Below are positions 1-64,000 of a DNA stretch of 64,000 nt, in pieces. Position 1 is the first letter of the stretch, and each line of letters begins with the position of its first letter. The position numbers and the translations under genes were made by a program. This DNA comes from a virus (taxonomy: Duplodnaviria; Caudoviricetes): IMG/VR virus record IMGVR_UViG_3300021962_000022. One strand, written 5' to 3'. The notes below the pieces were generated by a model. That model did no database searches, was not told the DNA's origin, and saw nothing but the letters and a program-made list of their open reading frames with translations.

Positions 1-80
1 GAAACGTAATAAAATCAATGGTTTATGAACGCCAACCAATATCGGGAGCTGCGCATGAGCTGCGTTTGCGCTGCTCTTTC

Positions 81-215
81 TTACATCATATCATCTAAAA
101 ATCTATTTCGGTATTCTTCTTCATCTTTTTTTATTTCCTTATGTAATCTATACATGTAATAAAGAACAACGAATAAACCTTCAATCCATAATGTGTATAT
201 AATTCCTTCTATCAT
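81..215 (-). CDS. small membrane peptide (hypothetical)
   Basis: ORF from the internal ATG (MIEGIIYTLW...), one hydrophobic segment plus a charged tail. Confidence 0.35.
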   Translation of the reverse strand: MIEGIIYTLWIEGLFVVLYYMYRLHKEIKKDEEEYRNRFLDDMM

Positions 216-300
216 AGTAATAAGTATGTCTTGGATACGATGACCGTCGTCAGGTGGAAAATAGTTTGGCAACAAAGTTTGAAAAAAAGTAAAAAAAAAA

Positions 301-331
301 TTTGTTTATACAAAATATAGATTTATATTTG
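301..331 (+). promoter_or_regulatory. Bacteroidota-type promoter
   Basis: TTTG-N19-TATATTTG upstream of the 352 operon. Confidence 0.85.
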
Positions 332-351
332 TACCATAAAACATTCAAAAA

Positions 352-630
352 ATGAAAAAGAACAAAGTAACAACCAAGAAGAAACACACCTTACTAAAAG
401 GTGAAGGTATGAACCAACACACTCTCTATGGTGAGTTTGTGATTGACGAACCTCAAACAGATTTCGCAGATGTTGGGGTTAAAGAGGATAGTGTTTTAAG
501 ACACGAACAACCAGACGGAAGTTTCTCAAACGAACATAAACCACTCAAAGTTGAAAAGGGTGATTGGGTTATGGGGAAACAAGTTGAATACAATCCTTTT
601 GAAGGTCGTGTAACTCAAATTTGGGACTAA
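352..630 (+). CDS. conserved small beta-rich His-motif protein
   Basis: GEGxNxH...LxHE...EH...QVEYNP pattern; first gene after a promoter. Confidence 0.75.
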   Translation: MKKNKVTTKKKHTLLKGEGMNQHTLYGEFVIDEPQTDFADVGVKEDSVLRHEQPDGSFSNEHKPLKVEKGDWVMGKQVEYNPFEGRVTQIWD

Positions 631-632
631 CT

Positions 633-1037
633 ATGGCGAACCCACTAATTCACTCAAAGTCCAGCGTTAAGCGTTGGGGTGGTAAGGTAGAAGATTATCT
701 ACCTATCCACGAACTTATTGATAGTCCGAAGGCGACAATGAACAATAATAGTTCTCGTTTATTAACCCATAACACTTGGTTCGCCTACACTATCATTCCA
801 AAGATTTTTGGTTACAACATTGTTAATAGCGACGGAAAGTCAGTTGATGTCGTTGATATTGCGATGTTACATATCGCCGAAGATTTCAGAATGAAGTTTG
901 TTCCAACCCCACAAGATTACCTTAAACATTTAGAAGTTCAACCCTGGATGTGTAATGGGGTAAAGGACTTGGACAACCCCGAAGCGTACGAAGTAGTTAA
1001 ACAATTAAACCAAAAAATCCACGAATATGCAAACTAA
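633..1037 (+). CDS. DUF6915-like protein
   Basis: MANPLIHSKSSVKRWGG...EDYLPIH...HxxEDF motifs (family name recalled); ATG at 633 preferred. Confidence 0.7.
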   Translation: MANPLIHSKSSVKRWGGKVEDYLPIHELIDSPKATMNNNSSRLLTHNTWFAYTIIPKIFGYNIVNSDGKSVDVVDIAMLHIAEDFRMKFVPTPQDYLKHLEVQPWMCNGVKDLDNPEAYEVVKQLNQKIHEYAN

Positions 1038-1677
1038 CGAAGCAATCGCACTCTGGAAAGAGTTAGGTATTACAACCGCAAATATGGAGTTTTCCTGCGG
1101 TGGTGATAGTATGAATGATTACCACTTTTCATTCTACAATTCCGAAAACAAAGAAGTACAAAGTGGGGAACTTGAAAGTTTCTTTGATGATGATGTATTC
1201 AAAAGAGTTGAGTTCTATGTCAATTCTGATGGACACTACATTGGTGAGTCTGGTAATGTCAGTATTGAACTAAGCGAAGATGAGGAAAACCCCGATTTTG
1301 TGTATTACAAGAATGCACAAGCCGAATGGTCAGAGAGTTTTACTGATGAAGTTGCCGTTGAACTAACAGAGAAAGAAGTTGAGTTCGTCAGAAGTAAAGT
1401 CCTCAATTTGGTTGGCAGCCAAGATGGTAATGCGATTAACTATAAAGGTGATTGTATCTTAAACAATGAGGAAGAACAAATTTCTGACACTATATCACAA
1501 AAGATTAGTGATGTTGTAATGAACCACGAATTTGAAAACGCAGAGGGTGATGAAGAAGAGTGGTTTCAATATAACACAGATGAGGTTGATAGTGATGTAT
1601 TACCTAAAATTGTGGGTAACACACTATTCGTTTCCTTAACAAAACAATTTTTGGTTTATACTGATAGTGAACTATAA
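1027..1677 (+). CDS. acidic protein, DUF6878-like N-terminus
   Basis: FSCGGDS motif; very Glu/Asp rich; overlaps the upstream stop. Confidence 0.65.
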   Translation: MQTNEAIALWKELGITTANMEFSCGGDSMNDYHFSFYNSENKEVQSGELESFFDDDVFKRVEFYVNSDGHYIGESGNVSIELSEDEENPDFVYYKNAQAEWSESFTDEVAVELTEKEVEFVRSKVLNLVGSQDGNAINYKGDCILNNEEEQISDTISQKISDVVMNHEFENAEGDEEEWFQYNTDEVDSDVLPKIVGNTLFVSLTKQFLVYTDSEL

Positions 1678-1689
1678 AAAATTAAAGAG

Positions 1690-2379
1690 ATGAAAATAAT
1701 AATTGAAAACACTCGTTTTGACTACAACATTGGTTGTCGTTTATTGAAAACAAAATATCGTAATGTTCCTTTCAAAGGTTTGGAAGATATTTGGGAAGAT
1801 ATTGTTCCTATTACTTTCAAAGAAATTACAAAGGAACTTGAAAACATTGAACAACGAAGAATTGCGATAGGTTGTTTGGGTTTGGAAAACATTTACAAAG
1901 AAGTGAACCCAAAATTGGTAGGTTCAAAAACTATTTCAAAGGAAACCTTTTGGGTTGGTGAGAATAGTGAACTTATCAAAAACAACTTTGAGGACACCTA
2001 CGAACTTTATGAAGTAAAAGGAGATGTTTGGGGTGAAGGTTCAGACTTTGGTTGGCGGAAACCCGAAGATGTTTACTTTGTGAAGTGTAAGGACACATCA
2101 ACCGATAGAGAGTATTTTATTTGGGTGGACGCACAAAGTGTTTATCGTACTAACAACCCTAACCAATGGTTGTCAAGTAGTTCCAATTTCAGTAAAGAGA
2201 TTAACCCAATTCAAGCAATTGCGTGGACAATTCAAACAGACATCAAAGAAGGTGGTATTGAGAAAATTGTTCGTCAAGGTGATTGTGTTCTTATCAAAAA
2301 GAAAAAGAATAGTGAAAGAGGTTCGGTTAGACACTTAACTGAAAAAGAATACTTGAAGTTATTGGTCGCAGAAAGTTAA
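1690..2379 (+). CDS. DUF6745-related conserved protein
   Basis: EQRRIA...YELY...CKDTSTDREY...AIAWT...RQGD motifs (family name recalled). Confidence 0.65.
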   Translation: MKIIIENTRFDYNIGCRLLKTKYRNVPFKGLEDIWEDIVPITFKEITKELENIEQRRIAIGCLGLENIYKEVNPKLVGSKTISKETFWVGENSELIKNNFEDTYELYEVKGDVWGEGSDFGWRKPEDVYFVKCKDTSTDREYFIWVDAQSVYRTNNPNQWLSSSSNFSKEINPIQAIAWTIQTDIKEGGIEKIVRQGDCVLIKKKKNSERGSVRHLTEKEYLKLLVAES

Positions 2380-2400
2380 TTGGTTTGGTTTATTGGTTAG

Positions 2401-2428
2401 AACCCCCGCAGAAATGTGGGGGTTTTTT
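2401..2428 (+). terminator. intrinsic terminator, repeated family
   Basis: AACCCCCGCAGAAATGTGGGGGTTTTTT hairpin plus T-tract. Confidence 0.9.
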
Positions 2429-2467
2429 ATTGCTCACAACAGAAGACCAGTCAACAACACCAGGTCC

Positions 2468-2530
2468 TGATTTTGTTTGGCGTTCCGTAAAGTATTGATT
2501 TTATTAGGTTTCTATATGCCAAACAAATTT
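2468..2530. repeat. inverted motif pair with 36-bp spacer
   Basis: TTTGTTTGGC(2481)-N36-(2518)GCCAAACAAA with internal TAAAGTATTGATTTTATTAGG. Confidence 0.85.
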
Positions 2531-2640
2531 CCCTGGAGCGGCATCTGGGCGATTCCAGGTCTTTCTGCTAGTTTTACTGGTTTAACCAGCGCTGTTAGCT
2601 GGTCTTCTATAATTTGATTGGCGAAAAAGTATAAAAAAAT

Positions 2641-2671
2641 TTTGTTTATATTAGAATAGATACTATATTTG
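2641..2671 (+). promoter_or_regulatory. Bacteroidota-type promoter
   Basis: TTTG-N19-TATATTTG. Confidence 0.85.
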
Positions 2672-2696
2672 TATAAACCAATTAAAACAACACGTT

Positions 2697-3104
2697 ATGT
2701 ACGAATCAGTCAAAGAGTATTATCAGTTCTTAAATGAATTGAAAAAACAAAAGGAAGAGTTCCTTTTAAAAACAAAAGAAAGTGTTCTTCAACAAATGGA
2801 TGTTTTTATGTCCGAACATGGTTGGACACGAAAGAATGGGGGTAAAGATAGAAAATTTACTCAAAAAGTATTCTACACCAAAAAGTTCAATGGTAAAGAT
2901 ATCGTAATTGAGTATCGTTGTAACTACCAAGATGATTTTGTTGATGGTGGTTTACCCGAATTTTCACACGACAAGTCAATTCCCACTAGTATTGAAAAGT
3001 TGCAAATGGGTTACTTTCATTGGAACGACCACGATACAAGTGGTTGGAGTTTAGATGTGGTAATGGAACGGATGGAAGTCTTTTATGACAAGTACACCAA
3101 GTAA
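2697..3104 (+). CDS. hypothetical protein
   Basis: monocistronic ORF between a promoter and a terminator. Confidence 0.8.
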   Translation: MYESVKEYYQFLNELKKQKEEFLLKTKESVLQQMDVFMSEHGWTRKNGGKDRKFTQKVFYTKKFNGKDIVIEYRCNYQDDFVDGGLPEFSHDKSIPTSIEKLQMGYFHWNDHDTSGWSLDVVMERMEVFYDKYTK

Positions 3105-3108
3105 CTTG

Positions 3109-3138
3109 AAACCCTCACAGAAATGTGGGGGTTTTTTA
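3109..3138 (+). terminator. intrinsic terminator, repeated family
   Basis: AACCCTCACAGAAATGTGGGGGTTTTTT. Confidence 0.9.
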
Positions 3139-3204
3139 TTTACCACAGATGTTGGTGACCCCGGTTCAGGGTGGATTTAGGTTGGCAACAAAGTTTAAAA
3201 TAAA

Positions 3205-3236
3205 TTTGGATTATAAAAGTATTCGTATTATATTTG
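3205..3236 (+). promoter_or_regulatory. Bacteroidota-type promoter
   Basis: TTTG-N20-TATATTTG. Confidence 0.85.
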
Positions 3237-3256
3237 TATTATAAATCAACAAGGAC

Positions 3257-3475
3257 ATGATAAAATCAATTAATGAAAAACAGAGTGGGGTTGAGATTGA
3301 CCTCACAGGACCTGAAGGGAACGCGTTCGTTCTTATCGGGTACGCGGGTAAATGGGCGAAACAACTTGGATTGGACTCCAAAAAAATTCAGGAGGAGATG
3401 ATGAGTGGGGATTACGAGAATTTGATTGGCGTAATTGAAAAGTATTTCGGTGAATATGTAACTCTTTATCGTTAA
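3257..3475 (+). CDS. conserved phage hypothetical protein
   Basis: IDLTGPEGNAF...SGDYENL motif recalled from phage proteins. Confidence 0.8.
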   Translation: MIKSINEKQSGVEIDLTGPEGNAFVLIGYAGKWAKQLGLDSKKIQEEMMSGDYENLIGVIEKYFGEYVTLYR

Positions 3476-3479
3476 TCAT

Positions 3480-3683
3480 ATGGCGAAGAAAATTCAAATA
3501 TTGTCACCCGATGGGTTCACCCTTGAAAGGGATGTTCCCTACTACAAGTCGCACAGAGCTGCGGCGGAGGCATTCGCAAAATGGAAAAAAGGTTATGAAA
3601 CCCAAGGTTATTATTCTTCCGTAAAGTATGGACGAATTCACTTAAGTGACCTTGAAGATTATTGTCAACTTAATTATTTGTAA
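3480..3683 (+). CDS. hypothetical protein
   Basis: tightly packed ORF in operon. Confidence 0.75.
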   Translation: MAKKIQILSPDGFTLERDVPYYKSHRAAAEAFAKWKKGYETQGYYSSVKYGRIHLSDLEDYCQLNYL

Positions 3684-3688
3684 AAACC

Positions 3689-4009
3689 ATGAAAAACTAC
3701 AATCAACTCTGCGTATGGGAGGGAACTCTCGTAGGAAAAGACCAAGTAAAAGATTTCGAAAAATTCTTCAAAGAAGAAATGGGTACTCGAGTAAAGTACT
3801 TGGAAGAAATTGAAACACAACCAACACCTGGTGAACCTGATACAGGTGGACGTAACGATGTGTTCTTCTATGTACACAATGAGGACATTGATAAATTTGC
3901 AATACCTCGTTTGTCTATGGGTATTCGTTGGTGGGAGGATGTATTACGTAATGGTAATGGTGTTTTGTATACCGAAGATGTGTTGGAGAAATATCCGATG
4001 ACCTGGTAA
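3689..4009 (+). CDS. hypothetical protein
   Basis: tightly packed ORF in operon. Confidence 0.75.
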   Translation: MKNYNQLCVWEGTLVGKDQVKDFEKFFKEEMGTRVKYLEEIETQPTPGEPDTGGRNDVFFYVHNEDIDKFAIPRLSMGIRWWEDVLRNGNGVLYTEDVLEKYPMTW

Positions 4010-4038
4010 TCCCTCGAAATTGGTTGGCAAAAAACAAC

Positions 4039-4068
4039 TTGTAGAATAAAATAATAATTATACATTTG
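4039..4068 (+). promoter_or_regulatory. Bacteroidota-type promoter
   Basis: TTG-N19-TACATTTG. Confidence 0.75.
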
Positions 4069-4083
4069 TAAAAAACTAAACGT

Positions 4084-4335
4084 ATGACAAACCAAGAATT
4101 AACCACGTATTGGGTAAACCAATGTGAGAAAGTCCTAAAGGGACGTGTTATTAAATCAGTTCGTTATCTTACTGATGAGGAAATGGAACTTATGGGTTGG
4201 TACAAAAGACCTATTTGTTTTGAATTGGACAACGGAACACTTTGTATTCCTTCAATGGATGATGAGGGTAATGATGGTGGAAGTTTGTTCTATCAAGAAA
4301 AAGGTAAGGAACTTGATGTATTACCTGTAATCTAA
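4084..4335 (+). CDS. conserved phage hypothetical protein
   Basis: GRVIKSVRYLT...DDEGNDGGSLF motif. Confidence 0.8.
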   Translation: MTNQELTTYWVNQCEKVLKGRVIKSVRYLTDEEMELMGWYKRPICFELDNGTLCIPSMDDEGNDGGSLFYQEKGKELDVLPVI

Positions 4336-4378
4336 AAAACACTTGATAAGTTAAAAAAGAATGTGTAAGTTTTTGATA

Positions 4379-4448
4379 GATTACATTTCATAGTTGTAAT
4401 TTGTGTTTGGTTTGACACTTAAAGGGGTTCTACGGAATCCCTTTTTTT
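4379..4448 (+). ncRNA. candidate small RNA (about 70 nt)
   Basis: near-consensus promoter TTG(4343)-N20-TAAGTTT, no + strand ORF, own terminator at 4421-4448. Confidence 0.4.
4421..4448 (+). terminator. intrinsic terminator
   Basis: AAAGGGGTTC-TACG-GAATCCCTTTTTTT. Confidence 0.85.
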
Positions 4449-4536
4449 ATGTCTAAATCTTTAAAAATCAATCACTTATAATCCACCAGGCGGGACGACT
4501 GGACGATTTTGTTTGGCAAAAAACACTAGTATTTTA

Positions 4537-4660
4537 TTTGTATATTCTTAAAATCTTTATTATGTTTGTCATACATAAAGTCAAAGATGTATGTGGAAAA
4601 ACTTTTTTGAAAAAAACTTTAAAAAAAATTTGGAAAAAAAGAAAAACTATTATATCTTTG
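4537..4660 (+). promoter_or_regulatory. tandem Bacteroidota-type promoters of the ParB-like gene
   Basis: TTTG(4537)-N20-TATGTTTG and TTTG(4629)-N20-TATCTTTG. Confidence 0.8.
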
Positions 4661-4701
4661 TACCCGAAATTAAATCATTTAACTTTTAATTCAGAAACGA
4701 C

Positions 4702-5454
4702 ATGACAAAAAATGTTCAAGTAAAGTTCACCCAAAATTTGGGTATGTTCAAACTTCACAACGTAAATCGTGAGGTTGACACTCCACGCGTTAAGCGTATT
4801 ACCGACTCAATGAAGAAAGACGGATTAAAACTCGTCCCAATCATTGTTAACTCTAACTATGTTGTAGTTGACGGACAACACCGACTAACTGCAGCAAAAG
4901 AAGCGGGTAAAGGAATCTACTTTATTGTAGATGTTACTATCCCGAACACTACGAAAGGAATCTTTGAAGCCGCACGTAAGTTCAATCAGAACATGAAAGA
5001 GTGGGGTAAGAAAGATTACATTCACGGGTTCTCTGAACAAGGAAACAAATCCTACAAAACTTTGGAGGATTTTTCAAAAGAGTTCCCAATGTTCTCATTG
5101 ACTGAACGAATTATGTTACTTCAAAATTCGGGTACTCGTCATGTGGACAAACAAGATTTCGCCGATGGAAAGTTTATCGTGGGTGATATGGATAAGGCGA
5201 AAGAATGGGCGAACAACCTACTTCAACTCAAACCTTACTTTGAAAAGGGTTACAACAAATCAGTATTTGTTCGTACACTTCTTACCATTATGGAAAAGAA
5301 GACCGACTTCAAGTTTGAGGAGTTTCTTCACAAAGTAAAACTTCGTCCAAGTTCAATCTTTATGTGTGGTGATAAAAAATCATACGCGGAAATGATTGAG
5401 GACATTTACAACTATAAGCGTCGTACTGACGAAAAGTTGAATCTTCGTTTCTGA
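4702..5454 (+). CDS. ParB/Sulfiredoxin N-terminal domain protein
   Basis: PIIVN...VVDGQHRLTAA motif followed by a helical C-terminal region. Confidence 0.8.
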   Translation: MTKNVQVKFTQNLGMFKLHNVNREVDTPRVKRITDSMKKDGLKLVPIIVNSNYVVVDGQHRLTAAKEAGKGIYFIVDVTIPNTTKGIFEAARKFNQNMKEWGKKDYIHGFSEQGNKSYKTLEDFSKEFPMFSLTERIMLLQNSGTRHVDKQDFADGKFIVGDMDKAKEWANNLLQLKPYFEKGYNKSVFVRTLLTIMEKKTDFKFEEFLHKVKLRPSSIFMCGDKKSYAEMIEDIYNYKRRTDEKLNLRF

Positions 5455-5478
5455 CTTTAAGTTTTAGGGTTAGTAATT

Positions 5479-5508
5479 GGGGGTGACCGAAAGGTTATCC
5501 CCTTTTTT
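5479..5508 (+). terminator. intrinsic terminator
   Basis: GGGGGTGACC-GAAA-GGTTATCCCCTTTTTT. Confidence 0.9.
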
Positions 5509-5660
5509 ATGCGAAAAATTCACAAGATGTTCTCACCTGTCGACGGATTCTGGATGTTGTTTGGCGTAGTTTTCAACACACAAATGTTTGTAATCCAATA
5601 AAAAAGACACTTTTTGTTTAATGTTTGACTAAAAAAACCTGAACAAAATAAAAATATTTG

Positions 5661-5691
5661 TTGTTTTTAGAAAATATTCTTATTACCTTTG
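5661..5691 (+). promoter_or_regulatory. Bacteroidota-type promoter
   Basis: TTG-N20-TACCTTTG. Confidence 0.7.
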
Positions 5692-5714
5692 TACCATACT
5701 TCAAAAACTTGAAT

Positions 5715-6086
5715 ATGATAAAAAAACCAAGAAAGACTACGGCTAATTCTCTGAAGAAGTCTTTACACGAAATTCGTGAATGCCTTAATGAGAGTTTACC
5801 AAACTTTGAGAAGAAAGAAATGGTGGGAATTAAGTTCTCAAGAGTTGGTACTCGTTATCACATCGAAAATGCACCAGTTCCTCCTACCGATAAGATTGGT
5901 GTACAGCTTGAACGTTCTTTCAATGATTTTATGCGTAAGCTGAAAGTAAACTATGGTGGAATGAAGCTGGAAGGTTCAATGGTTATGGGAACTAAAGCTG
6001 ACATGTTTTTGGTTGGCTACAATAACTTTGAGCGTAAAGGTAAAAACCTCACCAAAAAGGGACATTCAATAGAAGGAGTTCTGTAA
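5715..6086 (+). CDS. basic hypothetical protein
   Basis: ATG at 5715 lies downstream of the promoter; the longer TTG start overlaps it. Confidence 0.75.
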   Translation: MIKKPRKTTANSLKKSLHEIRECLNESLPNFEKKEMVGIKFSRVGTRYHIENAPVPPTDKIGVQLERSFNDFMRKLKVNYGGMKLEGSMVMGTKADMFLVGYNNFERKGKNLTKKGHSIEGVL

Positions 6087-6116
6087 TTAGTATATTGATT
6101 TAATGTTCGGTTCAAG

Positions 6117-6147
6117 AAGCCCTCGCAGAAATGTGGGGGTTTTTTTA
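6117..6147 (+). terminator. intrinsic terminator, repeated family
   Basis: AAGCCCTCGCAGAAATGTGGGGGTTTTTTT. Confidence 0.85.
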
Positions 6148-6209
6148 TGCCTGAAGATTTCGAGTCACGGTTCAGGACGGATTTAGGTTGGCAACAAAGT
6201 AGAAAAAAG

Positions 6210-6241
6210 TTTGGTAAAAAGAAATAATTATTATATTTTTG
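6210..6241 (+). promoter_or_regulatory. Bacteroidota-type promoter
   Basis: TTTG-N20-TATTTTTG; about 60 bp nearly identical to the 9562 promoter region. Confidence 0.8.
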
Positions 6242-6265
6242 TATATGAATTTAAAAATGAAAGAC

Positions 6266-6700
6266 ATGAAAACAATATTTGCAAGTTTGTTGTTCACTTT
6301 AGTAACAACCACGTCAATGGCTCAAATGATGAAACCTGAGTATGATTGGAATAACTTTGATGAGAAATCTTATCAACTCCACAAAAAGGAATTGAATCAG
6401 TATTATGATTCTAAAAAAGAGGAAGTAATCAAAGAATATAGTTCTGGTTGGAGAACTATTGATTATACTGAATCTAAAAAAGTAGATTTGGAAATAATTG
6501 AAGTTGACAGAAAAGCGGATTTGGATGAATTGGAATTATATTACAAATTAGAAAACGAATCATCTTTCGAAAAAATGATTAGAAGTATTAAAGTATTTCG
6601 AAATTCAGTAACATTCAAATATGGTGTTCTACCGATTTCAATAGGATTTTTGTTAGGTATTCTACTCGTGGTTTTTCGAAAGACGACAAGTAAAATATAA
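6266..6700 (+). CDS. exported protein with C-terminal membrane anchor
   Basis: signal-peptide-like MKTIFASLLFTLVTTTSMAQ; C-terminal hydrophobic helix. Confidence 0.7.
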   Translation: MKTIFASLLFTLVTTTSMAQMMKPEYDWNNFDEKSYQLHKKELNQYYDSKKEEVIKEYSSGWRTIDYTESKKVDLEIIEVDRKADLDELELYYKLENESSFEKMIRSIKVFRNSVTFKYGVLPISIGFLLGILLVVFRKTTSKI

Positions 6701-6704
6701 TCAT

Positions 6705-6733
6705 AACCCTCACAGAAATGTGGGGGTTTTTTT
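6705..6733 (+). terminator. intrinsic terminator, repeated family
   Basis: AACCCTCACAGAAATGTGGGGGTTTTTTT. Confidence 0.9.
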
Positions 6734-6834
6734 ATGTCTGAAATTTTCAGGATACTGTTCAGGATGGATTTAGTTTGGCGTGGGCCAACCAATATCCAGA
6801 ATCCGTCGACAGGTGAAAAAAAAATAAAAATAAA

Positions 6835-6866
6835 TTTGGAATATAAAAATATTCGTTTTATATTTG
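6835..6866 (+). promoter_or_regulatory. Bacteroidota-type promoter
   Basis: TTTG-N20-TATATTTG. Confidence 0.85.
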
Positions 6867-6887
6867 TATTGTTAAACCAATACTATT

Positions 6888-7658
6888 ATGAAATATAGAA
6901 ACAAGACCCAAGCAAAAAGAGAAACGGGAATCAATTATTTAGGTTCTGTTAACATGACTACTAAACACGCTAAGGCGTATAAGTATGATGAATTAACCTA
7001 CAGTCTTTACCTCGCACCCGCAAAGTTGAGTGGTTATGAGGTTTGTCCTACGAGGAATAAAGAGTGTACCGCACTATGTTTAAACGAATCTGGTATGAAT
7101 CGTATGAACATGAATAATGACATGATTACTGAAAGTAGGATTAAAAAGACAAAATTGTTTTTTGAACAACGTCAGTATTTTATGGAATGGATGGTTGAAG
7201 AAATTATCACCGCAAAAAATAAGGCGGAAAAATTAGGTTTTCACTTCAGTGTTCGTTTAAATAACACTTCAGACATTACACCCGAATCCTTTCATATGGA
7301 TGTAAACGGCGAAAGAAAAAACATTTTACAATTGTTTCCCGATGTTACTTTTTATGATTACACCAAAGTACCGAAGAGAGTTGAACTTGTTAAAAAGTAT
7401 ACCAACTATGATTTGACATTTTCATTTAGTGGAGACAACTTCACCGATTGTGTAAACATGTTGAATGGTGGAGTAAGAGTTGCGGTTGTTTTCAAAAAAG
7501 AATTACCAAAAACATTTTGGGGTAGAAAGGTTATCGATGGTGACTTATATGATATGAGATATCGAGATGAGAAAGATGTTATTGTGGGGTTAAAGTATAA
7601 AGTCACACGAAAACGACCCGATAAAAATAGCAAGTTTGTAGTAGACCCCTCACAATGA
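6888..7658 (+). CDS. Gp88-like protein with Cys cluster
   Basis: LYLAP...VCP-x5-C-x3-CL...RLNNTSDI...FYDYTK...IDGD..D.R motifs (family name recalled). Confidence 0.6.
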   Translation: MKYRNKTQAKRETGINYLGSVNMTTKHAKAYKYDELTYSLYLAPAKLSGYEVCPTRNKECTALCLNESGMNRMNMNNDMITESRIKKTKLFFEQRQYFMEWMVEEIITAKNKAEKLGFHFSVRLNNTSDITPESFHMDVNGERKNILQLFPDVTFYDYTKVPKRVELVKKYTNYDLTFSFSGDNFTDCVNMLNGGVRVAVVFKKELPKTFWGRKVIDGDLYDMRYRDEKDVIVGLKYKVTRKRPDKNSKFVVDPSQ

Positions 7659-7669
7659 GGGGTTTTTTT
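7645..7669 (+). terminator. intrinsic terminator overlapping the stop codon
   Basis: ACCCCTCA-CAA-TGAGGGGT plus T-tract. Confidence 0.85.
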
Positions 7670-7711
7670 ATGCTTAAGCGCAGCTGTGCTGCTGGTTGCG
7701 CGCTGGCCCCT

Positions 7712-7773
7712 AATTTAGTTTGGCGTGAGTAAAGTGTTGATTTTATTAGGGTTGTGTAACGCCAAACAAAATC
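7712..7773. repeat. inverted motif pair with 36-bp spacer
   Basis: TTAGTTTGGC(7724)-N36-(7761)GCCAAACAAA with internal TAAAGTGTTGATTTTATTAGG. Confidence 0.85.
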
Positions 7774-7894
7774 GACCTGGAAGCTGCGCTGTTGCAGCTG
7801 GTGAGCAGCTGGTGAAAAACTAGCTATTTGCTCTGGTTACTGTCGTTCAGGGCTGGGATGGTAAAAATAGTTTGGCAACAAAGTTTAAAAAATA

Positions 7895-7926
7895 TTTGGA
7901 ATATAAAATTATTCATATTATATTTG
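7895..7926 (+). promoter_or_regulatory. Bacteroidota-type promoter
   Basis: TTTG-N20-TATATTTG. Confidence 0.85.
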
Positions 7927-7945
7927 TATCCTAAATCAATTAAAA

Positions 7946-8548
7946 ATGGGACAGTATTTTAAACCAATTATTCTCGGTGAAAAACCGAAAGACGGTGAAA
8001 ACGAAACCGTAAAGGCGTGGATGTATTCACATTCATATGACAATGGTCTCAAACTAATGGAACATTCCTATCAAGGAAACAACTTTGTTTCAACGTTTGA
8101 AAAAGAATTAACCCGAAGAGGGTCACATTACAAAAGTCGTGTAGTGTGGGGTGGTGATTACGCCGATGAAGAACCGGGGGTAAAAGTTATTAGTGAAGGG
8201 AAAGAGTACGACGCAAATTTGTATTCACTTTGTAATGATGAAAACGAAATCAAACCAAAGGTTGCAAAAACGGATGACTACCCTTTTATTGTAAATCACA
8301 CTAAAAAACAATTCGTAGATAAAAACAAAGTACCCGAAATTCAAGATTGGGAAGGTGTAAAAATTCACCCTTTACCACTTTTAACTAGTGAGGGTAACGG
8401 ACAAGGTGGTGGTGATTTTAGGGGAGAAGATGAAAATGAAATTATTGGTTCGTGGGCGAGGGATGTTATCTCAATAGAAAAGGAAAGTCCGTTAGTCATG
8501 ATTGGTACAACGGATTATACCGAATTAATTTTTGATTTGAAAGAGTAA
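7946..8548 (+). CDS. conserved phage hypothetical protein
   Basis: MGQYF...GLKLMEHSY...IHPLPLLT.EGNG.GGGDF motifs. Confidence 0.85.
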   Translation: MGQYFKPIILGEKPKDGENETVKAWMYSHSYDNGLKLMEHSYQGNNFVSTFEKELTRRGSHYKSRVVWGGDYADEEPGVKVISEGKEYDANLYSLCNDENEIKPKVAKTDDYPFIVNHTKKQFVDKNKVPEIQDWEGVKIHPLPLLTSEGNGQGGGDFRGEDENEIIGSWARDVISIEKESPLVMIGTTDYTELIFDLKE

Positions 8549-8551
8549 AAA

Positions 8552-8578
8552 AATTCCCCCGTGACAGGGGGATTTTTG
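8552..8578 (+). terminator. intrinsic terminator fused to the TTGGC motif
   Basis: AATTCCCCC-GTGACA-GGGGGATTTTT running directly into GTTTGGC. Confidence 0.75.
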
Positions 8579-8602
8579 TTTGGCAACAAAGTGTAAAATA
8601 AA

Positions 8603-8634
8603 TTTGGAATATAAAGATATTTGTTTTATATTTG
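8603..8634 (+). promoter_or_regulatory. Bacteroidota-type promoter
   Basis: TTTG-N20-TATATTTG. Confidence 0.85.
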
Positions 8635-8660
8635 TATCATAAACCAATTAAATAATCGAT

Positions 8661-9059
8661 ATGTCAAAAAGTATTAAAGTTCGTTTTAACCTCGGCAAGG
8701 GTAAAAACTACATGAAGTGGAAGGTAACACATCCTGATGGTGATGTTATCTACTATAGTCCTGATGAAGTACAAATGGTAATGACCGAGTGTACATTTAA
8801 AAACCACAAGAGTACCGCACAGAAAATTTTCGATGGTGCACACAAAACAGTTTGTGCGTGGATACTATGTAAGGACATTAAGATTTACACAGGTAAACCA
8901 ATCACGGATGAAAGTAGAAGGGTTCGTTATAATCCACGTGTCCAACCTAACTGGATATTCGATGGTCATATCATGGATAATGATGGGGTACCGAAATTAC
9001 ACACAATTGAAAGTGGCGTTTATATCACAGAAGGAAAAGGTGAAAATTGTTTGGCATAA
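8661..9059 (+). CDS. conserved phage hypothetical protein
   Basis: KVRFNLGKGKNYMKWKV...HKTVCAW motifs; follows a promoter. Confidence 0.8.
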   Translation: MSKSIKVRFNLGKGKNYMKWKVTHPDGDVIYYSPDEVQMVMTECTFKNHKSTAQKIFDGAHKTVCAWILCKDIKIYTGKPITDESRRVRYNPRVQPNWIFDGHIMDNDGVPKLHTIESGVYITEGKGENCLA

Positions 9060-9070
9060 AATAAAACAAC

Positions 9071-9553
9071 ATGGAACTCATCAAAGCACAACAACTCGCA
9101 GAGAAACTAATCCACAGACACGACCTTGATGTTAAAGGATGGAGATTTTCATTTGATAACGCAAGACGTAGGTTCGGATGTTGTAAGTACAGAAGTAAAC
9201 AAATTACTTTATCCAAAGTATTGACTTTACTAAACAATGAGAAAGAAGTAAAGAATACTATTCTACATGAAATTGCACACGCATTAACACCAGGTCATCA
9301 CCATGATTGGGTGTGGAGACAGAAAGCAATTGAAATAGGATGTAATGGAAGTCGTTGTTACAGTTCTAAAATAGTTGCAACCCCTGAACCAAGATATGTT
9401 GCGACCTGTGTGGGATGTGGTAAACAACATAGTAAGAACCGTTTGAGTAAATGGTCGTCATCATCATGTCGTCCGTGTTCGGGTGGCCGTTACAACGAGA
9501 AGTTCAAACTTGAGTTCAGGATAAATCCGAAATTTAGTTTGGCAACAAAGTAG
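9071..9553 (+). CDS. SprT-like zinc metalloprotease
   Basis: RRFGCC...ILHEIAHA...HHDWVW motif and a C-terminal CxxC..CxxC. Confidence 0.85.
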   Translation: MELIKAQQLAEKLIHRHDLDVKGWRFSFDNARRRFGCCKYRSKQITLSKVLTLLNNEKEVKNTILHEIAHALTPGHHHDWVWRQKAIEIGCNGSRCYSSKIVATPEPRYVATCVGCGKQHSKNRLSKWSSSSCRPCSGGRYNEKFKLEFRINPKFSLATK

Positions 9554-9561
9554 AAAAAAAG

Positions 9562-9593
9562 TTTGGTAAAAAGAAATAATCATTATATCTTTG
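9562..9593 (+). promoter_or_regulatory. Bacteroidota-type promoter
   Basis: TTTG-N20-TATCTTTG. Confidence 0.85.
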
Positions 9594-9615
9594 TATTACA
9601 ATTAAACCAATAGAC

Positions 9616-9927
9616 ATGAAAAAAGTAAAAGAACTTTATCGAAGTAAACTACATGGTCGAGATAAATCTCATGATGTGGTAATCATCCAAGACACTACAA
9701 GAGTAAGTGGATGTAAATTAAAAATGACCTACGAATGTTACAACGCGGTTGAACGATTTACAGGTGAACGACTTGTGGGTGGTAAGTGGGAGTTTAACTT
9801 CTCAATGGAAGATTTAGGGGTAACCCCTGATAGGAGTAACTACGTATGTGACAGTAGTAAACGTTTGGAAAGAACGGAGAACTTAATTCAAAAAGGTATC
9901 GAATTTTTTAACATTTTAAATCAATAA
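9616..9927 (+). CDS. hypothetical protein
   Basis: ORF after a promoter. Confidence 0.8.
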   Translation: MKKVKELYRSKLHGRDKSHDVVIIQDTTRVSGCKLKMTYECYNAVERFTGERLVGGKWEFNFSMEDLGVTPDRSNYVCDSSKRLERTENLIQKGIEFFNILNQ

Positions 9928-9931
9928 AATC

Positions 9932-10480
9932 ATGGGACTAGACATGTATCTCAGCAAGAAGACCTACGTTAAGAACTGGGACTTCCAAGACAAATCACAA
10001 CAGCACAAGGTGACTGTTAAAAAGGGTAGTAAGGTTCGCACCGACATCAAACCTGAACGTGTGTCATACATCACAGAGAGTGTGGCGTATTGGAGAAAAT
10101 CAAATCACATTCACCAATGGTTCGTAACGAATTGTCAAGGTGGTGAAGACCAATGTCAGGAGTCATATGTGGACAGAGGTCAACTTCAGGAGTTGGTCAA
10201 TATCTGTAAACAAGTGAAAGAGAGTTTGGAGAAATCAGGTAAGAAGACCGTGAAGATGGAAGTTGGTTGGCAGAACGGAGAAAAGATGTATGACGATGTT
10301 GAGGTGTTTGAGGATACCGAACTCGCAGAAGAATTACTTCCAACTCAACCCGGTTTCTTCTTCGGTGGAACGGAGTACGACCAATGGTATGTTCATGGTT
10401 TAGATGAAACCATCAATCAAATTGAACCACTTCTACAAGAAGAAGGGGATGGTGACTTCTACTATCAGTCATCCTGGTAA
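9932..10480 (+). CDS. conserved phage hypothetical protein
   Basis: MGLDMYL...YWRKSNHIH.WF...LLPT..GFFFG...YQSSW motifs. Confidence 0.85.
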   Translation: MGLDMYLSKKTYVKNWDFQDKSQQHKVTVKKGSKVRTDIKPERVSYITESVAYWRKSNHIHQWFVTNCQGGEDQCQESYVDRGQLQELVNICKQVKESLEKSGKKTVKMEVGWQNGEKMYDDVEVFEDTELAEELLPTQPGFFFGGTEYDQWYVHGLDETINQIEPLLQEEGDGDFYYQSSW

Positions 10481-10501
10481 AAAAAAATAACTGGGATATT
10501 A

Positions 10502-10533
10502 TTTGGTAAAATGATATCCCAGTTTTACCTTTG
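10502..10533 (+). promoter_or_regulatory. promoter straddled by an 11-bp inverted repeat
   Basis: TTTG-N20-TACCTTTG; AACTGGGATAT(10489)-N14-ATATCCCAGTT(10524). Confidence 0.75.
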
Positions 10534-10561
10534 TATAATGAAAGCTTAAAAAATTAGAGAT

Positions 10562-11173
10562 ATGCCAAACTGGTGTTCAAATAAAATAGAGATAACAGGT
10601 ACTAAAGAGCAAATAGCTCTACTTACCAAAGTTCTTGAGGATGTACCAAAATCCAAACCCCAAGAGTGTATCGTTTTTGAGTCCTTAATCGGTCGTGAGC
10701 CCGATATGTCAAAAGATGAATACGAACAAGGTGGATGGTACCAATCAAACATCGGTTGGTTTGGCACCAAGTGGGATGTATCCTACGACGATTGCAACTT
10801 TAACTTTGAGGATGAGTGTATTACAATGTATCCCGACACGGCGTGGTCACCACCAATAGGATTTGGTGCTAGGTTGCACGAGATGTATGGTGTGGATGTT
10901 GAGTTATATTACGAAGAACCTGGTTGTGATTTCTGCGGTAAAACTATTATTAAAAATAGAACCATAACAGAAAATGACTATGGTTATATGGAAGGTATCT
11001 ATCACTTCAATGATGAATACTTTTGGGAAGGATTATTGGACAATGAAATAGAGTACGCAAATGATGAGGGTATGAGTGTAGATGAGTTTGCGGAGAAGTT
11101 TAATTTCGTATCCGAAGATGACCTAAAAGAAATTAAAAAGATTTACGAAGAAAAATTAATTGAAAATAAATAA
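10562..11173 (+). CDS. YubB/DUF1281-like ferredoxin-fold protein
   Basis: MPNWCSN...WFGTKWD...TAWSPP...YEEPGCDFCG motifs. Confidence 0.75.
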   Translation: MPNWCSNKIEITGTKEQIALLTKVLEDVPKSKPQECIVFESLIGREPDMSKDEYEQGGWYQSNIGWFGTKWDVSYDDCNFNFEDECITMYPDTAWSPPIGFGARLHEMYGVDVELYYEEPGCDFCGKTIIKNRTITENDYGYMEGIYHFNDEYFWEGLLDNEIEYANDEGMSVDEFAEKFNFVSEDDLKEIKKIYEEKLIENK

Positions 11174-11175
11174 CG

Positions 11176-11436
11176 ATGGATAACTTAAAAGTAATGTCGA
11201 CAGCAGAACCTCAGGTACAATTAACCTATCAAGAATGGGTTGACGAATTGAGGATAAAAGAAAATGTAATTGTTTCATCCAAATACCACTCAAGAACAAT
11301 TGAGCAGCGTATACGGGTGGATGAAGCAATTCAACTAAAAAGAGAAATGGAAACCTCTGAAGAAAAAGTTTCCGACGGGACAGCTGAACCTCGGATTTTG
11401 TTTGGCATGTTAAGAACAGTAATAAACCTATTTTAA
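11176..11436 (+). CDS. hypothetical protein
   Basis: ORF in operon; contains a coding copy of the TTGGC motif. Confidence 0.6.
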   Translation: MDNLKVMSTAEPQVQLTYQEWVDELRIKENVIVSSKYHSRTIEQRIRVDEAIQLKREMETSEEKVSDGTAEPRILFGMLRTVINLF

Positions 11437-11439
11437 ATT

Positions 11440-11925
11440 ATGGGACGAGTAAATAAAACAATCGAAGGTGTCTTCATCGACATCGTAGGGTCCTCAAGTG
11501 AACTTAGTTCATATGACCAATTCATTAACCATGGAGGTGGTAAGAAATATTCCAAGGAGTTGGAAGAACTTACAGCCCTGTATAAGAAGGAGGTTACTAA
11601 GAGTAAAGTGATGTTCGAAAAACTTGCATCACTCGAGGAGATTATAATCCAAATGAGGATTCGTGAGGACCTTAGTGATATCAAGTTGACCCAAGTCCGT
11701 GAGTACATCTACGCAAGGACTCCATTCTACCGTAAGGATAAGAAGTCAAAAGATGTCCGTGTCATTGTCGACAAAATTGAATTCCATCCTGAGTCGGACG
11801 GTAACCTCGAGATTTTGCTTGGCAACAAGGACTTCATGGAGAAAGCAAAAAACAAGTTGGCCCAAGCAATGGACCTTGAGATTTTAGAGAATATCAAAAC
11901 ATTCAATTCATCATTTAAAAAGTAG
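11440..11925 (+). CDS. hypothetical coiled-coil protein
   Basis: ORF in operon; contains a coding copy of the TTGGC motif. Confidence 0.8.
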   Translation: MGRVNKTIEGVFIDIVGSSSELSSYDQFINHGGGKKYSKELEELTALYKKEVTKSKVMFEKLASLEEIIIQMRIREDLSDIKLTQVREYIYARTPFYRKDKKSKDVRVIVDKIEFHPESDGNLEILLGNKDFMEKAKNKLAQAMDLEILENIKTFNSSFKK

Positions 11926-11929
11926 AGTC

Positions 11930-12232
11930 ATGAAAAGAACAGAAGACATCAAAACAAACATTGGTTTATCAATCTTCAAAGGAGATTGGGACGGTGCAAC
12001 TTGGACCATCACTGGTTTCCCTAAAAAGGATGTGATTAGTCACGACTTTGATTCAGCATATGATTTCGAGGATTGTATTAAACGAAATGTTAATTGCAAC
12101 GGAATCGATTTCGACAGTGAGTATTGTCAGTTCTTTGCATACGCAAAAACCAAAGCACGTTTAGTGTCTTTTGCAAAACAGATTGAAAAACATTTCGAGA
12201 AAGCAAAGAAGGTGATGGAGGAGATGTACTGA
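11930..12232 (+). CDS. hypothetical protein
   Basis: ORF in operon; FDSEYCQF motif. Confidence 0.8.
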   Translation: MKRTEDIKTNIGLSIFKGDWDGATWTITGFPKKDVISHDFDSAYDFEDCIKRNVNCNGIDFDSEYCQFFAYAKTKARLVSFAKQIEKHFEKAKKVMEEMY

Positions 12233-12262
12233 TTTTGTCTGGCGAAAAATATCACAAAAAAA

Positions 12263-12294
12263 TTTGGAATATTCTAGAATTAGTATTAAGTTTG
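12263..12294 (+). promoter_or_regulatory. Bacteroidota-type promoter
   Basis: TTTG-N20-TAAGTTTG. Confidence 0.8.
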
Positions 12295-12313
12295 AATCAA
12301 GAACCAAAATATT

Positions 12314-12631
12314 ATGTCATATAAACAACAAGTACAGGATTTACAGAATGATATTATAAACAATATCAAACGATTCGTAGGTGAACTCGGTCAAGATGAA
12401 TTACATTTTAACGAGATGTTTAGAGTTTGGGTAACTATATCAACTTGGGACGATGATTATGTTCGTGTGTCATACGCGGCGGTCGGGTTACGGGGTGAGT
12501 TTGTTATCTGTACCAGTGAGGTTGAGGAAGAAGAAATTCAATTAGGGGAACTCGACATATATGAGTTGTCATACATTTTAGATTTACTAATATCAAATCA
12601 ATTTAAAACCGATAACAATGGACAAGATTAA
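12314..12631 (+). CDS. acidic hypothetical protein
   Basis: ORF after a promoter. Confidence 0.75.
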   Translation: MSYKQQVQDLQNDIINNIKRFVGELGQDELHFNEMFRVWVTISTWDDDYVRVSYAAVGLRGEFVICTSEVEEEEIQLGELDIYELSYILDLLISNQFKTDNNGQD

Positions 12632-13217
12632 ATTAAACAGTAAGGTCGTCGTATCCGACCCTTGTTACACAATCCCAACCTGGTGTCAAGCTGTAGTTGA
12701 CAAAGTAAAACCCGGTATGTATGACACCCACCTGAAGAAACACGACGCAGGTGATTGGGGTAAGAGATGTTCAATGTTACTTGTCATACACGAGGACCAT
12801 AAAGATGATATCCTAAGATGGGAGGAACATTCCGCAACCATCGGGGTCGATTCAGGTCAGTGTGGTATCTTCTCAAAAGAAACTTACCGTAACGATTCAA
12901 TCACCGAGAAAATTGGTTTGGGTGATGGGGACATTTCATTCTTTGGTGTTTCACCTTGGAAAGAAATGACTGATGGTCGTAAAGAGGAAGAAGGAGAAAT
13001 ATGGTATGTTAGTATGTGTTCTCGAACCTTAGGTGAAAAATCTTGGGGTGTGTATGACAGTGGAGTCGTATCCTCATCAGGTTTTGGTGACGGTTCATAC
13101 AGTTTATATGTCGCAAAGAAAAGAGGAAAGATTGTGGCAATGTGTGTGGACTTTCAAGTTGAAGAAGAAGGTGTAATCGATTTTGATTTTTTTCGCGATA
13201 TCCAACTAGAGAAGTAA
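12618..13217 (+). CDS. DUF4241-like protein
   Basis: VVSDPCY...GVDSGQCGIF...SSGFGDGSY motifs. Confidence 0.7.
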   Translation: MDKIKLNSKVVVSDPCYTIPTWCQAVVDKVKPGMYDTHLKKHDAGDWGKRCSMLLVIHEDHKDDILRWEEHSATIGVDSGQCGIFSKETYRNDSITEKIGLGDGDISFFGVSPWKEMTDGRKEEEGEIWYVSMCSRTLGEKSWGVYDSGVVSSSGFGDGSYSLYVAKKRGKIVAMCVDFQVEEEGVIDFDFFRDIQLEK

Positions 13218-13240
13218 TAAATTTTATTTAGATTTGAATC

Positions 13241-13522
13241 ATGAAAAAATTACTATTGATATTGCCAATTTTATTTGTGGTTGGGTGCAGAAGTACCTCA
13301 ACATACATCAAACACTCGGATGTAGCAATCGTATCGGGTGACATCCTTTATATATGCAATAAGGGACACGGTCCGATGATTTATAATTATTGGAAGAATG
13401 ATGTTTACTGTGACTCAACAATTAAGAGTGTTTATTTGTTGGACAGTATCCCATTTAATGCATTGTCCAAGAAATCCATACCATGTGGATGTAATCAAAG
13501 AGGGTATGCTAAATTAAAATAA
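13241..13522 (+). CDS. putative lipoprotein
   Basis: lipobox-like LFVVGC after a hydrophobic signal. Confidence 0.7.
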   Translation: MKKLLLILPILFVVGCRSTSTYIKHSDVAIVSGDILYICNKGHGPMIYNYWKNDVYCDSTIKSVYLLDSIPFNALSKKSIPCGCNQRGYAKLK

Positions 13523-13989
13523 TGACTATGTTCAATAAACAACACGCATCAAAACCGAATCATATCTTGAGTCCATCTCAGTGGATGAATTTTGGTTGGC
13601 TAACCATGGTACCTGTATCATATTTCGTCCACCCATATGCATGTGCACTGGCTGTGGTCATATACATCTACAAATATTTCGAAGTAGACTGTTGGAGGTA
13701 TGAATTCTATGATGACTGTGTTGTTGAACGTAAAGGAGTCTTCAGTGTGACTCGTGAATCGGTTCAGTACTTCAGGATTAAATCTGTAATGGTGGATGAA
13801 CCATTCTGGATGAGACTCCTCGGGTTATCAATTGTAAGAGTGATGACCTCAGAACAATTTAAACATGAATTAATATTTCAGGCCGTAGAAGAGGGTGAAG
13901 GAATTCAGGCATACTTACAACACAACGCAAGAGCAGAAAGATTGAATATGGGAATCAGGGATTTCGATGTATACAATACGCATCTGTAA
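13522..13989 (+). CDS. membrane protein with bacterial PH (bPH_2) domain
   Basis: two TM segments then YEF...ERKGVF...RIKSV....PFWMRLLGL. Confidence 0.75.
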   Translation: MTMFNKQHASKPNHILSPSQWMNFGWLTMVPVSYFVHPYACALAVVIYIYKYFEVDCWRYEFYDDCVVERKGVFSVTRESVQYFRIKSVMVDEPFWMRLLGLSIVRVMTSEQFKHELIFQAVEEGEGIQAYLQHNARAERLNMGIRDFDVYNTHL

Positions 13990-13993
13990 CGTT

Positions 13994-14314
13994 ATGAAAC
14001 TGTTCATCAGAGATAAGGTATACTTTACGGACCCTACTACAGGAGAGTTCTTTGAAGACACTATAACACATGTCGACGAACAGGTTATAATGGGAAGAGA
14101 CCGTGACTTGACATCGTTACACGAGAGAGGAGATTTAAATATCTATCGGATGCAATGTTACGTATGTGGATGTATAATCCCGAAACCATTATCACAGTTT
14201 CAGGTGGACGGTTTAAAGGGTAAACAACAATTGTTACCATCCACATGTAACGTCTGTCTAAGTGACCCGAGATATTATGAGGACCCTGAGGAGGGAATCA
14301 TACTGTTCATTTAG
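13994..14314 (+). CDS. hypothetical protein with C-terminal zinc finger
   Basis: CYVC...CNVC; ATG at 13994. Confidence 0.7.
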   Translation: MKLFIRDKVYFTDPTTGEFFEDTITHVDEQVIMGRDRDLTSLHERGDLNIYRMQCYVCGCIIPKPLSQFQVDGLKGKQQLLPSTCNVCLSDPRYYEDPEEGIILFI

Positions 14315-14460
14315 TTTGGCTAAGTCCGACGACAGGTGATACCGGAATTCCCGATTTAGTTTGGCCGAATCAGAATCGGTCGACGGGACCTGAGATGGTG
14401 GATTTAGTTTGGCGGGGGTTCAGATGACAGGTGACCCTGGAATCCCCGATTTAGTTTGGC
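14309..14460 (+). repeat. tandem array of four ATTTAGTTTGGC cores
   Basis: exact 12-mers at 14309, 14354, 14402 and 14449 (periods 45, 48, 47) with related GC-rich spacers. Confidence 0.9.
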
Positions 14461-14516
14461 ACAAGTTCTTTAAAATATTTTATACAGGATTTGGTTTTTA
14501 GGATTTTCTTGTTTAT

Positions 14517-14524
14517 TATTTATA
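14517..14524 (+). promoter_or_regulatory. putative late promoter TATTTATA
   Basis: 17 nt upstream of ATG 14542; the motif recurs before about 10 genes. Confidence 0.55.
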
Positions 14525-14541
14525 TACAAAATTATTATATT

Positions 14542-14814
14542 ATGGCAACAAAGAAGTCCACAACAAAAAAACCCGCTAGCAAACCCGCAGCGAAACCAGC
14601 ACCAGCCCCTAAGAAGGGTGGGTCTAAAAAAGCCGTAGCTACACCCGTGGCGAGAACAACTGTTAGTACTTATGTAGCAGTTTCTCACCACATCTACTAC
14701 GATGGTTTCTCTTACCGAGTTCGCGCTAGTGTTAACGGAACCCGTTACTCTCAGAACTTCTCTTCTAAGAAGAAAGCGTTCGCGTTCCGTAAGAGTATTT
14801 TGAGTACTATGTAA
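14542..14814 (+). CDS. small basic DNA-binding protein (histone-H1-like tail plus AP2-like domain)
   Basis: K/A/P-rich N-terminus, then IYYDGFSYRVRASVNGTRYSQNFSSKKKAFAFRK (three strands plus a helix pattern). Confidence 0.6.
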   Translation: MATKKSTTKKPASKPAAKPAPAPKKGGSKKAVATPVARTTVSTYVAVSHHIYYDGFSYRVRASVNGTRYSQNFSSKKKAFAFRKSILSTM

Positions 14815-14837
14815 TTTTACAAAAAATCTCTTAACTG

Positions 14838-14870
14838 AATCCTGTGATTAGTTTCACAGGATTTTTTTTT
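14838..14870 (+). terminator. intrinsic terminator
   Basis: AATCCTGTGA-TTAGTT-TCACAGGATT plus T-tract. Confidence 0.9.
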
Positions 14871-14930
14871 GTCCTGAAAGTTTTGTTTAAAAAAACAATG
14901 ACCGACGAATTTAGGTTGGCATTTTTTAGG

Positions 14931-14994
14931 TGTATGACACCGAACCCCGTGTATGACATATATACACATATATAAAACCATCCCTTGTATGACA
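14931..14994 (+). repeat. three direct TGTATGACA repeats in the strand-switch intergenic region
   Basis: exact copies at 14931, 14950 and 14986. Confidence 0.85.
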
Positions 14995-15220
14995 TCTAAA
15001 TGGTTTATATCTAATACTGTTTTTCTGAAAATATAAAAATATAACTCTTATTTCACGAAAGGGACAATCCTACACTATCTCCCACAATTTACCACTTTGA
15101 CACACTTTTGTCGATTGTAATACGACCAGCGGGATTTTTTGTAATACATCCATATATATTCTGAAAAAATTCCTTACGACAAAAAATGTCTGGATTAGGG
15201 GGTTAAAATCAAGGATTTTT

Positions 15221-15415
15221 TTACTCTTCTTGTATTACATGGGGGTCATAAATGACCACCTTATCCTCCCTATAAAAATCCACAGAGGGTAACCCACTAT
15301 ACTGACATGTTAATTTTTCCCTATCCTCAATCAGTTTCTTTTTTATAGAATCCTCAAAGTAAACACCATCAGATTCCATATCCGATAGTGGTCTATGTAG
15401 CATATATTTTTTCAT
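15221..15415 (-). CDS. hypothetical protein
   Basis: CQYSGLPS motif; last gene of the minus-strand block. Confidence 0.65.
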   Translation of the reverse strand: MKKYMLHRPLSDMESDGVYFEDSIKKKLIEDREKLTCQYSGLPSVDFYREDKVVIYDPHVIQEE

Positions 15416-15542
15416 ACACTAATAACAATTGTATTACAAAAAGGTTTAAACTGAGTGAGGTCTTTTCATCCTTACCATAGATTCCATTCTGTGGTTTTCT
15501 ACCAGCACCAAATGGTTCCAAAACTGTTTTATATATTTCATA

Positions 15543-15782
15543 TTACATTCCTTCCAATATTCTGTGTAAGATATTAATCAGTCCATTCAGATTACTCAAA
15601 TTGTTAATTACAAAATCAGAATGTTCATCTATGTAGACCAACCAATTATCATTCTCTATCAAATCACTCTCTGTAGATGTTAAAGATATATCTCCTATAT
15701 CCAATGTGTAATAATACCATTCATTATTATCACCATAGTATTTTGTGAAACCTAACTTAACGAGATTTTGTTCTGTAATCAT
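15543..15782 (-). CDS. hypothetical protein
   Basis: MITEQNLVKLGF start; co-oriented ORF. Confidence 0.7.
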   Translation of the reverse strand: MITEQNLVKLGFTKYYGDNNEWYYYTLDIGDISLTSTESDLIENDNWLVYIDEHSDFVINNLSNLNGLINILHRILEGM

Positions 15783-15822
15783 TTTGTCTTTTTCTCAAAT
15801 ATAAGATACAAATTTCTAATAC

Positions 15823-16167
15823 TCAATTATATTTTTTTTCACTATACGTTATTGGTTCTTCACAATGTGGACATTCATTTAGTTGAAGTAAATTATTCTT
15901 ATGGAAACTCCATTGTTCTACCATATGTTTTTCTTCTTCTTTTAATTTGGTATATCCATCTACATTATCTATTTTACCATATATGTCATAGTAGTTATTT
16001 CTATATTTGGTTATTATATGATTTTTACGTTGGGATATATATGGTTTACTCCCGCGGAATAGTTTAGATAACAATATATGGAATTTATAACACCCACCTT
16101 CTGTGTATATGTGACGAATATATAAATCCGTATTCCTTAACTCATCAATGAATGTTTCAATGTTCAT
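15823..16167 (-). CDS. conserved hypothetical protein
   Basis: YTEGGCYKF...HIITK...YYDIYG motifs, C-terminal CPHC. Confidence 0.75.
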   Translation of the reverse strand: MNIETFIDELRNTDLYIRHIYTEGGCYKFHILLSKLFRGSKPYISQRKNHIITKYRNNYYDIYGKIDNVDGYTKLKEEEKHMVEQWSFHKNNLLQLNECPHCEEPITYSEKKYN

Positions 16168-16181
16168 TGTATTATCCTAAT

Positions 16182-16460
16182 TTATTCTTCTACCCTGAAT
16201 TTTTCTTCAACACCCATATCTTTAAATGAATCTGGATTTACAAACTCATTCTCCAAATGTTCTATTGTTTCTCTCATGGCTTTCCCCTGATTTTTGGATG
16301 CTCTGATTGATAATGATAATGCACCACATAGAAAACTACGGATTTGTTCTATATCCAATATCCTTGAAACACCCTCTGAAGGTTGACCGATATCAATGTG
16401 GATTCTTTTGTCTTCTTTTATTGTTCCACTGATGATTATTTTAAATGTTTCGTTTTCCAT
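16182..16460 (-). CDS. hypothetical protein
   Basis: co-oriented ORF. Confidence 0.7.
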   Translation of the reverse strand: MENETFKIIISGTIKEDKRIHIDIGQPSEGVSRILDIEQIRSFLCGALSLSIRASKNQGKAMRETIEHLENEFVNPDSFKDMGVEEKFRVEE

Positions 16461-16485
16461 TTATCTATATAGTATTTTCTTATCT

Positions 16486-16740
16486 TCATTCGTAAACTTT
16501 ATCATATGCGGTATCCCACTCTTTATTGTAGGCATCCTTTTGTTCTTCCGTTAACTGGTCCAAGAGATTATTTTCAAACCACCTATTCATTACATAAGCA
16601 AATTTCAAATCTCTTAAGTAAGATTTACAGTAATCACCATCGGGATGTTGGTAACACACCATGGGTGAACAACAACCTTCCACACCACATGAATCACATA
16701 TGGAACAATAGGGTGAGTTATCTTTTGATTTGTCTGTCAT
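16486..16740 (-). CDS. Cys-rich hypothetical protein
   Basis: YCSICDSCGVEGCCSP motif. Confidence 0.7.
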   Translation of the reverse strand: MTDKSKDNSPYCSICDSCGVEGCCSPMVCYQHPDGDYCKSYLRDLKFAYVMNRWFENNLLDQLTEEQKDAYNKEWDTAYDKVYE

Positions 16741-16845
16741 CTTTGTAATATTGTTACCACGTGAGCACTACCCAACACAATTAATGTTAGATATAATGCA
16801 ACCAAAATAAATCTAATTATTGTCTTGAGTATTTCCATTTCTTAT

Positions 16846-17202
16846 TTAACCATTCTCAATTACATCGGACTTTAAATTTAACCAGTTAGTATCTTTATCC
16901 ATAATCACCACATCCGCACCTTTTGAAAGTCCTAACTCAATCATAGAATCAAAAACACTCCAACAGTATGTGGTTGCAATACCATAATGTTTTTTACTAC
17001 ATTTGTAACAACTACCTGAGAATCCGTTGAAGTAGAAATAATCGTCATCTTCTTCAACGTCTTTAATTCCACTGTTTAGTCTCCAATAATCACCGCTGAG
17101 ATATCCACCTCGCCAACTACCAAATACTTTATATGTGGTTATACCCGCGGTAACAATCTTCATTACCACCCAATTTTCTGGTGTTTCACTTATGTTCCTC
17201 AT
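16846..17202 (-). CDS. conserved phage hypothetical protein
   Basis: WVV.KI...YKVFGSW.GGYL.GD.WRLNSGI motif. Confidence 0.8.
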   Translation of the reverse strand: MRNISETPENWVVMKIVTAGITTYKVFGSWRGGYLSGDYWRLNSGIKDVEEDDDYFYFNGFSGSCYKCSKKHYGIATTYCWSVFDSMIELGLSKGADVVIMDKDTNWLNLKSDVIENG

Positions 17203-17569
17203 TTAAAGATTCATTTACTTTTTCAAAATACTCAGCCAAAGGATTCCTATTATACACCACTTTATGTTTTTCATTACTCACCAAATTATATAACCTTTGA
17301 ATGGTTAGTCTTGAGGGTCGGACATCAATATCACGGGCATATGAATGTGGTGTGGCAAATGAGTATGGATAATTTGCAACCCACACCAAATTTCCATCAA
17401 AACTAACAGTGTGAATTGCACCATCAATGGAATTACGAGGACCAAATTCAACTGGATATTTATCCATCAATTGGTTTAGTTTTTTATCCCATTCCTCATT
17501 GTATGGATTATTCATCATCCAATAATGTGGTTTAAAAATGAATTGTAGATTTCGAATAAAGTTCATCAT
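17186..17569 (-). CDS. hypothetical protein
   Basis: ATGA overlap with the upstream gene supports a start at 17569. Confidence 0.7.
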   Translation of the reverse strand: MMNFIRNLQFIFKPHYWMMNNPYNEEWDKKLNQLMDKYPVEFGPRNSIDGAIHTVSFDGNLVWVANYPYSFATPHSYARDIDVRPSRLTIQRLYNLVSNEKHKVVYNRNPLAEYFEKVNESLNEEHK

Positions 17570-17901
17570 AAAACCTCCGTTAATATTCTCCATTCTTTTA
17601 ACATGTTACCATCGAATATCGCTTCAATGGGAACACCCTTTAGTTTATCCACACTATTAACTTTCGCTTGTTTTAAAAGTTTAGAAACAAAACGAACCGA
17701 CTCACCAATGTTATTGGTTCTATCTTCTTCTGTCCATTTAGAATGTTCGGAACATTTAATCATCTCAGGGTCCCATGTCCCCTTGAAATCACCAACACCC
17801 CAACCACCGTCACCTAATGTAACTGATAAACCAATACACGTGTCTTGGTATCCACCGTGTCCGAATCTTACTGATTCAATTTTTCCTAATCTCTTTTCCA
17901 T
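17566..17901 (-). CDS. conserved phage hypothetical protein
   Basis: GKIESV.FG.GGYQD...GLSVTL...LLKQAKV motifs; ATG at 17901. Confidence 0.75.
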   Translation of the reverse strand: MEKRLGKIESVRFGHGGYQDTCIGLSVTLGDGGWGVGDFKGTWDPEMIKCSEHSKWTEEDRTNNIGESVRFVSKLLKQAKVNSVDKLKGVPIEAIFDGNMLKEWRILTEVL

Positions 17902-17905
17902 AATT

Positions 17906-18127
17906 TTATCCGGTACTATGTCCACATTTATGTTTATGTTCAACATACCACATCATTCTAAATGTACCCAACACAAAGAAATATGTGTCGAATCCATTTA
18001 TATCATCCGTGGATTTACATATACCATTATGGTATGCCGGTACTTTGGTTTGTATCGTCTTTGCACTCTTACGGAACTTGTGGAAAGCCACGGAATGTCT
18101 TTTTGTTAATTTGAAGGACTTGTACAT
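17906..18127 (-). CDS. hypothetical protein
   Basis: co-oriented ORF. Confidence 0.6.
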   Translation of the reverse strand: MYKSFKLTKRHSVAFHKFRKSAKTIQTKVPAYHNGICKSTDDINGFDTYFFVLGTFRMMWYVEHKHKCGHSTG

Positions 18128-18300
18128 ATCTTAATATCGTAAATTTTTGATTCATGAGCACTGATTTGTTCAACTATATTACCCATAATTAAAATATACA
18201 TTTTTTCTCCCGGTATTCCAAACCGTATTCTTCAAATTTTACGTTTTTGTAAATTCTTGTAATGTGGTTTGTGAAAATTATCATGGTCGTGTTTTTTTTA

Positions 18301-18543
18301 TCATTTGTTTTTACTTTTTCTCCATCCCCAAGGTTCAGGAGATTTACTGGCAAGTGACGCAACATCAACATCTAATGTTTTATCATAAACGGCCACATAA
18401 GAGTTCCCTCTTTGTGTGTCCAAAATTCTATCAACCTCTTTTTCAGTATAGAGTGGTTCTAATTGAACCTCGTCGTGTTTCCAAGATTTCCACACATCAA
18501 AATCTTTCAAGTCTTCAAGGGTAATTGTTTGTTTGTTTTCCAT
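18301..18543 (-). CDS. hypothetical protein
   Basis: co-oriented ORF. Confidence 0.7.
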   Translation of the reverse strand: MENKQTITLEDLKDFDVWKSWKHDEVQLEPLYTEKEVDRILDTQRGNSYVAVYDKTLDVDVASLASKSPEPWGWRKSKNK

Positions 18544-18553
18544 AAATTATTAT

Positions 18554-18946
18554 TTAATGTGTATGTAATAAATCTTGATATACCTTTGAATCAAGTAGAG
18601 ATTTTTTCAATGCGCGATGTTCACTATTACAAACAACAAATCCAAGTTCAGTTCTGTAAATCCTTAGATACTTCAAATCCCAACCCTCTCTATAATCTTC
18701 CAATGAAAAGTATCTCCACTCAGCTTCACCACCTGATTCGGTAAAGTACCTCTCAAGAAGTGTGACCAATTCATCTTTGGTGAAAAAGAAATGTGGGTAA
18801 TTCTTTATAGTTTCCCAATCAGAATGATTCGCGTGGTCCATGAAATATCCACAGTGGAAATCTCTGGTATCAACATTGAATCTGTTGTTTTTTGGACATA
18901 ACCAATCTATGTCCCTGAAAAATACCCATTGGTCTTGTGGTTCCAT
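18554..18946 (-). CDS. hypothetical protein
   Basis: co-oriented ORF. Confidence 0.75.
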   Translation of the reverse strand: MEPQDQWVFFRDIDWLCPKNNRFNVDTRDFHCGYFMDHANHSDWETIKNYPHFFFTKDELVTLLERYFTESGGEAEWRYFSLEDYREGWDLKYLRIYRTELGFVVCNSEHRALKKSLLDSKVYQDLLHTH

Positions 18947-18948
18947 GA

Positions 18949-19140
18949 TTATCGATTATCTTCAAATTCTTTTACAATTGAGAAGTTAATTGGGAAGTAA
19001 CTCTCAGTACCATCTTCTTCTATCAACAAATAAAAATTTGTACCCACATCAAATCGGACCACATCATATATGGTGTATTCAGCCCATATTTGGGTGGTTG
19101 CTGATTGTAATAATACTTTTACGTTAAAATGTTTATTCAT
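18949..19140 (-). CDS. hypothetical protein
   Basis: start at MNKHF overlaps the upstream stop. Confidence 0.65.
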   Translation of the reverse strand: MNKHFNVKVLLQSATTQIWAEYTIYDVVRFDVGTNFYLLIEEDGTESYFPINFSIVKEFEDNR

Positions 19141-19348
19141 CTTCGTCTGTAAATTGTTTAATATATTCCTCAATGAAATTCTCCATGATACCATCCGTTG
19201 ATTTGGGAATCTCTATCGGTTCATTATTCAATTTGGATTCATAGTAATTGATGATACCTCTTACCGTAACACCGGATTTTACCTGACCATCCAATAAGTT
19301 GGTGAACTTGTTTACTGTATCCTTTAATGCCTTCTCTTTCGGTGTCAT
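19133..19348 (-). CDS. hypothetical protein
   Basis: MTPKEKA start; co-oriented. Confidence 0.7.
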   Translation of the reverse strand: MTPKEKALKDTVNKFTNLLDGQVKSGVTVRGIINYYESKLNNEPIEIPKSTDGIMENFIEEYIKQFTDEDE

Positions 19349-19351
19349 TTT

Positions 19352-19615
19352 TTATACCCTTTCGAATTCACTTTTTAATTTTTCTATTTCGTCCGATACA
19401 ATCACCATTTCTCTCTCAATCATTTCTCTGATATTATCAGTGTTGTTAAGCACAACTGTATCTCGTCTACTAATCCCAAAAACAAGGAATTCGACCGAAG
19501 CACTACAATTGCAAGATTTTTTTGCGGAAGACAACTTATTATGTTTTCTCTCCAACGAATCAATCTTTTCTTTGAGTTCTTTCGCTTTATTGAATCTTCC
19601 TAAATCCATGGTCAA
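19352..19615 (-). CDS. hypothetical coiled-coil protein
   Basis: co-oriented ORF. Confidence 0.65.
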   Translation of the reverse strand: MTMDLGRFNKAKELKEKIDSLERKHNKLSSAKKSCNCSASVEFLVFGISRRDTVVLNNTDNIREMIEREMVIVSDEIEKLKSEFERV

Positions 19616-19685
19616 TTACAAATATTGAAACAATAAGTAACCCACGGCAATACCCGCAAGAACATGTAAGATTCTATCGTATACC

Positions 19686-19967
19686 CTATTTTCCATTGTC
19701 TAAATTTTGAATATCTTTCATAATATTGGTCACTTCTTCGGATTCCAAATATCCCATTACGTCATTGGTAATCGGTGTTTCATATGTCAATTCACCATTG
19801 GAATCCAACACCGCCAATTCATATTTACCATCTTTCCCACCATATGAAAAAGTATGGGAAACCACTGAAACACCGAATCCGTTATCGAACATCATTCGGG
19901 ATTTCTTACCCACCATGAACGGAGCTTCATTGATTTCTTCGAAATCTAAATCCTCAAATTTTTTCAT
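19686..19967 (-). CDS. conserved phage hypothetical protein
   Basis: FDNGFGVSVV....SYGG..G.YELAVL...TPITNDVMGYL motif. Confidence 0.8.
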   Translation of the reverse strand: MKKFEDLDFEEINEAPFMVGKKSRMMFDNGFGVSVVSHTFSYGGKDGKYELAVLDSNGELTYETPITNDVMGYLESEEVTNIMKDIQNLDNGK

Positions 19968-19992
19968 TCTTTTTAATTTAAAGTTACAATTA

Positions 19993-20023
19993 CAAATGTA
20001 ATTTATATTTTGGAATATCCAAA
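19993..20023 (-). promoter_or_regulatory. Bacteroidota-type promoter
   Basis: minus strand TTTG-N19-TACATTTG. Confidence 0.85.
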
Positions 20024-20029
20024 AAAATT

Positions 20030-20872
20030 TTAAACTTTTTCTTCCGTTAACCTTTTTATAACATCTTTCATTCGTGTTATCATATCCACACTAACAGGGA
20101 TTGATAAAAGAGAAAGTAAAAAGTTATTGATATACGAATACATGGCAATGGCTTGACCTTGGGTTAGATTTACATTACCACCGGTAAAGACAATCAACGC
20201 GATAATCAGAAACAAAGTTTTAACCGTGTTGAGTGTGGTCCAATTCTTTCCTTGTAATGTGGATGCAATAATCCAAATACTTCTTCGTCTATTAAAAAAA
20301 GAAACAATATCTTCTCTACTGTCCGAGTTTAATACGTCCATTTTCTTTTCGTGTTGGGTGTGACTAACTCTTGTGGACTGAGCAATCTTTCTATAGAATT
20401 TCCATACAACGAAACAGATTACTGGTACACAACCAAGGACGATAAATCCTGTGGGAACATGTGTAAAGAATATAAAGAAAAGTGTACCGAACAATGTGAG
20501 AATAGACATTATATAATAATGTATATGATGTTCCAAGAAGTCTACAATGTTGTGGGCCAAATCGGTTCTACCCATTCTAGTTGATTTGTCCGCACTATCC
20601 GAATTGTCCAAATAGTTGAATACAATGTCATTGTATATTTGGGTGTATATCTTGGTATCGAATACCATCCTTTTATAAATAAAAAAATTGGATAGGAGTT
20701 CTATAAATAAGAATCCACCAATCCAATAGTATTCATGTTTTAATAAACCATCAATTGATTTACCTAACACAAATGGTTCAACCAAAAAAATGATTTGAGC
20801 AATGAATATGTAGAAGTAAATTAATAATAATGACTTCTTATATTTTTCAATGATTTTATAAATGTACTTCAC
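20030..20872 (-). CDS. stand-alone ABC transporter transmembrane domain protein
   Basis: about six hydrophobic helices, EPFVLGKSIDGLL pattern, no Walker motifs. Confidence 0.65.
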   Translation of the reverse strand: MKYIYKIIEKYKKSLLLIYFYIFIAQIIFLVEPFVLGKSIDGLLKHEYYWIGGFLFIELLSNFFIYKRMVFDTKIYTQIYNDIVFNYLDNSDSADKSTRMGRTDLAHNIVDFLEHHIHYYIMSILTLFGTLFFIFFTHVPTGFIVLGCVPVICFVVWKFYRKIAQSTRVSHTQHEKKMDVLNSDSREDIVSFFNRRRSIWIIASTLQGKNWTTLNTVKTLFLIIALIVFTGGNVNLTQGQAIAMYSYINNFLLSLLSIPVSVDMITRMKDVIKRLTEEKV

Positions 20873-21604
20873 CTATTTTTCTAATGTTGGTTTTAACCAA
20901 AGAATATTTTTTTTGAATATATAGTTTCTCAATTTTGGGTAGTCATTGAGAACCCTCAAAGTTTTAATTGTATCGTGTTTAAAACATTTTAGTAACTCCT
21001 CTCTAATCCTCTCTACGGAAACTACTTTCATTTTTTTGTTGTAATCATAATCTTGAATTACTAAATCCATGAACGCACCAATTGTAAATCCTTTGGTGAT
21101 AGAGAATCTGATGGCTCTTAGAATACGAAGCGGGTCATCGTTAAATGTTTCATTAACATTTAATGGTGTTACCAACATACCCCTCTTTAAATGTTCCAAC
21201 CCATTAAAGAAATCGATTATCTTACCATTTTCATCTTTTGCCAATGCGTTGAGTGTAAAGTCTCTCCTTTCTAAGTCATCGAACAAAGTACCGGGTTTGA
21301 TAATTGGTTGTCTTGTGCCGGGAATATATCCAACTTCTTTTCTCGCCATGACGAAATCGGCAACACCTTCGTACTTGTGTTCTTTTGGGAACTTTGCTCG
21401 AATTGTGAAACAATCAGGGGTAACTAAAAAGATTTCAAAGCCCTCAAGTTTAAGAAATTCTTCAAGAACGTCAAACATTGAATGTGCAGAACTAACATCT
21501 CTTAGTAATTCATCAGATGGTACCGCAACATAATCCACATCCTTAGATTCTAATTCTAAGATTTCATCTCTCACTTTTCCTCCAACTTCGTAAAACTTAA
21601 ACAT
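20873..21604 (-). CDS. cca: class II tRNA nucleotidyltransferase (CCA-adding / poly(A) polymerase family)
   Basis: VGGxVRD, DVDY, DLERRDFTLNALA, DDPLRILRAIRF and ERIREEL motifs. Confidence 0.9.
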   Translation of the reverse strand: MFKFYEVGGKVRDEILELESKDVDYVAVPSDELLRDVSSAHSMFDVLEEFLKLEGFEIFLVTPDCFTIRAKFPKEHKYEGVADFVMARKEVGYIPGTRQPIIKPGTLFDDLERRDFTLNALAKDENGKIIDFFNGLEHLKRGMLVTPLNVNETFNDDPLRILRAIRFSITKGFTIGAFMDLVIQDYDYNKKMKVVSVERIREELLKCFKHDTIKTLRVLNDYPKLRNYIFKKNILWLKPTLEK

Positions 21605-22223
21605 GTTCTATATCTTGATGTAAACAATCGGGTAAATAAAGTAGGGTTGGGTTCTTCTTTTGAATATCAGGAACATCTCCCTGTAAAGACATAATCTTAT
21701 TGAACTCCATCACGTCAAATCGTTTAGTGATGAAGTGATACCCACTTTTAGTTGGTATAACGGATTCAATTTTGGCACCTTCGGGACGTAACCTATCAAT
21801 CAAACGAGCAATTCTATGTACCGCCTCTTCGTCCTTGGTATCTATATCAACAATCCAACGTTTTTCCAAAGTCTTGAGTTGACCAACAACTGAATCAAAT
21901 AAGTGTTGTTGTCTGTGTTGTCCATTACGAATTTTGTTTGCCAGTGCAACCATCATCTCCAAAGACACATCATGGTGATTTTGTTTTTGAATATGAATGT
22001 ATGCTCGAGACTTAAACATGTCACATAGTTGTTTGATTTCCTCGTATCTCTTTTCAAGATATTCAATACTCTCAACACAATATGTTTTGATTGTACGAAC
22101 CGACTGATGATTTGCCTTATCAGTGATTTGGTCTTTTTTCCTTTTGAAAACGTAGAGCATGTAAAAGTCACCCTCATTTTCGAAGTTCAGAAGTGGTTTA
22201 ATTAATTCGAAGTTATCAATCAT
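21597..22223 (-). CDS. conserved phage protein, possible AEP/PrimPol-like fold
   Basis: WIVDID and PTKSGYHFI resemble AEP motifs I and II. Confidence 0.5.
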   Translation of the reverse strand: MIDNFELIKPLLNFENEGDFYMLYVFKRKKDQITDKANHQSVRTIKTYCVESIEYLEKRYEEIKQLCDMFKSRAYIHIQKQNHHDVSLEMMVALANKIRNGQHRQQHLFDSVVGQLKTLEKRWIVDIDTKDEEAVHRIARLIDRLRPEGAKIESVIPTKSGYHFITKRFDVMEFNKIMSLQGDVPDIQKKNPTLLYLPDCLHQDIEHV

Positions 22224-22483
22224 TCTACAAGGATTGCTTCGTGAAAAGAAATACCTTCTTCGTCTTGCCTTGTAACAATACGAGCATTGACTCTAACACC
22301 TGACGAGTAAAAATCAGTCATGTGTTTTGATTTTGGTAAAGATTCTTCGGACACCGGTATATCGGTGTACTCGTCGTCGAACATTAAAATGTAACGAAAG
22401 AACCAACGGTTCTGAAATTTGTAAATAGTTCCTGTGCACATGGTGTCGTTTTCTGTGTAACCTGATGATTTAAATATTTTCAT
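22220..22483 (-). CDS. hypothetical protein
   Basis: ATGA overlap with the next gene. Confidence 0.7.
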   Translation of the reverse strand: MKIFKSSGYTENDTMCTGTIYKFQNRWFFRYILMFDDEYTDIPVSEESLPKSKHMTDFYSSGVRVNARIVTRQDEEGISFHEAILVE

Positions 22484-22484
22484 T

Positions 22485-22610
22485 TTATGCTAATCCTACT
22501 AATCTAAGTATCAGTATTATGATAAGAATTATTATAATTCCTGATACGGACCAAAAAATCATTTTTTCACTAAATTCAATTTGGTCCTTTCTTCTACCTT
22601 GATTTTCCAT
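22485..22610 (-). CDS. small membrane peptide (41 aa)
   Basis: translated by hand: MENQGRRKDQIEFSEKMIFWSVSGIIIILIIILILRLVGLA. Confidence 0.6.
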   Translation of the reverse strand: MENQGRRKDQIEFSEKMIFWSVSGIIIILIIILILRLVGLA

Positions 22611-22621
22611 TACTATAAGTT

Positions 22622-22777
22622 TTAAGTTGTTTCAATTTCCCAACAACCCACCGTAAAATATTGGTTTCTACCAATTGGTGATAACTCATAGTACTTACCT
22701 CGAGCAATGGATGCGTTTGTAATTAAACAATCCATTCCTTTGTATTTGACTTTTTGACCAACATTAAATAAGTTCAT
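22622..22777 (-). CDS. small hypothetical protein (51 aa)
   Basis: translated by hand: MNLFNVGQKVKYKG...; promoter at 22798-22828. Confidence 0.6.
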   Translation of the reverse strand: MNLFNVGQKVKYKGMDCLITNASIARGKYYELSPIGRNQYFTVGCWEIETT

Positions 22778-22797
22778 GGTATTAAATTATTCTGACT

Positions 22798-22828
22798 CAA
22801 ATATAATAATATTTTCAATAAATCCAAA
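22798..22828 (-). promoter_or_regulatory. Bacteroidota-type promoter
   Basis: minus strand TTTG-N19-TATATTTG. Confidence 0.8.
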
Positions 22829-22834
22829 AAAATC

Positions 22835-23020
22835 ATAAAAAAATACCCTAATTTATCCAACTTTCAGGTATTGTGGCTGTCCCCTTTCGGGTTAGGAATA
22901 AACTTTTTGACTCTCCTTCCTGAGGGATGTTACCGTCTCGGCAGTCAACCGGGAGATTCTGCGTATACTAATCTCCAACTCTTCCATACGGACATCACTC
23001 CGTTTCTCATCGTGTTGGAC
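22835..23020 (-). ncRNA. candidate structured RNA
   Basis: about 185 nt, locally GC-rich, no plausible ORF on the transcribed strand, several hairpins including CCC-GAAA-GGG, ends in a terminator-like stem. Confidence 0.45.
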
Positions 23021-23023
23021 ACA

Positions 23024-23143
23024 CTATCCGTTGTCTGTTTCGGAACGTTTCTTTAGATATTCTTTCTTTGTTTTGTATTCGCCCGCTTTGTAACCGGCAA
23101 TAAACCATAAACCAAATCCTATGTATGTTAGTAGAATCACCAT
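23024..23143 (-). CDS. small membrane peptide (39 aa)
   Basis: MVILLTYIGFGLWFIAGYKAGEYKTKKEYLKKRSETDNG, directly after the promoter at 23161-23191. Confidence 0.6.
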   Translation of the reverse strand: MVILLTYIGFGLWFIAGYKAGEYKTKKEYLKKRSETDNG

Positions 23144-23160
23144 AAATTTCTATTTGGTTA

Positions 23161-23191
23161 CAAATATAATGTATATTTTGGAATATCCAAA
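23161..23191 (-). promoter_or_regulatory. Bacteroidota-type promoter
   Basis: minus strand TTTG-N19-TATATTTG. Confidence 0.85.
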
Positions 23192-23197
23192 AATATT

Positions 23198-23539
23198 TTA
23201 GTTATTTAAATCTAAAATATATGCAATCAATCTCATTGGTGTGTCCATTGGTACATTAAAATTATTTAAAATTCCATATTCTTCTCTCGTTTCTATGGAT
23301 ATCGCTTTATACAAGAATAATACAAGGTTGGGATTACTAACTATTCTATTAATTGAATCAACAGTAATAACACGACATTGAAATGTGTTTTCGTTAACCC
23401 TATACTCATTATTGAAGTGATGAGATGAACAAATTCTTATTGAGGGTTGTGGAACCCAATGTAGTCCACTGTTTATATTAAAACGTGGAGGTGGTGGAAT
23501 GGTGTAACCTTTAAGTAATTTGTATTCACCTAATGACAT
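23198..23539 (-). CDS. hypothetical protein
   Basis: co-oriented ORF. Confidence 0.65.
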   Translation of the reverse strand: MSLGEYKLLKGYTIPPPPRFNINSGLHWVPQPSIRICSSHHFNNEYRVNENTFQCRVITVDSINRIVSNPNLVLFLYKAISIETREEYGILNNFNVPMDTPMRLIAYILDLNN

Positions 23540-23540
23540 T

Positions 23541-23738
23541 CTATTGGTCTTTCACACTGTTTATATAATCTTGGTAACCCTTACACATATTGTTAGGTGA
23601 AACATCCCAAATATTTTTATGTATCATGTGACAAGCGTGAGGTCTTTCCATTCTCTTGGAGAAACGGGTTACAACATCGTTGTTTTTACTTTTAACAACC
23701 CAAGGACATTCTTTACACGTTGAGTTATTCTTCTTCAA
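23541..23738 (-). CDS. small Cys/His protein
   Basis: CKECPW...CHM...CKG metal-binding pattern. Confidence 0.7.
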   Translation of the reverse strand: MKKNNSTCKECPWVVKSKNNDVVTRFSKRMERPHACHMIHKNIWDVSPNNMCKGYQDYINSVKDQ

Positions 23739-24309
23739 ATCTGAAAATGTTCATTTGAGATGCTTTACCCCAATTGTCTAAAAAATCTGATGGTTCTAAT
23801 TCCGTACCCTTATAGAATATTCTATCGATGTAATCCCAATCACCATCGGGAAAGTCCACAGAACCGTGGCAATATGTGAAGTCCTCAACAGTTGGTACCG
23901 ATTCGGATTCAATCTCGAATTCAAATATACCACCTTTATTTTCATCAACGGTTAAGAATATGTTTTCATCTTTCTCAATCGGATAACCACGATGTGAAAC
24001 ATAATCGTCCCAATCCTCATTTATTGAGGATATGGTTTTAATATCTCCAATACCAAAAGACAAAACAGGATTACCATTTTCATCTTCCAACTCAAAAATC
24101 ATGGTGTCGTTGTCCAACGCCTTATTAATATGGAACAAATCACCATCATAGATGTCTATGTCGAGACTTTCTAAATCAAATCTGGTTTCCCATAGTTCGT
24201 CGTAACCGTTTTCTTCTTTAATGAGTTCAATCTGTTCGACTTGTTCGTTGGTGAGTTTCTTACCGATAAACTCGGCACTCCACCCATAGGTTTTTAGTAT
24301 ATATTTCAT
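23725..24309 (-). CDS. acidic hypothetical protein
   Basis: co-oriented ORF; ENKGGIF motif. Confidence 0.75.
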   Translation of the reverse strand: MKYILKTYGWSAEFIGKKLTNEQVEQIELIKEENGYDELWETRFDLESLDIDIYDGDLFHINKALDNDTMIFELEDENGNPVLSFGIGDIKTISSINEDWDDYVSHRGYPIEKDENIFLTVDENKGGIFEFEIESESVPTVEDFTYCHGSVDFPDGDWDYIDRIFYKGTELEPSDFLDNWGKASQMNIFRFEEE

Positions 24310-24602
24310 TTGATTAGTTTTCGTGAAGGAATTGAGTAATCATCATAGTGACGATGAGATAAAATATCTAACATATGTGGATATTTTTCCTTGAATATGT
24401 CTTGCCTTTCAATAACCGTTAATTGAATGGTGCATTCATCCCCAAACATCAAGTATAGTTCATCATCATCAATTAATTTTTGAGCGAAAGAACTTAAGTT
24501 TTTAATTTTTGTTTCTCTTATGTACTCTCGGTTTATACCTAAATTATCAAACCATTTTAGATACTCATTGTAAGCATCTCGGATTTTTTTATGTACCACC
24601 AT
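24306..24602 (-). CDS. hypothetical protein
   Basis: ATGA overlap. Confidence 0.7.
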   Translation of the reverse strand: MVVHKKIRDAYNEYLKWFDNLGINREYIRETKIKNLSSFAQKLIDDDELYLMFGDECTIQLTVIERQDIFKEKYPHMLDILSHRHYDDYSIPSRKLIK

Positions 24603-24619
24603 ACAAAGTTAATTTAAAA

Positions 24620-24925
24620 TTATTGAACTTGTCTACCTAAAAATCTTTTTGTCATCTCCACACGAGCATCACCATTCTCCTTGTCAAAAATCATGGGATT
24701 TACAAAATCACCACCTCTACTTTTTAATCGATAATAGACATTGGTTTCTTCATGTTTATAAAACAAGTTGTCTGTTAAGTATTTCTCAATATCCAACATC
24801 TCCTTAGCACTACAACCATTTGAAATCATAATAATCAACATCCTATCACAGAATGCCATTGATATTAGATTCCACTTGTAGTGTGGTTGTAAGTATTCGT
24901 GGACCTGTATATTGGTGTGGGTCAT
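24620..24925 (-). CDS. hypothetical protein
   Basis: co-oriented ORF. Confidence 0.65.
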   Translation of the reverse strand: MTHTNIQVHEYLQPHYKWNLISMAFCDRMLIIMISNGCSAKEMLDIEKYLTDNLFYKHEETNVYYRLKSRGGDFVNPMIFDKENGDARVEMTKRFLGRQVQ

Positions 24926-25050
24926 GGTTTTTTATTTCTTGTAATGTTTTCGTTGATTGCATACAATAGTATACAAACAATAGTGAGTAAAAATGTAATC
25001 ATGAGACAATAATAAAAAGAATATTTTACATTTCAAAATTTTTTTTGAAA

Positions 25051-25788
25051 TCACCAATAACCAATATCTTTTTTGAAATATTCTTCGTTTTTCCTATTAA
25101 AAAAGGATTTGATAAGTAATTTGACCATACCCAAATACCCCATTTTCTTGAATCTACGGTCGTCTTGACCAATATAATGTTCAAATATCTTAAATTTTCT
25201 TGGATTGTACTTCTTACTCAGTCCAAAGTCTTCACTGTGATGGTACTCTTCATTGAATTTACCCAACTCTACGAATCTATCTGTTCTTGTCATAAAAAAC
25301 GTACCGACGGCAAATGGGGTGAATTTACTCACTATTTTATTTACAATGTTGAAACTAGCGAACGCTAATTTGGATTTCCAATCACGGGATATAGACCTCA
25401 GCTTAAAGGTTAGAAGGTCTAAGTCTTGGTACATCATTTCTTCCATCGCATCATGGATGGCGGTGTGACTAAACAACTGAGTATCTGCATCCATAAAAAG
25501 AATGTATTCGGTTGTCACTAAGTTACTACCAAGATTTCTCGCTTGGGCAACTCTACCACCATCAATCATTTGGATTTTTAATCTATCTGAATACATGTTA
25601 GATAGATTATTTATAATACCTCTTGTTCTGTCTGTTGAATGATTATCGGCGATTATGACCTTTGTTCCATCAATTAGAACTTGTTTGTAAATTGAGTCAA
25701 TAGTTTTTTTTATGTACTTATCCTCATTATAACAAGGAATCACGATTGTGATTTTATTTTTAATTTTTAGGGGACGGTAAAGTGTCAT
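25051..25788 (-). CDS. glycosyltransferase family 2
   Basis: IVIPCYNE, IIADNHSTDRT, ARNLG and FMDAD motifs. Confidence 0.9.
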   Translation of the reverse strand: MTLYRPLKIKNKITIVIPCYNEDKYIKKTIDSIYKQVLIDGTKVIIADNHSTDRTRGIINNLSNMYSDRLKIQMIDGGRVAQARNLGSNLVTTEYILFMDADTQLFSHTAIHDAMEEMMYQDLDLLTFKLRSISRDWKSKLAFASFNIVNKIVSKFTPFAVGTFFMTRTDRFVELGKFNEEYHHSEDFGLSKKYNPRKFKIFEHYIGQDDRRFKKMGYLGMVKLLIKSFFNRKNEEYFKKDIGYW

Positions 25789-26470
25789 ATTTATGGATTT
25801 TAAATTCACCATTGTTATGTACAATGTACGTATTATTTTCAATCCAATCGCCGCAGTTTAGATATCTAATGTCTTCAATAATCTTATCTTCGGGATTGTG
25901 TATGTGACCACAAATCACAGTGTCACAACCTCTTTTTTTGGCTTGTCTCACCAATTCAACTTCAAAGCTGGTAATGAATTTAACCGCCTCCTTAACGCTA
26001 TCTTTTAAAAACTTAGACAGAGAACGTTTGTGACCAAATTTCTTTAGGGTTTGGTCAATTGAAATTGCTAAATCATATCCTATTGAACCCAATATTCCTA
26101 GCCATTTCAATTTAACAACACCATCGTACATATCACCGTGACAGATAAAAACATTACCGTACTTATATTCGTCACATATTTCAATGTTACCTAAAGATAG
26201 GTCGTTGTATTGTCTCAAAAATTCATCGTGGTTACCTGTTATGTAAATGACTTTAGAACCTCTTTTTGAATGTGACAAAATCTTTCTGATTACATTGGTG
26301 TCGTTTTGTTTCCACCTGAATCTTTTTTGTAACATCCAACCATCAATGATATCCCCAACTAAAAAAAGATAATCGGGTTCATATTTTTTTAAAACATCTA
26401 AAACCATTTCAGAGTTAGAACCCTTGGTTCCAAGATGTACATCTGAAATAAAAAGAGCATCTATTCTCAT
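25760..26470 (-). CDS. LpxH-like UDP-2,3-diacylglucosamine hydrolase family metallophosphoesterase
   Basis: ISDVHLG, LVGDIIDGW, GNHD, HGD, CGHIH and NCGDWIEN motifs. Confidence 0.85.
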   Translation of the reverse strand: MRIDALFISDVHLGTKGSNSEMVLDVLKKYEPDYLFLVGDIIDGWMLQKRFRWKQNDTNVIRKILSHSKRGSKVIYITGNHDEFLRQYNDLSLGNIEICDEYKYGNVFICHGDMYDGVVKLKWLGILGSIGYDLAISIDQTLKKFGHKRSLSKFLKDSVKEAVKFITSFEVELVRQAKKRGCDTVICGHIHNPEDKIIEDIRYLNCGDWIENNTYIVHNNGEFKIHKYDTLPSPKN

Positions 26471-26546
26471 ACCAATAATTATCTGAACAAACTTAAATAA
26501 ATAAAAAAAGGGGAGTTACCTCCCCTTTCATTTATTGTATTAATTT

Positions 26547-27131
26547 TTATTTAATCCTATTGAGTTGTTGTGTAATCAATAGAGACATACCATTTTTTAA
26601 TGATTGCATACTACCTACGTATTGTTCAATGATGGATTCCCAAGTATCGTTGTATGGTTTAGGAACTTTTTGTAAATCTAAGTGTCTCGTTATTATACTG
26701 TTGTCTAATGTTTTAAATGACTCCGCGTTGTAACCTTGGAAAGCAGACATACTCAAAAGTTGTTTAGCAATTACGTCAATAAAATTTGTCCATTTGGTAT
26801 ATGATGTTGTATACTCAATTATCTGTTGATTAGTTAAGGTACCCGCCTTTCTTTTTGGAGCAACATCTGTTTTCCACCAATTGTCTGCCGCATTATATAA
26901 ACCACTCGGTCTCATATCTTCTGTACCATTTACTGTCACAAACGTAGTAAATTTTGTGTCGTCAGTAATTTCAGGTAATTTATACTTTGATTGTGTAGGT
27001 TTTGCGGTTGTTGGTTGTTGTCCTGTGGGTGCAACTTGTTCTGACATGATGGTACCATGAATTCTTTTATGTGACTCATGTAAAGATAGAATTCTATTTT
27101 TTTCTTCTTTTGATAAATTAAAATTAACCAT
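26547..27131 (-). CDS. putative virion/late protein with LxE-type leader
   Basis: N-terminus LSKEEKNRILSLHE...IMSEQ; TATTTATT 17 nt upstream. Confidence 0.7.
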   Translation of the reverse strand: MVNFNLSKEEKNRILSLHESHKRIHGTIMSEQVAPTGQQPTTAKPTQSKYKLPEITDDTKFTTFVTVNGTEDMRPSGLYNAADNWWKTDVAPKRKAGTLTNQQIIEYTTSYTKWTNFIDVIAKQLLSMSAFQGYNAESFKTLDNSIITRHLDLQKVPKPYNDTWESIIEQYVGSMQSLKNGMSLLITQQLNRIK

Positions 27132-27173
27132 TTTCTAAATTGTTTTATAATAAATATTAGAATATTGTAAGAA

Positions 27174-27632
27174 CTACATGTCTAACTCTATAATTTGACC
27201 TTTTTCCCTTCTAAACAGTGTTCTATAAAACCACACGAATAAATGGACTAAAGAAACTTTGAAAATGTAACTATACCGACTATTCATTTCCGTTAAAATA
27301 TAAACAGTAATTAATAGGGAATCATCAAAATGTTTTTTCAATATAAAATACCTGTGATGACCGTCTACAATGTATTTTTTTGAGGTTACATAAATGTGAC
27401 TTTTATTATAGTCAAACCCCTTTTCTAATATTTCGTACTCTATTTGTCTATAAATGGGTTCATTTAATTGTATTGATTTTATATTGCTCTTAATTTCAGA
27501 CAATGGAATTGTAGAAATTTGAACCTTATGACACCACCATTTATTACAAAAATAATCACCCTGATGTCTTTTAAGAAATGGGGATGTATATCTTTTATCA
27601 ATTAATAATTTAACTTTCTCCGAAAAATTCAT
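27174..27632 (-). CDS. ParB/Sulfiredoxin-like domain protein
   Basis: IYVT...IVDGHHRY motif. Confidence 0.65.
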   Translation of the reverse strand: MNFSEKVKLLIDKRYTSPFLKRHQGDYFCNKWWCHKVQISTIPLSEIKSNIKSIQLNEPIYRQIEYEILEKGFDYNKSHIYVTSKKYIVDGHHRYFILKKHFDDSLLITVYILTEMNSRYSYIFKVSLVHLFVWFYRTLFRREKGQIIELDM

Positions 27633-27640
27633 AAAGTAAT

Positions 27641-27844
27641 TTATTCACCTAATTCAAGTTGTTCTTTTTGGTCCAACATTTCATTAAAAACTTTAACAGA
27701 CAAATCAGCCCTAATGTCATCTCTAACACTTTCAAAGGGGTCCAATGATTTTAATCTATTAGCAACCTCGTCTCTCCATTCATGGAAAAATCCTCCATTA
27801 AATGCTAACCAACCATAATGCTCATGAATTTCGGAATTACTCAT
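27641..27844 (-). CDS. hypothetical protein
   Basis: co-oriented ORF. Confidence 0.65.
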   Translation of the reverse strand: MSNSEIHEHYGWLAFNGGFFHEWRDEVANRLKSLDPFESVRDDIRADLSVKVFNEMLDQKEQLELGE

Positions 27845-28067
27845 TAAATTAATAAACTTTATCTTATTAAATATCCCGCTATAAAAGATACTATTATCGA
27901 AACCCAGTAAAAAATAGATTTGAACTTAAATGCCGTAAAATCGTGTTTACCACCTACAGTTAATGATGTGGAGAATAACCACATAACTAATAAAAATAAG
28001 GCGGTTATAGTCATTAAAAATACTTTCATAAGTAAAGTATAAATATTTATCTTTATAATTCAAAGCT

Positions 28068-28484
28068 ATGGTACAAATATCTCAAATAATTCTCCAAAAT
28101 TTAGAAGGTAAATATTTGGTTTACCTCAGGGACAATAATCCCGATATCCCATTCCCTAATCACTGGGACTTAGTTGGTGGTCATGTTGAAAAAAGAGAGA
28201 CACCAATTGAAGCACTTAAAAGGGAAATGATGGAAGAAATTGAACAAAGTACGAATGACTTAAGAAGTTTTTCTTTTTGGAAAAAATATGTTTGTTTAGA
28301 AGGTGACGTAACCCCCAATGTAAAATATCTTTTCCGAGGTGTAATCAATAAACCAATTGAGGAAATCCCGTTAAATGAAGGTCAATACCTGAGATTCGTT
28401 ACTCAGGATGAATTGTTAGAATTGAATTTTGCTAACGTGATGGGTCAAATACTTCGTGACTTTGTTAGTTCAGGTTCTAATTAG
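28068..28484 (+). CDS. NUDIX hydrolase
   Basis: GGHVEKRETPIEALKREMMEEI Nudix box. Confidence 0.9.
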   Translation: MVQISQIILQNLEGKYLVYLRDNNPDIPFPNHWDLVGGHVEKRETPIEALKREMMEEIEQSTNDLRSFSFWKKYVCLEGDVTPNVKYLFRGVINKPIEEIPLNEGQYLRFVTQDELLELNFANVMGQILRDFVSSGSN

Positions 28485-29020
28485 TATTTCAAAATTGTGA
28501 AATGACTTTGGTAATTCTTTCTTGGGATAAGGTACATGTGTGACCTCTTTTCTTCAGGAATAAGGGTGTTTGTACCAGCGTAAACCTCATCACCACCAAT
28601 CTTTATATTAAAGTTATTTTCGGAAATTAGTTTCCTTAATTTTTCAGTTTTGATTATCCACACTTCACCTATGTTCATGAACACAATTACCCACAAATCT
28701 GATTTGGTAACCATGATTCCACTGTCTTTTCCGTGCATTCTAAATTCAATACACAGATTCCCTGTATCAATACCAGGAAAATAAGCACCATTTGGTAAAG
28801 TTTTCCCGGGTTGTACCCACTTATCTTCAGTCTTAACCTCGGCAATTACGTTTGATTTTGTTGGGAAATCGAATATTAAATCAAACTCTTTGTGGTTACC
28901 AATTTCTTTTTCACTTTTACCAACACATTTTGCGTTGTATTCCTTTTCAAATAAATCAATTACAACTTGTTCGTTGGTCAATCCTATTTTTATATCCTCA
29001 TGAAAATTGAGACTCCCCAT
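28481..29020 (-). CDS. PD-(D/E)XK-type nuclease-fold protein
   Basis: FDLI...AEVK...TGNLCIEF...SGI..TKSD.W motifs. Confidence 0.6.
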   Translation of the reverse strand: MGSLNFHEDIKIGLTNEQVVIDLFEKEYNAKCVGKSEKEIGNHKEFDLIFDFPTKSNVIAEVKTEDKWVQPGKTLPNGAYFPGIDTGNLCIEFRMHGKDSGIMVTKSDLWVIVFMNIGEVWIIKTEKLRKLISENNFNIKIGGDEVYAGTNTLIPEEKRSHMYLIPRKNYQSHFTILKY

Positions 29021-29091
29021 TATCCGTATTTAAATAATAAATTTTTTCGTAATGTTCCCACCACAAGATATCCTCTTGTTCAGGTGTTAAA

Positions 29092-29328
29092 TTACTTGTT
29101 GTTACATTCACAGTGTCCTGCGTGGGTGATTCCTGAACCATGACTTCTATCAATTATTAAATATGTGTGACCTTTATGGTTCCATTCATACACTCTGTAA
29201 TCAGATTGATTGGGAAGATTAATTGATTGTGGTGTATTTTTTTCAGTCATTACCTGACGAGCGTTAGGTTCACCACACGAACTTGTACTTAGAACAAGTA
29301 AGATGAATATTATATTAATTAATCTCAT
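29092..29328 (-). CDS. putative lipoprotein
   Basis: signal ending LSTSSC; GITHAGHC motif. Confidence 0.7.
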   Translation of the reverse strand: MRLINIIFILLVLSTSSCGEPNARQVMTEKNTPQSINLPNQSDYRVYEWNHKGHTYLIIDRSHGSGITHAGHCECNNK

Positions 29329-30187
29329 CTAGTTGAATTTCAATTTCTTGTTGTCCATCTTTTATAACCTGACTACCATCAGCCATTCGATAAAACTTGA
29401 ACAAAACATATTTATCACCTTCATTTGTTTGGAAGTGTGTGTGTTTTGTGTATGGGTTTGGTGCCATATCATGGTAAATATTTTTCCATATTATCGCCTC
29501 TCCTTTTACCGGTTTAACACTTCTATCTATAGAGTGGAATGTTAAGTGACCACCATCAGTAATGTTATTCAATGATACTTGGATACTCCACATCCTGTGA
29601 CCCATACGAGGAAAAAGTTTATCGTTTTCCACATCAGGAGGTATAGTAAAATCAAACCTTTCCTCATACAAGAATTCGGGAGTTATTTTTTGAATATAAA
29701 TGTCTTCACCATAAGAATCTAACATACCAACAATACTATTCAATCTTTCATTGATGGTTTTATATATGTCAGATTTTTTATCCAAATTATAAATTAAATT
29801 TTGTTTCGCGTCTTTTGATTTCTTTTGTGAATTTAATTTCTTATCCGTCATTGAAATTAAGTCGTCACATTCCTGAATAGTTAATATCTCAGGAAAATGA
29901 TAAATCTCAACTAAATTATTTTCAATTCTGTACGCTCTCGGATTATCACACAAAGATTTATTATATGGGTATAATTCAACTTCGTATGGTTGATTCAGAT
30001 TTTCTTGGGTGTACTGTCGTTGCCAAATTAATGCGTTCGTTGGTTCAATTTCCAATTCTTTTTTAATCAAATTGTATTCGAAACCATTATTGAGTAAAAC
30101 ATTGAAGATGGATTCTTTATCATATCCGTTCACGATGTTTGACCAAATCCATAATTTCCATTCGGGTGATAGGGTTCTGTTAATCAT
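29315..30187 (-). CDS. 2OG-Fe(II) prolyl-hydroxylase-like protein with degenerate HxD
   Basis: LNN..DGG.LTF...P.KG.A..WKN...H...GDKY..K..R scaffold; RFD in place of HxD. Confidence 0.7.
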   Translation of the reverse strand: MINRTLSPEWKLWIWSNIVNGYDKESIFNVLLNNGFEYNLIKKELEIEPTNALIWQRQYTQENLNQPYEVELYPYNKSLCDNPRAYRIENNLVEIYHFPEILTIQECDDLISMTDKKLNSQKKSKDAKQNLIYNLDKKSDIYKTINERLNSIVGMLDSYGEDIYIQKITPEFLYEERFDFTIPPDVENDKLFPRMGHRMWSIQVSLNNITDGGHLTFHSIDRSVKPVKGEAIIWKNIYHDMAPNPYTKHTHFQTNEGDKYVLFKFYRMADGSQVIKDGQQEIEIQLDEIN

Positions 30188-30190
30188 ATA

Positions 30191-30445
30191 TTATTTTTTT
30201 ACTTTTCTTTCAATTATAGTGATAGTGTCACCTTTGCTGTAACATCTATATGTGGTTATTTTTATTTTTGGTTCTCTTAGATATACTTTCCAATATGGTG
30301 TGGTTTGTAGGGTGTTATCTTGACCAACACCGTGATATTCTACGGAATCAATTACACATTTTACTTTGGTGTCTTCATACGTGGATTTATATTTACAAGA
30401 CATAAAAATTACGCCGAGAAATAATATCAGTGTTAATTTTTTCAT
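30191..30445 (-). CDS. putative lipoprotein
   Basis: signal ending VIFMSC. Confidence 0.7.
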   Translation of the reverse strand: MKKLTLILFLGVIFMSCKYKSTYEDTKVKCVIDSVEYHGVGQDNTLQTTPYWKVYLREPKIKITTYRCYSKGDTITIIERKVKK

Positions 30446-30481
30446 ATTCTAATTATAATGTATTTTTTTCAAAAAACAAAA

Positions 30482-30736
30482 TTAAACTTCAAGGAAACAA
30501 TTATTTCTTGAAAGGGCAATTAGTTTTATGTGTTTCAAACATTCACCATCCGCCCTGACCATTGCTCCGTACAAGTCGTTATTTACAACACATTGTACAA
30601 AACTACCACCAACAGGACCAATACCATCTCTTGTCCTCATAACGGACACAATAATATTGATTATGTGTTCACTAACACTTCCTGATTCGTATCTGTTTAC
30701 GAAGTCTACCGCTGCTTTATATAATTTATCGTCCAT
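30482..30736 (-). CDS. conserved phage hypothetical protein
   Basis: GGSFVQ.VVNNDL..A..RAD motif. Confidence 0.75.
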   Translation of the reverse strand: MDDKLYKAAVDFVNRYESGSVSEHIINIIVSVMRTRDGIGPVGGSFVQCVVNNDLYGAMVRADGECLKHIKLIALSRNNCFLEV

Positions 30737-30741
30737 AAGTT

Positions 30742-31230
30742 TTAATTGTCAAACCAAAATACAACTCTAAATGCGTTTTCCTTTACAGTATATCTTTTTT
30801 CATCATCATTTGTTATCCAAAATTCTTCTCTGAATCTATTTTCCATAGGTTGAACGAAGTAAGATAGTGTGGTTACAATTTCCTCATTGTCTGAGTTGTT
30901 GTATAGATAATCTTTGAGTTCTTTTAATGTATAATAAGATGGCGTGTGAGCGTCTCGACCCCATTTTTCAAACTCTTTTCGTGTGGTGTCCGTCACATCC
31001 TCTGGCAATCCACGAGGTTCATCAATTGGGTCATGGGAACCCCTAACTTCAGCAAGAATACTAAACAAATCATAGTTCCTTCCCCAATAAAATGATATTA
31101 ATTCATATTCGCGTTCATCCTCATAAACACCAAAGTTTGGGTTTATCTGCCAATGGTCCACATTGACCCACTTGTTTACCCCGTTTACCGAAGTGTACTT
31201 TTCTAAATAAGCATGTATATCGCATCCCAT
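30742..31230 (-). CDS. conserved phage hypothetical protein
   Basis: MGCDIH...RNY.LF..LA.VR...PRGLP.D...HTPS..TL.EL motifs. Confidence 0.8.
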   Translation of the reverse strand: MGCDIHAYLEKYTSVNGVNKWVNVDHWQINPNFGVYEDEREYELISFYWGRNYDLFSILAEVRGSHDPIDEPRGLPEDVTDTTRKEFEKWGRDAHTPSYYTLKELKDYLYNNSDNEEIVTTLSYFVQPMENRFREEFWITNDDEKRYTVKENAFRVVFWFDN

Positions 31231-31266
31231 GGTTCAAATATAATAAAAGTGTTTTAAATTATCAAT

Positions 31267-33183
31267 TTAGTATTGAGATATTTTACCCAATTTCGTGATT
31301 TTATTACCTCTAAATTGGCTGTGGTCTTTAATTATTGCGTAAAAACAAACCTTGGAGTTTACCCCAACATCACTGCTGTGTCGACCTGATAGGTATTCAT
31401 CACTTATCTCGCCCCATTTAGTAAAGATATTTCCATTTTTATCTACTAAATCATAAACCACATCTTTTCCTCCGTATTGAGAGTCTACCATTCTTTTATC
31501 AGACACCGTCAACTCCAAATACATTTTCATACCGGGTTTACCAATATGATTACTTATTTTAATTTTTGACGCATCAATTTCTCTTGTCTTATGACTTGTG
31601 AATGCGTCGAAATCGGTAACAAAACCTAATGTTGTTTTTGCCCTTGTGTAAGCAACATATTCAAGGTTCCTCTCCTGTTCAATTTGCCAAGGTAAGATTG
31701 CATATTTTGATGGGAATAAGTCGGGGTGAATAATAAAAACTCTTTCCGCTTCGAGACCTTTTGATTTATGTACATTACTAAGACAAATACCACTTTTCTT
31801 ATCGTCAGAAAATATGTCCTCTATCTTTTTAACCACAACCATGGGGTCATCAATACCATGTGATAAAGCTTCAATAACTTGAATCTTTTCACCCAAAAGG
31901 ATTACCTGACTATCTTCGAGAGCTTCATTCCTTTTCATGGTATGATTTGACATTATTTTCTCAATTAACTTTTCTTTGTCTTTGATTAAACAACATAATA
32001 CGTTTGTCATGTTATATTCTTCACTCTTCCTATTACAATTCAATATCATAGTCTTCAAAGACTTACCGATATCTGAACCAATGATGTAAGATTTTTTACC
32101 CTCACTCAATAACCTTACACATAAGGCCACCACAGGAAATGTATTCCTACATAAAACCATGTCACCATCTTGTATATCCTTGTAAGAAAAGTTCTCAACA
32201 ACTCTACCCGGTCTATTCTTAGTGTGAGCAATGATTGCCGGATTCAAGTGTCTAACCAAATTAAGAATTTCAGGTGAAACCCTATAGGTATAAGATAGAG
32301 GTAGTTCAATGGTATTTGGTAAATCTTTTAATTTCTGATATGACTCGTGGTCGGCACCCGCGAAACCATAAATTGCTTGCTTCGGGTCACCAACTGCAAT
32401 GAATCTACCACCATCAGATTTCATAGCCTTCTGCATCAGAAATCTATGACAGGTATTTAAATCCTGACACTCATCGATAAAAACAAAATCATAAGTTTCA
32501 CCTTGGTGATTTAAAAGGATTGGTAAAGAAATCATATCAGTATAATCAAGAACCTTAAGATATGACATCCCTAATTTTGAGAGGTACCAAGCAACCGTGG
32601 ATTCCCCATCTTGATTATTAATTGAGTGGACTTCGGCAATCTTGTTTATCTCACCAACACCAATTGGTTTTATCTCGAAATTAACTAAATGTTGTCTTGA
32701 TAAATTACAGAGGGATACCACATCACTAGCAAATTTATATTTGTCAATATTCTCACCTTGTGATGCATCAAATATGTTTTTAATGTATTTGTATTGTTCT
32801 TCATTAAAACCATATTTGTCAAGACCATCAGGTTTCTCCCCATTGAAAAAATTAACTATGTCCCAAAAAAGATTACGGTATTTTAAACTCTTTTCATCTA
32901 CAGCACAATCGTACATATTCCTCATGATTGTGTAACCAAAACCATGGACGGTCTTTACGTCGATATTTTTATTTTCAGGAATTCTTTTTTTCAACTCATC
33001 TCTAATACTGACATTGAATGCTAAAAATAATACCGACTTATCTTCAGGTATCAAATCCAATGCTTTCAACAATGTGGTTGTTTTACCACTGCCGGCAACA
33101 GCGGAAACTACCGCGTTGCGATTGTCTTTTAAGATGAAATTAAAAATATCCTTTTGATATTTGCTCGGTACGAATTTAGCCAT
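31267..33183 (-). CDS. UvrD/Rep-family SF1A helicase with C-terminal extension
   Basis: AGSGKT, DECQD, VGDPKQAIYGF, HKSKGLE and ERNLEYVAYTRAK motifs. Confidence 0.92.
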   Translation of the reverse strand: MAKFVPSKYQKDIFNFILKDNRNAVVSAVAGSGKTTTLLKALDLIPEDKSVLFLAFNVSIRDELKKRIPENKNIDVKTVHGFGYTIMRNMYDCAVDEKSLKYRNLFWDIVNFFNGEKPDGLDKYGFNEEQYKYIKNIFDASQGENIDKYKFASDVVSLCNLSRQHLVNFEIKPIGVGEINKIAEVHSINNQDGESTVAWYLSKLGMSYLKVLDYTDMISLPILLNHQGETYDFVFIDECQDLNTCHRFLMQKAMKSDGGRFIAVGDPKQAIYGFAGADHESYQKLKDLPNTIELPLSYTYRVSPEILNLVRHLNPAIIAHTKNRPGRVVENFSYKDIQDGDMVLCRNTFPVVALCVRLLSEGKKSYIIGSDIGKSLKTMILNCNRKSEEYNMTNVLCCLIKDKEKLIEKIMSNHTMKRNEALEDSQVILLGEKIQVIEALSHGIDDPMVVVKKIEDIFSDDKKSGICLSNVHKSKGLEAERVFIIHPDLFPSKYAILPWQIEQERNLEYVAYTRAKTTLGFVTDFDAFTSHKTREIDASKIKISNHIGKPGMKMYLELTVSDKRMVDSQYGGKDVVYDLVDKNGNIFTKWGEISDEYLSGRHSSDVGVNSKVCFYAIIKDHSQFRGNKITKLGKISQY

Positions 33184-33184
33184 T

Positions 33185-33403
33185 TTATTTTTCAATAAAC
33201 ATATTTGTATGTGAAATCGGAACTCTTAAGACGGGTGCATTTTTTTCCTCAACCTCCATTTTTTTCATGACTTCATAATAACCGTTTTCGGATACTCTAA
33301 CGGTTGGTACATTAGTAATAATGTCTAATAATTTGGTGTGACTTTTTTCACCTTCGTAAAGTTTAACTTCTTTGTTTGTTGTGTTAAAAACTAGTGTTTG
33401 CAT
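33185..33403 (-). CDS. hypothetical protein
   Basis: co-oriented ORF. Confidence 0.7.
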   Translation of the reverse strand: MQTLVFNTTNKEVKLYEGEKSHTKLLDIITNVPTVRVSENGYYEVMKKMEVEEKNAPVLRVPISHTNMFIEK

Positions 33404-33409
33404 GTTATT

Positions 33410-34519
33410 TTATTTTATGTTTATTAAATATTTTTTGAATAATTCATGTTGAACGGACACACAGATTCGAGAATATGATGACCACAAATCCTTGTCGTGA
33501 TAAACAAACTTATCAAGACCCACGGCACCGATTCTATGTTGAAACAAATAATCTTCTGATTTATTGATAACAGCAAAAATACCCATGGGTGACGTGTCAC
33601 CATAAATCTCTTTCACCAGTAAATCTTTTTCTTTGAGGTATTCAATATTTTTTCTAATGTTATTTGTGGTAACTTCCTTGAATATGTTGAGTGATGTTCT
33701 TCCCTCGGGAGTTGTTAAAACCTTTTCAATAATCATTTGAGAAGGTGAACAGACTGCATTAAATTCATAGAGTAATCTAATGTTTAGTTCTGAATTAAAG
33801 TCCTTATCCTTACAAAAAATAAAACCCATTCTCAATCCGGATAACCCCACCCATTTTGAAAATGATTCGGTAATGATTATGTTATCCAAATGGGCCACCT
33901 TATCAAAAAAGTCATCATCGTAAAATAATTTTCTGTACGGTGAATCAAAGATGATAATGGCTCCTGTCATAGATATCTCATATATCTTTCTGAATAGTAT
34001 ATTATCATCCATCTTAACTCCCGTAGGGTTATTTGGGTCACAGATAAAAATACAAGAAGACTCACTCAAAGTCGATGGGTCAATGAATTCTAACGATTCG
34101 TAAAAAGAAAAAGACTTCTGTCTTATGGTTGCCATCTTAGAATACGAACCCCAATAAAATTGTGGAAAGTAAATGTTCTCAACATTCAGTAATTGAATTA
34201 CCAAATCTAAAGCCGGCATACCACCCGGTGTAATTGCAATATTGTTAATGAAATTAGGTGAGTTCACAAACGAAGGAAAGTACTCAGAAACTATTGAGTT
34301 TCTAAATGATTCAATACCTAAGTTCGGTGCATATACTTGAAATTCTTTTGAGTTGAAATCAATCTGACTCATAACTTCAGTCAAGTCGATTTCTGTTACC
34401 GCATTAACTCCTCTGTTTAATTCAAGATAAGTGTTACCTGATTCGTTTGCCGCTCTTTTAACTTTTTGACCGATACCAACTATAGAAGAAAAGGTCGCAT
34501 TTGATATGTTTACTTTCAT
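33410..34519 (-). CDS. PLP-dependent aminotransferase class I/II
   Basis: DPNNPTG, IIFDSPY and ESFSKWVGLSGLRMG motifs. Confidence 0.88.
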   Translation of the reverse strand: MKVNISNATFSSIVGIGQKVKRAANESGNTYLELNRGVNAVTEIDLTEVMSQIDFNSKEFQVYAPNLGIESFRNSIVSEYFPSFVNSPNFINNIAITPGGMPALDLVIQLLNVENIYFPQFYWGSYSKMATIRQKSFSFYESLEFIDPSTLSESSCIFICDPNNPTGVKMDDNILFRKIYEISMTGAIIIFDSPYRKLFYDDDFFDKVAHLDNIIITESFSKWVGLSGLRMGFIFCKDKDFNSELNIRLLYEFNAVCSPSQMIIEKVLTTPEGRTSLNIFKEVTTNNIRKNIEYLKEKDLLVKEIYGDTSPMGIFAVINKSEDYLFQHRIGAVGLDKFVYHDKDLWSSYSRICVSVQHELFKKYLINIK

Positions 34520-34624
34520 TATATTCCTTATTAATGTTCATCCATCAATAATAAAATATAATAAAAAGAATTCAGTTTTCCAAAATGTATCTAAAAAAAA
34601 TTCCCCATGGAGGGGAATTTGTTG

Positions 34625-34945
34625 TTATGGTTTTTCAAACACCACAGAATCAATCGTTTTATTTATCCAACATTTTGTGGTGTCACCAATCTTTGCTGGT
34701 TTGTTTGTTAGAATTGTTACACCGTTTTCAAAAGTTACGTGATATTGATTTGTAAAGATTTCTTCGCAACTCATAACAGGAATTGGTTCCCAATTACCGG
34801 TTGGTTGTGTGACCTCTTCATTTACCAATTTATCTTCAACATGAATACTTTCATTATGTGAGTTACTTCTATTTAAAAATAGTATACCACAAAAAACTAA
34901 TATTATTATTAAAACTAATAAAAATTTAATTTGTTTTGATATCAT
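34625..34945 (-). CDS. membrane-anchored hypothetical protein
   Basis: N-terminal TM helix. Confidence 0.65.
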   Translation of the reverse strand: MISKQIKFLLVLIIILVFCGILFLNRSNSHNESIHVEDKLVNEEVTQPTGNWEPIPVMSCEEIFTNQYHVTFENGVTILTNKPAKIGDTTKCWINKTIDSVVFEKP

Positions 34946-35512
34946 TTAGAATTTTTCTTTCAGTTTTTCGGTCTCTATTATGTCTTTTACTAATTTGACG
35001 TACCCATCACCAGCTTCGGCATAAGTACTTGATAAATATAAATAGTAATCATTTTCGGTGTTTATTTGACCTAAGTAACGACATTGGTAAAATGCGTAAT
35101 CATACACTGATTGATACCAATTATCATAATATGCGTGACCATTTTGTGTTCCTTTTGCGGTATTGATTCTCACCGTCGCTTGTTTCATACCAAACAAATT
35201 GTGATTCTCTTTGAACACCTGACTTTTATAATGTCCTGTTTCGGCAATTGCCTGTGCCATCACAATATATGGAAACTTAACATTCAACCGTTTTAACTCT
35301 GATATGAATTTTTCTTCAGAGAATTTATTCTTTTCTTTTTCTAAAGAAATAACTATTAGTTCCTTTTCGTAGGTGTCTAAACTTTTGAATCTAATGAATC
35401 GACCCAAAATAAAAGAAGAAATAACCAATACGATTACAACCGAAAGGGCTATCTTAACCTTTTTCCAATCCTTTTTCCAAAGGAGTGAGGAATTATCATA
35501 CTTGTAAAACAT
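34946..35512 (-). CDS. membrane-anchored glucosaminidase (GH73-like) cell-wall hydrolase
   Basis: TM helix then AQAIAETG...NHNLFGMK...Y..W..SV.DY...YAE. Confidence 0.8.
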   Translation of the reverse strand: MFYKYDNSSLLWKKDWKKVKIALSVVIVLVISSFILGRFIRFKSLDTYEKELIVISLEKEKNKFSEEKFISELKRLNVKFPYIVMAQAIAETGHYKSQVFKENHNLFGMKQATVRINTAKGTQNGHAYYDNWYQSVYDYAFYQCRYLGQINTENDYYLYLSSTYAEAGDGYVKLVKDIIETEKLKEKF

Positions 35513-35553
35513 AATTTTTGTGTTTGAGGATTAGACAATTATTGTTCCAGTTT

Positions 35554-35928
35554 TTACATTTTTGTGAAATGGTCGACAACCATTCTTGCACTTGAGTAAT
35601 TTGTTGCGAGTGCAACTTCATGAACATCACAAACTCTCATTAACATTTGTACATCGGGTTCGTGTGGGTGTTTATCCAACGGGTCTCTAAAAAATATGAC
35701 CGCATCAATTTCTTTCCTTGATACCATGGACGCAATTTCCGCGTCTCCACCCATTGGTCCTGAGTTTACTTGTTCTACTTTGGTTACACCTGCAAACATA
35801 ATTCGTTTACCTGTTGTTCCTGTTGCGACAATGTCAACATCGTTTCGATTGAAGAAATCTAATCTCTTCATTACAAAGGCAACCATGTCTGCCTTTTTTC
35901 CATCGTGTGCTATTAATGCTATTTTCAT
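35554..35928 (-). CDS. mgsA: methylglyoxal synthase
   Basis: IALIAHDGKK, ATGTTG, SGPMGGD, FFRDPL...HEPD...R.CDVH...ATN motifs. Confidence 0.95.
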   Translation of the reverse strand: MKIALIAHDGKKADMVAFVMKRLDFFNRNDVDIVATGTTGKRIMFAGVTKVEQVNSGPMGGDAEIASMVSRKEIDAVIFFRDPLDKHPHEPDVQMLMRVCDVHEVALATNYSSARMVVDHFTKM

Positions 35929-35930
35929 AA

Positions 35931-36398
35931 TTAAAAAAGGAATAATTTACCACCAACTGTGAAGAATGGTTTTTCTGTTTGATAAAATGAGAATGTGATA
36001 AAGAAGGGATTTGATACTCTTAGATTCGCCGAGGTCTTCAACATAAACTTATTATCATTGTTCATGGAATACCCGACACCACCATTTAAAACTAACCATC
36101 TGTAATCTTTATTAGTGTAAACATAATTTAAACCAACATAAATCTCTTCAGGTCTACCATTAATTGTTAAAATTTTAGGACTAAATAAATTCAATTCGGC
36201 CATTATCTTACCATAACCAACACCGATGTTTGCATTACTTCTATCTTTCGCGAATTCATATCCCACTGAATAGTACATTGAATTGCCTCGGGGTCCATAA
36301 GACAACGTATAATTGAAGATTCTTTCAGGTATTCGTAATCCCTGAGCATATGTGTTGTTCAATAATATCACACACAGTATTGTTAAGATATTTCTCAT
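35931..36398 (-). CDS. putative small outer-membrane beta-barrel protein
   Basis: signal peptide (..TYAQ), alternating aromatic/Gly strands, C-terminal Phe. Confidence 0.5.
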   Translation of the reverse strand: MRNILTILCVILLNNTYAQGLRIPERIFNYTLSYGPRGNSMYYSVGYEFAKDRSNANIGVGYGKIMAELNLFSPKILTINGRPEEIYVGLNYVYTNKDYRWLVLNGGVGYSMNNDNKFMLKTSANLRVSNPFFITFSFYQTEKPFFTVGGKLFLF

Positions 36399-36416
36399 TT
36401 TTTTATGATTTGTATA

Positions 36417-36448
36417 CAAATATATGTACAATATTTGAGATATACAAA
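36417..36448 (-). promoter_or_regulatory. Bacteroidota-type promoter
   Basis: minus strand TTTG-N20-TATATTTG. Confidence 0.8.
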
Positions 36449-36510
36449 TTTTTTAATAAAAAAAAAGAGGGACCGAAATCCCCCTTATTTGTTGATTGAT
36501 TATTAATCAA

Positions 36511-37569
36511 TTACCAATTCACTTCCGCAGATTCAGTTGGTCCGTCGTAATCTGATACTGACGGACCTCTTTCTTCTGATACCATCCCTCCACTCATTTC
36601 ATAATTTCTTCTATCGTACACTCTTTCATCTTGTGGTGCAAACTCTTCAGTGGGTGATTCCATAATAGATTCTTCCCTTTCATCGTCGGTGTCTTCCATA
36701 ATCATTCCTCTTCGAAAATCGGCCATTGGTTGTACCTCATTTACTAGCTCACCCATCTTCTGGTAACTTTTAATCAACGATTCTTCTTTATTTTTATCCT
36801 CGTCGCTAAGTAATGAATAATTAGTATGGGTATTGTTTTTAACTTCATTTCGAATCATATCTAAAATGAAATCTGGAAGTTCACTTTCAAGAGAATCAAT
36901 ACGAGAATCAGTTTGATTCCAAAATGAAAATTCAGGTTCTGAATCAAGTGATTTAAAACAAGCCACTTTCAATCCTGTTATTTTGTTAATCATATAAATC
37001 AAGATACCTCTTTTAGAATATCTTAAAAAGTAATCAGGATTATTTTCTGACGATGTGCACCACTTGGTGGACGAACCATATTTTTTTGATGCGTGAAAAG
37101 TTAGAGGTCTCAAAACAATCCATTCATCAGATGAATAAATAGTTTGGATTTGTTTCTCCAAATCTTTCTCATACGCTTTAATTTCTGCCAAACTCGTTGC
37201 AGTCATTACATCATCAAATCCTTTGAATTTAGATAAATCGTTTTCTTTGATTAGTCCCCTTTCGTTGTAATCACAAAATTTTTGAAAGGTTTTTAAATCC
37301 GAGAAATTGAAGTTCATCTCTAAAAATCTATACGCGGTGTACAGTTGGAAGGGTGTCATCTCCTCAAATTTATCTCTTGTAACTCCTAATTCCCTTTCGA
37401 AGTTTTCACGAATTTCTTCCACATATCTTTCAATATGTTTTGTGTTTTTAGAAAGTCTTAAAAGAAATTCAATGTACTTTGTTTTACCCTCAGGGCATAA
37501 AACTTTAAAGACATCAACCATGTTTATGTTGTTGTCAGGATGTTGTTTAAGTTCTTTAATTCTTGACAT
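36511..37569 (-). CDS. conserved phage protein (ASKKYG..TKWCT family, PcfJ-related region)
   Basis: PLTFHASKKYGSSTKWCTS motif; acidic tail. Confidence 0.65.
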   Translation of the reverse strand: MSRIKELKQHPDNNINMVDVFKVLCPEGKTKYIEFLLRLSKNTKHIERYVEEIRENFERELGVTRDKFEEMTPFQLYTAYRFLEMNFNFSDLKTFQKFCDYNERGLIKENDLSKFKGFDDVMTATSLAEIKAYEKDLEKQIQTIYSSDEWIVLRPLTFHASKKYGSSTKWCTSSENNPDYFLRYSKRGILIYMINKITGLKVACFKSLDSEPEFSFWNQTDSRIDSLESELPDFILDMIRNEVKNNTHTNYSLLSDEDKNKEESLIKSYQKMGELVNEVQPMADFRRGMIMEDTDDEREESIMESPTEEFAPQDERVYDRRNYEMSGGMVSEERGPSVSDYDGPTESAEVNW

Positions 37570-37595
37570 ATTGATTATTTTTGGTTTGTTATTAA

Positions 37596-38261
37596 TTAAT
37601 AAAATTTACGAAGTAATTCAATTACGTCCCAAGCATCTTCAAGTGCATTGTGTGTAACAATTCCTTCGATGTTTGCCCGTTCTTTACATTTGGTTAATGA
37701 TGGTAAAGCATTATCCTCAGACCAGTTTACAAATAATATTGATGGGTCTATAATCCTCTGACGAGTTCTAATTAATTTTTTCCACCACGGAAGTTCTTCA
37801 AGGAATAACTTATCAAATGTTCCAAAGTTTTTACCAGCAACATTTAATGTAATTGGTGGGGTGTTGCCACCGAATACAGGAAATGGAACACCATCAACAA
37901 TCCTTACTGTCTTTAACATATCAATGTGCATCATATAACCATTAGCCCATAAAAAGTCATAGAACTTTTGGACAACCTCCTCTTCAGTATAAAATACATA
38001 ATCGGTATGATTGTTCATGTTTGCCTTAGTTTCATCGTCACCTTCTAAATAATCCCCCATCATTCCAATGATTTGTTTATTCATTGTTATTGCTCTTGGT
38101 GAACCTTGAATATTGTGTTGAAGAATTATTGCATTGAATTTTGGTAATTCCTCATAGGGTAATTTCTTTTCGGTATCCTCAATAATGGCACCAATAGATA
38201 AGATATTATTCATATCAGGATTCAAACCTGACGTTTCAATATCGATACTTACGTATTTCAT
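37596..38261 (-). CDS. DEDDh 3'-5' exonuclease family protein
   Basis: IDIETSG, GKNFGTFD and HNALEDA motifs. Confidence 0.85.
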   Translation of the reverse strand: MKYVSIDIETSGLNPDMNNILSIGAIIEDTEKKLPYEELPKFNAIILQHNIQGSPRAITMNKQIIGMMGDYLEGDDETKANMNNHTDYVFYTEEEVVQKFYDFLWANGYMMHIDMLKTVRIVDGVPFPVFGGNTPPITLNVAGKNFGTFDKLFLEELPWWKKLIRTRQRIIDPSILFVNWSEDNALPSLTKCKERANIEGIVTHNALEDAWDVIELLRKFY

Positions 38262-38449
38262 TAATCAAACATTTTAACAAATACAACAATCAGGGCGATT
38301 AAAAAGATAAGAGCAAAACCTCCCCATAATGGTGCAGTTACCCACCACCAAGACCAATCAATATAATTGGTTAATTTTAAAGTCATTAGAATTAAAAACA
38401 TCAGACCGAAGAATCCTACTCCTCCTGATGATGAACTGTTATCCGACAT
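38261..38449 (-). CDS. small membrane protein
   Basis: GGVGFFGL...LKLT..IDWSWWWV.APLW, conserved phage pattern. Confidence 0.8.
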   Translation of the reverse strand: MSDNSSSSGGVGFFGLMFLILMTLKLTNYIDWSWWWVTAPLWGGFALIFLIALIVVFVKMFD

Positions 38450-38925
38450 TAGTATAAATTATATTTTTCTTTTAATGTTTTGATTGTTTCTGCCGCTGAA
38501 GTGTGAACAATCCCCTCACCACCATTCCCAATCCAACCATCGATATTATCTTTTCTATCATCAATTAGAATAGAGTTGGGTGACGCAAAATCTTTTTTGT
38601 GTTTTGCACTTCTTAAAATCAATGGTACTCCAGGTAACTCACGATTTACCCAATCGACTTTACCAACGCGGGAGTCGTTTTGTCTTGATGGTGCCGATAA
38701 AATTGTTGGGTTGTATTTTGATATGTGGTCCCATAAATCATGTCCATCAGACAACCATTTAAGGTTTATCCAAAAATCATAACCAGCTTTTTCAATTGGT
38801 GACCAAAATTGAGCATCACTACGGTGCTCGTCTTTGTTTAATTCAATACCGGTAAGGTCTTTATAACCTTGATTAAAGTCAACAAGAACTCCGTCTAAAT
38901 CACAAAATATACGATACTCCGTCAT
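38449..38925 (-). CDS. HAD-family 5'(3')-deoxyribonucleotidase
   Basis: FCDLDGVLVDF, ILSAP and LIDD motifs. Confidence 0.85.
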   Translation of the reverse strand: MTEYRIFCDLDGVLVDFNQGYKDLTGIELNKDEHRSDAQFWSPIEKAGYDFWINLKWLSDGHDLWDHISKYNPTILSAPSRQNDSRVGKVDWVNRELPGVPLILRSAKHKKDFASPNSILIDDRKDNIDGWIGNGGEGIVHTSAAETIKTLKEKYNLY

Positions 38926-38991
38926 ATGAAAGTTTTATATGACAAGTATACAAATAAAATCTAAAAATAAAAAATTTACGAAAAGATATTT

Positions 38992-39330
38992 TTAATAATC
39001 ATCTTCCTCGTTCTCATCATCGATGTCATCCTCATAATAATCATCCTCTTCATCTGTGATTTCATCCTCATCCAATTCATCTAATTCTAACTCACCGTAT
39101 AGTGCTTCGTAAACCATATCTTCGGTTAACCAATTTGGTAATTCATCAACTTCATTGTTTGGTTCATATGACTTAATATCGACCTCGTCGTTATTGATAA
39201 ATAAATTATCCTCATCGTATGAATCGTCTTTATTTATGTGCTCATATGTTACGAATAACTCAAACTCCTCGTCAGTATCAGGATGAAAGACAGTAATAGT
39301 TCGAGTATTTAGTCCTTTTTTGTTTCCCAT
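38992..39330 (-). CDS. highly acidic protein
   Basis: Asp/Glu-dominated sequence with a poly-acidic tail. Confidence 0.7.
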   Translation of the reverse strand: MGNKKGLNTRTITVFHPDTDEEFELFVTYEHINKDDSYDEDNLFINNDEVDIKSYEPNNEVDELPNWLTEDMVYEALYGELELDELDEDEITDEEDDYYEDDIDDENEEDDY

Positions 39331-39356
39331 TTTTATTTTGAAATATTTATTATTAT

Positions 39357-39866
39357 ATGTTTAAGTATATATCTGAAATATTATCAAAATTCACACAGAG
39401 GCAAAGAATTGTGGCTCTGTCTATTTTGTTAATATCAATTATAATTATATCGGTTGGACCCAAAATCACCGAGTCATTAACATATAACGACGAAGAACTA
39501 AAACTAAGGATTGAATCACAAAACAATCAGATAGGTGAATTAAATAAAAGGGTTAATGAATTGAATCTACAGGTAATTTCAAATCAAAGAGAGTGTACAA
39601 ACGAGATTGTTAGAAGAGAAACTGAAATATTACAAATGTTGACAGACATTGAAACGCATACCAATAAAATGAAAAACGAGACAAGAATTTTAAATTCAAT
39701 GTCTCGTAGAACAGTTCAAATATCTTCAGAAGATACTTTGGAAAGAGTTATGGCTATGGTTCCTCAATCAAATACCACGACGATTATTGAAAATAAACGT
39801 GATGAGAAGTTGATTGGAATGATTAAGAAATTAAAGAAGAAAGTATCTGACGATATTAAACAATAA
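39357..39866 (+). CDS. membrane-anchored coiled-coil protein (possibly spanin/lysis related)
   Basis: one TM helix then a long coiled coil; TATTTATT upstream. Confidence 0.6.
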   Translation: MFKYISEILSKFTQRQRIVALSILLISIIIISVGPKITESLTYNDEELKLRIESQNNQIGELNKRVNELNLQVISNQRECTNEIVRRETEILQMLTDIETHTNKMKNETRILNSMSRRTVQISSEDTLERVMAMVPQSNTTTIIENKRDEKLIGMIKKLKKKVSDDIKQ

Positions 39867-40091
39867 TTACTTAGTTCCTAAGATTTCACCCGTTTCAATG
39901 TCGGTTACGTAAATTTTACCGTCGTCACCTTTACCAATTGCAATTTTTCTATCAACCTCAACATTATCTTCATCACTTGGTGTAACATCACCTTGCATAT
40001 CGTTATCTAAATTTTCCAACTCAGATTCACTTATTGTTCTTTTTACGATATTTTCTAAATCTTTGATTGATAATTTTACTACTTTTTTCAT
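39867..40091 (-). CDS. putative virion/late protein with LxE-type leader
   Basis: MKKVVKLSIKDLENIVKRTISE leader; TATTTATA upstream. Confidence 0.7.
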   Translation of the reverse strand: MKKVVKLSIKDLENIVKRTISESELENLDNDMQGDVTPSDEDNVEVDRKIAIGKGDDGKIYVTDIETGEILGTK

Positions 40092-40125
40092 TTTTTCTTT
40101 TATCTATAAATATCTTATCTAAACA

Positions 40126-40153
40126 AAAAACCCCTCTTTCGAGGGGTTCCTTT
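40126..40153 (-). terminator. intrinsic terminator
   Basis: AACCCCTC-TTTC-GAGGGGTT flanked by an A-run. Confidence 0.8.
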
Positions 40154-40299
40154 TATTTAATACCTATCATGGTATTATTCTTATCACCTAACATGGTTTC
40201 GGGTAATCCAGCATCGATTCTCTCACATGAGAAAAATAGTACTGTTAATAAAAGGAATCCTGAGATTCCAAAAATGATTCTTCTAATAAATGGGTCCAT
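40153..40299 (-). pseudogene. probable internally deleted SPFH/band-7 gene (48 aa remnant)
   Basis: MDPFIRRIIFGISGFLLLTVLFFSCERIDAG|LPETMLGDKNNTMIGIK joins SPFH-like N- and C-termini. Confidence 0.55.
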
Positions 40300-40302
40300 A
40301 AT

Positions 40303-40632
40303 CTATTTTTTTTGTTTTTTTGTTTCTTTAGGGGTTCTTTTTTTTGTTTGTTTTTTTGGTGGAATATAATCTAGTTCCGTTTCGGGAGTTTTGTTTGGGT
40401 CGGGGGTAAATAACTCAAAAGGTTCGTTATTAAAGTATGCGTATCTGACGTAATAAAACAAGAACATCAAAGTCATCACACCCCACAGGGCGGATAAAAT
40501 ATTGATAATCGTGTTATCAATAGTTAATCCCGGAAAGATTAAAAAATGAAACATGATGACAACAAAGAATCCGATTAAAAAACTCATCATGAGTCTTGAT
40601 TTAATCATGGTTGTAAAAATTTTATTAAACAT
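40303..40632 (-). CDS. membrane protein
   Basis: two TM helices and a basic tail. Confidence 0.7.
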   Translation of the reverse strand: MFNKIFTTMIKSRLMMSFLIGFFVVIMFHFLIFPGLTIDNTIINILSALWGVMTLMFLFYYVRYAYFNNEPFELFTPDPNKTPETELDYIPPKKQTKKRTPKETKKQKK

Positions 40633-40677
40633 GTTTAGTGTTATTAAAGTATAAACAATTATTTTTAATTTACAAAA

Positions 40678-41331
40678 TTACCCAACAACATTTTGCATAT
40701 CATCCATGTGATGGTCGAGGGGACCTAACTCAGAACCAATTTCTCGTTTCTTCAACATGTTGATTACCTCAAGTAAATCGTAGGGTGCAAAATCAGGGTT
40801 ACCATCCATACCAATATCCATACGACGACCGTTACTAATCTTGGCGTGGTTAGGTAAGTGACAATGTCCATGTAAGTGAATGCGTCCTTTACGTAGATTA
40901 TTCCAACTTGATATTGGATAATGACAACACTCAATCGTCTCACCCATATATTCAAATTGTTGGAACCATTGAACTGACTGAAACAAACTTTGACATCCTT
41001 GTCGATTCCTATCAATATGGTGGTCGTGGTTTCCTAAAACCAAATGAATGTTCTGACAAACAATTCGATTCCTAAATTCCTCAATATTTTCAAACCCACC
41101 AAACGACCAGTCACCTAAATGAATTAATATATCATCTTGACCAACAAGTCCGTTGATGTTATTAACGATTGATGCGTTCATGGTTTCAATTGTTGGGAAA
41201 TCCCTTGTTTGTTCAATGGGAACTGAACCATCAGGCATTCTCCAATTAGTCACGCCTCGACATATGTTTTTGTGACTGTAATGTGTGTCGGATGTAATCC
41301 AAACTTTTTTATCTTTATCTAACTTTATCAT
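40678..41331 (-). CDS. calcineurin-like metallophosphoesterase
   Basis: SDTHYSH, HLGD, GNHD, CHYP and HGHCH motifs. Confidence 0.9.
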   Translation of the reverse strand: MIKLDKDKKVWITSDTHYSHKNICRGVTNWRMPDGSVPIEQTRDFPTIETMNASIVNNINGLVGQDDILIHLGDWSFGGFENIEEFRNRIVCQNIHLVLGNHDHHIDRNRQGCQSLFQSVQWFQQFEYMGETIECCHYPISSWNNLRKGRIHLHGHCHLPNHAKISNGRRMDIGMDGNPDFAPYDLLEVINMLKKREIGSELGPLDHHMDDMQNVVG

Positions 41332-41332
41332 A

Positions 41333-41833
41333 TCAACTAAATTCTGTCGATGTACTTACTCTAAGTCCATCAATTATTAAATCATCGTATTTCTCATTAT
41401 CCAACCAAAACATACCGTGACCCTTGGCTCTCTCCGCTCTACGGTATTCTTCATTCACTACTAAACCATCTGGTTGACCCCATTCGAGTGCCATGATAAT
41501 GAATTCTTCAACATCCCACTCTTGACCATATTCATCAACAACTCTACCTGAACGGATAAAAGAAAGGAGTTCTTCCTTATTTGAATAGTGTTTATTCTCA
41601 TGGAAATTCCAACAAAACTTCCAACCACCACTTCGTTTACCTAAATGAATGTTTGTACCTTCAAGAAAATCATCCCACACGGAACTCGATTCCCACGAAT
41701 TTTCTTTGGGGAATGAAAATCTCCTTTCAATATTTGATGGGGTTAACTCAAGTTTAGTAACCTCCTCTATCAATTTTTGTTTACGAGATTCTATTTCACT
41801 CGCCAACGGTATTCTGTAATAATTCGTTCCCAT
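41333..41833 (-). CDS. conserved phage hypothetical protein
   Basis: MGTNYY...IHLGKRSGGWKF...I.DEYG motifs. Confidence 0.8.
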   Translation of the reverse strand: MGTNYYRIPLASEIESRKQKLIEEVTKLELTPSNIERRFSFPKENSWESSSVWDDFLEGTNIHLGKRSGGWKFCWNFHENKHYSNKEELLSFIRSGRVVDEYGQEWDVEEFIIMALEWGQPDGLVVNEEYRRAERAKGHGMFWLDNEKYDDLIIDGLRVSTSTEFS

Positions 41834-41840
41834 ACGAGAA

Positions 41841-41871
41841 CAAAGATATGAAATATTTTGTGATATACAAA
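41841..41871 (-). promoter_or_regulatory. Bacteroidota-type promoter
   Basis: minus strand TTTG-N19-TATCTTTG. Confidence 0.8.
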
Positions 41872-41919
41872 AAAATCCAAAAAAAAATCCCGATTTCTCG
41901 GGATTCCTTTTAATTTCTA

Positions 41920-43110
41920 TTATTTGATTACTTTTTGAACTACTCTCTGAACCAATTTCTTTTTAATAGATTCATTTAGTTCATCACCTCGGTTACCAAT
42001 TTGGTATCTTTTCACGGTTGCTGCTTTTAAAGTATCTTTCGGGTTTAACGCAATAACTTGTGTTTTTAAATCTTCGATTGCTTGTACCAAAGCGTCAACA
42101 ACTTCTTTATTGTCCATCACGGTATAATTTTCATTAAATTCGGTACCCGGTCTAAGTTGGGCGGTTGACGATGATTGTATTAGTTTATCATCTAAAAAAC
42201 CACCTTTCAATCCACTCTCATCTTCAAGTTTTTTACCCAATTTAGAAACCATTCTTACATTCCATGTGTAACTATTATCTCCAATTGGTTCACCTGTGAT
42301 TTGAAAATCCATTCTTATCGTAACATCTAAATTGTCTTGCTCTAACCCATATGCATCTAACATATACTTTTCGGTTTTACCCGCGTATTGTTTTAACATT
42401 TTCTTATCCGCTCTCCAATTGTTGTACGTTGTATTATATTGACGAGCCATGTAGAAAGTTTTCATCTCAGGTGTTTCTTTACCCTGAACACGAGCAATGG
42501 CTGCAGTTAAGAAATCTTTAGCTGACGCGTATGCGTTATTGTTGTGTGTAGAATATTCAATTTTTTGATTTGTAAATTTACCGTACTGGTTCACGTTTGA
42601 CCTATCTCTAGCAATGACCGCGGGAATACTTCTTTTATTTAACTCCTGAGCAAAGGATTCATCTTCTAAATTACGTGCAATAACATCAAAGAATCTTCTT
42701 TTAATCTTTTCAGATTCACCCATTTTTTCACCAGTTGGTTTGTAACCACCCTCAACATATTTCTCAATCGGTCTGTGGTATTTTCCACGTTTACATGCCG
42801 CCAATTGTGGTTCTAAGTTATGAAGGGCTTGAATGCTATCTAACCATGCTTGGTTTGCATTTTTAAAATCCTCCAATTCTTGACAATCTAAAGGTACTAC
42901 TAATATTTCGGCTCCTGGTTGTAAGGTTGGATTTGCAACCCAATAATCGGGAATATCCGTATCATTATCTTCTTTAAAAAATGGTTTGTATTTGACCATT
43001 TTACCCTTATCGTCTCTTACACCCTTTTGTTTGTATGCCATCTCTTCTACGTCAGAAATGTAGGATTCAGAGATTATACGTCTTAAATATTTTTCAGTTA
43101 ATTTATCCAT
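41920..43110 (-). CDS. putative virion/late protein with LxE-type motifs at both ends
   Basis: MDKLTEKYLRRIISE...; C-terminal LNESIKKKLVQRVVQKVIK; TATTTATA upstream. Confidence 0.75.
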   Translation of the reverse strand: MDKLTEKYLRRIISESYISDVEEMAYKQKGVRDDKGKMVKYKPFFKEDNDTDIPDYWVANPTLQPGAEILVVPLDCQELEDFKNANQAWLDSIQALHNLEPQLAACKRGKYHRPIEKYVEGGYKPTGEKMGESEKIKRRFFDVIARNLEDESFAQELNKRSIPAVIARDRSNVNQYGKFTNQKIEYSTHNNNAYASAKDFLTAAIARVQGKETPEMKTFYMARQYNTTYNNWRADKKMLKQYAGKTEKYMLDAYGLEQDNLDVTIRMDFQITGEPIGDNSYTWNVRMVSKLGKKLEDESGLKGGFLDDKLIQSSSTAQLRPGTEFNENYTVMDNKEVVDALVQAIEDLKTQVIALNPKDTLKAATVKRYQIGNRGDELNESIKKKLVQRVVQKVIK

Positions 43111-43154
43111 AAGAATAATTTCTTTACCTATAAATACAAACAAAAACAGAATTG

Positions 43155-43379
43155 TTAATACTTACCTGACAATCTTCTAACTTTTTCACCTAACTCCATA
43201 TTGTTAGGTGTATTCTTAATTAACTCCATTGGGATTAACACAGTTTCGGTACTCTCGTAATCGTGACATTTTCGACACAATTGACCTAATCCTTCAATGT
43301 ATCCAAATCTTAAGTTGATGTTTGTTTCAAAGTCATATGGTGTCTCAACACCACACATTACACAGGTATCTTTAGCCAT
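43155..43379 (-). CDS. small zinc-finger protein
   Basis: CVMC...YIEG.GQLCRKC motif. Confidence 0.75.
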   Translation of the reverse strand: MAKDTCVMCGVETPYDFETNINLRFGYIEGLGQLCRKCHDYESTETVLIPMELIKNTPNNMELGEKVRRLSGKY

Positions 43380-43427
43380 AAAAATTATTTTTATAGAAAG
43401 GTATGTAAAAAAAAGTAAAAAGTAAAA

Positions 43428-44882
43428 TTATGCCAATGCCTTTATTTTAGGGCTAGCACCTCTCTCATATCCATCAACAACCTTAGCAACTAAATCACCG
43501 GTACCCCATGTTTTTAGAGATGGACATTTAGCAATTTCAGCCGCACCAATATCATTAACTAAACCCTCAACAATACAACTATAAAGACCATTTTTCAGTG
43601 TCTTAATGGTCGCGGTCATTCCATCCTCTAATGTTTGGTAGTTTTTAACTCCGACACTATTGGCGTTTGTTGAACCCGGTAAATTCCAAGTGGTATTAAA
43701 TGGATTATACTGTCCACCCGAACCTTCAGATTGTCTCCATGCGTATAGAAATTTTAAATTTTCTTCACTTACAGGTGCACCAAGATTTTCAAGTAACTTA
43801 CTATAGAAATTAATATCTGTTAAACCATCAAGATTTATTTTATCGTTTATAACTGGTCGGTCAATGTATTTTTTTAAATCTTCTGATGTAACACCTTTTT
43901 CTTTTACTTTACCTAATAAGACTTTGACATCTTCAGGTGTCATAACTGAACCCGTTCCCGCAACAAGTGATTCTAATTCCGCATCCGATGCTCCTGAGTT
44001 ATTCGATACGTGAAGGTGATTAAAGTGGTTACCACCAGTGTTAGTTTGCCACAAAACCGCTTTATTGTTACCACTTTCAGTATTCCAAGTGTAACCTAAT
44101 TTAACTAACGCGTCTTTGAGTAAATTACCTTTTTCTCTGAAACTTGGATTTCCATTGGTTTCATTGGATGCTTTATTGGAACCTTGACCATCTAATATTG
44201 AGATGTCTACCGCTGTTTGAGTCATGTGACGACTTTTTCGACCTGATTTTGTAAAAAATCCATGACCTGATTTTGCGGTGGTTATTGTTGCAATTACACC
44301 GGCAGCTTCGGCGGCCTTTTGTAAATCATCTAAAAGTGATTTGTTTACCTCATCGTATTGTGTCCCGTCCGTATCAAATTTCACATTTGGGTACGACGTG
44401 TCATCTAACTGAATCATTTCTAATTTTTCTTTAATTAATTGAAAATCTTCAAGTATTGAAACAAGAATTGATTCGGTAATTGGTTCTGATTTTTTATCTA
44501 ATTTGTTATCTTTTTTGAATTGTGAAATAGCGTTAGCGGTCTCTGGACCATATTTACCGTCCACACCATATTTTGGTAATTCATACCCTAATAGTACTAA
44601 TGCAATTTGAACTGACTCAACCTCTTTTTGGAATTCGTAATTACCTGCGGTCTGTTGATTTAAATTGTCTTTGACATTCTCTAATGTTGAGAAGAATTGT
44701 TTTACATCATCAGAAACCAAATCGGCTTTTTTAGGGTCGTCAACTTTTTTAGTATTTTTCTCATCACCCTTTAGACCGACTTTTTTTAATAAATCATCTA
44801 AAAAATTTTCTGAAATGGCGTTTTTATTACCACTCACTTCATGAAATCTTTTTATTTCCTCAATTAAACTAGGTTTTTTCAT
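43428..44882 (-). CDS. modular peptidoglycan hydrolase (PG-binding + M15-like peptidase + lysozyme-like)
   Basis: VQIAL..LGY....GVDG.YGPET..AI..F; SRH...AVDI...HFNHLHVS; WRQSEG...NPFNTT...NY. Confidence 0.8.
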   Translation of the reverse strand: MKKPSLIEEIKRFHEVSGNKNAISENFLDDLLKKVGLKGDEKNTKKVDDPKKADLVSDDVKQFFSTLENVKDNLNQQTAGNYEFQKEVESVQIALVLLGYELPKYGVDGKYGPETANAISQFKKDNKLDKKSEPITESILVSILEDFQLIKEKLEMIQLDDTSYPNVKFDTDGTQYDEVNKSLLDDLQKAAEAAGVIATITTAKSGHGFFTKSGRKSRHMTQTAVDISILDGQGSNKASNETNGNPSFREKGNLLKDALVKLGYTWNTESGNNKAVLWQTNTGGNHFNHLHVSNNSGASDAELESLVAGTGSVMTPEDVKVLLGKVKEKGVTSEDLKKYIDRPVINDKINLDGLTDINFYSKLLENLGAPVSEENLKFLYAWRQSEGSGGQYNPFNTTWNLPGSTNANSVGVKNYQTLEDGMTATIKTLKNGLYSCIVEGLVNDIGAAEIAKCPSLKTWGTGDLVAKVVDGYERGASPKIKALA

Positions 44883-44933
44883 TATAAAACATTCTATATT
44901 TTTATAAATATCCCAATCTAATGAAATATGTGG

Positions 44934-45512
44934 TTATAACAGAAGCGATAGTATTTTTTGTTTAATTCCACTTTGTTTTATACCCTCGTTGTCTTTAGGT
45001 GTTAAAACAAAATTATCTAAACCCCAATCATGTTCAAATTTGGTACCTTCATGTGTACCTGTTTTACCCATATCTAAATCATCAATAGAAACCCAATGAG
45101 TTATCTCGGGATGGTCATGTAGGTATTGTTTTATCTCAATTACTCGTGTCATTTCCAAATCCCAAACAGGGGACCAAACCCAAGTTCCATACCAGTTACA
45201 TTGACCTAAATTAGGGGTAAATGCAATTGGTTTTTTAATAATTCCTTTTGAGTCATAATACTCACCCATTTCTTCCACATTCGCCCATCTTTTCCAATCA
45301 GAAGATACAACAATTTCAGCACCTGTTTCTTCTAAGATTTCATTAAGTACTTTAACCGCTTTTTGATTAAAGTTGTCGAAACGATATTCGAGTGGCATCT
45401 CTAAATTCGGTTGCTTATGACTAATATTGGCCTTTTCTCTTTTTTTGTAACGTCCACCCCATTCTGTGGATAAACAAATCACACCATCGTGGTCTAAAAA
45501 TATAACTTTCAT
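44934..45512 (-). CDS. HAD domain protein (Swiss-army-knife RNA-repair-like)
   Basis: IFLDHDGV, IVVSSDW and WVSIDD motifs. Confidence 0.8.
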   Translation of the reverse strand: MKVIFLDHDGVICLSTEWGGRYKKREKANISHKQPNLEMPLEYRFDNFNQKAVKVLNEILEETGAEIVVSSDWKRWANVEEMGEYYDSKGIIKKPIAFTPNLGQCNWYGTWVWSPVWDLEMTRVIEIKQYLHDHPEITHWVSIDDLDMGKTGTHEGTKFEHDWGLDNFVLTPKDNEGIKQSGIKQKILSLLL

Positions 45513-45513
45513 C

Positions 45514-45858
45514 TTAATAATTAACTATATGTACCTCCAAACCTTTTTGGGTTGAGGTGTCAATCATGTGTTTCGTCCCTTTACTTTTACCGTCCCAAAA
45601 CGCAATCAATCCATCGGCATAATCGGCCATTTGTGTATTTCTTTTGTAACCTGCTGACTTACCATATTTATTCCAATTAGCGGGAAAAAGAGTTACTCTT
45701 ATTTTATTTTCTGTTGCCCAATTTTCCCCTAAGGAATCGGCGCCACGAGCTTCACCTGAAATAACTTCACTAACTTTTTGAAGTATTAAATCATTACATG
45801 AGTTCTTCAACAACTCATAATTATCAAAATCTCTACCACCGGCAATTATAAATTTCAT
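45514..45858 (-). CDS. SLOG family (YspA/DUF2493-like) protein
   Basis: IIAGGRDF, SGEARGAD, AGYKRN..M and AFWDGKS.GT..MI motifs. Confidence 0.85.
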   Translation of the reverse strand: MKFIIAGGRDFDNYELLKNSCNDLILQKVSEVISGEARGADSLGENWATENKIRVTLFPANWNKYGKSAGYKRNTQMADYADGLIAFWDGKSKGTKHMIDTSTQKGLEVHIVNY

Positions 45859-46206
45859 TTATCTAAAATAAATTTTTATCGGGAAATTACCAAATACGAA
45901 TTTAGTAACATCACATAACCACATTTGTAGTTTGAAATCAATACCGAGATAGTTCTCAAGTTTGTACCAAGCTCCCTCACCAATTTCAGGACCTTCAATT
46001 CTTCCAAGACCTGTAAAGATAAGTTCATAACAACCATCAAAAGGTTCGTCAGATAGTAAAACATGTTTTTCGTTTTCTCCTTGGGACAATATATCCAAAA
46101 ATGAATCTGCACCCATTACCATTTGAAGGTCGTATCGTGAACCTTCCCATTCAGGTAAATCTACAAACCATCCAATGTCATCCCTATAGAATCTAAACAA
46201 TCTCAC
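45859..46206 (-). CDS. DUF6717-like protein
   Basis: WFVDLP...L.MV.GAD..LD...WLC.VT.FVFG.FP motif (family name recalled). Confidence 0.65.
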   Translation of the reverse strand: MRLFRFYRDDIGWFVDLPEWEGSRYDLQMVMGADSFLDILSQGENEKHVLLSDEPFDGCYELIFTGLGRIEGPEIGEGAWYKLENYLGIDFKLQMWLCDVTKFVFGNFPIKIYFR

Positions 46207-46208
46207 AT

Positions 46209-46892
46209 TTACTTATTAAATTTTTTAAATATTTTTATAAAGTCTTGAGAGTATTTTTGGTAAACCGAATCATTCCACTCAGTATGTTTTCCTGTTGACA
46301 TGTAAGCTTGTATCTCATCGTCGATAATACATTTATCATCTGAATAACCACCCTTTACTAAAATTTTCTTTAGATGTTCATAATCTTTAGTATTGATGTC
46401 GCCTATCAAATAATCCATCTCAACTTTGTAATGGGGATTTGTAAAATAGAAACCATGAGCAATCTCATGATTCATGACACCACTTTTTAATTTATCTACA
46501 CCGATAAGATACCAAGAGTGTTGTTCACCGCGGTTTTGTATTCTTGATTCTCTCTCACAATACTCAATTATCTCATTCATTGTGTAATCGTACTGTGAAA
46601 CGGGAGAACCAAAGGTACTCCTCGCTTCAAGTAAAACTTTAGAAGGTATGTTGTACCCCGTCCAATCACTTTGGTAAGTAAAGTGTAATTTTTTATTCTG
46701 TGTGGTATAAAGTTTCATATACTCCTCGATGGTAAAAAACTTACCCCTTATTTGTGGATAAGGTGATTCGTAAAATTCTTGGTACCTACAAAATAATGAA
46801 GACCTATCATATTGGTTTTTTATTATCGTTGCAAATATGAAAGGTTTGATTTCTCTAACTTCACCCTCAATCAATGAATTTGATATACGCAT
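46209..46892 (-). CDS. HEXXH zincin-like protein
   Basis: HEIAH followed by DEIQAY. Confidence 0.65.
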   Translation of the reverse strand: MRISNSLIEGEVREIKPFIFATIIKNQYDRSSLFCRYQEFYESPYPQIRGKFFTIEEYMKLYTTQNKKLHFTYQSDWTGYNIPSKVLLEARSTFGSPVSQYDYTMNEIIEYCERESRIQNRGEQHSWYLIGVDKLKSGVMNHEIAHGFYFTNPHYKVEMDYLIGDINTKDYEHLKKILVKGGYSDDKCIIDDEIQAYMSTGKHTEWNDSVYQKYSQDFIKIFKKFNK

Positions 46893-47098
46893 TTACGTTG
46901 TTTTTATAAAAATAAGAACATTTTTAGAAAATACTCTTTTTCAATAAAAATGTTGTTCTGTATGTTGTTTGTTATCGTCCCAAGTGTAGTCATCATCTAC
47001 GTTTGGGGTCTCTTGAATGATGTGCTCATTACTAATTGTGTCATCATTGATAATGACTTGATTATTAACCTCTTTTGGACTTTTCATGAAAATAAATA

Positions 47099-47422
47099 TT
47101 AAGGGCCAACAAAATATTTTGACTTCCAAAATTGGTACCATTTTCTTTTTTGAACTGGCTTACAATTTGAAAAAGGGTTATCACCAAAATTAACTCTTCC
47201 TTGATATCGGGCAGATAAAACATTCAAGAATATTTCATGGTATTCTTTTGGGATTGTATTGAAATCCGCGGTGATGTTAACCTTTAGTTGGATGGGTCCA
47301 TCATTATGTTGAACAACCAAATAGTCATTCAAGGTGATTACCGTGGACTTTCTAATGTTAATCCAATCTCCACTAAAACCAATGTCTTGGTTATTTTCAT
47401 TTGAGGGGTCTACGACTACCAT
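47099..47422 (-). CDS. hypothetical protein
   Basis: co-oriented ORF with KRKWYQFWK tail. Confidence 0.65.
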   Translation of the reverse strand: MVVVDPSNENNQDIGFSGDWINIRKSTVITLNDYLVVQHNDGPIQLKVNITADFNTIPKEYHEIFLNVLSARYQGRVNFGDNPFSNCKPVQKRKWYQFWKSKYFVGP

Positions 47423-47438
47423 ATTTTTTAATTTTTAT

Positions 47439-47603
47439 TTAGAAAATTTCTTCAGCAATTCCCAATATCTCTGCAACGAAAAACAAAATAGCTGCGGTCT
47501 CTAAATTTGTAAAAAATAAAAAATAACAGGCGACTATTCTTAGTCCTGATTTTGCTAAACTTATGTTAAAATGTGAATTAGATTTAGATTCTTTCGGTTC
47601 CAT
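47439..47603 (-). CDS. small membrane protein (54 aa)
   Basis: translated by hand: MEPKESKSNSHFNISLAKSGLRI...AEILGIAEEIF; promoter at 47624-47654. Confidence 0.7.
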   Translation of the reverse strand: MEPKESKSNSHFNISLAKSGLRIVACYFLFFTNLETAAILFFVAEILGIAEEIF

Positions 47604-47665
47604 GGTTAATAAATTTTACTGACCAAATATATAAAAAAATTTCGGATTTCCAAAAAAATAAAAAT

Positions 47666-49072
47666 TTATTTTGTAATATATTCATATTTTTCTTTAACCC
47701 ACGTTGTACTTGAATGTTTTAACATTCTCTTAGTCAACTCAGAGATTGGAGAATTGAAATGGGGTTCAACCGGACTATTGGCTTTACCATATGACATGAT
47801 TAGGGAACCCTTTTTATATTCCAAGTTGATGTTTGTTCGATTATGTTTCATGGACAAATAGATGTACACAACTCCTTTGTTAAATTGTTTTGATAAACAA
47901 TTCTTCATTGCGTAACCTTCTTTGATGAAGTCCTCTTCACTTTTCAAGACCCTTACCTTAAAAATTTTATCGTCAATCACAATGTCCGACTCAATATCAT
48001 TTAAAAAGTTTTCACTATATGAATACCTTACTTTATATCCCTTTTTAAAGTGATTTTTTATATTTTCTAAATCATTTAAAAGTAATTCTAATGAAATTAA
48101 ATCCCTGACATTAAATCTAGTAACAATACTTTTAGAATCTAAAAATTCTCTTAGTGTTAGTACTTTATTTATTGTCTCAAGTAAATCATATTGTTGAATT
48201 TGATTAATTGATACCTCACCCCAATTTTTAATCACATTAACCAAACAAGCTCTTTCCTTTTCATTATTCAATGAGTGATATTTTTTGAACAGAATCCTAT
48301 TAGATGTTAATTCAACCCAATTAATCTGTCTTAAATAATCAACATACCCCTCACCAAATAATTTACATAAGTAACTGAGTGTTTTTATGTCGACATTTCG
48401 ATTTTGATACTCGTTTAAACTTGCTATTAGGTATTTTGATTTAATACCATAAGAATCCAAAACCGCTGGTAAAAATTTGTTCTCATTTGTTTTTAACCAT
48501 TTTGATTTTGGATAATCCTTAAGAATTGAAATGTATATTGCGTCGTGATGTTTTATCTTTTTTTTGTGGAGATGGAAATCAACCAATAAATCATATAACG
48601 AGTTTATTGAAAAGTTTTTTTGGTAATCTTTTTCTACCGGTTGATTTATTTCTGGTTTAATTTTTGAAACTATAATATTCGTGATTTCCTCAATCATTAA
48701 ATCATATTTCTTACCCCAAAACCCTCTTCTCTTTTCACCTTTATAGAATCCATTTTCTATTAGGTACAAAACCGACTCAAAATTATTCTTCTTAATATTA
48801 TTCCTACCTCGAGCCCTTTCGGTTGGTGATTGGTTGGAGAGTTGGTAATATGTGTTTACGTCCCCATTTTTTAAATTTATTGTGAAACCATGATGTACTG
48901 TTAAAATGTTTTTGGTTCCGTAACGAAGATAGTCAAATGAAAAATCGGCAATATAATGTAACAAATTATCGAATTGATAAAGTTGGATTTCAGAAATTGA
49001 AGTCGTGTTATTAACTTTCGATTTCTTGTTTTGATAATGCCTGAATAACAAATCCATGTATAAAATATACAT
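47666..49072 (-). CDS. PcfJ-like domain protein (paralogue 1)
   Basis: C-terminal LKSEEDFIKEGYAMKNCL...IYLS; shares FLPAVLDSYGI-type segment with the neighbour. Confidence 0.65.
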   Translation of the reverse strand: MYILYMDLLFRHYQNKKSKVNNTTSISEIQLYQFDNLLHYIADFSFDYLRYGTKNILTVHHGFTINLKNGDVNTYYQLSNQSPTERARGRNNIKKNNFESVLYLIENGFYKGEKRRGFWGKKYDLMIEEITNIIVSKIKPEINQPVEKDYQKNFSINSLYDLLVDFHLHKKKIKHHDAIYISILKDYPKSKWLKTNENKFLPAVLDSYGIKSKYLIASLNEYQNRNVDIKTLSYLCKLFGEGYVDYLRQINWVELTSNRILFKKYHSLNNEKERACLVNVIKNWGEVSINQIQQYDLLETINKVLTLREFLDSKSIVTRFNVRDLISLELLLNDLENIKNHFKKGYKVRYSYSENFLNDIESDIVIDDKIFKVRVLKSEEDFIKEGYAMKNCLSKQFNKGVVYIYLSMKHNRTNINLEYKKGSLIMSYGKANSPVEPHFNSPISELTKRMLKHSSTTWVKEKYEYITK

Positions 49073-49095
49073 GGACTAAATTTTATTTTGTAGTA

Positions 49096-50970
49096 TTAAA
49101 AATGAACTTCCTGAATGCCATCCAACAATTGGTTAAATAAATCCATATCGTTTTCTTCCCTGTTAGGAACTTCCTTACCATTAATTTTAATCTTAACTTT
49201 TTTAACATCGATGTGATTCAAAAGTCGTTGGGTTGCAAATTTCTTTATTCTTTTTTTCAATATTTCTAAAGAATCGATAAAATAGGTTGGGGGTAGTTTG
49301 TTACAAAAGTATCTTTCTTGAATACATTCTCCCGATTTTTTATTGAATTCGCAAGTAACTCTATCGGTGTTTTCACCTGACCTCAGTGAAACAATCATAG
49401 ATGATTCTTTATTTGCGTAACTGGCAACACAATGATGCATGAAAGTACCCTCTTCTGAATACTCTTCCTCTCTTTTCAAAATTATTGGGTTGAATGTATG
49501 TTCAACATTTTCAAAAGACGTTTTAATTTGTTCTTGAACCAACCTAACCATTCTGTTGTCATATTGGTATTCAATAGACCACCCTTTCTTAATTAAAGAA
49601 CACATCTTTGTTAATTCCATATGTTCCGTATGAAAGTCAGGGTAATTTGACGCCCTCATTTTCATATTAGGGTCGTAATCCCTAATTTTTTCAATCATAT
49701 CAAAATGGTCTTTAAACAATGAATACAAACCTCTGACTGTTGTGGATTGTGTATCTTGTGATTTTGGATTTATTAATGAATTGACAATTTTAATAAGGTT
49801 TTCTCTATCCGTCTTATCAATATTCAAATGTCTTATACTGTTACCAACACCTCTCATTTCTAGAGGCACCGATGAAGTCATTGTGGCAACCTCATGTGTG
49901 AAAAATTTAATAGATTCCGGTTTCAGTGAACCAAGATATTTTGGATATTCTTTTCCAAGTAATCCACAAAAACATGAAAGTTCTTGTAAATTTAATTTCG
50001 GATTATCATGAAAAAGTTTTTTAACTAATTTAGAATTTATTCCAAAACTATCTAAAATTGATTGAACTAATTTTCTTTCATTTTTCTTGAGAAATTTTTC
50101 AGTTGGGTAATATGATTTAATTAACGGTGTAAAATTATTTGGTACCTTGATTTTCTTTTTCTCAACAAAAAATTTGATGAATTTAGTTATGAACTCATGT
50201 TTATCAAATAAATTCCCACATTGAGAGGGTAACTCTTTGATATACTCCTTAATCACATTTATAAATTCACTGTCGTCAAATACTTTTACATATTCATCAG
50301 CAACTTTTAAATCTTTATTTATACCACTTTTCACATTAAAAATGTAATTTGAATTTAAAAGTATTTCTAAAGTAGAAAATGAATTCTTTCTGAAGGACTT
50401 TCTTTTAGTACTTCCAAATGACATGTCACCAATTGTAAAATCACCTTTAACCAAATCAATAGTCAACGTATGAACTGATGATGATTTCCTAAAGTATTTC
50501 CAATTGAACTCCCTTCTTCTGTTGTTTTGATATAATCGTATGTGGAGTTTATTCTCTTTAATTTGAATTGTTCTCTCTGTTGTTACAATCCGTATTGCTG
50601 CTAAAGGATTCCCGTAATGTCTTTTAAGGTGTTTTTCGTTTGATGTGTAACAAGGTTCCTTTGTTAATTTTTGGAATGCAACATATTCCTTTTGAGTATT
50701 ATTGTAAAAGTATTTCGTTCTTTTCCCTGTCTTTGGGAAAGGTTCTAATTTAATATCAACGTAAGAGGGAATCTTTTTACGAATTACCTGAGAGGTTTGA
50801 ATCTCATTAAGAATCGTATCAATCGAAGGTTCAATTGATTCAAACGGCAAATCGAAATCATCACTAAGAATAACCGGTTTCTTTTCGTTTACTCTCTCAT
50901 TCTCAATAGTACAGTTGTCCCTTATAAGGTCAATTACAGAATATGTAAATCTTTGTTTGATTAGTTCCAT
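49096..50970 (-). CDS. PcfJ-like domain protein (paralogue 2)
   Basis: C-terminal EEGTFMHHCVASY...SLR...T.EF...Q.R..CN motif. Confidence 0.75.
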   Translation of the reverse strand: MELIKQRFTYSVIDLIRDNCTIENERVNEKKPVILSDDFDLPFESIEPSIDTILNEIQTSQVIRKKIPSYVDIKLEPFPKTGKRTKYFYNNTQKEYVAFQKLTKEPCYTSNEKHLKRHYGNPLAAIRIVTTERTIQIKENKLHIRLYQNNRRREFNWKYFRKSSSVHTLTIDLVKGDFTIGDMSFGSTKRKSFRKNSFSTLEILLNSNYIFNVKSGINKDLKVADEYVKVFDDSEFINVIKEYIKELPSQCGNLFDKHEFITKFIKFFVEKKKIKVPNNFTPLIKSYYPTEKFLKKNERKLVQSILDSFGINSKLVKKLFHDNPKLNLQELSCFCGLLGKEYPKYLGSLKPESIKFFTHEVATMTSSVPLEMRGVGNSIRHLNIDKTDRENLIKIVNSLINPKSQDTQSTTVRGLYSLFKDHFDMIEKIRDYDPNMKMRASNYPDFHTEHMELTKMCSLIKKGWSIEYQYDNRMVRLVQEQIKTSFENVEHTFNPIILKREEEYSEEGTFMHHCVASYANKESSMIVSLRSGENTDRVTCEFNKKSGECIQERYFCNKLPPTYFIDSLEILKKRIKKFATQRLLNHIDVKKVKIKINGKEVPNREENDMDLFNQLLDGIQEVHF

Positions 50971-51037
50971 TGTGACGTTTTTACAAATATATTACTTTTT
51001 TTGTGATATCCATATTTATCTTTATAAAATTATTAAC

Positions 51038-51181
51038 ATGGCAGCAGGAAAAAGTTCAAAAGGTAAATCGTCTAATGCTTCAGTAAAAGTAAACTTCGGT
51101 AAAAGACGTATCGGTAAAGCTAAAAAATCTTTTAACAAACACGATAAAAGAGAAAAGAATTACAGAGGGCAGGGTCGTTAA
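51038..51181 (+). CDS. small basic protein (47 aa)
   Basis: MAAGKSSKGK...KNYRGQGR; TATTTATC 17 nt upstream. Confidence 0.7.
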   Translation: MAAGKSSKGKSSNASVKVNFGKRRIGKAKKSFNKHDKREKNYRGQGR

Positions 51182-51489
51182 TACAAATTTTGAAAAAATT
51201 GTATTAAGGTATACGAAAGTTTATATCCTGTAAATGCACCTAACGCCGAGGGTATTGGAAAGACTATTAATTTGCCTAAATCTGTAACATATTTTGGTCG
51301 ATTTACAATTCGACCCATGTAATAATAGTAGACAATGTAACCCAAAAGAACAGCAATATCTGTTCTTGTTGCAATAAAAACAACCAAGGTTGCACCAATG
51401 AATCCGAAAGTAAAGTTATCTCTAATTCCTTCCCAAATTTCATAAGTTGTCGCATTCTTATATTCTTTTACAATTTTCTTGAGTTTCAC
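51178..51489 (-). CDS. membrane protein
   Basis: three hydrophobic segments. Confidence 0.7.
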   Translation of the reverse strand: MKLKKIVKEYKNATTYEIWEGIRDNFTFGFIGATLVVFIATRTDIAVLLGYIVYYYYMGRIVNRPKYVTDLGKLIVFPIPSALGAFTGYKLSYTLIQFFQNLY

Positions 51490-52029
51490 TTATTCTAAAT
51501 TTAAATCAATACGTGTTTTTTCTCCACTTGGATGTGAGTAAATTCCATGAGTTGGTTTCAACATGTAATTCATATTAGTTAGTTTTCTAACATAACGTGG
51601 TCCCATTCCTGGTTTTAAATATGCAATAGTTAAGTGAGGATGGTAATCAGGAAAATTATTGGTGTGTGGGAATTTTCTAAGTTCACCATTGGCATCATGT
51701 AAATTTGGTCCATTCACATCAAACTTTAAAACATCGTACATTTCATTTTGAAACAATGATGGGTTATGTACTCGACACGTGTTAAATGTAAACCCGTTTA
51801 ATGTGTTCTTTATATCATCTACTGTTACGTCGTCGTGGGTACCGAACAATAAAGTTGTGTGTGGTTCATTCTCTAAACCATATGAATCATCATACTCGTT
51901 AACATAGAGATGATTGGGGTCGATTAATTTATGGATGTGATTAATTTCAGGGAAATTAAAATATAACATAGTACAACCAAAGTCGTACCTCCTGTTTTGT
52001 GATTCTTTTAGTAACGACATAAACTTCAT
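51490..52029 (-). CDS. 2H phosphoesterase, T4 gp57B/Acb1-like
   Basis: two HxT motifs: PHTTLLF and YHPHLTIAY. Confidence 0.8.
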   Translation of the reverse strand: MKFMSLLKESQNRRYDFGCTMLYFNFPEINHIHKLIDPNHLYVNEYDDSYGLENEPHTTLLFGTHDDVTVDDIKNTLNGFTFNTCRVHNPSLFQNEMYDVLKFDVNGPNLHDANGELRKFPHTNNFPDYHPHLTIAYLKPGMGPRYVRKLTNMNYMLKPTHGIYSHPSGEKTRIDLNLE

Positions 52030-52033
52030 AAAA

Positions 52034-53410
52034 TTATTTATCAGAATTTATGTTACCTTGGATGGACCATGTGAAATCTAATTTGACATCATTTTTAAAT
52101 AACGATGTATCCATCATATCGATATACTGGTTTGTTGAATATCCATTTTTACCTGTCATGGTTGATAACGCGTGACAGGACATACAATTGGTTTGCATAC
52201 CATACACAAAATCAGGTCTAAATTTATTAGGTAAACTGAAGACTTTTGGTCCGAATCCCCCTTCAAGATAAGGATTGAATGCTAAAATAGGTCTAGCATT
52301 GTCATCAGACCCACCTGTTACAGGTTGATTTGGCCAAACCATAGCATATGCCGTACTAACAGCGTAATGTGATGCCGCACCTTTAAGTTCTTTAGGTCTC
52401 AAACCCGCTTCAAATTTAGAACTTGGTGAAGGTGGATTCGACGGGTCAGGACACCAAAAATAAGTTTGCCATGTCCAATTCTTAAATTCTTTTGTTGTCA
52501 CATGCATTGCAACCAATAATACATAATCACCCTCGATAAATTGTCTACTTGGTGTAGTTCCAACGTCCTGATGACTATTAAGATAATCGGCACCCACTCT
52601 ATCAATTTTATAGTTAATGAAATCATTTACGTTACATGTTGCCGCTTTGATTTGTTCTTGTGTTGGGTTAGATGTGGTAACAGGAACTAATTTTTTATTT
52701 GGTTCTTGGTTGTTGTTAACATCAGCATATACCCACTGTTGCCATTCTGTGTATTTGAAAGCTTTGGCAGGATTTGGTGAGACCCAAACAGGTACTCTAA
52801 TTAAACCATTTTTACTTGGTACACCAGCATAATATGTTGGTTTAGTTGTGATTGATGTGTTAGGGAATTCAGGTACCGCACCAATACCATTTTTAACTGT
52901 ATATCCATTTAACACAGATTGATTAAACAATCTATTAGATGTTGCAAAGTGTGCCGCGGATGGGTCATAAGATACCGTCTCTAATACTGTAAAATTCGTA
53001 TCAACTTTCTGTCCTGCAAATAGTCTACCGTGAACAAATTGTTTTGGTATACTTAATTGTGTTCTATTTGTTTTCTCAACATCACTTGATACTTGACCTT
53101 GAGCAGACATCGCGGCCAATTCTTGAACACCCATCCAAGTTTCAAAAACCAATAGGGGTTGTCCATTATATTTTTGTTTTGTTGGTTCTGTTAAACCAGC
53201 CCAAATACCCCAAGCGTGACTTACGATACTTGTTGTATCTTGATTTTCTAACCAAGTATAAATTTTGTTAGAATCTTCTGGGAAGTTAAAATCTTTAATA
53301 CCCAAATGTGTTGGAAACTCCGCGGGTTTAATTGTGTTACTTGTATCAGAACAAGAATAAATTAGGGTAAATAATCCTAAAATTACTAATAGTGTTTTTG
53401 TTAATTTCAT
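52034..53410 (-). CDS. lipoprotein with c-type heme-binding motif
   Basis: lipobox LIYSC; C-terminal NCMSCH (CxxCH). Confidence 0.7.
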   Translation of the reverse strand: MKLTKTLLVILGLFTLIYSCSDTSNTIKPAEFPTHLGIKDFNFPEDSNKIYTWLENQDTTSIVSHAWGIWAGLTEPTKQKYNGQPLLVFETWMGVQELAAMSAQGQVSSDVEKTNRTQLSIPKQFVHGRLFAGQKVDTNFTVLETVSYDPSAAHFATSNRLFNQSVLNGYTVKNGIGAVPEFPNTSITTKPTYYAGVPSKNGLIRVPVWVSPNPAKAFKYTEWQQWVYADVNNNQEPNKKLVPVTTSNPTQEQIKAATCNVNDFINYKIDRVGADYLNSHQDVGTTPSRQFIEGDYVLLVAMHVTTKEFKNWTWQTYFWCPDPSNPPSPSSKFEAGLRPKELKGAASHYAVSTAYAMVWPNQPVTGGSDDNARPILAFNPYLEGGFGPKVFSLPNKFRPDFVYGMQTNCMSCHALSTMTGKNGYSTNQYIDMMDTSLFKNDVKLDFTWSIQGNINSDK

Positions 53411-53673
53411 TTTTGGTTGTTTTTATTTTCTTTTATTATAAACTTATTTATTTCGTGAAGAACTTCGGTAGAATCAAATCTTGGTGAGTAGACCACATCC
53501 CATATACTTCTATATTTTTCACCGGGATATAATCTACACTGTGCCCATTTTTTTCCATTCTCAAAATCAATCACGGACCACAATAACGGTTTTGTTAGAG
53601 TAGGTGAATTCAATTTTCTAATATTAATCAGTAATAACTTAAATAAATTTTTTAATTTTTTAAATAACTTCAT
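53407..53673 (-). CDS. hypothetical protein
   Basis: ATGA overlap. Confidence 0.6.
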   Translation of the reverse strand: MKLFKKLKNLFKLLLINIRKLNSPTLTKPLLWSVIDFENGKKWAQCRLYPGEKYRSIWDVVYSPRFDSTEVLHEINKFIIKENKNNQK

Positions 53674-53832
53674 ATATTTTTAGGTGTATATCCAATTACG
53701 AATTGGTAATTAAACCAACCGATTATTAATTCATAGTCTCCATTTAACCATTTATTGTGTGTGACCTTAATGTAAGGTAAAATATATGTTTGGTACATGA
53801 CTTTGTCAATACTAATTTTCATCATATCTTAA

Positions 53833-54102
53833 TTACTTAGTGGTGCTTTTATTGATGGGTGTGATTCCTAACTCTTTAAGTTGTTTTTTTGATAAAGGTT
53901 TAATTGGTTTAGGTTCTACAAACTTTTGATATGTTCTTTTAATAGGGTCTTTCTTAAAAAAATAACCTGTTACATCTACATAACGAAGTAGTTCTTTATC
54001 ACCTTCAATTGTAGTTGTTCCATTTGATGCTTTAAGCATAACAATTTTGTATCCGAATTTATTGGATAACCATTTGATAAATTTTACGTGTAGTCTTTTC
54101 AT
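53833..54102 (-). CDS. hypothetical protein
   Basis: co-oriented ORF. Confidence 0.65.
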   Translation of the reverse strand: MKRLHVKFIKWLSNKFGYKIVMLKASNGTTTIEGDKELLRYVDVTGYFFKKDPIKRTYQKFVEPKPIKPLSKKQLKELGITPINKSTTK

Positions 54103-54115
54103 AATTTTATATTTT

Positions 54116-55414
54116 TTAATTTGATAAAGGTGCTTTAATTGATGGGTGTGATTGGTATCCTTCCACCGAAAAATCCTCTGTATTTAAATGTCCGAACAAC
54201 GATGTTGACTCAGATAATGATTTGTAAAATTCATCAGTTTTACCGTGAACTAATTTAGGTAACTGAAAAGGTTGTCTTGTACGATTTGGTATTTTATAAA
54301 TTTCATAGTATTCGGACATACCTCCACCAAATGGTGCCAAGTCATTTAACGCGTCTCTGTACCCTTTTGGTCCCATCGCATTCTTTAACATTTCTTCTCT
54401 TTCTTCAAAAGTATATCTACGACCTATTTGTTCTTTTGCCTGTTCAATATGATTTGAATACAGGTGTACATCACCCAAGTTACCAATCAATTCATCAGGA
54501 ACCATGTTTACTTCTTTAGCAATGATTTCAAGTAATAAACCGTATGATGCTATGTTGAATGGTAAACCAAGAAATGTATCTACTGAACGTTGATTCCACA
54601 TTAAAGAGATTGTTCTAGTTGGAATATTTTCCCAATCAATTTTAGTATCACTTCCTTTTAGTGCTTGATGTAAGTTATTCTTTAGGTATTGCATATCTCT
54701 AATTTCATTTCTTTCATCTTCACTCAACTCTCTTGTATAAACTTGAAATCCATAATGACAGGGTGGTAAAGTCATTTTATCCAATTCACCTACATTCCAA
54801 GCATTAACCATTAATCGTCTTGAGTCTGGATTTGTTTTAAGGTCGTTGATTAGATTCCAGATTTGGTCTTTACCAACTAAATAATCTTTATGTTGTTCAA
54901 CTCCATTTACCACTTTCAAAATATCGTGCTGTCCTTCGTGGAAACCCATCCAGTTTCTCCATTGTTTACCATAAATTGGTCCTAACTCACCCCATTTCTT
55001 AGCAAACTCATCATCGGTTTTGATTTTGTCAATGAATTCTTCTATTGTAAATGGTTCAGTTAATGTTCTATTTTTCTTAGAATTCTCTAATAATTTGGTT
55101 TTACCAACATATTCACCTTTATTATATCTTTTAATATAGGCTTGATAAGCATCACCATCCCAAATATGACAACCATTATCAACAAGATATTTGATGTTGG
55201 TGTCACCTTTTAAAAACCATAGTAATTCAGTCACCATTGTCTTCCAGGCCATTTTCTTGGTTGTAAGTAACGGAAATCCCTCACTCATTTTATGACGTAT
55301 TTGTCTACCAAATACCGAAATGGTACCTGTACCTGTTCTATCTTTTTTCTCTATACCATTATCCAAGATATCTTGAAGTAACTTTTGGTATTGTATATCA
55401 ATGTTATTCATCAT
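54116..55414 (-). CDS. thyA: thymidylate synthase with insertions
   Basis: DRTGTGT, ELLWFLKG, GPIYGKQWR, SRR, LPPCH, QRSVD...GLPFNIASY and HLY.NH motifs. Confidence 0.97.
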   Translation of the reverse strand: MMNNIDIQYQKLLQDILDNGIEKKDRTGTGTISVFGRQIRHKMSEGFPLLTTKKMAWKTMVTELLWFLKGDTNIKYLVDNGCHIWDGDAYQAYIKRYNKGEYVGKTKLLENSKKNRTLTEPFTIEEFIDKIKTDDEFAKKWGELGPIYGKQWRNWMGFHEGQHDILKVVNGVEQHKDYLVGKDQIWNLINDLKTNPDSRRLMVNAWNVGELDKMTLPPCHYGFQVYTRELSEDERNEIRDMQYLKNNLHQALKGSDTKIDWENIPTRTISLMWNQRSVDTFLGLPFNIASYGLLLEIIAKEVNMVPDELIGNLGDVHLYSNHIEQAKEQIGRRYTFEEREEMLKNAMGPKGYRDALNDLAPFGGGMSEYYEIYKIPNRTRQPFQLPKLVHGKTDEFYKSLSESTSLFGHLNTEDFSVEGYQSHPSIKAPLSN

Positions 55415-56028
55415 TCAAATGTTTGTATTTTAGCATCTACTTCTTTTAATTCTGACCATGTTCCAAGATATGTGATTGCCCTAACTTTCCTGTTATCAAT
55501 CCACACATACTCTTGTCCGTCTTTGATTCTTGGTTTGTCCATAACCAATCCATGGTATTTAAAACCTTTTTCTTTTAACCACGTTTCGGTAACTTCTCTG
55601 TCCTTACTCTCACGTGCGGTAAAGAAGGTAATGATATGACCTTCATCATACCATTTATTGATTATATCCAATGCTTTTGGGAAATGATTTGCATTTGGGT
55701 ACAAATGTGATTCTTCGTTCTTTATATCATCACAAACTGTACCGTCAATATCAATTAAAAATACTTTACTCACCGGTTTTTGATTTAATATCAAATGGGC
55801 AACCGTACTGTGAGTTGTCTCACCTTGTTCCGTTGAAAAACAATGTGGTTCTATTTTATATTCTACAATATCCCCTGATTTAATATCATATTCACCACTC
55901 TCAATTTTATCAACAGATTCTTTTGATAATACGATTGATGAAGAACTTTCATCATTATTAATAAACCAACCTTCTACACTGTTGTAGAAATATGGGTCAG
56001 CGGTTTGATATTTTATTTTACCTTTCAT
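55411..56028 (-). CDS. HAD-like phosphatase with N-terminal extension
   Basis: IDIDGT, FFTAR, MDKPR and WIDN motifs. Confidence 0.8.
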   Translation of the reverse strand: MKGKIKYQTADPYFYNSVEGWFINNDESSSSIVLSKESVDKIESGEYDIKSGDIVEYKIEPHCFSTEQGETTHSTVAHLILNQKPVSKVFLIDIDGTVCDDIKNEESHLYPNANHFPKALDIINKWYDEGHIITFFTARESKDREVTETWLKEKGFKYHGLVMDKPRIKDGQEYVWIDNRKVRAITYLGTWSELKEVDAKIQTFE

Positions 56029-56428
56029 TAATTCTTAACCATTTATTTTCCGAATTTAATGTGAATCCACCTAAAAAACAATCTTGTTTATTCCATTCAT
56101 TTGGTGAAAGTAGACTTAATGTCTTAACCTCATTAAAATTGTATAGGTAATATGTTTTACCAACTATTGGTTCAAAGGGTATTTTAGATTCCCATACCAT
56201 CAATGAGTCATTAAATTCTTTACTTAATTTTTCCGCCCTTATTATTAATTCTTCTCTTTCTCTTTCAAAAACTGACATCATTTTTTTAGATGCCTCGGTT
56301 CTTATTAAAGAAACATTTGGAAGTTGGAAAGATGGTGCTCCAATGTTTGTTGGGTATTCTTTTATATTTGAATTATAACCGTTTTCTTCATCCCAAACAA
56401 CCAAATCCGGTTTCTTTTTCTCGTTCAT
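56018..56428 (-). CDS. DUF2452-like protein
   Basis: YPT.IGAP.F...FEPIVGKTYYLY...LS..SP.EW motif (family name recalled). Confidence 0.7.
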   Translation of the reverse strand: MNEKKKPDLVVWDEENGYNSNIKEYPTNIGAPSFQLPNVSLIRTEASKKMMSVFEREREELIIRAEKLSKEFNDSLMVWESKIPFEPIVGKTYYLYNFNEVKTLSLLSPNEWNKQDCFLGGFTLNSENKWLRINER

Positions 56429-56838
56429 TATTCAGTAGGTTGTGTATCAATTAATTTTTGTATTCGGCTTCTACCTTTTTCACCGATTGGAACGGGGTTA
56501 CCTTCTTCATCTATACGAACAAATCTGATGTTTGTTTTTAAAATAACAACCTGATTACCTGTGTATACATTATGTGCTCTCGCTTCCATGTACAAAGTAA
56601 CCGAGGTGTTACCTAATTTACTCGGTAATCCGTAAATTTTTATTAATTGACCTTCCTTAGCTGGTTTTTCAAAATAACATTTATCTATTGAAACTGTAAC
56701 CATTCTTGGTGAATCACACAACTGCATCGAATATCCCGCAGCCGCAGCATCAATCCAAGCGAGTAACTTCCCACCGAATAAATTTCCGTGAAATCCTAAG
56801 TCAGATTTTTTTATTGGGTGGGAATTTAGAAACTCCAT
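56428..56838 (-). CDS. hotdog-fold acyl-CoA thioesterase (YciA-like)
   Basis: DLGFHGNLFGGKLLAWID...VTV...F..P..EG...GNTS motifs. Confidence 0.88.
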   Translation of the reverse strand: MEFLNSHPIKKSDLGFHGNLFGGKLLAWIDAAAAGYSMQLCDSPRMVTVSIDKCYFEKPAKEGQLIKIYGLPSKLGNTSVTLYMEARAHNVYTGNQVVILKTNIRFVRIDEEGNPVPIGEKGRSRIQKLIDTQPTE

Positions 56839-57008
56839 TATTCAAATATTATTTCTTCTCTTGTAATGTATTCTTTTAATGCGTTTTCAGCTTCAATTTT
56901 CGTGTTATAGTAACCAATAACTTGGTCAAATTCTGTTGGGTCAGAAACACCGAATTGACCATTCAATGTTTCAAATACAAATGTGTCTAAAATTTGTTGG
57001 TTTATCAT
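56838..57008 (-). CDS. small hypothetical protein (56 aa)
   Basis: translated by hand; fills the gap in the operon. Confidence 0.55.
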   Translation of the reverse strand: MINQQILDTFVFETLNGQFGVSDPTEFDQVIGYYNTKIEAENALKEYITREEIIFE

Positions 57009-57009
57009 T

Positions 57010-57162
57010 TTAATCGTTTTTAACTTGGTTTTTATTTTCGGTTTCAGTTTTTTTCGACTCTTCTAATTTTTTAAAAAGATTAATCAACGTTGATTCTTCT
57101 CTTTTTAGTCTTTGATTACGAGCTTGAACTTTTTTTCTATGTTCCTTATCTTTTTTTCCCAT
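57010..57162 (-). CDS. small basic protein (50 aa)
   Basis: MGKKDKEHRKKVQARNQRLK..., translated by hand. Confidence 0.6.
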   Translation of the reverse strand: MGKKDKEHRKKVQARNQRLKREESTLINLFKKLEESKKTETENKNQVKND

Positions 57163-57174
57163 AAATTTTAATTT

Positions 57175-58305
57175 TTATTCTTCGTCTTTTCTATAATTTT
57201 CCAATAGTTCGTCATTTGAAAGTGCTCCGTATTTTGATGCAATACTTTCAACATCAACTTCGACGTTCATCATGTGAATTGTATTATTTAATTCTTCTGC
57301 CAATCTTAAAGTATCTGAAATAACTTTTACAATTCTATATGGGTCAGCGTGAGATGCTGGTCTTCTATCCTCAAGATATCCCACCCAAGTATCTGCAACC
57401 GATTTAGGGACCCTAATCGACGCTCCTCTGTCTGAGAATCCCCAACTAAATGTGTCAATTGACTGTGTTTCAAATTTACCTGTTAATCGTAAATGATTAT
57501 CGGAACCATAATTTTCAATATGTTCTTTGGTTCTTGATTCAAACGCCCTAAAAATCGAATTGAAGTATTCTTCTCCACCCGTAGTTCTCATTTTTTCATT
57601 TGAGAAGTTGGTATGCATTCCTGAACCGTTCCATTCACCGTGTTGAATTGGTTTAGGGTGTAACTCAATTTGATAACCGTACTTTTCAGCAATTAGAAAC
57701 AAGAAGTATCGTGACATCCACAAATCATCTGATGCTTTAAGTTTACCCTTTTCAAAAATTTGGTATTCCCATTGTCCCATGGCAACTTCCGCATTCGTTC
57801 CCTCGATGTTTATGTTATATTTCAAACACATATTCAAATGGTCTGTACTTACTTCTCTACCATACATTTGACCACCGACACCACAATAATACTTACCTTG
57901 TGGGTCAATCATTGTTCCTGAATCAAACCCCAATATATTTTTGTTATGTCCTGAACGTATAAAGTATTCTTGTTCGAGTCCTACCCAAAAATTTGTATCC
58001 TCTTTACCAACTTTCGCTCGAGTATTTGACTCGTGAATTTGATTATTACCATCTAAAACTTCGCACAACACATATATTGTATCACTGTAATTCTCTGTTG
58101 CATAAAATCTAACAGGTTTCAAATAACAATCTGAGAAATTACCTTCAGCTTGTTTTGTTGAACTGCCATCAAAACCCCAATTAGGAAAGTCGGAAATATT
58201 TAATTCACTTACTGATTTGTTTAAATCAATTATTTTAATTTTACTTCTAAGGTTTGGTTCTGGTGTATACCCATCTAACCAAACATACTCTACTATTCTT
58301 TTCAT
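57175..58305 (-). CDS. glnII: glutamine synthetase type II
   Basis: EYVWLDG, LRSK, W.FDGSST.QA, GLEQEY, QG.YYCGVG, NAEV..GQWE, WNGSGMHTNFS, RLTG..ET, RGASIR and EDRRPAS motifs. Confidence 0.95.
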   Translation of the reverse strand: MKRIVEYVWLDGYTPEPNLRSKIKIIDLNKSVSELNISDFPNWGFDGSSTKQAEGNFSDCYLKPVRFYATENYSDTIYVLCEVLDGNNQIHESNTRAKVGKEDTNFWVGLEQEYFIRSGHNKNILGFDSGTMIDPQGKYYCGVGGQMYGREVSTDHLNMCLKYNINIEGTNAEVAMGQWEYQIFEKGKLKASDDLWMSRYFLFLIAEKYGYQIELHPKPIQHGEWNGSGMHTNFSNEKMRTTGGEEYFNSIFRAFESRTKEHIENYGSDNHLRLTGKFETQSIDTFSWGFSDRGASIRVPKSVADTWVGYLEDRRPASHADPYRIVKVISDTLRLAEELNNTIHMMNVEVDVESIASKYGALSNDELLENYRKDEE

Positions 58306-58514
58306 TTTTTATAATATATATTTTTTTGTGCTTGGACACCAATCATGAAAATTAAAAACCTTAAACTAAAACCAATAGATGGTGAGGTAAGACCGGTTTC
58401 AAAAAATTCATATTTGTTATAAGAAAAAATTGGTGTCGGTAATAAAAACCAATGGTGTTTTTTCTTTATTATAAAGAAATCAATAAAATATTTTTTTTCT
58501 TTTTGATTACCCAT
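58302..58514 (-). CDS. hypothetical protein
   Basis: ATGA overlap with glnII. Confidence 0.55.
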   Translation of the reverse strand: MGNQKEKKYFIDFFIIKKKHHWFLLPTPIFSYNKYEFFETGLTSPSIGFSLRFLIFMIGVQAQKNIYYKK

Positions 58515-58624
58515 TTTTCTTCTTTTTTAAATAGTCCAAAACGATGTTGAACGAACCCAACGAAATTATACCAAAACCAAAATACTTTTCAAGGTCGGGG
58601 TTAGTTGTGTTCATACCGTATCTC

Positions 58625-58870
58625 TCAATTAGGATTCCCGTTAGAATCATCATCACGTAGATTATTGTCCGTATATTCATATGTTTTTAAATGTTGTATC
58701 GATTTATACAAAGAATGTGTTTCCATCAAATTGAAAACACCTGAATTTAATGCGTGTTCTAACCCAATTTCAATAATTTGAATTGACATTTTTAGATTTA
58801 AATTATCTAAAACTAATTCCAATTCTTCCGTACTATCAAAATTCAATTGATTATTAAACAGTGCTTTCAT
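58625..58870 (-). CDS. hypothetical protein
   Basis: co-oriented ORF. Confidence 0.65.
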   Translation of the reverse strand: MKALFNNQLNFDSTEELELVLDNLNLKMSIQIIEIGLEHALNSGVFNLMETHSLYKSIQHLKTYEYTDNNLRDDDSNGNPN

Positions 58871-58921
58871 GGTAATAAAATATAATAAAGAAATACGATA
58901 AAGTCAAATATTTATAGAAAT

Positions 58922-59290
58922 ATGTCAGTGATTATAAACAATAATAGATTTCCCGCCGAGTATTTATCGGGCCCTGAAGAAATAAGTAAAGGTATGATGG
59001 GAAGAGATAAATTAGACGGTTGTATGGTCTTTAATATGGGTAATATTGGTCACCATTCTTTTTGGATGAAAAACTGTCTAATTCCCTTGGATATTGTTTT
59101 TGTTTTAAAGAATAAAATAAGTAGGATACACCGAAATTGTGAACCTGCGGGGCAGAATGAGTTAAACCCAAAAAGATACACGGGTATTGCTGACCATGTA
59201 ATAGAATTTCCGGTAGGTGTGACCTCGAACTTTAAAGAAGGTGACCGAGTTAATATGTACTTAGGTACACCACTTAACCCTATGGTTTAA
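58922..59290 (+). CDS. DUF192 family protein
   Basis: GMM.R...M.F...FWMKN..IPLDIVF...VIEFP.G motif. Confidence 0.85.
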   Translation: MSVIINNNRFPAEYLSGPEEISKGMMGRDKLDGCMVFNMGNIGHHSFWMKNCLIPLDIVFVLKNKISRIHRNCEPAGQNELNPKRYTGIADHVIEFPVGVTSNFKEGDRVNMYLGTPLNPMV

Positions 59291-60147
59291 TTTTCTTCTT
59301 CAAACAATAATAATTGTTTCTTTTGATTATCGTAATCGATTAATCTTTGTTGAGATATCTTAGCATAGTTCTCAGATAATTCAAACCCAATATAGTTTCT
59401 ATCTAATTTCTTGGCGGCTAGTGCAGTTGTACCACTACCCGAAAAACAATCAACAACTAAATCATTTTTGTAAGATAGGATTTTTATCGCTTTCATTGGG
59501 ATGTCCATTGAGAAGGTTGCTTTGGTTAATGACTTGGTATCATTAAAATATTTCCATTGACCAAAAACTAATTCCATGAATTCACTCTTGTCTTTATCTG
59601 AATAAACCCTTTTGTTTTTGATAACACCCTCTTCATTTTCCATTTCAACCTCATTATATGACCATTGAGAAATACCCTTTTCTTTTTTCTTATAATCCTT
59701 CTTATATGCAAGAATTACACATTCTTTTGGATTATATATGTAAGGTGATGAAGGTGACATCCATGAACCCCATGCGGTTGTTTTTGAACGGTGTGGTGAG
59801 TCTTCTTCCAAATCAACAACACCAAAAAATCCAAAACCAATTTCTTTCATCATCTGCCAGTATTCGGAAACCAAAAAGATTCTACCACCTCTTTCTCTCA
59901 CATTGATTTCATAAGGAATGTTCAGAGCGATTCTTCCATCATCTTTTAACGTTCTATAAACTTCAGATAACCATTTCTTACACCAAGCAAGATAATCTTC
60001 CATTGGTTCGTCATCTTTGTGAACATCGTAACTAATACCCACATTGTACGGTGGACTTGTTACATACAGGTCAACCACGTTGTTATTCAACTCTTTAAAA
60101 AGTTCTAAACAATCTCCTTGATAAATTTTATTCGTTTCCATTGACAA
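59287..60147 (-). CDS. DNA amino-methyltransferase (N4-C/N6-A, beta class)
   Basis: TSPPYN catalytic motif precedes DCFSGSGTT SAM-binding motif. Confidence 0.92.
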   Translation of the reverse strand: MSMETNKIYQGDCLELFKELNNNVVDLYVTSPPYNVGISYDVHKDDEPMEDYLAWCKKWLSEVYRTLKDDGRIALNIPYEINVRERGGRIFLVSEYWQMMKEIGFGFFGVVDLEEDSPHRSKTTAWGSWMSPSSPYIYNPKECVILAYKKDYKKKEKGISQWSYNEVEMENEEGVIKNKRVYSDKDKSEFMELVFGQWKYFNDTKSLTKATFSMDIPMKAIKILSYKNDLVVDCFSGSGTTALAAKKLDRNYIGFELSENYAKISQQRLIDYDNQKKQLLLFEEEN

Positions 60148-60228
60148 ATTCTTTTTTGTTTACTATCATTACAAATGATAACGAATAAAAAACAATAAAC
60201 CAAAATATTTATAAAAAAACTTAAAATC

Positions 60229-60417
60229 ATGGGATGCGGATGTAAAAAAAGAAATCAACCTGTTAGTAATCCAACAGTAAACATTCAATTAACTGAGGGT
60301 AGTTCTTCAACTTCACCTCAAGAAATTAGTATTATGGAGCAACAAATCGACCAAATCATTAAAAAGGTTGAGGAGATTAACAATCAAACAAACGAAGAAA
60401 ACACTGAAGGACAATAA
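60229..60417 (+). CDS. small hypothetical protein
   Basis: MGCGCKK start; TATTTATA upstream; terminator at 60422-60456. Confidence 0.7.
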   Translation: MGCGCKKRNQPVSNPTVNIQLTEGSSSTSPQEISIMEQQIDQIIKKVEEINNQTNEENTEGQ

Positions 60418-60493
60418 ATAATATCGGACAGTCTTATAAATTGTCCGATATTTTTTGTCTTTTATAATATATATAAATTTATATACTTATATT

Positions 60494-60694
60494 ATGCCTA
60501 AACAACAAACAAAACTGACAAGTGTTAATATTATAGACGATGTTTATAAGAGATTCAAGATTAAAACAATTGATGGGTCGATTAACTTACAAAAATTAGT
60601 AAACAGGTCTCTCGACCTTTATAACTCAAGAGAAGATTTTAGAAAACAAATAGATAATCACAATGGTTTGGCACCAAATGGTTCTAAATTTTAA
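60494..60694 (+). CDS. small putative ribbon-helix-helix DNA-binding protein
   Basis: KLTSVNI strand followed by two helices (LQKLVNRSLDLY). Confidence 0.55.
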   Translation: MPKQQTKLTSVNIIDDVYKRFKIKTIDGSINLQKLVNRSLDLYNSREDFRKQIDNHNGLAPNGSKF

Positions 60695-60723
60695 TTTGTG
60701 ATTACTTTTTCTTATATTTTGGT

Positions 60724-61074
60724 ATGCACTTATCTAAATTCTTACTTTTAAGAGGTAGTGATTATTTTTTAACGAACACTGTCGAAGTTAGACATGGTAT
60801 TCGTAGAATTAATGCTCAATGGTCTCCTGAATTAGCTCAGGATATTGAAGAGTATCACGGTATCAATGTGGAAGAAGAATTAGTAAGATTATTATCAGAA
60901 GAACTTGCAAGGGAAATCGATTCACAAATTATTAATACATTAAGACAGGGAGTAACAATTGCTCAGGACTTAGTTCCGATACAACCAATGAACGAACCTG
61001 TTGGACATCTTTTTTGTTTCGATTATTCCTACAACAATTACACATTCAAAAATTTCAAATTATTAAGAGGATGA
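60724..61074 (+). CDS. miniature, order-permuted T4 gp23-like capsid-protein derivative
   Basis: RRINAQWSPELAQDIEEYHGINVEEELVRLLSEELAREID then IAQDLVPIQPMNEPVGHLF; both are gp23 signature blocks. Confidence 0.8.
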   Translation: MHLSKFLLLRGSDYFLTNTVEVRHGIRRINAQWSPELAQDIEEYHGINVEEELVRLLSEELAREIDSQIINTLRQGVTIAQDLVPIQPMNEPVGHLFCFDYSYNNYTFKNFKLLRG

Positions 61075-62531
61075 TAACAATAGGTTACAGCACAAGAGAA
61101 TCAAATCCCAAGTTTCAAGAATACTTAAAGAAAACTTGTGGTCACCCAAAAGTTCAGGTTATTGAAAAGGTGAACAATGGTGAAAAAAGTTTGTCACAAA
61201 CATACAATGAAATAATAAATGAATCAGAACATGACATTGTAGTTTTTTGTCACGATGACATTTATTTTGAAACCAGTTCTTGGGGTCGAAAATTAATGAA
61301 ACACTTTGAAGAAAGTGAGTATGGTATTTTAGGTGTTGCTGGTACAACCAACATTCATGAAAGTGGTAGATGGTGGACAGACAATACCAAAATGGTTGGT
61401 ATTGTTAACCACGAGAACGAAGGTAAAAAATGGGAATCTAGATATGCGAACGGTATACCAAATTCAATTCATCAAGTTTGTTTGGTCGATGGTTTGTTTA
61501 TTGCAATCTATAAGAATAGAATTAAACACACTTTCAATGAATCGGTACCCGGATTCCACTTCTACGATATGACTTTCTGTACTGAAAATCATTTAAGTGG
61601 TGTTCAGATTGGTGTGATATATAATATCAGATTAACCCATAAGTCTATTGGGATGACTAATGAATCTTGGGAGAAGAATAGGGAAGAATATATTGAGAGA
61701 TTCAAGAATGAATTACCTATATCCATAACACCGAAGATTAATTACGATGTGATTAAACCAAAACAAGTTAAGGAGAAATATAATCTGATTGTTCAAACAT
61801 CTAACAACAGTGAGAAACTCGTAAACTTTTTTGAGAGAATTAAAGAATTACCAGTTTACGATAATCTATTAATCTCATTGATTTCAACCGATAGTAACAT
61901 TGAGGATGTAAGAAAGTATGAATCTGAAAATGTTTTAATTTATGAAGGGTTTTTTGAAACATTAAATAAAAACCTATCTGTATTAAAGTGGGATGACTCG
62001 TTCATGAATTCTAAATCGGATTTACTTTTCTTTTCAACTGACGCGGTAACCATTCTCAATGACGTTTTTTCAAGTATGTATGGTATCTTCAAAAATGAAA
62101 GAAGTAGTTTTGGATGTGCATTCCCATCAGTTTTGGAATCTGATGGAACCATCTTCTCAAATGGTTTGGATATCATCCAAAATAAAGAAGAACAGTTTAA
62201 TTTAATCTTTAAAAATAAGTCATCATATTTCAACATACTTCACGGACATTTTCCAATTAATTTTGGCAGTATCAGTGATTTTTTCGCAACAACATCATCA
62301 AATTTAAAGATGATAGATTGGTTTGATATTAATTTAGAAACATCAATCTATAATTTAGATTTTGCTTTGAAATCATTCCTTAAAAAACGTAAAGTTTATG
62401 TTGATACGAATAGTGTCGTTATGATTGACATGGCGTCTCAATTTGAAAAGATAGATGGTGAATTAAAACAAGTTTTAGGTCAATACATGAACGCGCCTGA
62501 AATAAGAAAAAATGTGAAACAAATAAGATGA
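61071..62531 (+). CDS. glycosyltransferase (GT-A fold, probably two domains)
   Basis: YNEII...VVFCHDD...GVAG...VDGLFIA...FHFYD motifs; start at 61071. Confidence 0.8.
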   Translation: MITIGYSTRESNPKFQEYLKKTCGHPKVQVIEKVNNGEKSLSQTYNEIINESEHDIVVFCHDDIYFETSSWGRKLMKHFEESEYGILGVAGTTNIHESGRWWTDNTKMVGIVNHENEGKKWESRYANGIPNSIHQVCLVDGLFIAIYKNRIKHTFNESVPGFHFYDMTFCTENHLSGVQIGVIYNIRLTHKSIGMTNESWEKNREEYIERFKNELPISITPKINYDVIKPKQVKEKYNLIVQTSNNSEKLVNFFERIKELPVYDNLLISLISTDSNIEDVRKYESENVLIYEGFFETLNKNLSVLKWDDSFMNSKSDLLFFSTDAVTILNDVFSSMYGIFKNERSSFGCAFPSVLESDGTIFSNGLDIIQNKEEQFNLIFKNKSSYFNILHGHFPINFGSISDFFATTSSNLKMIDWFDINLETSIYNLDFALKSFLKKRKVYVDTNSVVMIDMASQFEKIDGELKQVLGQYMNAPEIRKNVKQIR

Positions 62532-63307
62532 TAAAAATAATATCAGGATTTACAGAAAAAGGTGGCTCGACCACTTTTTTTATAAACTTAACTAATTTTC
62601 TAAACGAAAACGGTATTGACTGCACATTTTATGGTAATCAGAATTACCATATGGATAAATGTAAATCAGGTAATATCGATAAGGATTTAAAGTACGAACC
62701 CGATGATGTAATCATTACTCATTTCCTACAACTACAAGAAAGACCACCGGTAAAAAAAGTGATTTTATCTTGTCATGAGAAGTGGTGGTTTCCCGTTGGG
62801 AAAATAAAACAGTATTGGGATGTCTGTGTTTTTTTACATGATGAACACAGAAAATATCATTCAGATTATCGAGGTGATTATGTAATCATACCGAATATCA
62901 AAGAGAGTTTATTGAACTCCGATAAAGAATCTGTAAAAAACATTGCGGGTATAATTGGAACAATCGAAGATAGAAAACAAACACATGTGTCAATACAAAG
63001 AGCACTGAAAGACAGGTGTGAAAAAATTTACTTATTCGGTCATATCGGTGACCAAGGTTACTTTGACAGGTTTGTAAAGCCATTAATGAATCCAAGAGTG
63101 ATTCACTATGGTCACACAAATAATAAACAAGAGATGTACGATATGATTGGTAAAGTTTATCATTCATCTAAAGGTGAGGTTGCATGTTTGGTTAAAGATG
63201 AATGTTACCTAACCGGTACTGAATTTTATGGAAATGAAGAAACTATGAATGAGGTTTCTAAATTAAATAACGATGAGATATTAACACTTTGGAAAAATAT
63301 ATTTTAA
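62528..63307 (+). CDS. glycosyltransferase (GT-B/GT4-like)
   Basis: GGS...GIIGTIEDRKQ...LFG motifs. Confidence 0.7.
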   Translation: MIKIISGFTEKGGSTTFFINLTNFLNENGIDCTFYGNQNYHMDKCKSGNIDKDLKYEPDDVIITHFLQLQERPPVKKVILSCHEKWWFPVGKIKQYWDVCVFLHDEHRKYHSDYRGDYVIIPNIKESLLNSDKESVKNIAGIIGTIEDRKQTHVSIQRALKDRCEKIYLFGHIGDQGYFDRFVKPLMNPRVIHYGHTNNKQEMYDMIGKVYHSSKGEVACLVKDECYLTGTEFYGNEETMNEVSKLNNDEILTLWKNIF

Positions 63308-64000
63308 ATGAAAATACACGCACATATATTAGCTTGGAATGAGGAAAGAATACTTCCATTTACATTAGATTATTACAGCACCATTTGTGAGAAAATATTC
63401 ATCTACGATAATATGTCAACAGACTCGTCAGATGAGATTTATAAAAAGTACCCAAAAGTAGAAGTCACTAAATGGGACAGTGGTAATGAAATAAATGAGA
63501 TTAATTACGTCAATATAAAATCCGAAGAATATAAAAAACGAAGCAGAGGTCAAGGTGTTGACTGGGTTATTGTTTGTGACTGTGATGAATTTATTTATCA
63601 TGAAAATCTATTGGATAAATTAAACGAGTACAAACAATTAGGTATAACCGTACCGAGAATTGATGGTCACGATATGGTGAGCACGGAATTTCCAAAATAT
63701 GACGGGGAATTGATTACAACTAAAATAAAAACCGGTTCTAAAACATATGAACCTATGTGTAAAAACATAATATTCCATCCTGATTTGGATATCAAATACG
63801 GAATTGGTGGTCACAGTTTTAATTCCGTAGATGGAAAATTCTCAGATGAGAGAGAAATAAAACTTTTACATTATAAATTTTTAGGTAAGGAGTATGTAAA
63901 AAACATTTATATCTCGAGAGCTAAGAGATTGTCTTCTTTCAACAAGCAACATAAATTTGGTGAACATTATTTCAATCTACCTTTCAATTATATGGATACC
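63308..64000 (+). CDS. glycosyltransferase family 2-like (partial; runs off the window)
   Basis: MKIHAHILAWNEERILPF...IYDN.STD...WVIVCDCDEF, translated by hand. Confidence 0.8.
   Translation, partial: MKIHAHILAWNEERILPFTLDYYSTICEKIFIYDNMSTDSSDEIYKKYPKVEVTKWDSGNEINEINYVNIKSEEYKKRSRGQGVDWVIVCDCDEFIYHENLLDKLNEYKQLGITVPRIDGHDMVSTEFPKYDGELITTKIKTGSKTYEPMCKNIIFHPDLDIKYGIGGHSFNSVDGKFSDEREIKLLHYKFLGKEYVKNIYISRAKRLSSFNKQHKFGEHYFNLPFNYMDT

Follow-up and report, generated by a model that had tools for sequence, protein, structure and literature searches.

Iterons, such as those of the lambda origin, P1 and R6K gamma, are regularly spaced repeats of ~17-22 bp that occur only at the origin, where a Rep initiator binds them, and the Sal-box/TTF-I and Reb1 elements of eukaryotic ribosomal DNA (rDNA) stand in tandem at the 3' end of the transcribed unit, where they stop transcription and replication forks. 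Bacteroidota hosts use a promoter grammar that differs from that of E. coli, and no equivalent of the T4 MotA/AsiA switch is known to us in the T4-like phages of Bacteroidota. In T4 itself, oriE carries 12-nt repeats whose role is unproven (PMC3016281), and the injection-stop signal of phage T5, whose genome has fixed ends, is part of a 10-kb terminal repeat and includes eight DnaA boxes (Davison, 2020, bioRxiv 10.1101/866236). Promoter-early stem-loop (PeSL) cassettes have been described in the T4-type phages RB49/phi1, PST/T4 and nt-1/KVP40 (Arbiol et al., 2010, PMC2839356; Comeau et al., 2014, PMC4122927); our comparison draws on the accessible parts of these two papers.

Here we analyse a 64,000-nt stretch of viral DNA (the window), which looks like part of a T4-type jumbo phage from freshwater with a Bacteroidota host; the phage carries a T4-type capsid protein. 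Three related jumbo-phage contigs of 202-311 kb (G001, G002 and G003) were compared with it, two of which (288-311 kb) are estimated to be 92-93% complete. The phage group was seen in at least 15 sequencing studies, with 97-99% of the words of the sequence present in the DNA runs X1-X3, and a search with positions 13900-15400 found no nucleotide match among 50,697 deposited phage genomes. A sequence-only reading had singled out a motif array and a non-coding zone at a switch of transcribed strand (Table 1), which it regarded as the edge of an early segment with a function of its own, possibly terminally repeated, and as a candidate genome end, injection stop or replication landmark.

Table 1. 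Features in and around the array, in coordinates of the window.
Feature	Position	Strand	Remarks
Dispersed 12-mer copies over the early block	259-13600	+	up to two mismatches
115-aa ORF	13967-14314	+	TAG stop inside 12-mer copy 1; likewise arranged in L005
12-mer array	14309-14460	+	four exact ATTTAGTTTGGC copies with GC-rich linkers of 33-36 nt; linker types shared with relatives
Promoter region of the small gene	14461-14541	+	84% A+T; conserved GTTCTTTRAAATATTT box and TTTGG element
Gene of the 90-aa basic protein	14542-14814	+	Lys/Pro/Ala-rich tail and 50-aa beta3-alpha domain
Intrinsic terminator of the small gene	14837-14873	+	hairpin 14837-14864, then T run
Deletion scar	14871-14947		77 bp replacing ~1,020 bp of relatives (L005 6328-7351)
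Fifth 12-mer copy	14909-14920	+	ATTTAGGTTGGC, one mismatch
Second early-block-restricted motif	14931-14994	+	three exact TGTATGACA copies, starts 14931, 14950 and 14986
Conserved AT-rich block	15020-15056	+	early-promoter-like, without canonical -33/-7 pair
Inverted repeats ACAATCC / GATTGT	15064-15119		around the 42-bp segment 15071-15112
Invariant blocks ATTGTAATACGNCCAGC and TTACGACAAAAAATGT	15114-15222		60-61 nt apart, then GGGTTAAAA and T run
Last gene of the converging minus-strand block	15221-15415	-	64 aa

Distribution, polarity, conservation and breakpoints of the 12-mer

The four exact cores that had been read at periods of 45-48 bp are copies of ATTTAGTTTGGC that start on the plus strand at 14309, 14354, 14402 and 14449 (spacings of 45, 48 and 47 bp), and the kinship noticed between spacers 1 and 3 amounts to 85% identity across 41 nt with the core counted in. 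Exact ATTTAGTTTGGC occurs seven times in the window, as opposed to not once in 100 dinucleotide-preserving shuffles, and at up to two mismatches there are 27 matches where 9.1 ± 3.3 were expected. The A+T content of the array is 49% compared to 67% for the window, and its linker types are common to the window and relatives. What had been called the last motif copy, at 14920, is present but differs from the core at one position. Since the array folds no better as RNA than shuffled sequences do (z = -0.27), a DNA-level site is favoured. Two other interpretations were rejected: (i) a coding repeat, as the spacings are not all multiples of three and the relevant frames contain stop codons; (ii) integron-like site-specific recombination, as no tyrosine recombinase was present in the three related contigs and most copies have no inverted partner. 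No family match was found for the 115-aa ORF that runs into the array, no tRNA genes were found, and an Rfam search of positions 1-20000 returned only a Phe_leader match (6642-6735) which, being sub-threshold, we take as chance.

The 12-mers of the window are confined to a co-directional early block (259-14920); at one mismatch or fewer, 13 copies lie on the plus strand and one on the minus strand, all within 2470-14920. Akin to this, all 18 copies in G001 fall within 211.0-229.3 kb and on one strand, all 18 in G003 fall within 4.9-23.2 kb, and G002 has 13 within 49.0-59.7 kb plus two stray copies elsewhere, so that across the window and the three contigs the 12-mer-bearing block spans 11-18 kb. 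The proposed boundary of a functionally distinct early segment is upheld by these data, as the 12-mer marks the co-directional early block. Seven dispersed copies share one layout, in which the 12-mer is followed by AACAAAG, 8-9 nt and then TTTGG(-33)-N19-20-TAnnTTTG(-7), placing the 12-mer ~18 nt 5' of promoters of the Bacteroidota -33/-7 type, as judged by consensus matches. Likewise, 13 of the 14 plus-strand consensus matches to the promoter pattern TTTG-N18-21-TAnnTTTG lie inside the early block (301-12263). Near-identical GC hairpins with T runs stand at 2401, 3110, 6118 and 6705, at a fixed distance before the 12-mer, which sits inside repeated terminator-motif-promoter cassettes. When the dispersed cassettes are held against PeSL cassettes, a host-type early promoter (as consensus matches only), a stem-loop terminator in the repeated unit and indels or shuffling at the repeats are all present; units 1-3 of the array consist of the 12-mer and a GC-rich linker, with neither a -33/-7 pair nor a hairpin plus T run. 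A search for a late-promoter motif upstream of 71 minus-strand ORFs gave no clearly enriched 8-mer.

The array is conserved in relatives, ten of which have three to five 12-mer copies bracketing the same small gene. The copies upstream and downstream of this gene number 4+1 in the window and 2+3, 1+4, 2+2, 3+2, 2+2, 2+1, 2+2 and 2+3 in relatives, with array spacings of 41-59 bp, and a more distant phage has a diverged motif at equivalent places around the gene. Variants of the 12-mer are concerted within each phage (ATTTAG, ATTTTG or AATTAG). Homology between the window and the related locus L005 breaks at the edge of copy 1 (14320/14321) and at that of copy 4 (14447/14448), and the gene order of the early block is permuted between the window and G002.

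The gene-free zone at the strand switch

Plus-strand genes stop before 15221 and minus-strand genes start there, with a change in GC skew from +0.12 to -0.24 across the site. The ~400 bp without genes that had been described at this convergent switch measure 406 bp (14815-15220) and contain no ORF of at least 60 aa; the terminator after the small gene and the three repeats of a second motif, TGTATGACA, are likewise where they had been placed. Exact TGTATGACA occurs nine times in the window, always below 15 kb, compared to 1.2 copies expected, and a decayed terminator hairpin has the third copy of the zone in its loop.

Judged from its sequence, the gene-free zone is a separate feature, in part a deletion scar and in part a unique conserved element that would act in cis. 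At the position of the scar, L005 holds a four-copy array and a 272-aa gene, both absent from the window. Further downstream, the 42-bp segment between the inverted repeats bears three CCCAC-type words ~10-11 bp apart and is recurrently inverted in some relatives. The ATTGTAATACGNCCAGC/TTACGACAAAAAATGT element occurs once per genome. A pattern search with ATTGTAATACGNCCAGC matched 58 viral contigs, 41 of them in unrelated coding sequences, and the addition of the second block left only 17 loci, all of this phage group. Neither strand of the zone folds better than shuffled sequences (z = +0.60 and -0.29), and a 10-sequence alignment showed a single invariant 4-bp hairpin and no covariation. A 251-nt contig from an RNA library (run X16) covers 14982-15232, which is a hint of transcription and a proof neither of it nor of transcript ends. 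We note that the unique element, with its recurrently flipping segment, adjoins the putative module discussed below.

The small basic protein

The 50-aa domain of the 90-aa protein is nearly invariant. Its AlphaFold2 model (mean pLDDT of 84-94 for ten-residue blocks over residues 51-90) has strands at residues 48-53, 58-64 and 67-73 and a helix at 76-88, giving a beta3-alpha fold in which, as in AP2-type domains, a three-stranded sheet packs on a C-terminal helix. AP2 DNA-binding domains are the fold matches of lowest rmsd; they are weak, as all fold matches have Z < 5, and unrelated folds reach the same Z as both PfSIP2 AP2 (Z 4.2, rmsd 2.0 over 45 residues) and the GCC-box domain (Z 3.6, rmsd 1.8 over 42 residues). 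With the model, Foldseek found no match in the PDB at E <= 0.001; with the sequence, no match was found in Pfam at E <= 0.1 or in the PDB. A profile of the domain also matches the flanks of a NUMOD4-HNH_3 endonuclease. In light of the model, the domain is probably DNA-binding and AP2-like. An RNA-library contig of 188 nt (depth 22.6, run X17) lies on the small gene, again as a hint and not as proof of transcription.

Readings of the locus and known systems

Tentatively, and with a confidence that stops a little short of even, we take the array to be a set of binding sites for a trans-acting factor, probably the neighbouring small protein, that would control or insulate early transcription at the block end. 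A strand-polar 12-bp DNA element would belong to the early-gene block and have its last cluster in the array; inside the block, it would be built into cassettes of the terminator-element-promoter type, the Bacteroidota form of the PeSL cassettes, and at the 3' end its three to five copies would bracket the gene of the small basic beta3-alpha protein. A sequence-specific factor, most likely this protein, would occupy the copies and, when bound ~55-66 nt upstream of early transcription starts, may adjust the output of the early promoters or insulate them; through the dense cluster at its own gene, the small protein could regulate itself, and the cluster could form a boundary at which early transcription halts before the converging replication-gene block, and the 12-mers may double as joints for cassette rearrangement by recombination. 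What was observed is where the 12-mers lie, which way they point, how they are conserved and where the breakpoints fall, how they stand to promoter consensus matches, and how the small protein folds. We infer an effect on transcription, and we infer the pairing of protein and 12-mer solely from their adjacency; the protein might just as well target the TGTATGACA array next to it. Because the array spacing varies among relatives, binding would not be helically phased, and as a site at about -60 is clear of the core promoter, simple repression is not obvious. The constant spacing between motif and promoter could be a product of cassette duplication rather than of function, and the conservation of linkers between distant relatives hints at further unrecognised sites and hence a more complex element.

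A replication landmark at the junction of the convergent blocks, be it a phage origin or a polar barrier to forks, seems unlikely to us; the zone at 15020-15222 would fill this role more readily than the array would, and as a candidate origin its unique conserved element is the better of the two. As at iterons, direct repeats adjoin an A+T-rich stretch (here 14461-14541 with 84% A+T, a stretch that doubles as the promoter region of the small gene) and the gene of a putative DNA-binding protein; the zone is unique per genome, strongly conserved and without RNA structure, with its CCCAC words set between inverted repeats; and active T4 origins lie near strand switches, with oriE, like the present locus, having 12-nt repeats (PMC3016281) and neighbouring small genes and being close to where the transcribed strand and the nucleotide skew change. 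The GC skew does change sign at the locus, as would be expected of such a landmark, but this inflection, though real, is one of ~15 in a 288-kb relative, all of which track the gene strand, and the global extreme lies elsewhere. Unlike iterons, the repeats have a core of 12 bp, a variable spacing of 41-59 bp and copies upstream of promoters over 15 kb rather than at one site, and their neighbour is a 90-aa beta3-alpha protein; no Rep-type initiator was found nearby, and a convergent junction fits a terminus, not an origin. The T4 oriE repeats, for their part, are 24 nt apart and, lying inside gene 5, coincide with a coding repeat, whereas those studied here are intergenic and also dispersed upstream of promoters, and no sequence similarity was seen between the two sets. 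We consider it highly improbable that the locus is a physical genome end, a terminal-repeat boundary, a T5-like injection-stop signal or a pac site. A repeat-rich, partly gene-free stretch does close the early block, as in the left terminal repeat of T5 (bioRxiv 10.1101/866236), where a repeat-rich untranslated stretch also lies downstream of the first-expressed genes, and in several related contigs the break falls 5-24 kb upstream, either within the block or at its start. All 14 of the first-fetched IMG/VR contigs nevertheless continue across the array, with ~6 kb of sequence to either side, 41-59 kb separate the block from the nearer end in the contigs estimated to be 92-93% complete, the motif block occurs once per contig, and the head and tail of the 288-kb contig have no repeat in common, a check that rests on assemblies, which can collapse terminal repeats; 20 raw reads (run X24) mapped on the first 20 kb. 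In addition, the capsid protein is T4-type, and the locus has no DnaA-box cluster like that of T5: exact TTATNCACA does not occur in 14200-15300, where two one-mismatch matches both lie in AT-rich sequence. As the contigs are continuous, with no terminal repeat found, and as skew tracks strand, the suggested genome end or injection stop is not supported.

It is also improbable, in our view, that no trans-acting factor is involved, the 12-mer being the conserved core of PeSL-like cassettes and the array being recombination debris made of empty cassettes. The breakpoints fall exactly at the 12-mer, the small gene shifts position within the array, the window has lost the 272-aa gene, its gene order is shuffled relative to G002, and PeSL-mediated shuffling is documented (PMC2839356; PMC4122927). 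Debris would not readily account for a 12-mer that is kept exact while its flanks diverge, for three to five copies around a small gene whose product is only 58-90% identical, or for individual linker types kept between distant relatives; moreover, 12 bases are very short for homologous recombination, and the strict strand polarity and confinement to the block suggest selection. Quite doubtful, too, is the reading of the 12-mer as a phage-specific promoter or initiator for a phage-modified RNA polymerase (for example with its own sigma-70-like protein), with tandem promoters in the array. In its favour, the motif is strand-polar and co-oriented with genes, several copies stand 1-45 nt before start codons with no host-type promoter between (window 11395; L013 2502, 3742 and 4945; L014 5268), and a 276-aa protein encoded by relatives matches Sigma70_r2 strongly. 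However, no second element is conserved at a fixed distance (over positions +14 to +60 and -2 to -45 the information does not reach 0.5 bit, save for a peak of ~0.8 bit at -4), array copies 1-3 are followed by GC-rich linkers and not by leaders or genes, and complete host-type promoters lie downstream of seven copies; that no single-subunit (T7-type) RNA polymerase was found in relatives is a weak argument, as control genomes were equally silent.

Binding of a trans-acting factor thus remains our preferred reading of the array, and if the small protein does bind the 12-mers, a function would be given to an unannotated family of >100 clusters. The locus offers compact, conserved and testable parts (the polar 12-mer, the 9-mer, the 90-aa protein and the unique non-coding element) that recur in an abundant freshwater phage group, and very short conserved sites mark the points at which early-gene cassettes are rearranged. 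As far as the accessible parts of the PeSL papers go, the locus shares with PeSL cassettes the repeated units that combine a stem-loop terminator with a strong early promoter of host type, their placement between small unknown genes in the hyperplastic early region of a T4-like phage, and indels and gene shuffling between relatives at the repeats. It differs in its promoter grammar, which is of the Bacteroidota -33/-7 type, in the strictly polar 12-mer added between terminator and promoter, and in the recurrence of this 12-mer in promoter-less tandem arrays that bracket one conserved small gene for a putative DNA-binding protein at the block end; none of these traits is reported in those parts of the papers (PMC2839356; PMC4122927). 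A more far-reaching proposal, which we regard as a long shot, is that a small AP2-like protein with an H1-type tail binds polar 12-mers, single ahead of nearly all early promoters and tandem at the 3' end, and has two roles: it would regulate transcription close to the promoters and, where the two blocks converge, act as a polar roadblock to transcription and perhaps also to replication forks. Together these parts would make up a dedicated end-of-early-block module of T4-like jumbo phages of Bacteroidota. The resemblance to the Sal-box/TTF-I and Reb1 elements, polar elements that are single upstream of promoters and tandem at the 3' end, is one of analogy only, without homology and across domains of life; if true, such a module would be the bacterial-virus counterpart of their logic in rDNA.

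The 12-mer and the cassettes of the early block

Allowing at most one mismatch, the 12-mer ATTTAGTTTGGC is found in the whole window 13 times on the plus strand and once on the minus strand, always within 2470–14920, and the exact sequence occurs seven times as against none in 100 shuffles. Relatives of the 90-codon gene beside the main array (the small gene) were retrieved on 14 IMG/VR contigs, the longest of 311 kb, and three of them, each encoding a T4-type major capsid protein, were searched in full. All 18 copies of the 288-kb contig lie on one strand at 211.0–229.3 kb, all 18 of the 202-kb contig fall inside 4.9–23.2 kb, and the 311-kb contig holds 13 copies inside 49.0–59.7 kb plus two strays elsewhere. 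Seven copies of the window are followed by AACAAAG and, after 8–9 nt, by TTTGG-N19-20-TAnnTTTG, which has the Bacteroidota −33/−7 promoter form; 13 of the 14 plus-strand matches to this pattern are inside the early block. A near-identical terminator stands at a fixed distance 5' of several copies (families D7 and D9). With a promoter after the 12-mer and a terminator before it, the early block is thus built of terminator–12-mer–promoter cassettes between small genes, whose function is mostly unassigned and which the window and the 311-kb relative arrange in different orders. Modular shuffling is clear between window 1–6000 and 48.3–52.0 kb of this relative, where homologous early genes stand in different order; against an L005-type related phage, the match of 1–6000 is limited to the promoter/terminator cassettes. 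Inverted 12-mer pairs (2470–2529 and 7713–7772) flank a conserved 36-bp core, and a half-copy of this element at 1–49 indicates that the window starts within one.

A second motif, the 9-mer TGTATGACA, is also limited to the early block: its nine exact copies in the window all lie below 15 kb (1.2 expected), and 10/10 copies in the 288-kb relative and 8/8 in the 311-kb relative lie inside the block or at its edge. In relatives, a tight array of it stands at the start of a ∼260-aa gene that is absent from the window.

The convergent junction and its gene-free zone

In this DNA (A+T ∼67%), plus-strand genes occupy 1–14.8 kb and minus-strand genes, helicase and thymidylate synthase among them, 15.2–60 kb. 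The sequence-only reading had correctly described the array, gene, terminator, 9-mers and gene-free stretch at the junction, but the fifth 12-mer, taken as a full copy, carries one mismatch. An ORF scan of the window found none of at least 60 aa from the small gene to 15221.

Features of the junction, 9-mer copies, and sigma-like proteins of two related contigs
Feature	Position	Strand	Remark
Four exact ATTTAGTTTGGC copies	14309, 14354, 14402, 14449	+	spacings 45, 48, 47 bp
A+T stretch	between array and small gene		84% A+T
Small gene	14542–14814	+	90 codons
Terminator of small gene	14837–14864
12-mer copy	14909		one mismatch
Stop codon, first minus-strand gene	15221	−
Exact TGTATGACA copies	4567, 10062, 12567, 12718, 12782, 13051, 14931, 14950, 14986	both	last three at the junction
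Sigma-like proteins, G001 (288 kb)	142709–142915, 40895–41080
Sigma-like proteins, G002 (311 kb)	176791–176997, 266387–266572

The array is conserved in relatives, in association with the small gene. Copies lie upstream and downstream of it (4+1 in the window, 2+3 in L001 and L080, 1+4 in L005, 2+2 in L013, L075 and L078, 3+2 in L014, 2+1 in L076) in related loci whose small proteins are 58–90% identical to that of the window; spacing among relatives is 41–59 bp, and particular GC-rich linker types are common to distant ones. L086, from a more distant phage, has the diverged motif ATGTTATTGGGCAA at equivalent positions and a TGTATGAC array 3' of the small gene; its diverged motif also occurs as perfect 11-bp hairpins with loops of 14–17 nt (2301–2342 and 2694–2736). 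Homology between the window and L005 ends exactly at the edges of 12-mer copies 1 and 4, and fragments of the three additional units in the window are matched within the L005 downstream array, indicating that the small gene shifts position, together with its promoter and terminator, within an array of about five copies in which the 12-mer is the joint. The three related contigs yielded no tyrosine recombinase, so that general recombination is the more likely agent of rearrangement at the 12-mers.

Aligned with relatives, the gene-free zone is two things, in part a deletion scar and in part a conserved non-coding element. Window 14871–14947 (77 bp) replaces ∼1,020 bp of L005 (6328–7351) holding a gene of 272 aa and an array of four copies; in most relatives such a gene (246–272 aa, function unassigned) separates the non-coding zone from the small gene, and the window lacks it. 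The edges of the deletion adjoin TGTATGACA copies. The remainder (14948–15222, the unique zone) is homologous to a non-coding stretch of relatives and contains the invariant blocks ATTGTAATACGNCCAGC and TTACGACAAAAAATGT, the latter once per genome, with a constant gap of 60–61 nt. It is separate from the 12-mer array, lying ∼0.9 kb from it in relatives. Inverted repeats ACAATCC/GATTGT (15064–15119) flank a 42-bp segment (15071–15112) with three CCCAC-type words ∼10–11 bp apart, which is reverse-complemented in four relatives (L013, L014, L078 and L080); the tree of the flanks requires at least two inversion events, and the segment could be an active switch or the product of recurrent hairpin-mediated inversion. 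Neither RNA structure nor covariation was seen in the gene-free zone, which thus gives no support for an RNA gene. A 251-nt metatranscriptome contig (run X16, depth 7.1) matches 14982–15232 near-exactly, DNA carry-over being possible.

The small protein and the proposed role of the 12-mers

The small protein combines a Lys/Pro/Ala-rich tail, which varies in length, with a C-terminal domain of ∼50 residues that is nearly invariant and is modelled by AlphaFold2 as three strands and a helix (ten-residue block-mean pLDDT 84–94, residues 51–90). It has no sequence match in Pfam, PHROG or PDB, and fold searches returned weak matches only, those of lowest rmsd being AP2 DNA-binding domains (Z 4.2 and 3.6), with double-stranded-RNA-binding domains scoring close. 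A profile of the domain gathers ∼110 clusters (50% identity) of small basic proteins (P0055–P0163), an unannotated family, and places the domain at both ends of P0154, a NUMOD4-HNH_3 homing-endonuclease-like protein; the ends of such endonucleases are the place of DNA-binding modules. The small protein is probably a sequence-specific nucleic-acid binder; we do not claim AP2 membership. The genes of two distant family members again stand last in a block of plus-strand genes, ahead of a convergent switch. A 188-nt contig of metatranscriptome run X17 covers 14546–14733 at depth 22.6, the deepest piece listed for that run, with DNA carry-over possible.

What the analysis shows is the distribution, polarity, conservation and breakpoints of the 12-mers, their placement relative to consensus promoter matches, and the fold of the small protein; the binder and the effect of binding are inferred. 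Tentatively, we prefer to read the 12-mers as sites bound by a trans factor, for which the adjacent small protein is the most plausible candidate. Where they stand singly, they would modulate or insulate the early promoters downstream of them; clustered around the gene of the factor itself, they would serve autoregulation and form a boundary where the gene blocks converge, the sites doubling as joints of cassette rearrangement. That they are recombination debris without any factor seems unlikely to us. The relatives encode a 276-aa sigma-70-like protein (per related phage, one protein of 276–285 aa with a strong Sigma70_r2 match, plus a second, weaker sigma-like protein of ∼233 aa), as would suit a phage-specific promoter, a reading to which we assign a slightly smaller chance.

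An origin or fork barrier we likewise hold to be improbable. T4 has 12-nt repeats at oriE, and its origins lie near strand switches (PMC3016281), but the oriE ‘iterons’ recur every 24 nt in the 3' part of gene 5 (T4 piece L074, 4403–4570) and so coincide with a coding-sequence repeat, their role there being only putative. An origin is possible mainly for the unique zone, which nothing singles out. The skew inflection expected at the junction exists as a sign change at 14.5–15 kb, but it is one of ∼15 in the 288-kb relative, all of which follow the gene-strand map, and not the global extreme. Elsewhere in that relative (108–131 kb), cumulative GC skew reaches its global maximum and then, within 23 kb, falls to the global minimum, a compositional oddity unrelated to the early block. 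The proposal of a genome end, or of a terminally repeated segment, is not supported: all 14 contigs first fetched run continuously through the site, the early block is internal in contigs estimated to be 92–93% complete and is present in a single copy, and no head/tail repeat was found in the 288-kb contig. Whereas the injection-stop signal of T5 lies in a terminal repeat and comprises eight DnaA boxes (bioRxiv 10.1101/866236), no terminal repeat was found here and the locus has no DnaA-box cluster, which argues against a T5-like injection stop; we consider it very improbable that the locus serves as an injection stop or pac site or ends the genome.

Relation to known early cassettes

The dispersed cassettes follow a known design in a Bacteroidota form. 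In the available portions of the literature on promoter-early stem-loop (PeSL) cassettes of T4-like phages (PMC2839356, PMC4122927), terminator–promoter cassettes likewise stand between small genes of permuted order; unlike these, the cassettes here have a promoter of Bacteroidota type and, as an additional conserved element, the 12-mer. Beyond what those portions describe are the polar, block-specific 12-mer with its tandem arrays around one conserved gene for a small putative binder, the 9-mer specific to the same block, and the unique zone, which contains the flipping segment.

What the first reader, a model, noticed from the sequence alone, without database searches (positions are those of the whole stretch)
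60724..61074. Miniature, circularly permuted major-capsid-protein derivative
Seen: a 116-aa ORF containing RRINAQWSPELAQDIEEYHGINVEEELVRLLSEELAREIDSQII followed by IAQDLVPIQPMNEPVGHLFCFDY. Established: in T4 gp23 the IAFDICGVQPMNSPTGQVF block lies far N-terminal to the RQLKAAYSIELAQDLRAVHGMDADAELSGILATEIMLEINREV block. Here the order is reversed and the blocks are joined by a short linker, keeping only the spine-helix/P-domain core. The ORF sits away from any structural module, overlapping a glycosyltransferase operon. Inference: not simple decay but a re-engineered capsid fragment. It could be a dominant-negative assembly inhibitor against competing T4-like phages, a decoy for capsid-sensing immunity (e.g. 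CapRel-type), or a docking subunit for virion glycosylation.
Basis: partly seen in the sequence, partly recalled or inferred. Interest (0 to 1): 0.82.

Follow-up and report, generated by a model that had tools for sequence, protein, structure and literature searches.

The report
Permuted mini capsid-protein gene in huge phage
A huge freshwater phage carries an intact, optional 116-residue gene made of two of the most conserved pieces of the T4-type capsid protein joined in reversed order; it belongs to a large undescribed family of such mini-genes that change fast and probably work by imitating the edge of the real capsid protein.

Summary
ORF 60724-61074 (+, 116 aa) matches Pfam Gp23 (E 3e-20). 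Residues 18-78 align to the spine-helix block of a gp23 profile (T4 gp23 263-325). Residues 79-107 align to the N-terminal block (T4 about 105-131), so the order is reversed. It is not a chimera or debris: independent assemblies from several studies hold it, and more than 50 sequence clusters of 80-225 aa proteins share the arrangement, all in uncultured phage contigs; those with a CheckV estimate (three mini-bearing, two relatives) extrapolate to about 300-360 kb. The glycosyltransferase link is lineage-specific: a syntenic relative lacks the gene, 0 of 80 related glycosyltransferase loci have one, and a second subfamily sits beside Mom-like genes. The gene is optional and its protein evolves fast (15 non-synonymous against 7 synonymous changes, versus 25 against 116 next door). 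The blocks the family keeps hold the T4 head-length mutation clusters and the short helix that contacts neighbouring capsomers. My best reading, at modest confidence, is a competitive mimic of the capsomer edge, acting on capsid assembly or on a capsid sensor. Function is untested, and structure predictions were inconclusive. The scan noted similar leader-tagged capsid mini-genes in another 322-kb phage.

The parts
60724..61074 (+). Mini capsid-protein gene, 116 aa plus stop; permuted derivative of the gp23-type major capsid protein
   Evidence: homologues
60724..60774 (+). N-terminal stretch (residues 1-17) with the motif SKFLLLRG. It aligns colinearly with the capsid-protein segment just upstream of block B (I-domain linker 2, the E-loop return side)
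   Evidence: The blastp alignment to the proxy capsid protein L200 starts at residue 11. The motif is shared with the C-terminus and with neighbouring genes in relatives
60775..60957 (+). Block B (residues 18-78): P-domain strand, short acidic helix (WSPELAQD) and spine helix; equals T4 gp23 about 263-325
   Evidence: AF2 predicts helices 35-45 and 49-82 at low confidence. T4 head-length mutations A268, A275, D285 and D287 map here (PMC9546572)
60958..61044 (+). Block A (residues 79-107): IAQDLVPIQPMNEPVG plus a strand; equals T4 gp23 about 105-131, which lies in the part of gp23 where the Gol region sits (Gol residues from memory)
   Evidence: Gol background (PMC3014915)
61045..61071 (+). C-terminal motif FKNFKLLRG, a near-repeat of the N-terminal motif
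61071..62531 (+). Glycosyltransferase (486 aa, Glyco_tranf_2_5), first enzyme gene of the sugar operon; its start overlaps the mini gene's stop
60494..60694 (+). 66-aa ribbon-helix-helix-like ORF, conserved directly upstream in all relatives with or without the mini gene
60721..61060 (.). Roughly 340-bp stretch present here but absent from the syntenic relative L119 (a presence/absence difference; boundaries good to about 15 bp)

Best explanation
The ORF encodes a real, optional small protein. It is an old, circularly permuted derivative of the T4-type (HK97-fold) major capsid protein. It keeps only P-domain edge elements: the strand and short acidic helix that contact neighbouring capsomers, the spine helix, and the strand that precedes the E-loop-equivalent linker. 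Its new ends lie where the I domain and its linkers were cut out. I propose that it works by competitive mimicry: it offers the capsomer-edge surface of a capsid protein without being able to build a shell. It would thereby bind whatever normally meets that surface. The most likely target is the P-domain periphery of capsid-protein capsomers, which would disturb or modulate capsomer-to-capsomer joining, plausibly that of competing T4-like phages in the same cell. Shown: the homology, the permutation, the family, the optional status and the fast protein evolution. Inferred: the fold, the binding and the target.
For: Both blocks are significant and their order is permuted. The family has dozens of 50%-identity clusters with the same B-then-A order, and ESM Atlas clusters of 64, 148 and 483 members. 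The block-B consensus of the minis is almost the same as that of full-length capsid proteins, including the charged RRLRA and PELAQD residues, although minis are more diverged from each other (49% against 62% mean identity). The three blocks the family keeps are A with the N-arm, B, and C (= T4 423-478). They contain three T4 head-length mutation clusters: A94/G97 (A66 of that cluster lies outside the blocks); A268, A275, D285, D287; and T457, R460, G461. They also contain the short acidic helix at the quasi-threefold contacts (PMC9546572). The gene is optional: it is absent from syntenic L119 and from two complete relatives that hold both the glycosyltransferase and a full-length gp23. Protein evolution is fast: 15 non-synonymous against 7 synonymous changes, versus 25 against 116 in the adjacent gene (Fisher p 3e-6). 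In subfamily 2, minis show 11 non-synonymous changes in 214 codons against 11 in 1546 flanking codons. Identity to the proxy capsid protein of this lineage is only 47-52%, so this is not a recent copy.
Against: No binding was shown. The AF2 model of the monomer is poor (pLDDT 58). The window version lacks the N-arm helix and the P-loop block. A mimic of a conserved surface could also poison the phage's own assembly. Within this lineage, changed positions do not clearly avoid conserved columns (p 0.13), so relaxed constraint is possible. Contigs from two RNA libraries cover the glycosyltransferase but not the mini gene, which is weak evidence at low depth. The repeated end motif and the low synonymous divergence are not explained by this reading.
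Confidence: 0.35

Rival explanations
1. It is a decoy for host immunity that senses unassembled capsid protein. The mini protein would display conserved capsid epitopes (the Gol-like block A, the spine-helix block B) and soak up a sensor such as a Lit-type protease, CapRel or an Avs-type receptor without triggering it.
For: It is optional, patchily distributed and fast-evolving. It lies among DNA-modification genes: an N6/N4 methyltransferase here and Mom-like genes in subfamily 2. Block A aligns to T4 gp23 about 105-131, in the first quarter of the protein where the 29-residue Gol region lies, and Gol is described as the most conserved part of gp23. Lit and CapRel are said to detect short capsid motifs.
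Against: From established knowledge, the Gol peptide alone activates Lit, so an extra copy could trigger the defence and not block it. Many family members lack block A altogether. No sensor is known for block B, and I know of no precedent for such a decoy.
Confidence: 0.22
2. It is a docking or specificity subunit for the sugar operon. The mini protein would tie the glycosyltransferases to the capsid protein or to another virion substrate.
For: The start and stop codons overlap with the glycosyltransferase gene. The same subfamily sits inside sugar operons in four other mini-bearing lineages, at different positions.
Against: An 84%-identical glycosyltransferase in the same genomic setting works without it. 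None of 80 related loci has one, and complete relatives lack it. Subfamily 2 is not in sugar operons. The parts it keeps are P-domain core and edge elements; the I domain that protrudes from the T4 capsid surface is the part it lost.
Confidence: 0.1
3. It is a leader-tagged cargo protein. The shared N-terminal motif would be a targeting or processing signal, like the capsid-targeting sequence of T4 internal proteins, and the protein would be packed into the head and delivered to the next host.
For: Neighbouring small genes in relatives start with the same motif. An earlier scan note describes a row of tiny genes that share one start peptide in another 322-kb phage.
Against: There is no [LI]-x-E cleavage motif after the leader in this ORF. 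The motif is also at the C-terminus. The N-terminal stretch can be read simply as the capsid-protein segment upstream of block B.
Confidence: 0.1
4. It is a selfish or neutral cassette: a capsid-gene remnant that spreads by recombination and is kept open by chance or only for translational coupling, with no function of its own.
For: There is a presence/absence difference at an identical site. Its synonymous divergence is five times lower than the neighbour's, which suggests a separate recent history. dN/dS is 0.5-1.0 within the lineage. The end motifs are repeated, and the order of small genes is swapped between L011 and L014.
Against: Reading frames are intact in more than 50 diverged clusters, and the consensus still matches that of capsid proteins. 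At deep divergence its identity (44-54%) is similar to or higher than that of the adjacent enzyme (35-55%).
Confidence: 0.1

Closest known systems
T4 gp23 major capsid protein and its vertex paralogue gp24 (Pfam PF07068, HK97 fold)
   Same: There is clear sequence homology in the two most conserved blocks: the short P-domain helix with the spine helix, and the N-terminal strand region.
   Different: It has 116 aa instead of 420-670. It has no A domain, I domain, P loop or propeptide. Block order is reversed. It lies outside the head module, it is optional, and it cannot form a shell subunit.
Gol peptide of T4 gp23, which binds EF-Tu and activates the Lit protease
   Same: Block A is homologous to the part of gp23 that holds the Gol region.
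   Different: Gol is a segment of the full capsid protein, not a separate gene. No binding to EF-Tu was tested here, and many family members lack this block.
Capsid-derived dominant-negative restriction factors of retroelements (yeast Ty1 p22, mouse Fv1, sheep enJS56A1; from my own knowledge)
   Same: They are truncated or altered capsid proteins that interfere with assembly by mimicry, and they evolve fast.
   Different: They belong to eukaryotic retroelements, have unrelated folds and are not permuted. This is an analogy of mechanism only.
Capsid-size redirectors of phage satellites (P4 Sid, SaPI CpmB, PLE TcaP; from my own knowledge)
   Same: They are small accessory proteins that act on another phage's capsid assembly at capsomer contacts.
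   Different: They are not derived from the capsid protein itself. They are encoded by satellites, not by a huge phage.
T4 internal proteins with a shared capsid-targeting leader in a variable locus (from my own knowledge)
   Same: They form a variable set of small genes that share an N-terminal peptide, and they evolve fast.
   Different: No protease cleavage motif is present here. The leader-like motif recurs at the C-terminus, and the body is derived from the capsid protein.

Membership tests
Gp23 family (Pfam PF07068) | Sequence score above the curated cut-off | tested here: met
   73.3 bits against a cut-off of 24.4
Gp23 family as a functional major capsid protein | Full HK97 fold with A domain, P loop and C-terminal strands, in colinear order | tested here: not met
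   Only profile positions 88-116 and 300-360 of 532 are present, and in reversed order
Gp23 family as a functional major capsid protein | Location in the head module beside the portal, prohead protease and scaffold genes | tested here: not met
   No head genes appear among the 28 window ORFs scanned against Pfam/PHROGs and no other gp23-like piece in six frames of the window. For contrast, true capsid genes sit beside such genes in L007
Circularly permuted protein | The same segments as the parent in rotated order, with the old ends joined and new ends at an internal site | tested here: met
   The order is B then A, and the N-terminal stretch continues the parent sequence upstream of B. The three-dimensional fold is not confirmed
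Gol-type EF-Tu-binding peptide | Homology to the Gol region of gp23 | tested here: inconclusive
   Block A aligns to T4 gp23 90-131. The exact Gol residues are recalled from memory, not from a tool
Gol-type EF-Tu-binding peptide | Binds EF-Tu domains II-III and activates Lit | not testable with these tools
   Needs biochemistry
T4-type internal protein with capsid-targeting sequence | N-terminal leader of about 10 aa ending in [LI]-x-E, cut by the prohead protease | tested here: not met
   The first 18 residues contain no Glu, and the first Glu (residue 21) is preceded by T-V
Obligate partner of the Glyco_tranf_2_5 glycosyltransferase | Co-occurrence with the enzyme across relatives | tested here: not met
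   0 of 80 loci have it; it is absent from syntenic L119 and from complete genomes G010 and G011

The most novel reading that the evidence does not exclude
Huge phages carry a widespread, undescribed class of P-domain-only, circularly permuted capsid-protein derivatives. These are sometimes split into adjacent mini-genes that share a leader. They would act as weapons or shields in conflicts centred on capsid proteins, either by poisoning or re-shaping the capsid assembly of rival T4-type phages, or by blinding host receptors that sense capsid protein.
Probability: 0.45. Interest if true: 0.85.

Novelty: new variant of a known kind. Interest (0 to 1): 0.66.

Why it matters
Capsid proteins are now known to be a main target of bacterial immune sensors. 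Capsid assembly is also the point at which satellites hijack their helpers. A large family of small genes, encoded by the phages themselves and made only of the capsomer-edge pieces of the capsid protein, would be a new kind of player in these conflicts. It would also be a natural tool for probing which contacts set capsid size, because the blocks it keeps coincide with three clusters of T4 head-length mutations. In addition, it is a clear natural case of circular permutation of the HK97 fold at the E-loop position. The family is abundant in freshwater and marine metagenomes, yet it did not turn up in my searches of GenBank phage records or in the literature I could search.

Tried and rejected
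1. Complex prediction of the adjacent subfamily-2 pair (78-aa C-block ORF plus 141-aa B-A ORF of L025) returned no verdict, and both chains folded poorly. This is not evidence either way.
2. AF2 of the window ORF with a 39-row alignment gave pLDDT 58 with only two helices. I therefore ran no fold search on it.
3. Megablast and tblastn of the region and the ORF against 50,697 GenBank phage records found nothing. tblastn with relative P0011 hit only full-length capsid genes, including the apparent 'mini' in LR756508, which is the N-terminus of a 544-aa capsid protein.
4. Scans of viral and metagenome contigs with the single protein found few loci. The first alignment was too diverse to search with.
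5. The genome-contig scan found only full-length capsid genes in mis-binned phage contigs.
6. P0005-P0007 looked like short homologues but are pieces of a frameshifted full-length gene in a low-coverage long-read contig.
7. I rejected the idea that the C-terminal LLRG merely encodes a Shine-Dalgarno site: most genes of these operons have A-rich upstreams without such a site, and the motif varies at the amino-acid level.
8. I dropped the idea that the end motif is a vestige of the capsid C-terminal strand, because P0016 has both.
9. Ubiquitin-like, clamp-binding and protease-site readings of the motif did not fit its variants.
11. The block-B tree has too few columns to prove a single origin.
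12. MAFFT misplaced C-block fragments when they were mixed with minis, so I did not use that alignment (A7).

Full report
**The feature.** The window holds an ORF at 60724-61074 on the + strand, encoding 116 aa. Its TGA stop overlaps the ATG of the next gene (ATGA at 61071-61074). That gene is a 486-aa Glyco_tranf_2_5 glycosyltransferase whose start, MITIGYST, is invariant among homologues. The listed TTG start at 61014 is therefore an artefact of ORF listing. The ORF matches Pfam Gp23 at 73 bits in two stretches and PHROG 138, major head protein.

**The permutation.** phmmer against solved T4 gp23 chains aligns ORF residues 26-88 to gp23 263-325 and ORF residues 64-103 to gp23 90-131.
- I built a profile from 29 full-length relatives. 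It places residues 18-78 on profile positions 300-360 (73 bits) and residues 79-107 on positions 88-116 (28 bits, iE 7e-9).
- Every full-length protein has the opposite order.
- No other gp23-like piece exists in the window in any of the six frames.

**Not an artefact.** Near-identical copies in the same setting occur in independent assemblies from NCBI, JGI and Logan. The stretch is held by runs from 16 studies, mostly freshwater. One 5.7-kb contig from another study spans mini gene and neighbours with 6 differences.

**The family.**
- A search restricted to proteins of similar length found 116-128-aa homologues at 54-97% identity.
- An exhaustive phmmer of 1.84 billion representatives gave 881 hits. 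The best ones are dominated by proteins of 80-225 aa that match the query end to end.
- Profile mapping shows about 40 of these clusters have the same B-then-A order. Others have block B only, and two have the normal A-then-B order in a short protein.
- The ESM Atlas holds clusters of small 'Gp23 domain' proteins with 64, 148 and 483 members.
- Three apparent short homologues (P0005-P0007) are pieces of a frameshifted full-length gene in a head module, and I set them aside.

**Two subfamilies.**
- Subfamily 1 includes the window ORF. Both ends carry the same short motif: here SKFLLLRG and FKNFKLLRG, elsewhere FKFGR, FKYFHD or FKFLRG at both ends.
- Subfamily 2 starts with KKIPxFxFExP and ends with a DDGSW...IKPHKFI extension.
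- In subfamily 2 loci L021, L024 and L025, a 75-78-aa ORF just upstream is the capsid C-terminal block (profile 468-527, 55-62 bits) and carries the same leader.
- One protein, P0016, has B, A and C in a single chain.
- The family therefore keeps up to three separated blocks and discards the rest.

**What the blocks are.**
- In T4, gp23 has P, A and I domains, and the I domain hangs on two linkers that are equivalent to the HK97 E loop. Residues 66-105 form the flexible N-terminal region, and one linker is 132-160 (PMC9546572).
- Block A ends at the start of linker 1. Block B starts after linker 2 and runs through the short P-domain helix and the spine helix.
- The ORF's N-terminal stretch aligns colinearly with the capsid segment just upstream of block B in the proxy capsid protein.
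- The new ends therefore sit where the I domain and its linkers were removed, and the end of the spine helix is joined to the N-arm side. This is a true circular permutation at the E-loop position.
- AF2 predicts helices 35-45 and 49-82, matching the short helix plus spine helix, but with low confidence (pLDDT 58) and no strands.

**Link to capsomer contacts.**
- The same paper places the head-length mutations A268V, A275T, D285V and D287V/N beside the short, negatively charged P-domain helix. That helix makes charge contacts with neighbouring capsomers at the quasi-threefold axes.
- It places a second group (T457A, R460C, G461S) in the P loop and a third group (A66D, A94V, G97S) in the N-terminus.
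- By the alignments, the first group lies in block B. A268, A275 and D287 correspond to ORF A31, A38 and E50. The most conserved family motif, W-S/T-P-E-L-A-Q-D (invariant among the closest relatives), is the short helix.
- The second group lies in block C (T4 423-478), and A94/G97 lie in the N-arm helix that most minis keep between B and A.
- The window ORF has B and the core of A, but not the N-arm helix or block C.
- The block-B consensus of the minis is nearly identical to that of capsid proteins, including the basic strand and the acidic helix, even though minis differ more among themselves.
- Keeping surface contact residues in a protein that has lost most of the domain suggests they are used for binding between molecules.

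**Context.**
- Within the window the gene follows glutamine synthetase, DUF192, an N6/N4 methyltransferase and two small ORFs, and it opens a sugar operon.
- Relatives at 44-54% identity have the same setting. In L018 and L008 the mini again directly precedes the glycosyltransferase. In L011 and L014 it is the third or fourth gene, beside an 80-91-aa ORF with the same leader, and the two are in swapped order.
- The association is not general. IMG/VR locus L119 has the same neighbours (RHH ORF differing at a few residues, glycosyltransferase 84% identical) but lacks the roughly 340-bp gene.
- None of 80 related glycosyltransferase loci holds a mini within 3 kb.
- Relatives G010 (99% complete) and G011 (100%) have the enzyme and a full-length gp23 but no mini.
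- Subfamily 2 lies beside Mom-like, DUF2828 and FKBP genes.
- CheckV-based estimates put the three mini-bearing contigs G001-G003 (15-50% complete) and relatives G007-G009 (61-76%) at roughly 300-360 kb once extrapolated.
- A-rich gene upstreams without Shine-Dalgarno sites, and a T9SS-signal protein in L025, hint at Bacteroidota hosts.

**Evolution.**
- Between the window and L001, the mini has 15 non-synonymous and 7 synonymous codon changes (dN 0.072, dS 0.12, ratio 0.59). The next gene has 25 and 116 (ratio 0.04; Fisher p 3e-6). Other neighbours have ratios of 0.007-0.085.
- The mini's dS is five times lower than the neighbour's, so the cassette may have a separate, more recent history.
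- In near-identical phages L024 and L025, the two mini genes have 11 non-synonymous changes in 214 codons, against 11 in 1546 flanking codons.
- Changed positions do not clearly avoid conserved columns (p 0.13).
- At deep divergence the mini keeps 44-54% identity, similar to or above the adjacent enzyme.
- The best available proxy for this phage's own capsid protein (G009, 587 aa) is only 47% identical in block B and 52% in block A. The gene is therefore an old derivative, not recent debris.
- In a block-B tree the minis group almost together, apart from most capsid proteins, with weak resolution.

**Reading.**
- The gene is real, old, optional and fast-changing, and it is made of the capsomer-edge pieces of the capsid protein. 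I think it most likely acts as a competitive mimic of that edge.
- The target may be capsid-protein capsomers, which would mean interference with or modulation of assembly, plausibly that of rival T4-type phages. Alternatively the target may be a host sensor of unassembled capsid protein.
- The glycosylation-docking idea is weakened by the co-occurrence data. A cargo reading and a neutral-cassette reading remain possible. None of these was tested by experiment.

**Unexplained.**
- The two ends carry the same motif, and it co-varies across the family: the within-protein score is 22.2 against 17.7 between proteins, with 0 of 10000 permutations reaching it. Relatedness was not controlled.
- The same motif starts neighbouring genes in relatives, including a 415-aa glycosyltransferase-like gene whose first residues nearly equal the window ORF's.
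- Contigs from two RNA libraries cover the glycosyltransferase from 61068 onward but not the mini gene, at very low depth.

**Literature.** Full-text searches found no description of such mini capsid genes. Earlier notes of this scan report similar leader-tagged capsid mini-genes in another 322-kb freshwater phage. They also report a mucin-like 5331-aa protein and a head module elsewhere in this genome; I could not check those.

Noticed in passing
L011:4966-5241 and L014:7762-8004: These 80-91-aa ORFs next to the mini gene start with the same leader (MGLLDTFKFG, MNNFKFFRGY) and end with a related motif (FKIFARERQ, FTLIARNRQ). Their order relative to the mini is swapped between the two loci. 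No family match was sought.
   Followed up: partly
L025:5739-5975, L024:3358-3594, L021:1451-1678: These are separate 75-78-aa genes made of the capsid C-terminal block (P loop and last strands), placed directly upstream of a B-A mini gene and sharing its leader. Between near-identical phages they differ by 8 non-synonymous and 2 synonymous changes.
   Followed up: partly
L119:2951-3001 versus window 60694-61071: A close relative has the glycosyltransferase 49 nt after the RHH ORF, with an A-rich upstream. The window instead has the mini gene, which supplies an AAGAGG just before the enzyme's start.
   Followed up: yes
P0063 and P0142 (proteins): These are natural deletion variants in which the start of block B is fused straight to block A at the repeated AQD/EEI words, removing the spine helix.
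   Followed up: no
P0019 and P0030 (proteins): These short proteins (158-190 aa) have the normal A-then-B order and a capsid-like N-terminus, so non-permuted mini versions also exist.
   Followed up: no
window 54116-55414 (-): This 431-aa thymidylate-synthase homologue is much longer than usual (Pfam match spread over residues 7-333), and relatives have a 399-aa form. It could be a nucleotide hydroxymethylase tied to DNA modification.
   Followed up: no
window 57175-58305 (-): A glutamine synthetase (376 aa) is encoded by the phage and conserved at 74-96% in relatives.
   Followed up: no
window 47666-50970 (-): Two adjacent large PcfJ-like proteins (467 and 623 aa).
   Followed up: no
window 20873-21604 (-): A tRNA nucleotidyltransferase homologue is present, although no tRNA gene was found in the window.
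   Followed up: no
G002:C1:73172-73285 (locus L111): There is a weak extra Gp23 match (16 bits, Pfam positions 222-259) in a 109-aa frame, far from the mini pair in the same 163-kb contig. It may be another capsid-derived piece.
   Followed up: no
window 60560-61700, RNA runs X15 and X16: Metatranscriptome contigs match the glycosyltransferase from 61068 onward with 0-3 differences, but none covers the mini gene. Depth is very low, and DNA carry-over cannot be excluded.
   Followed up: partly
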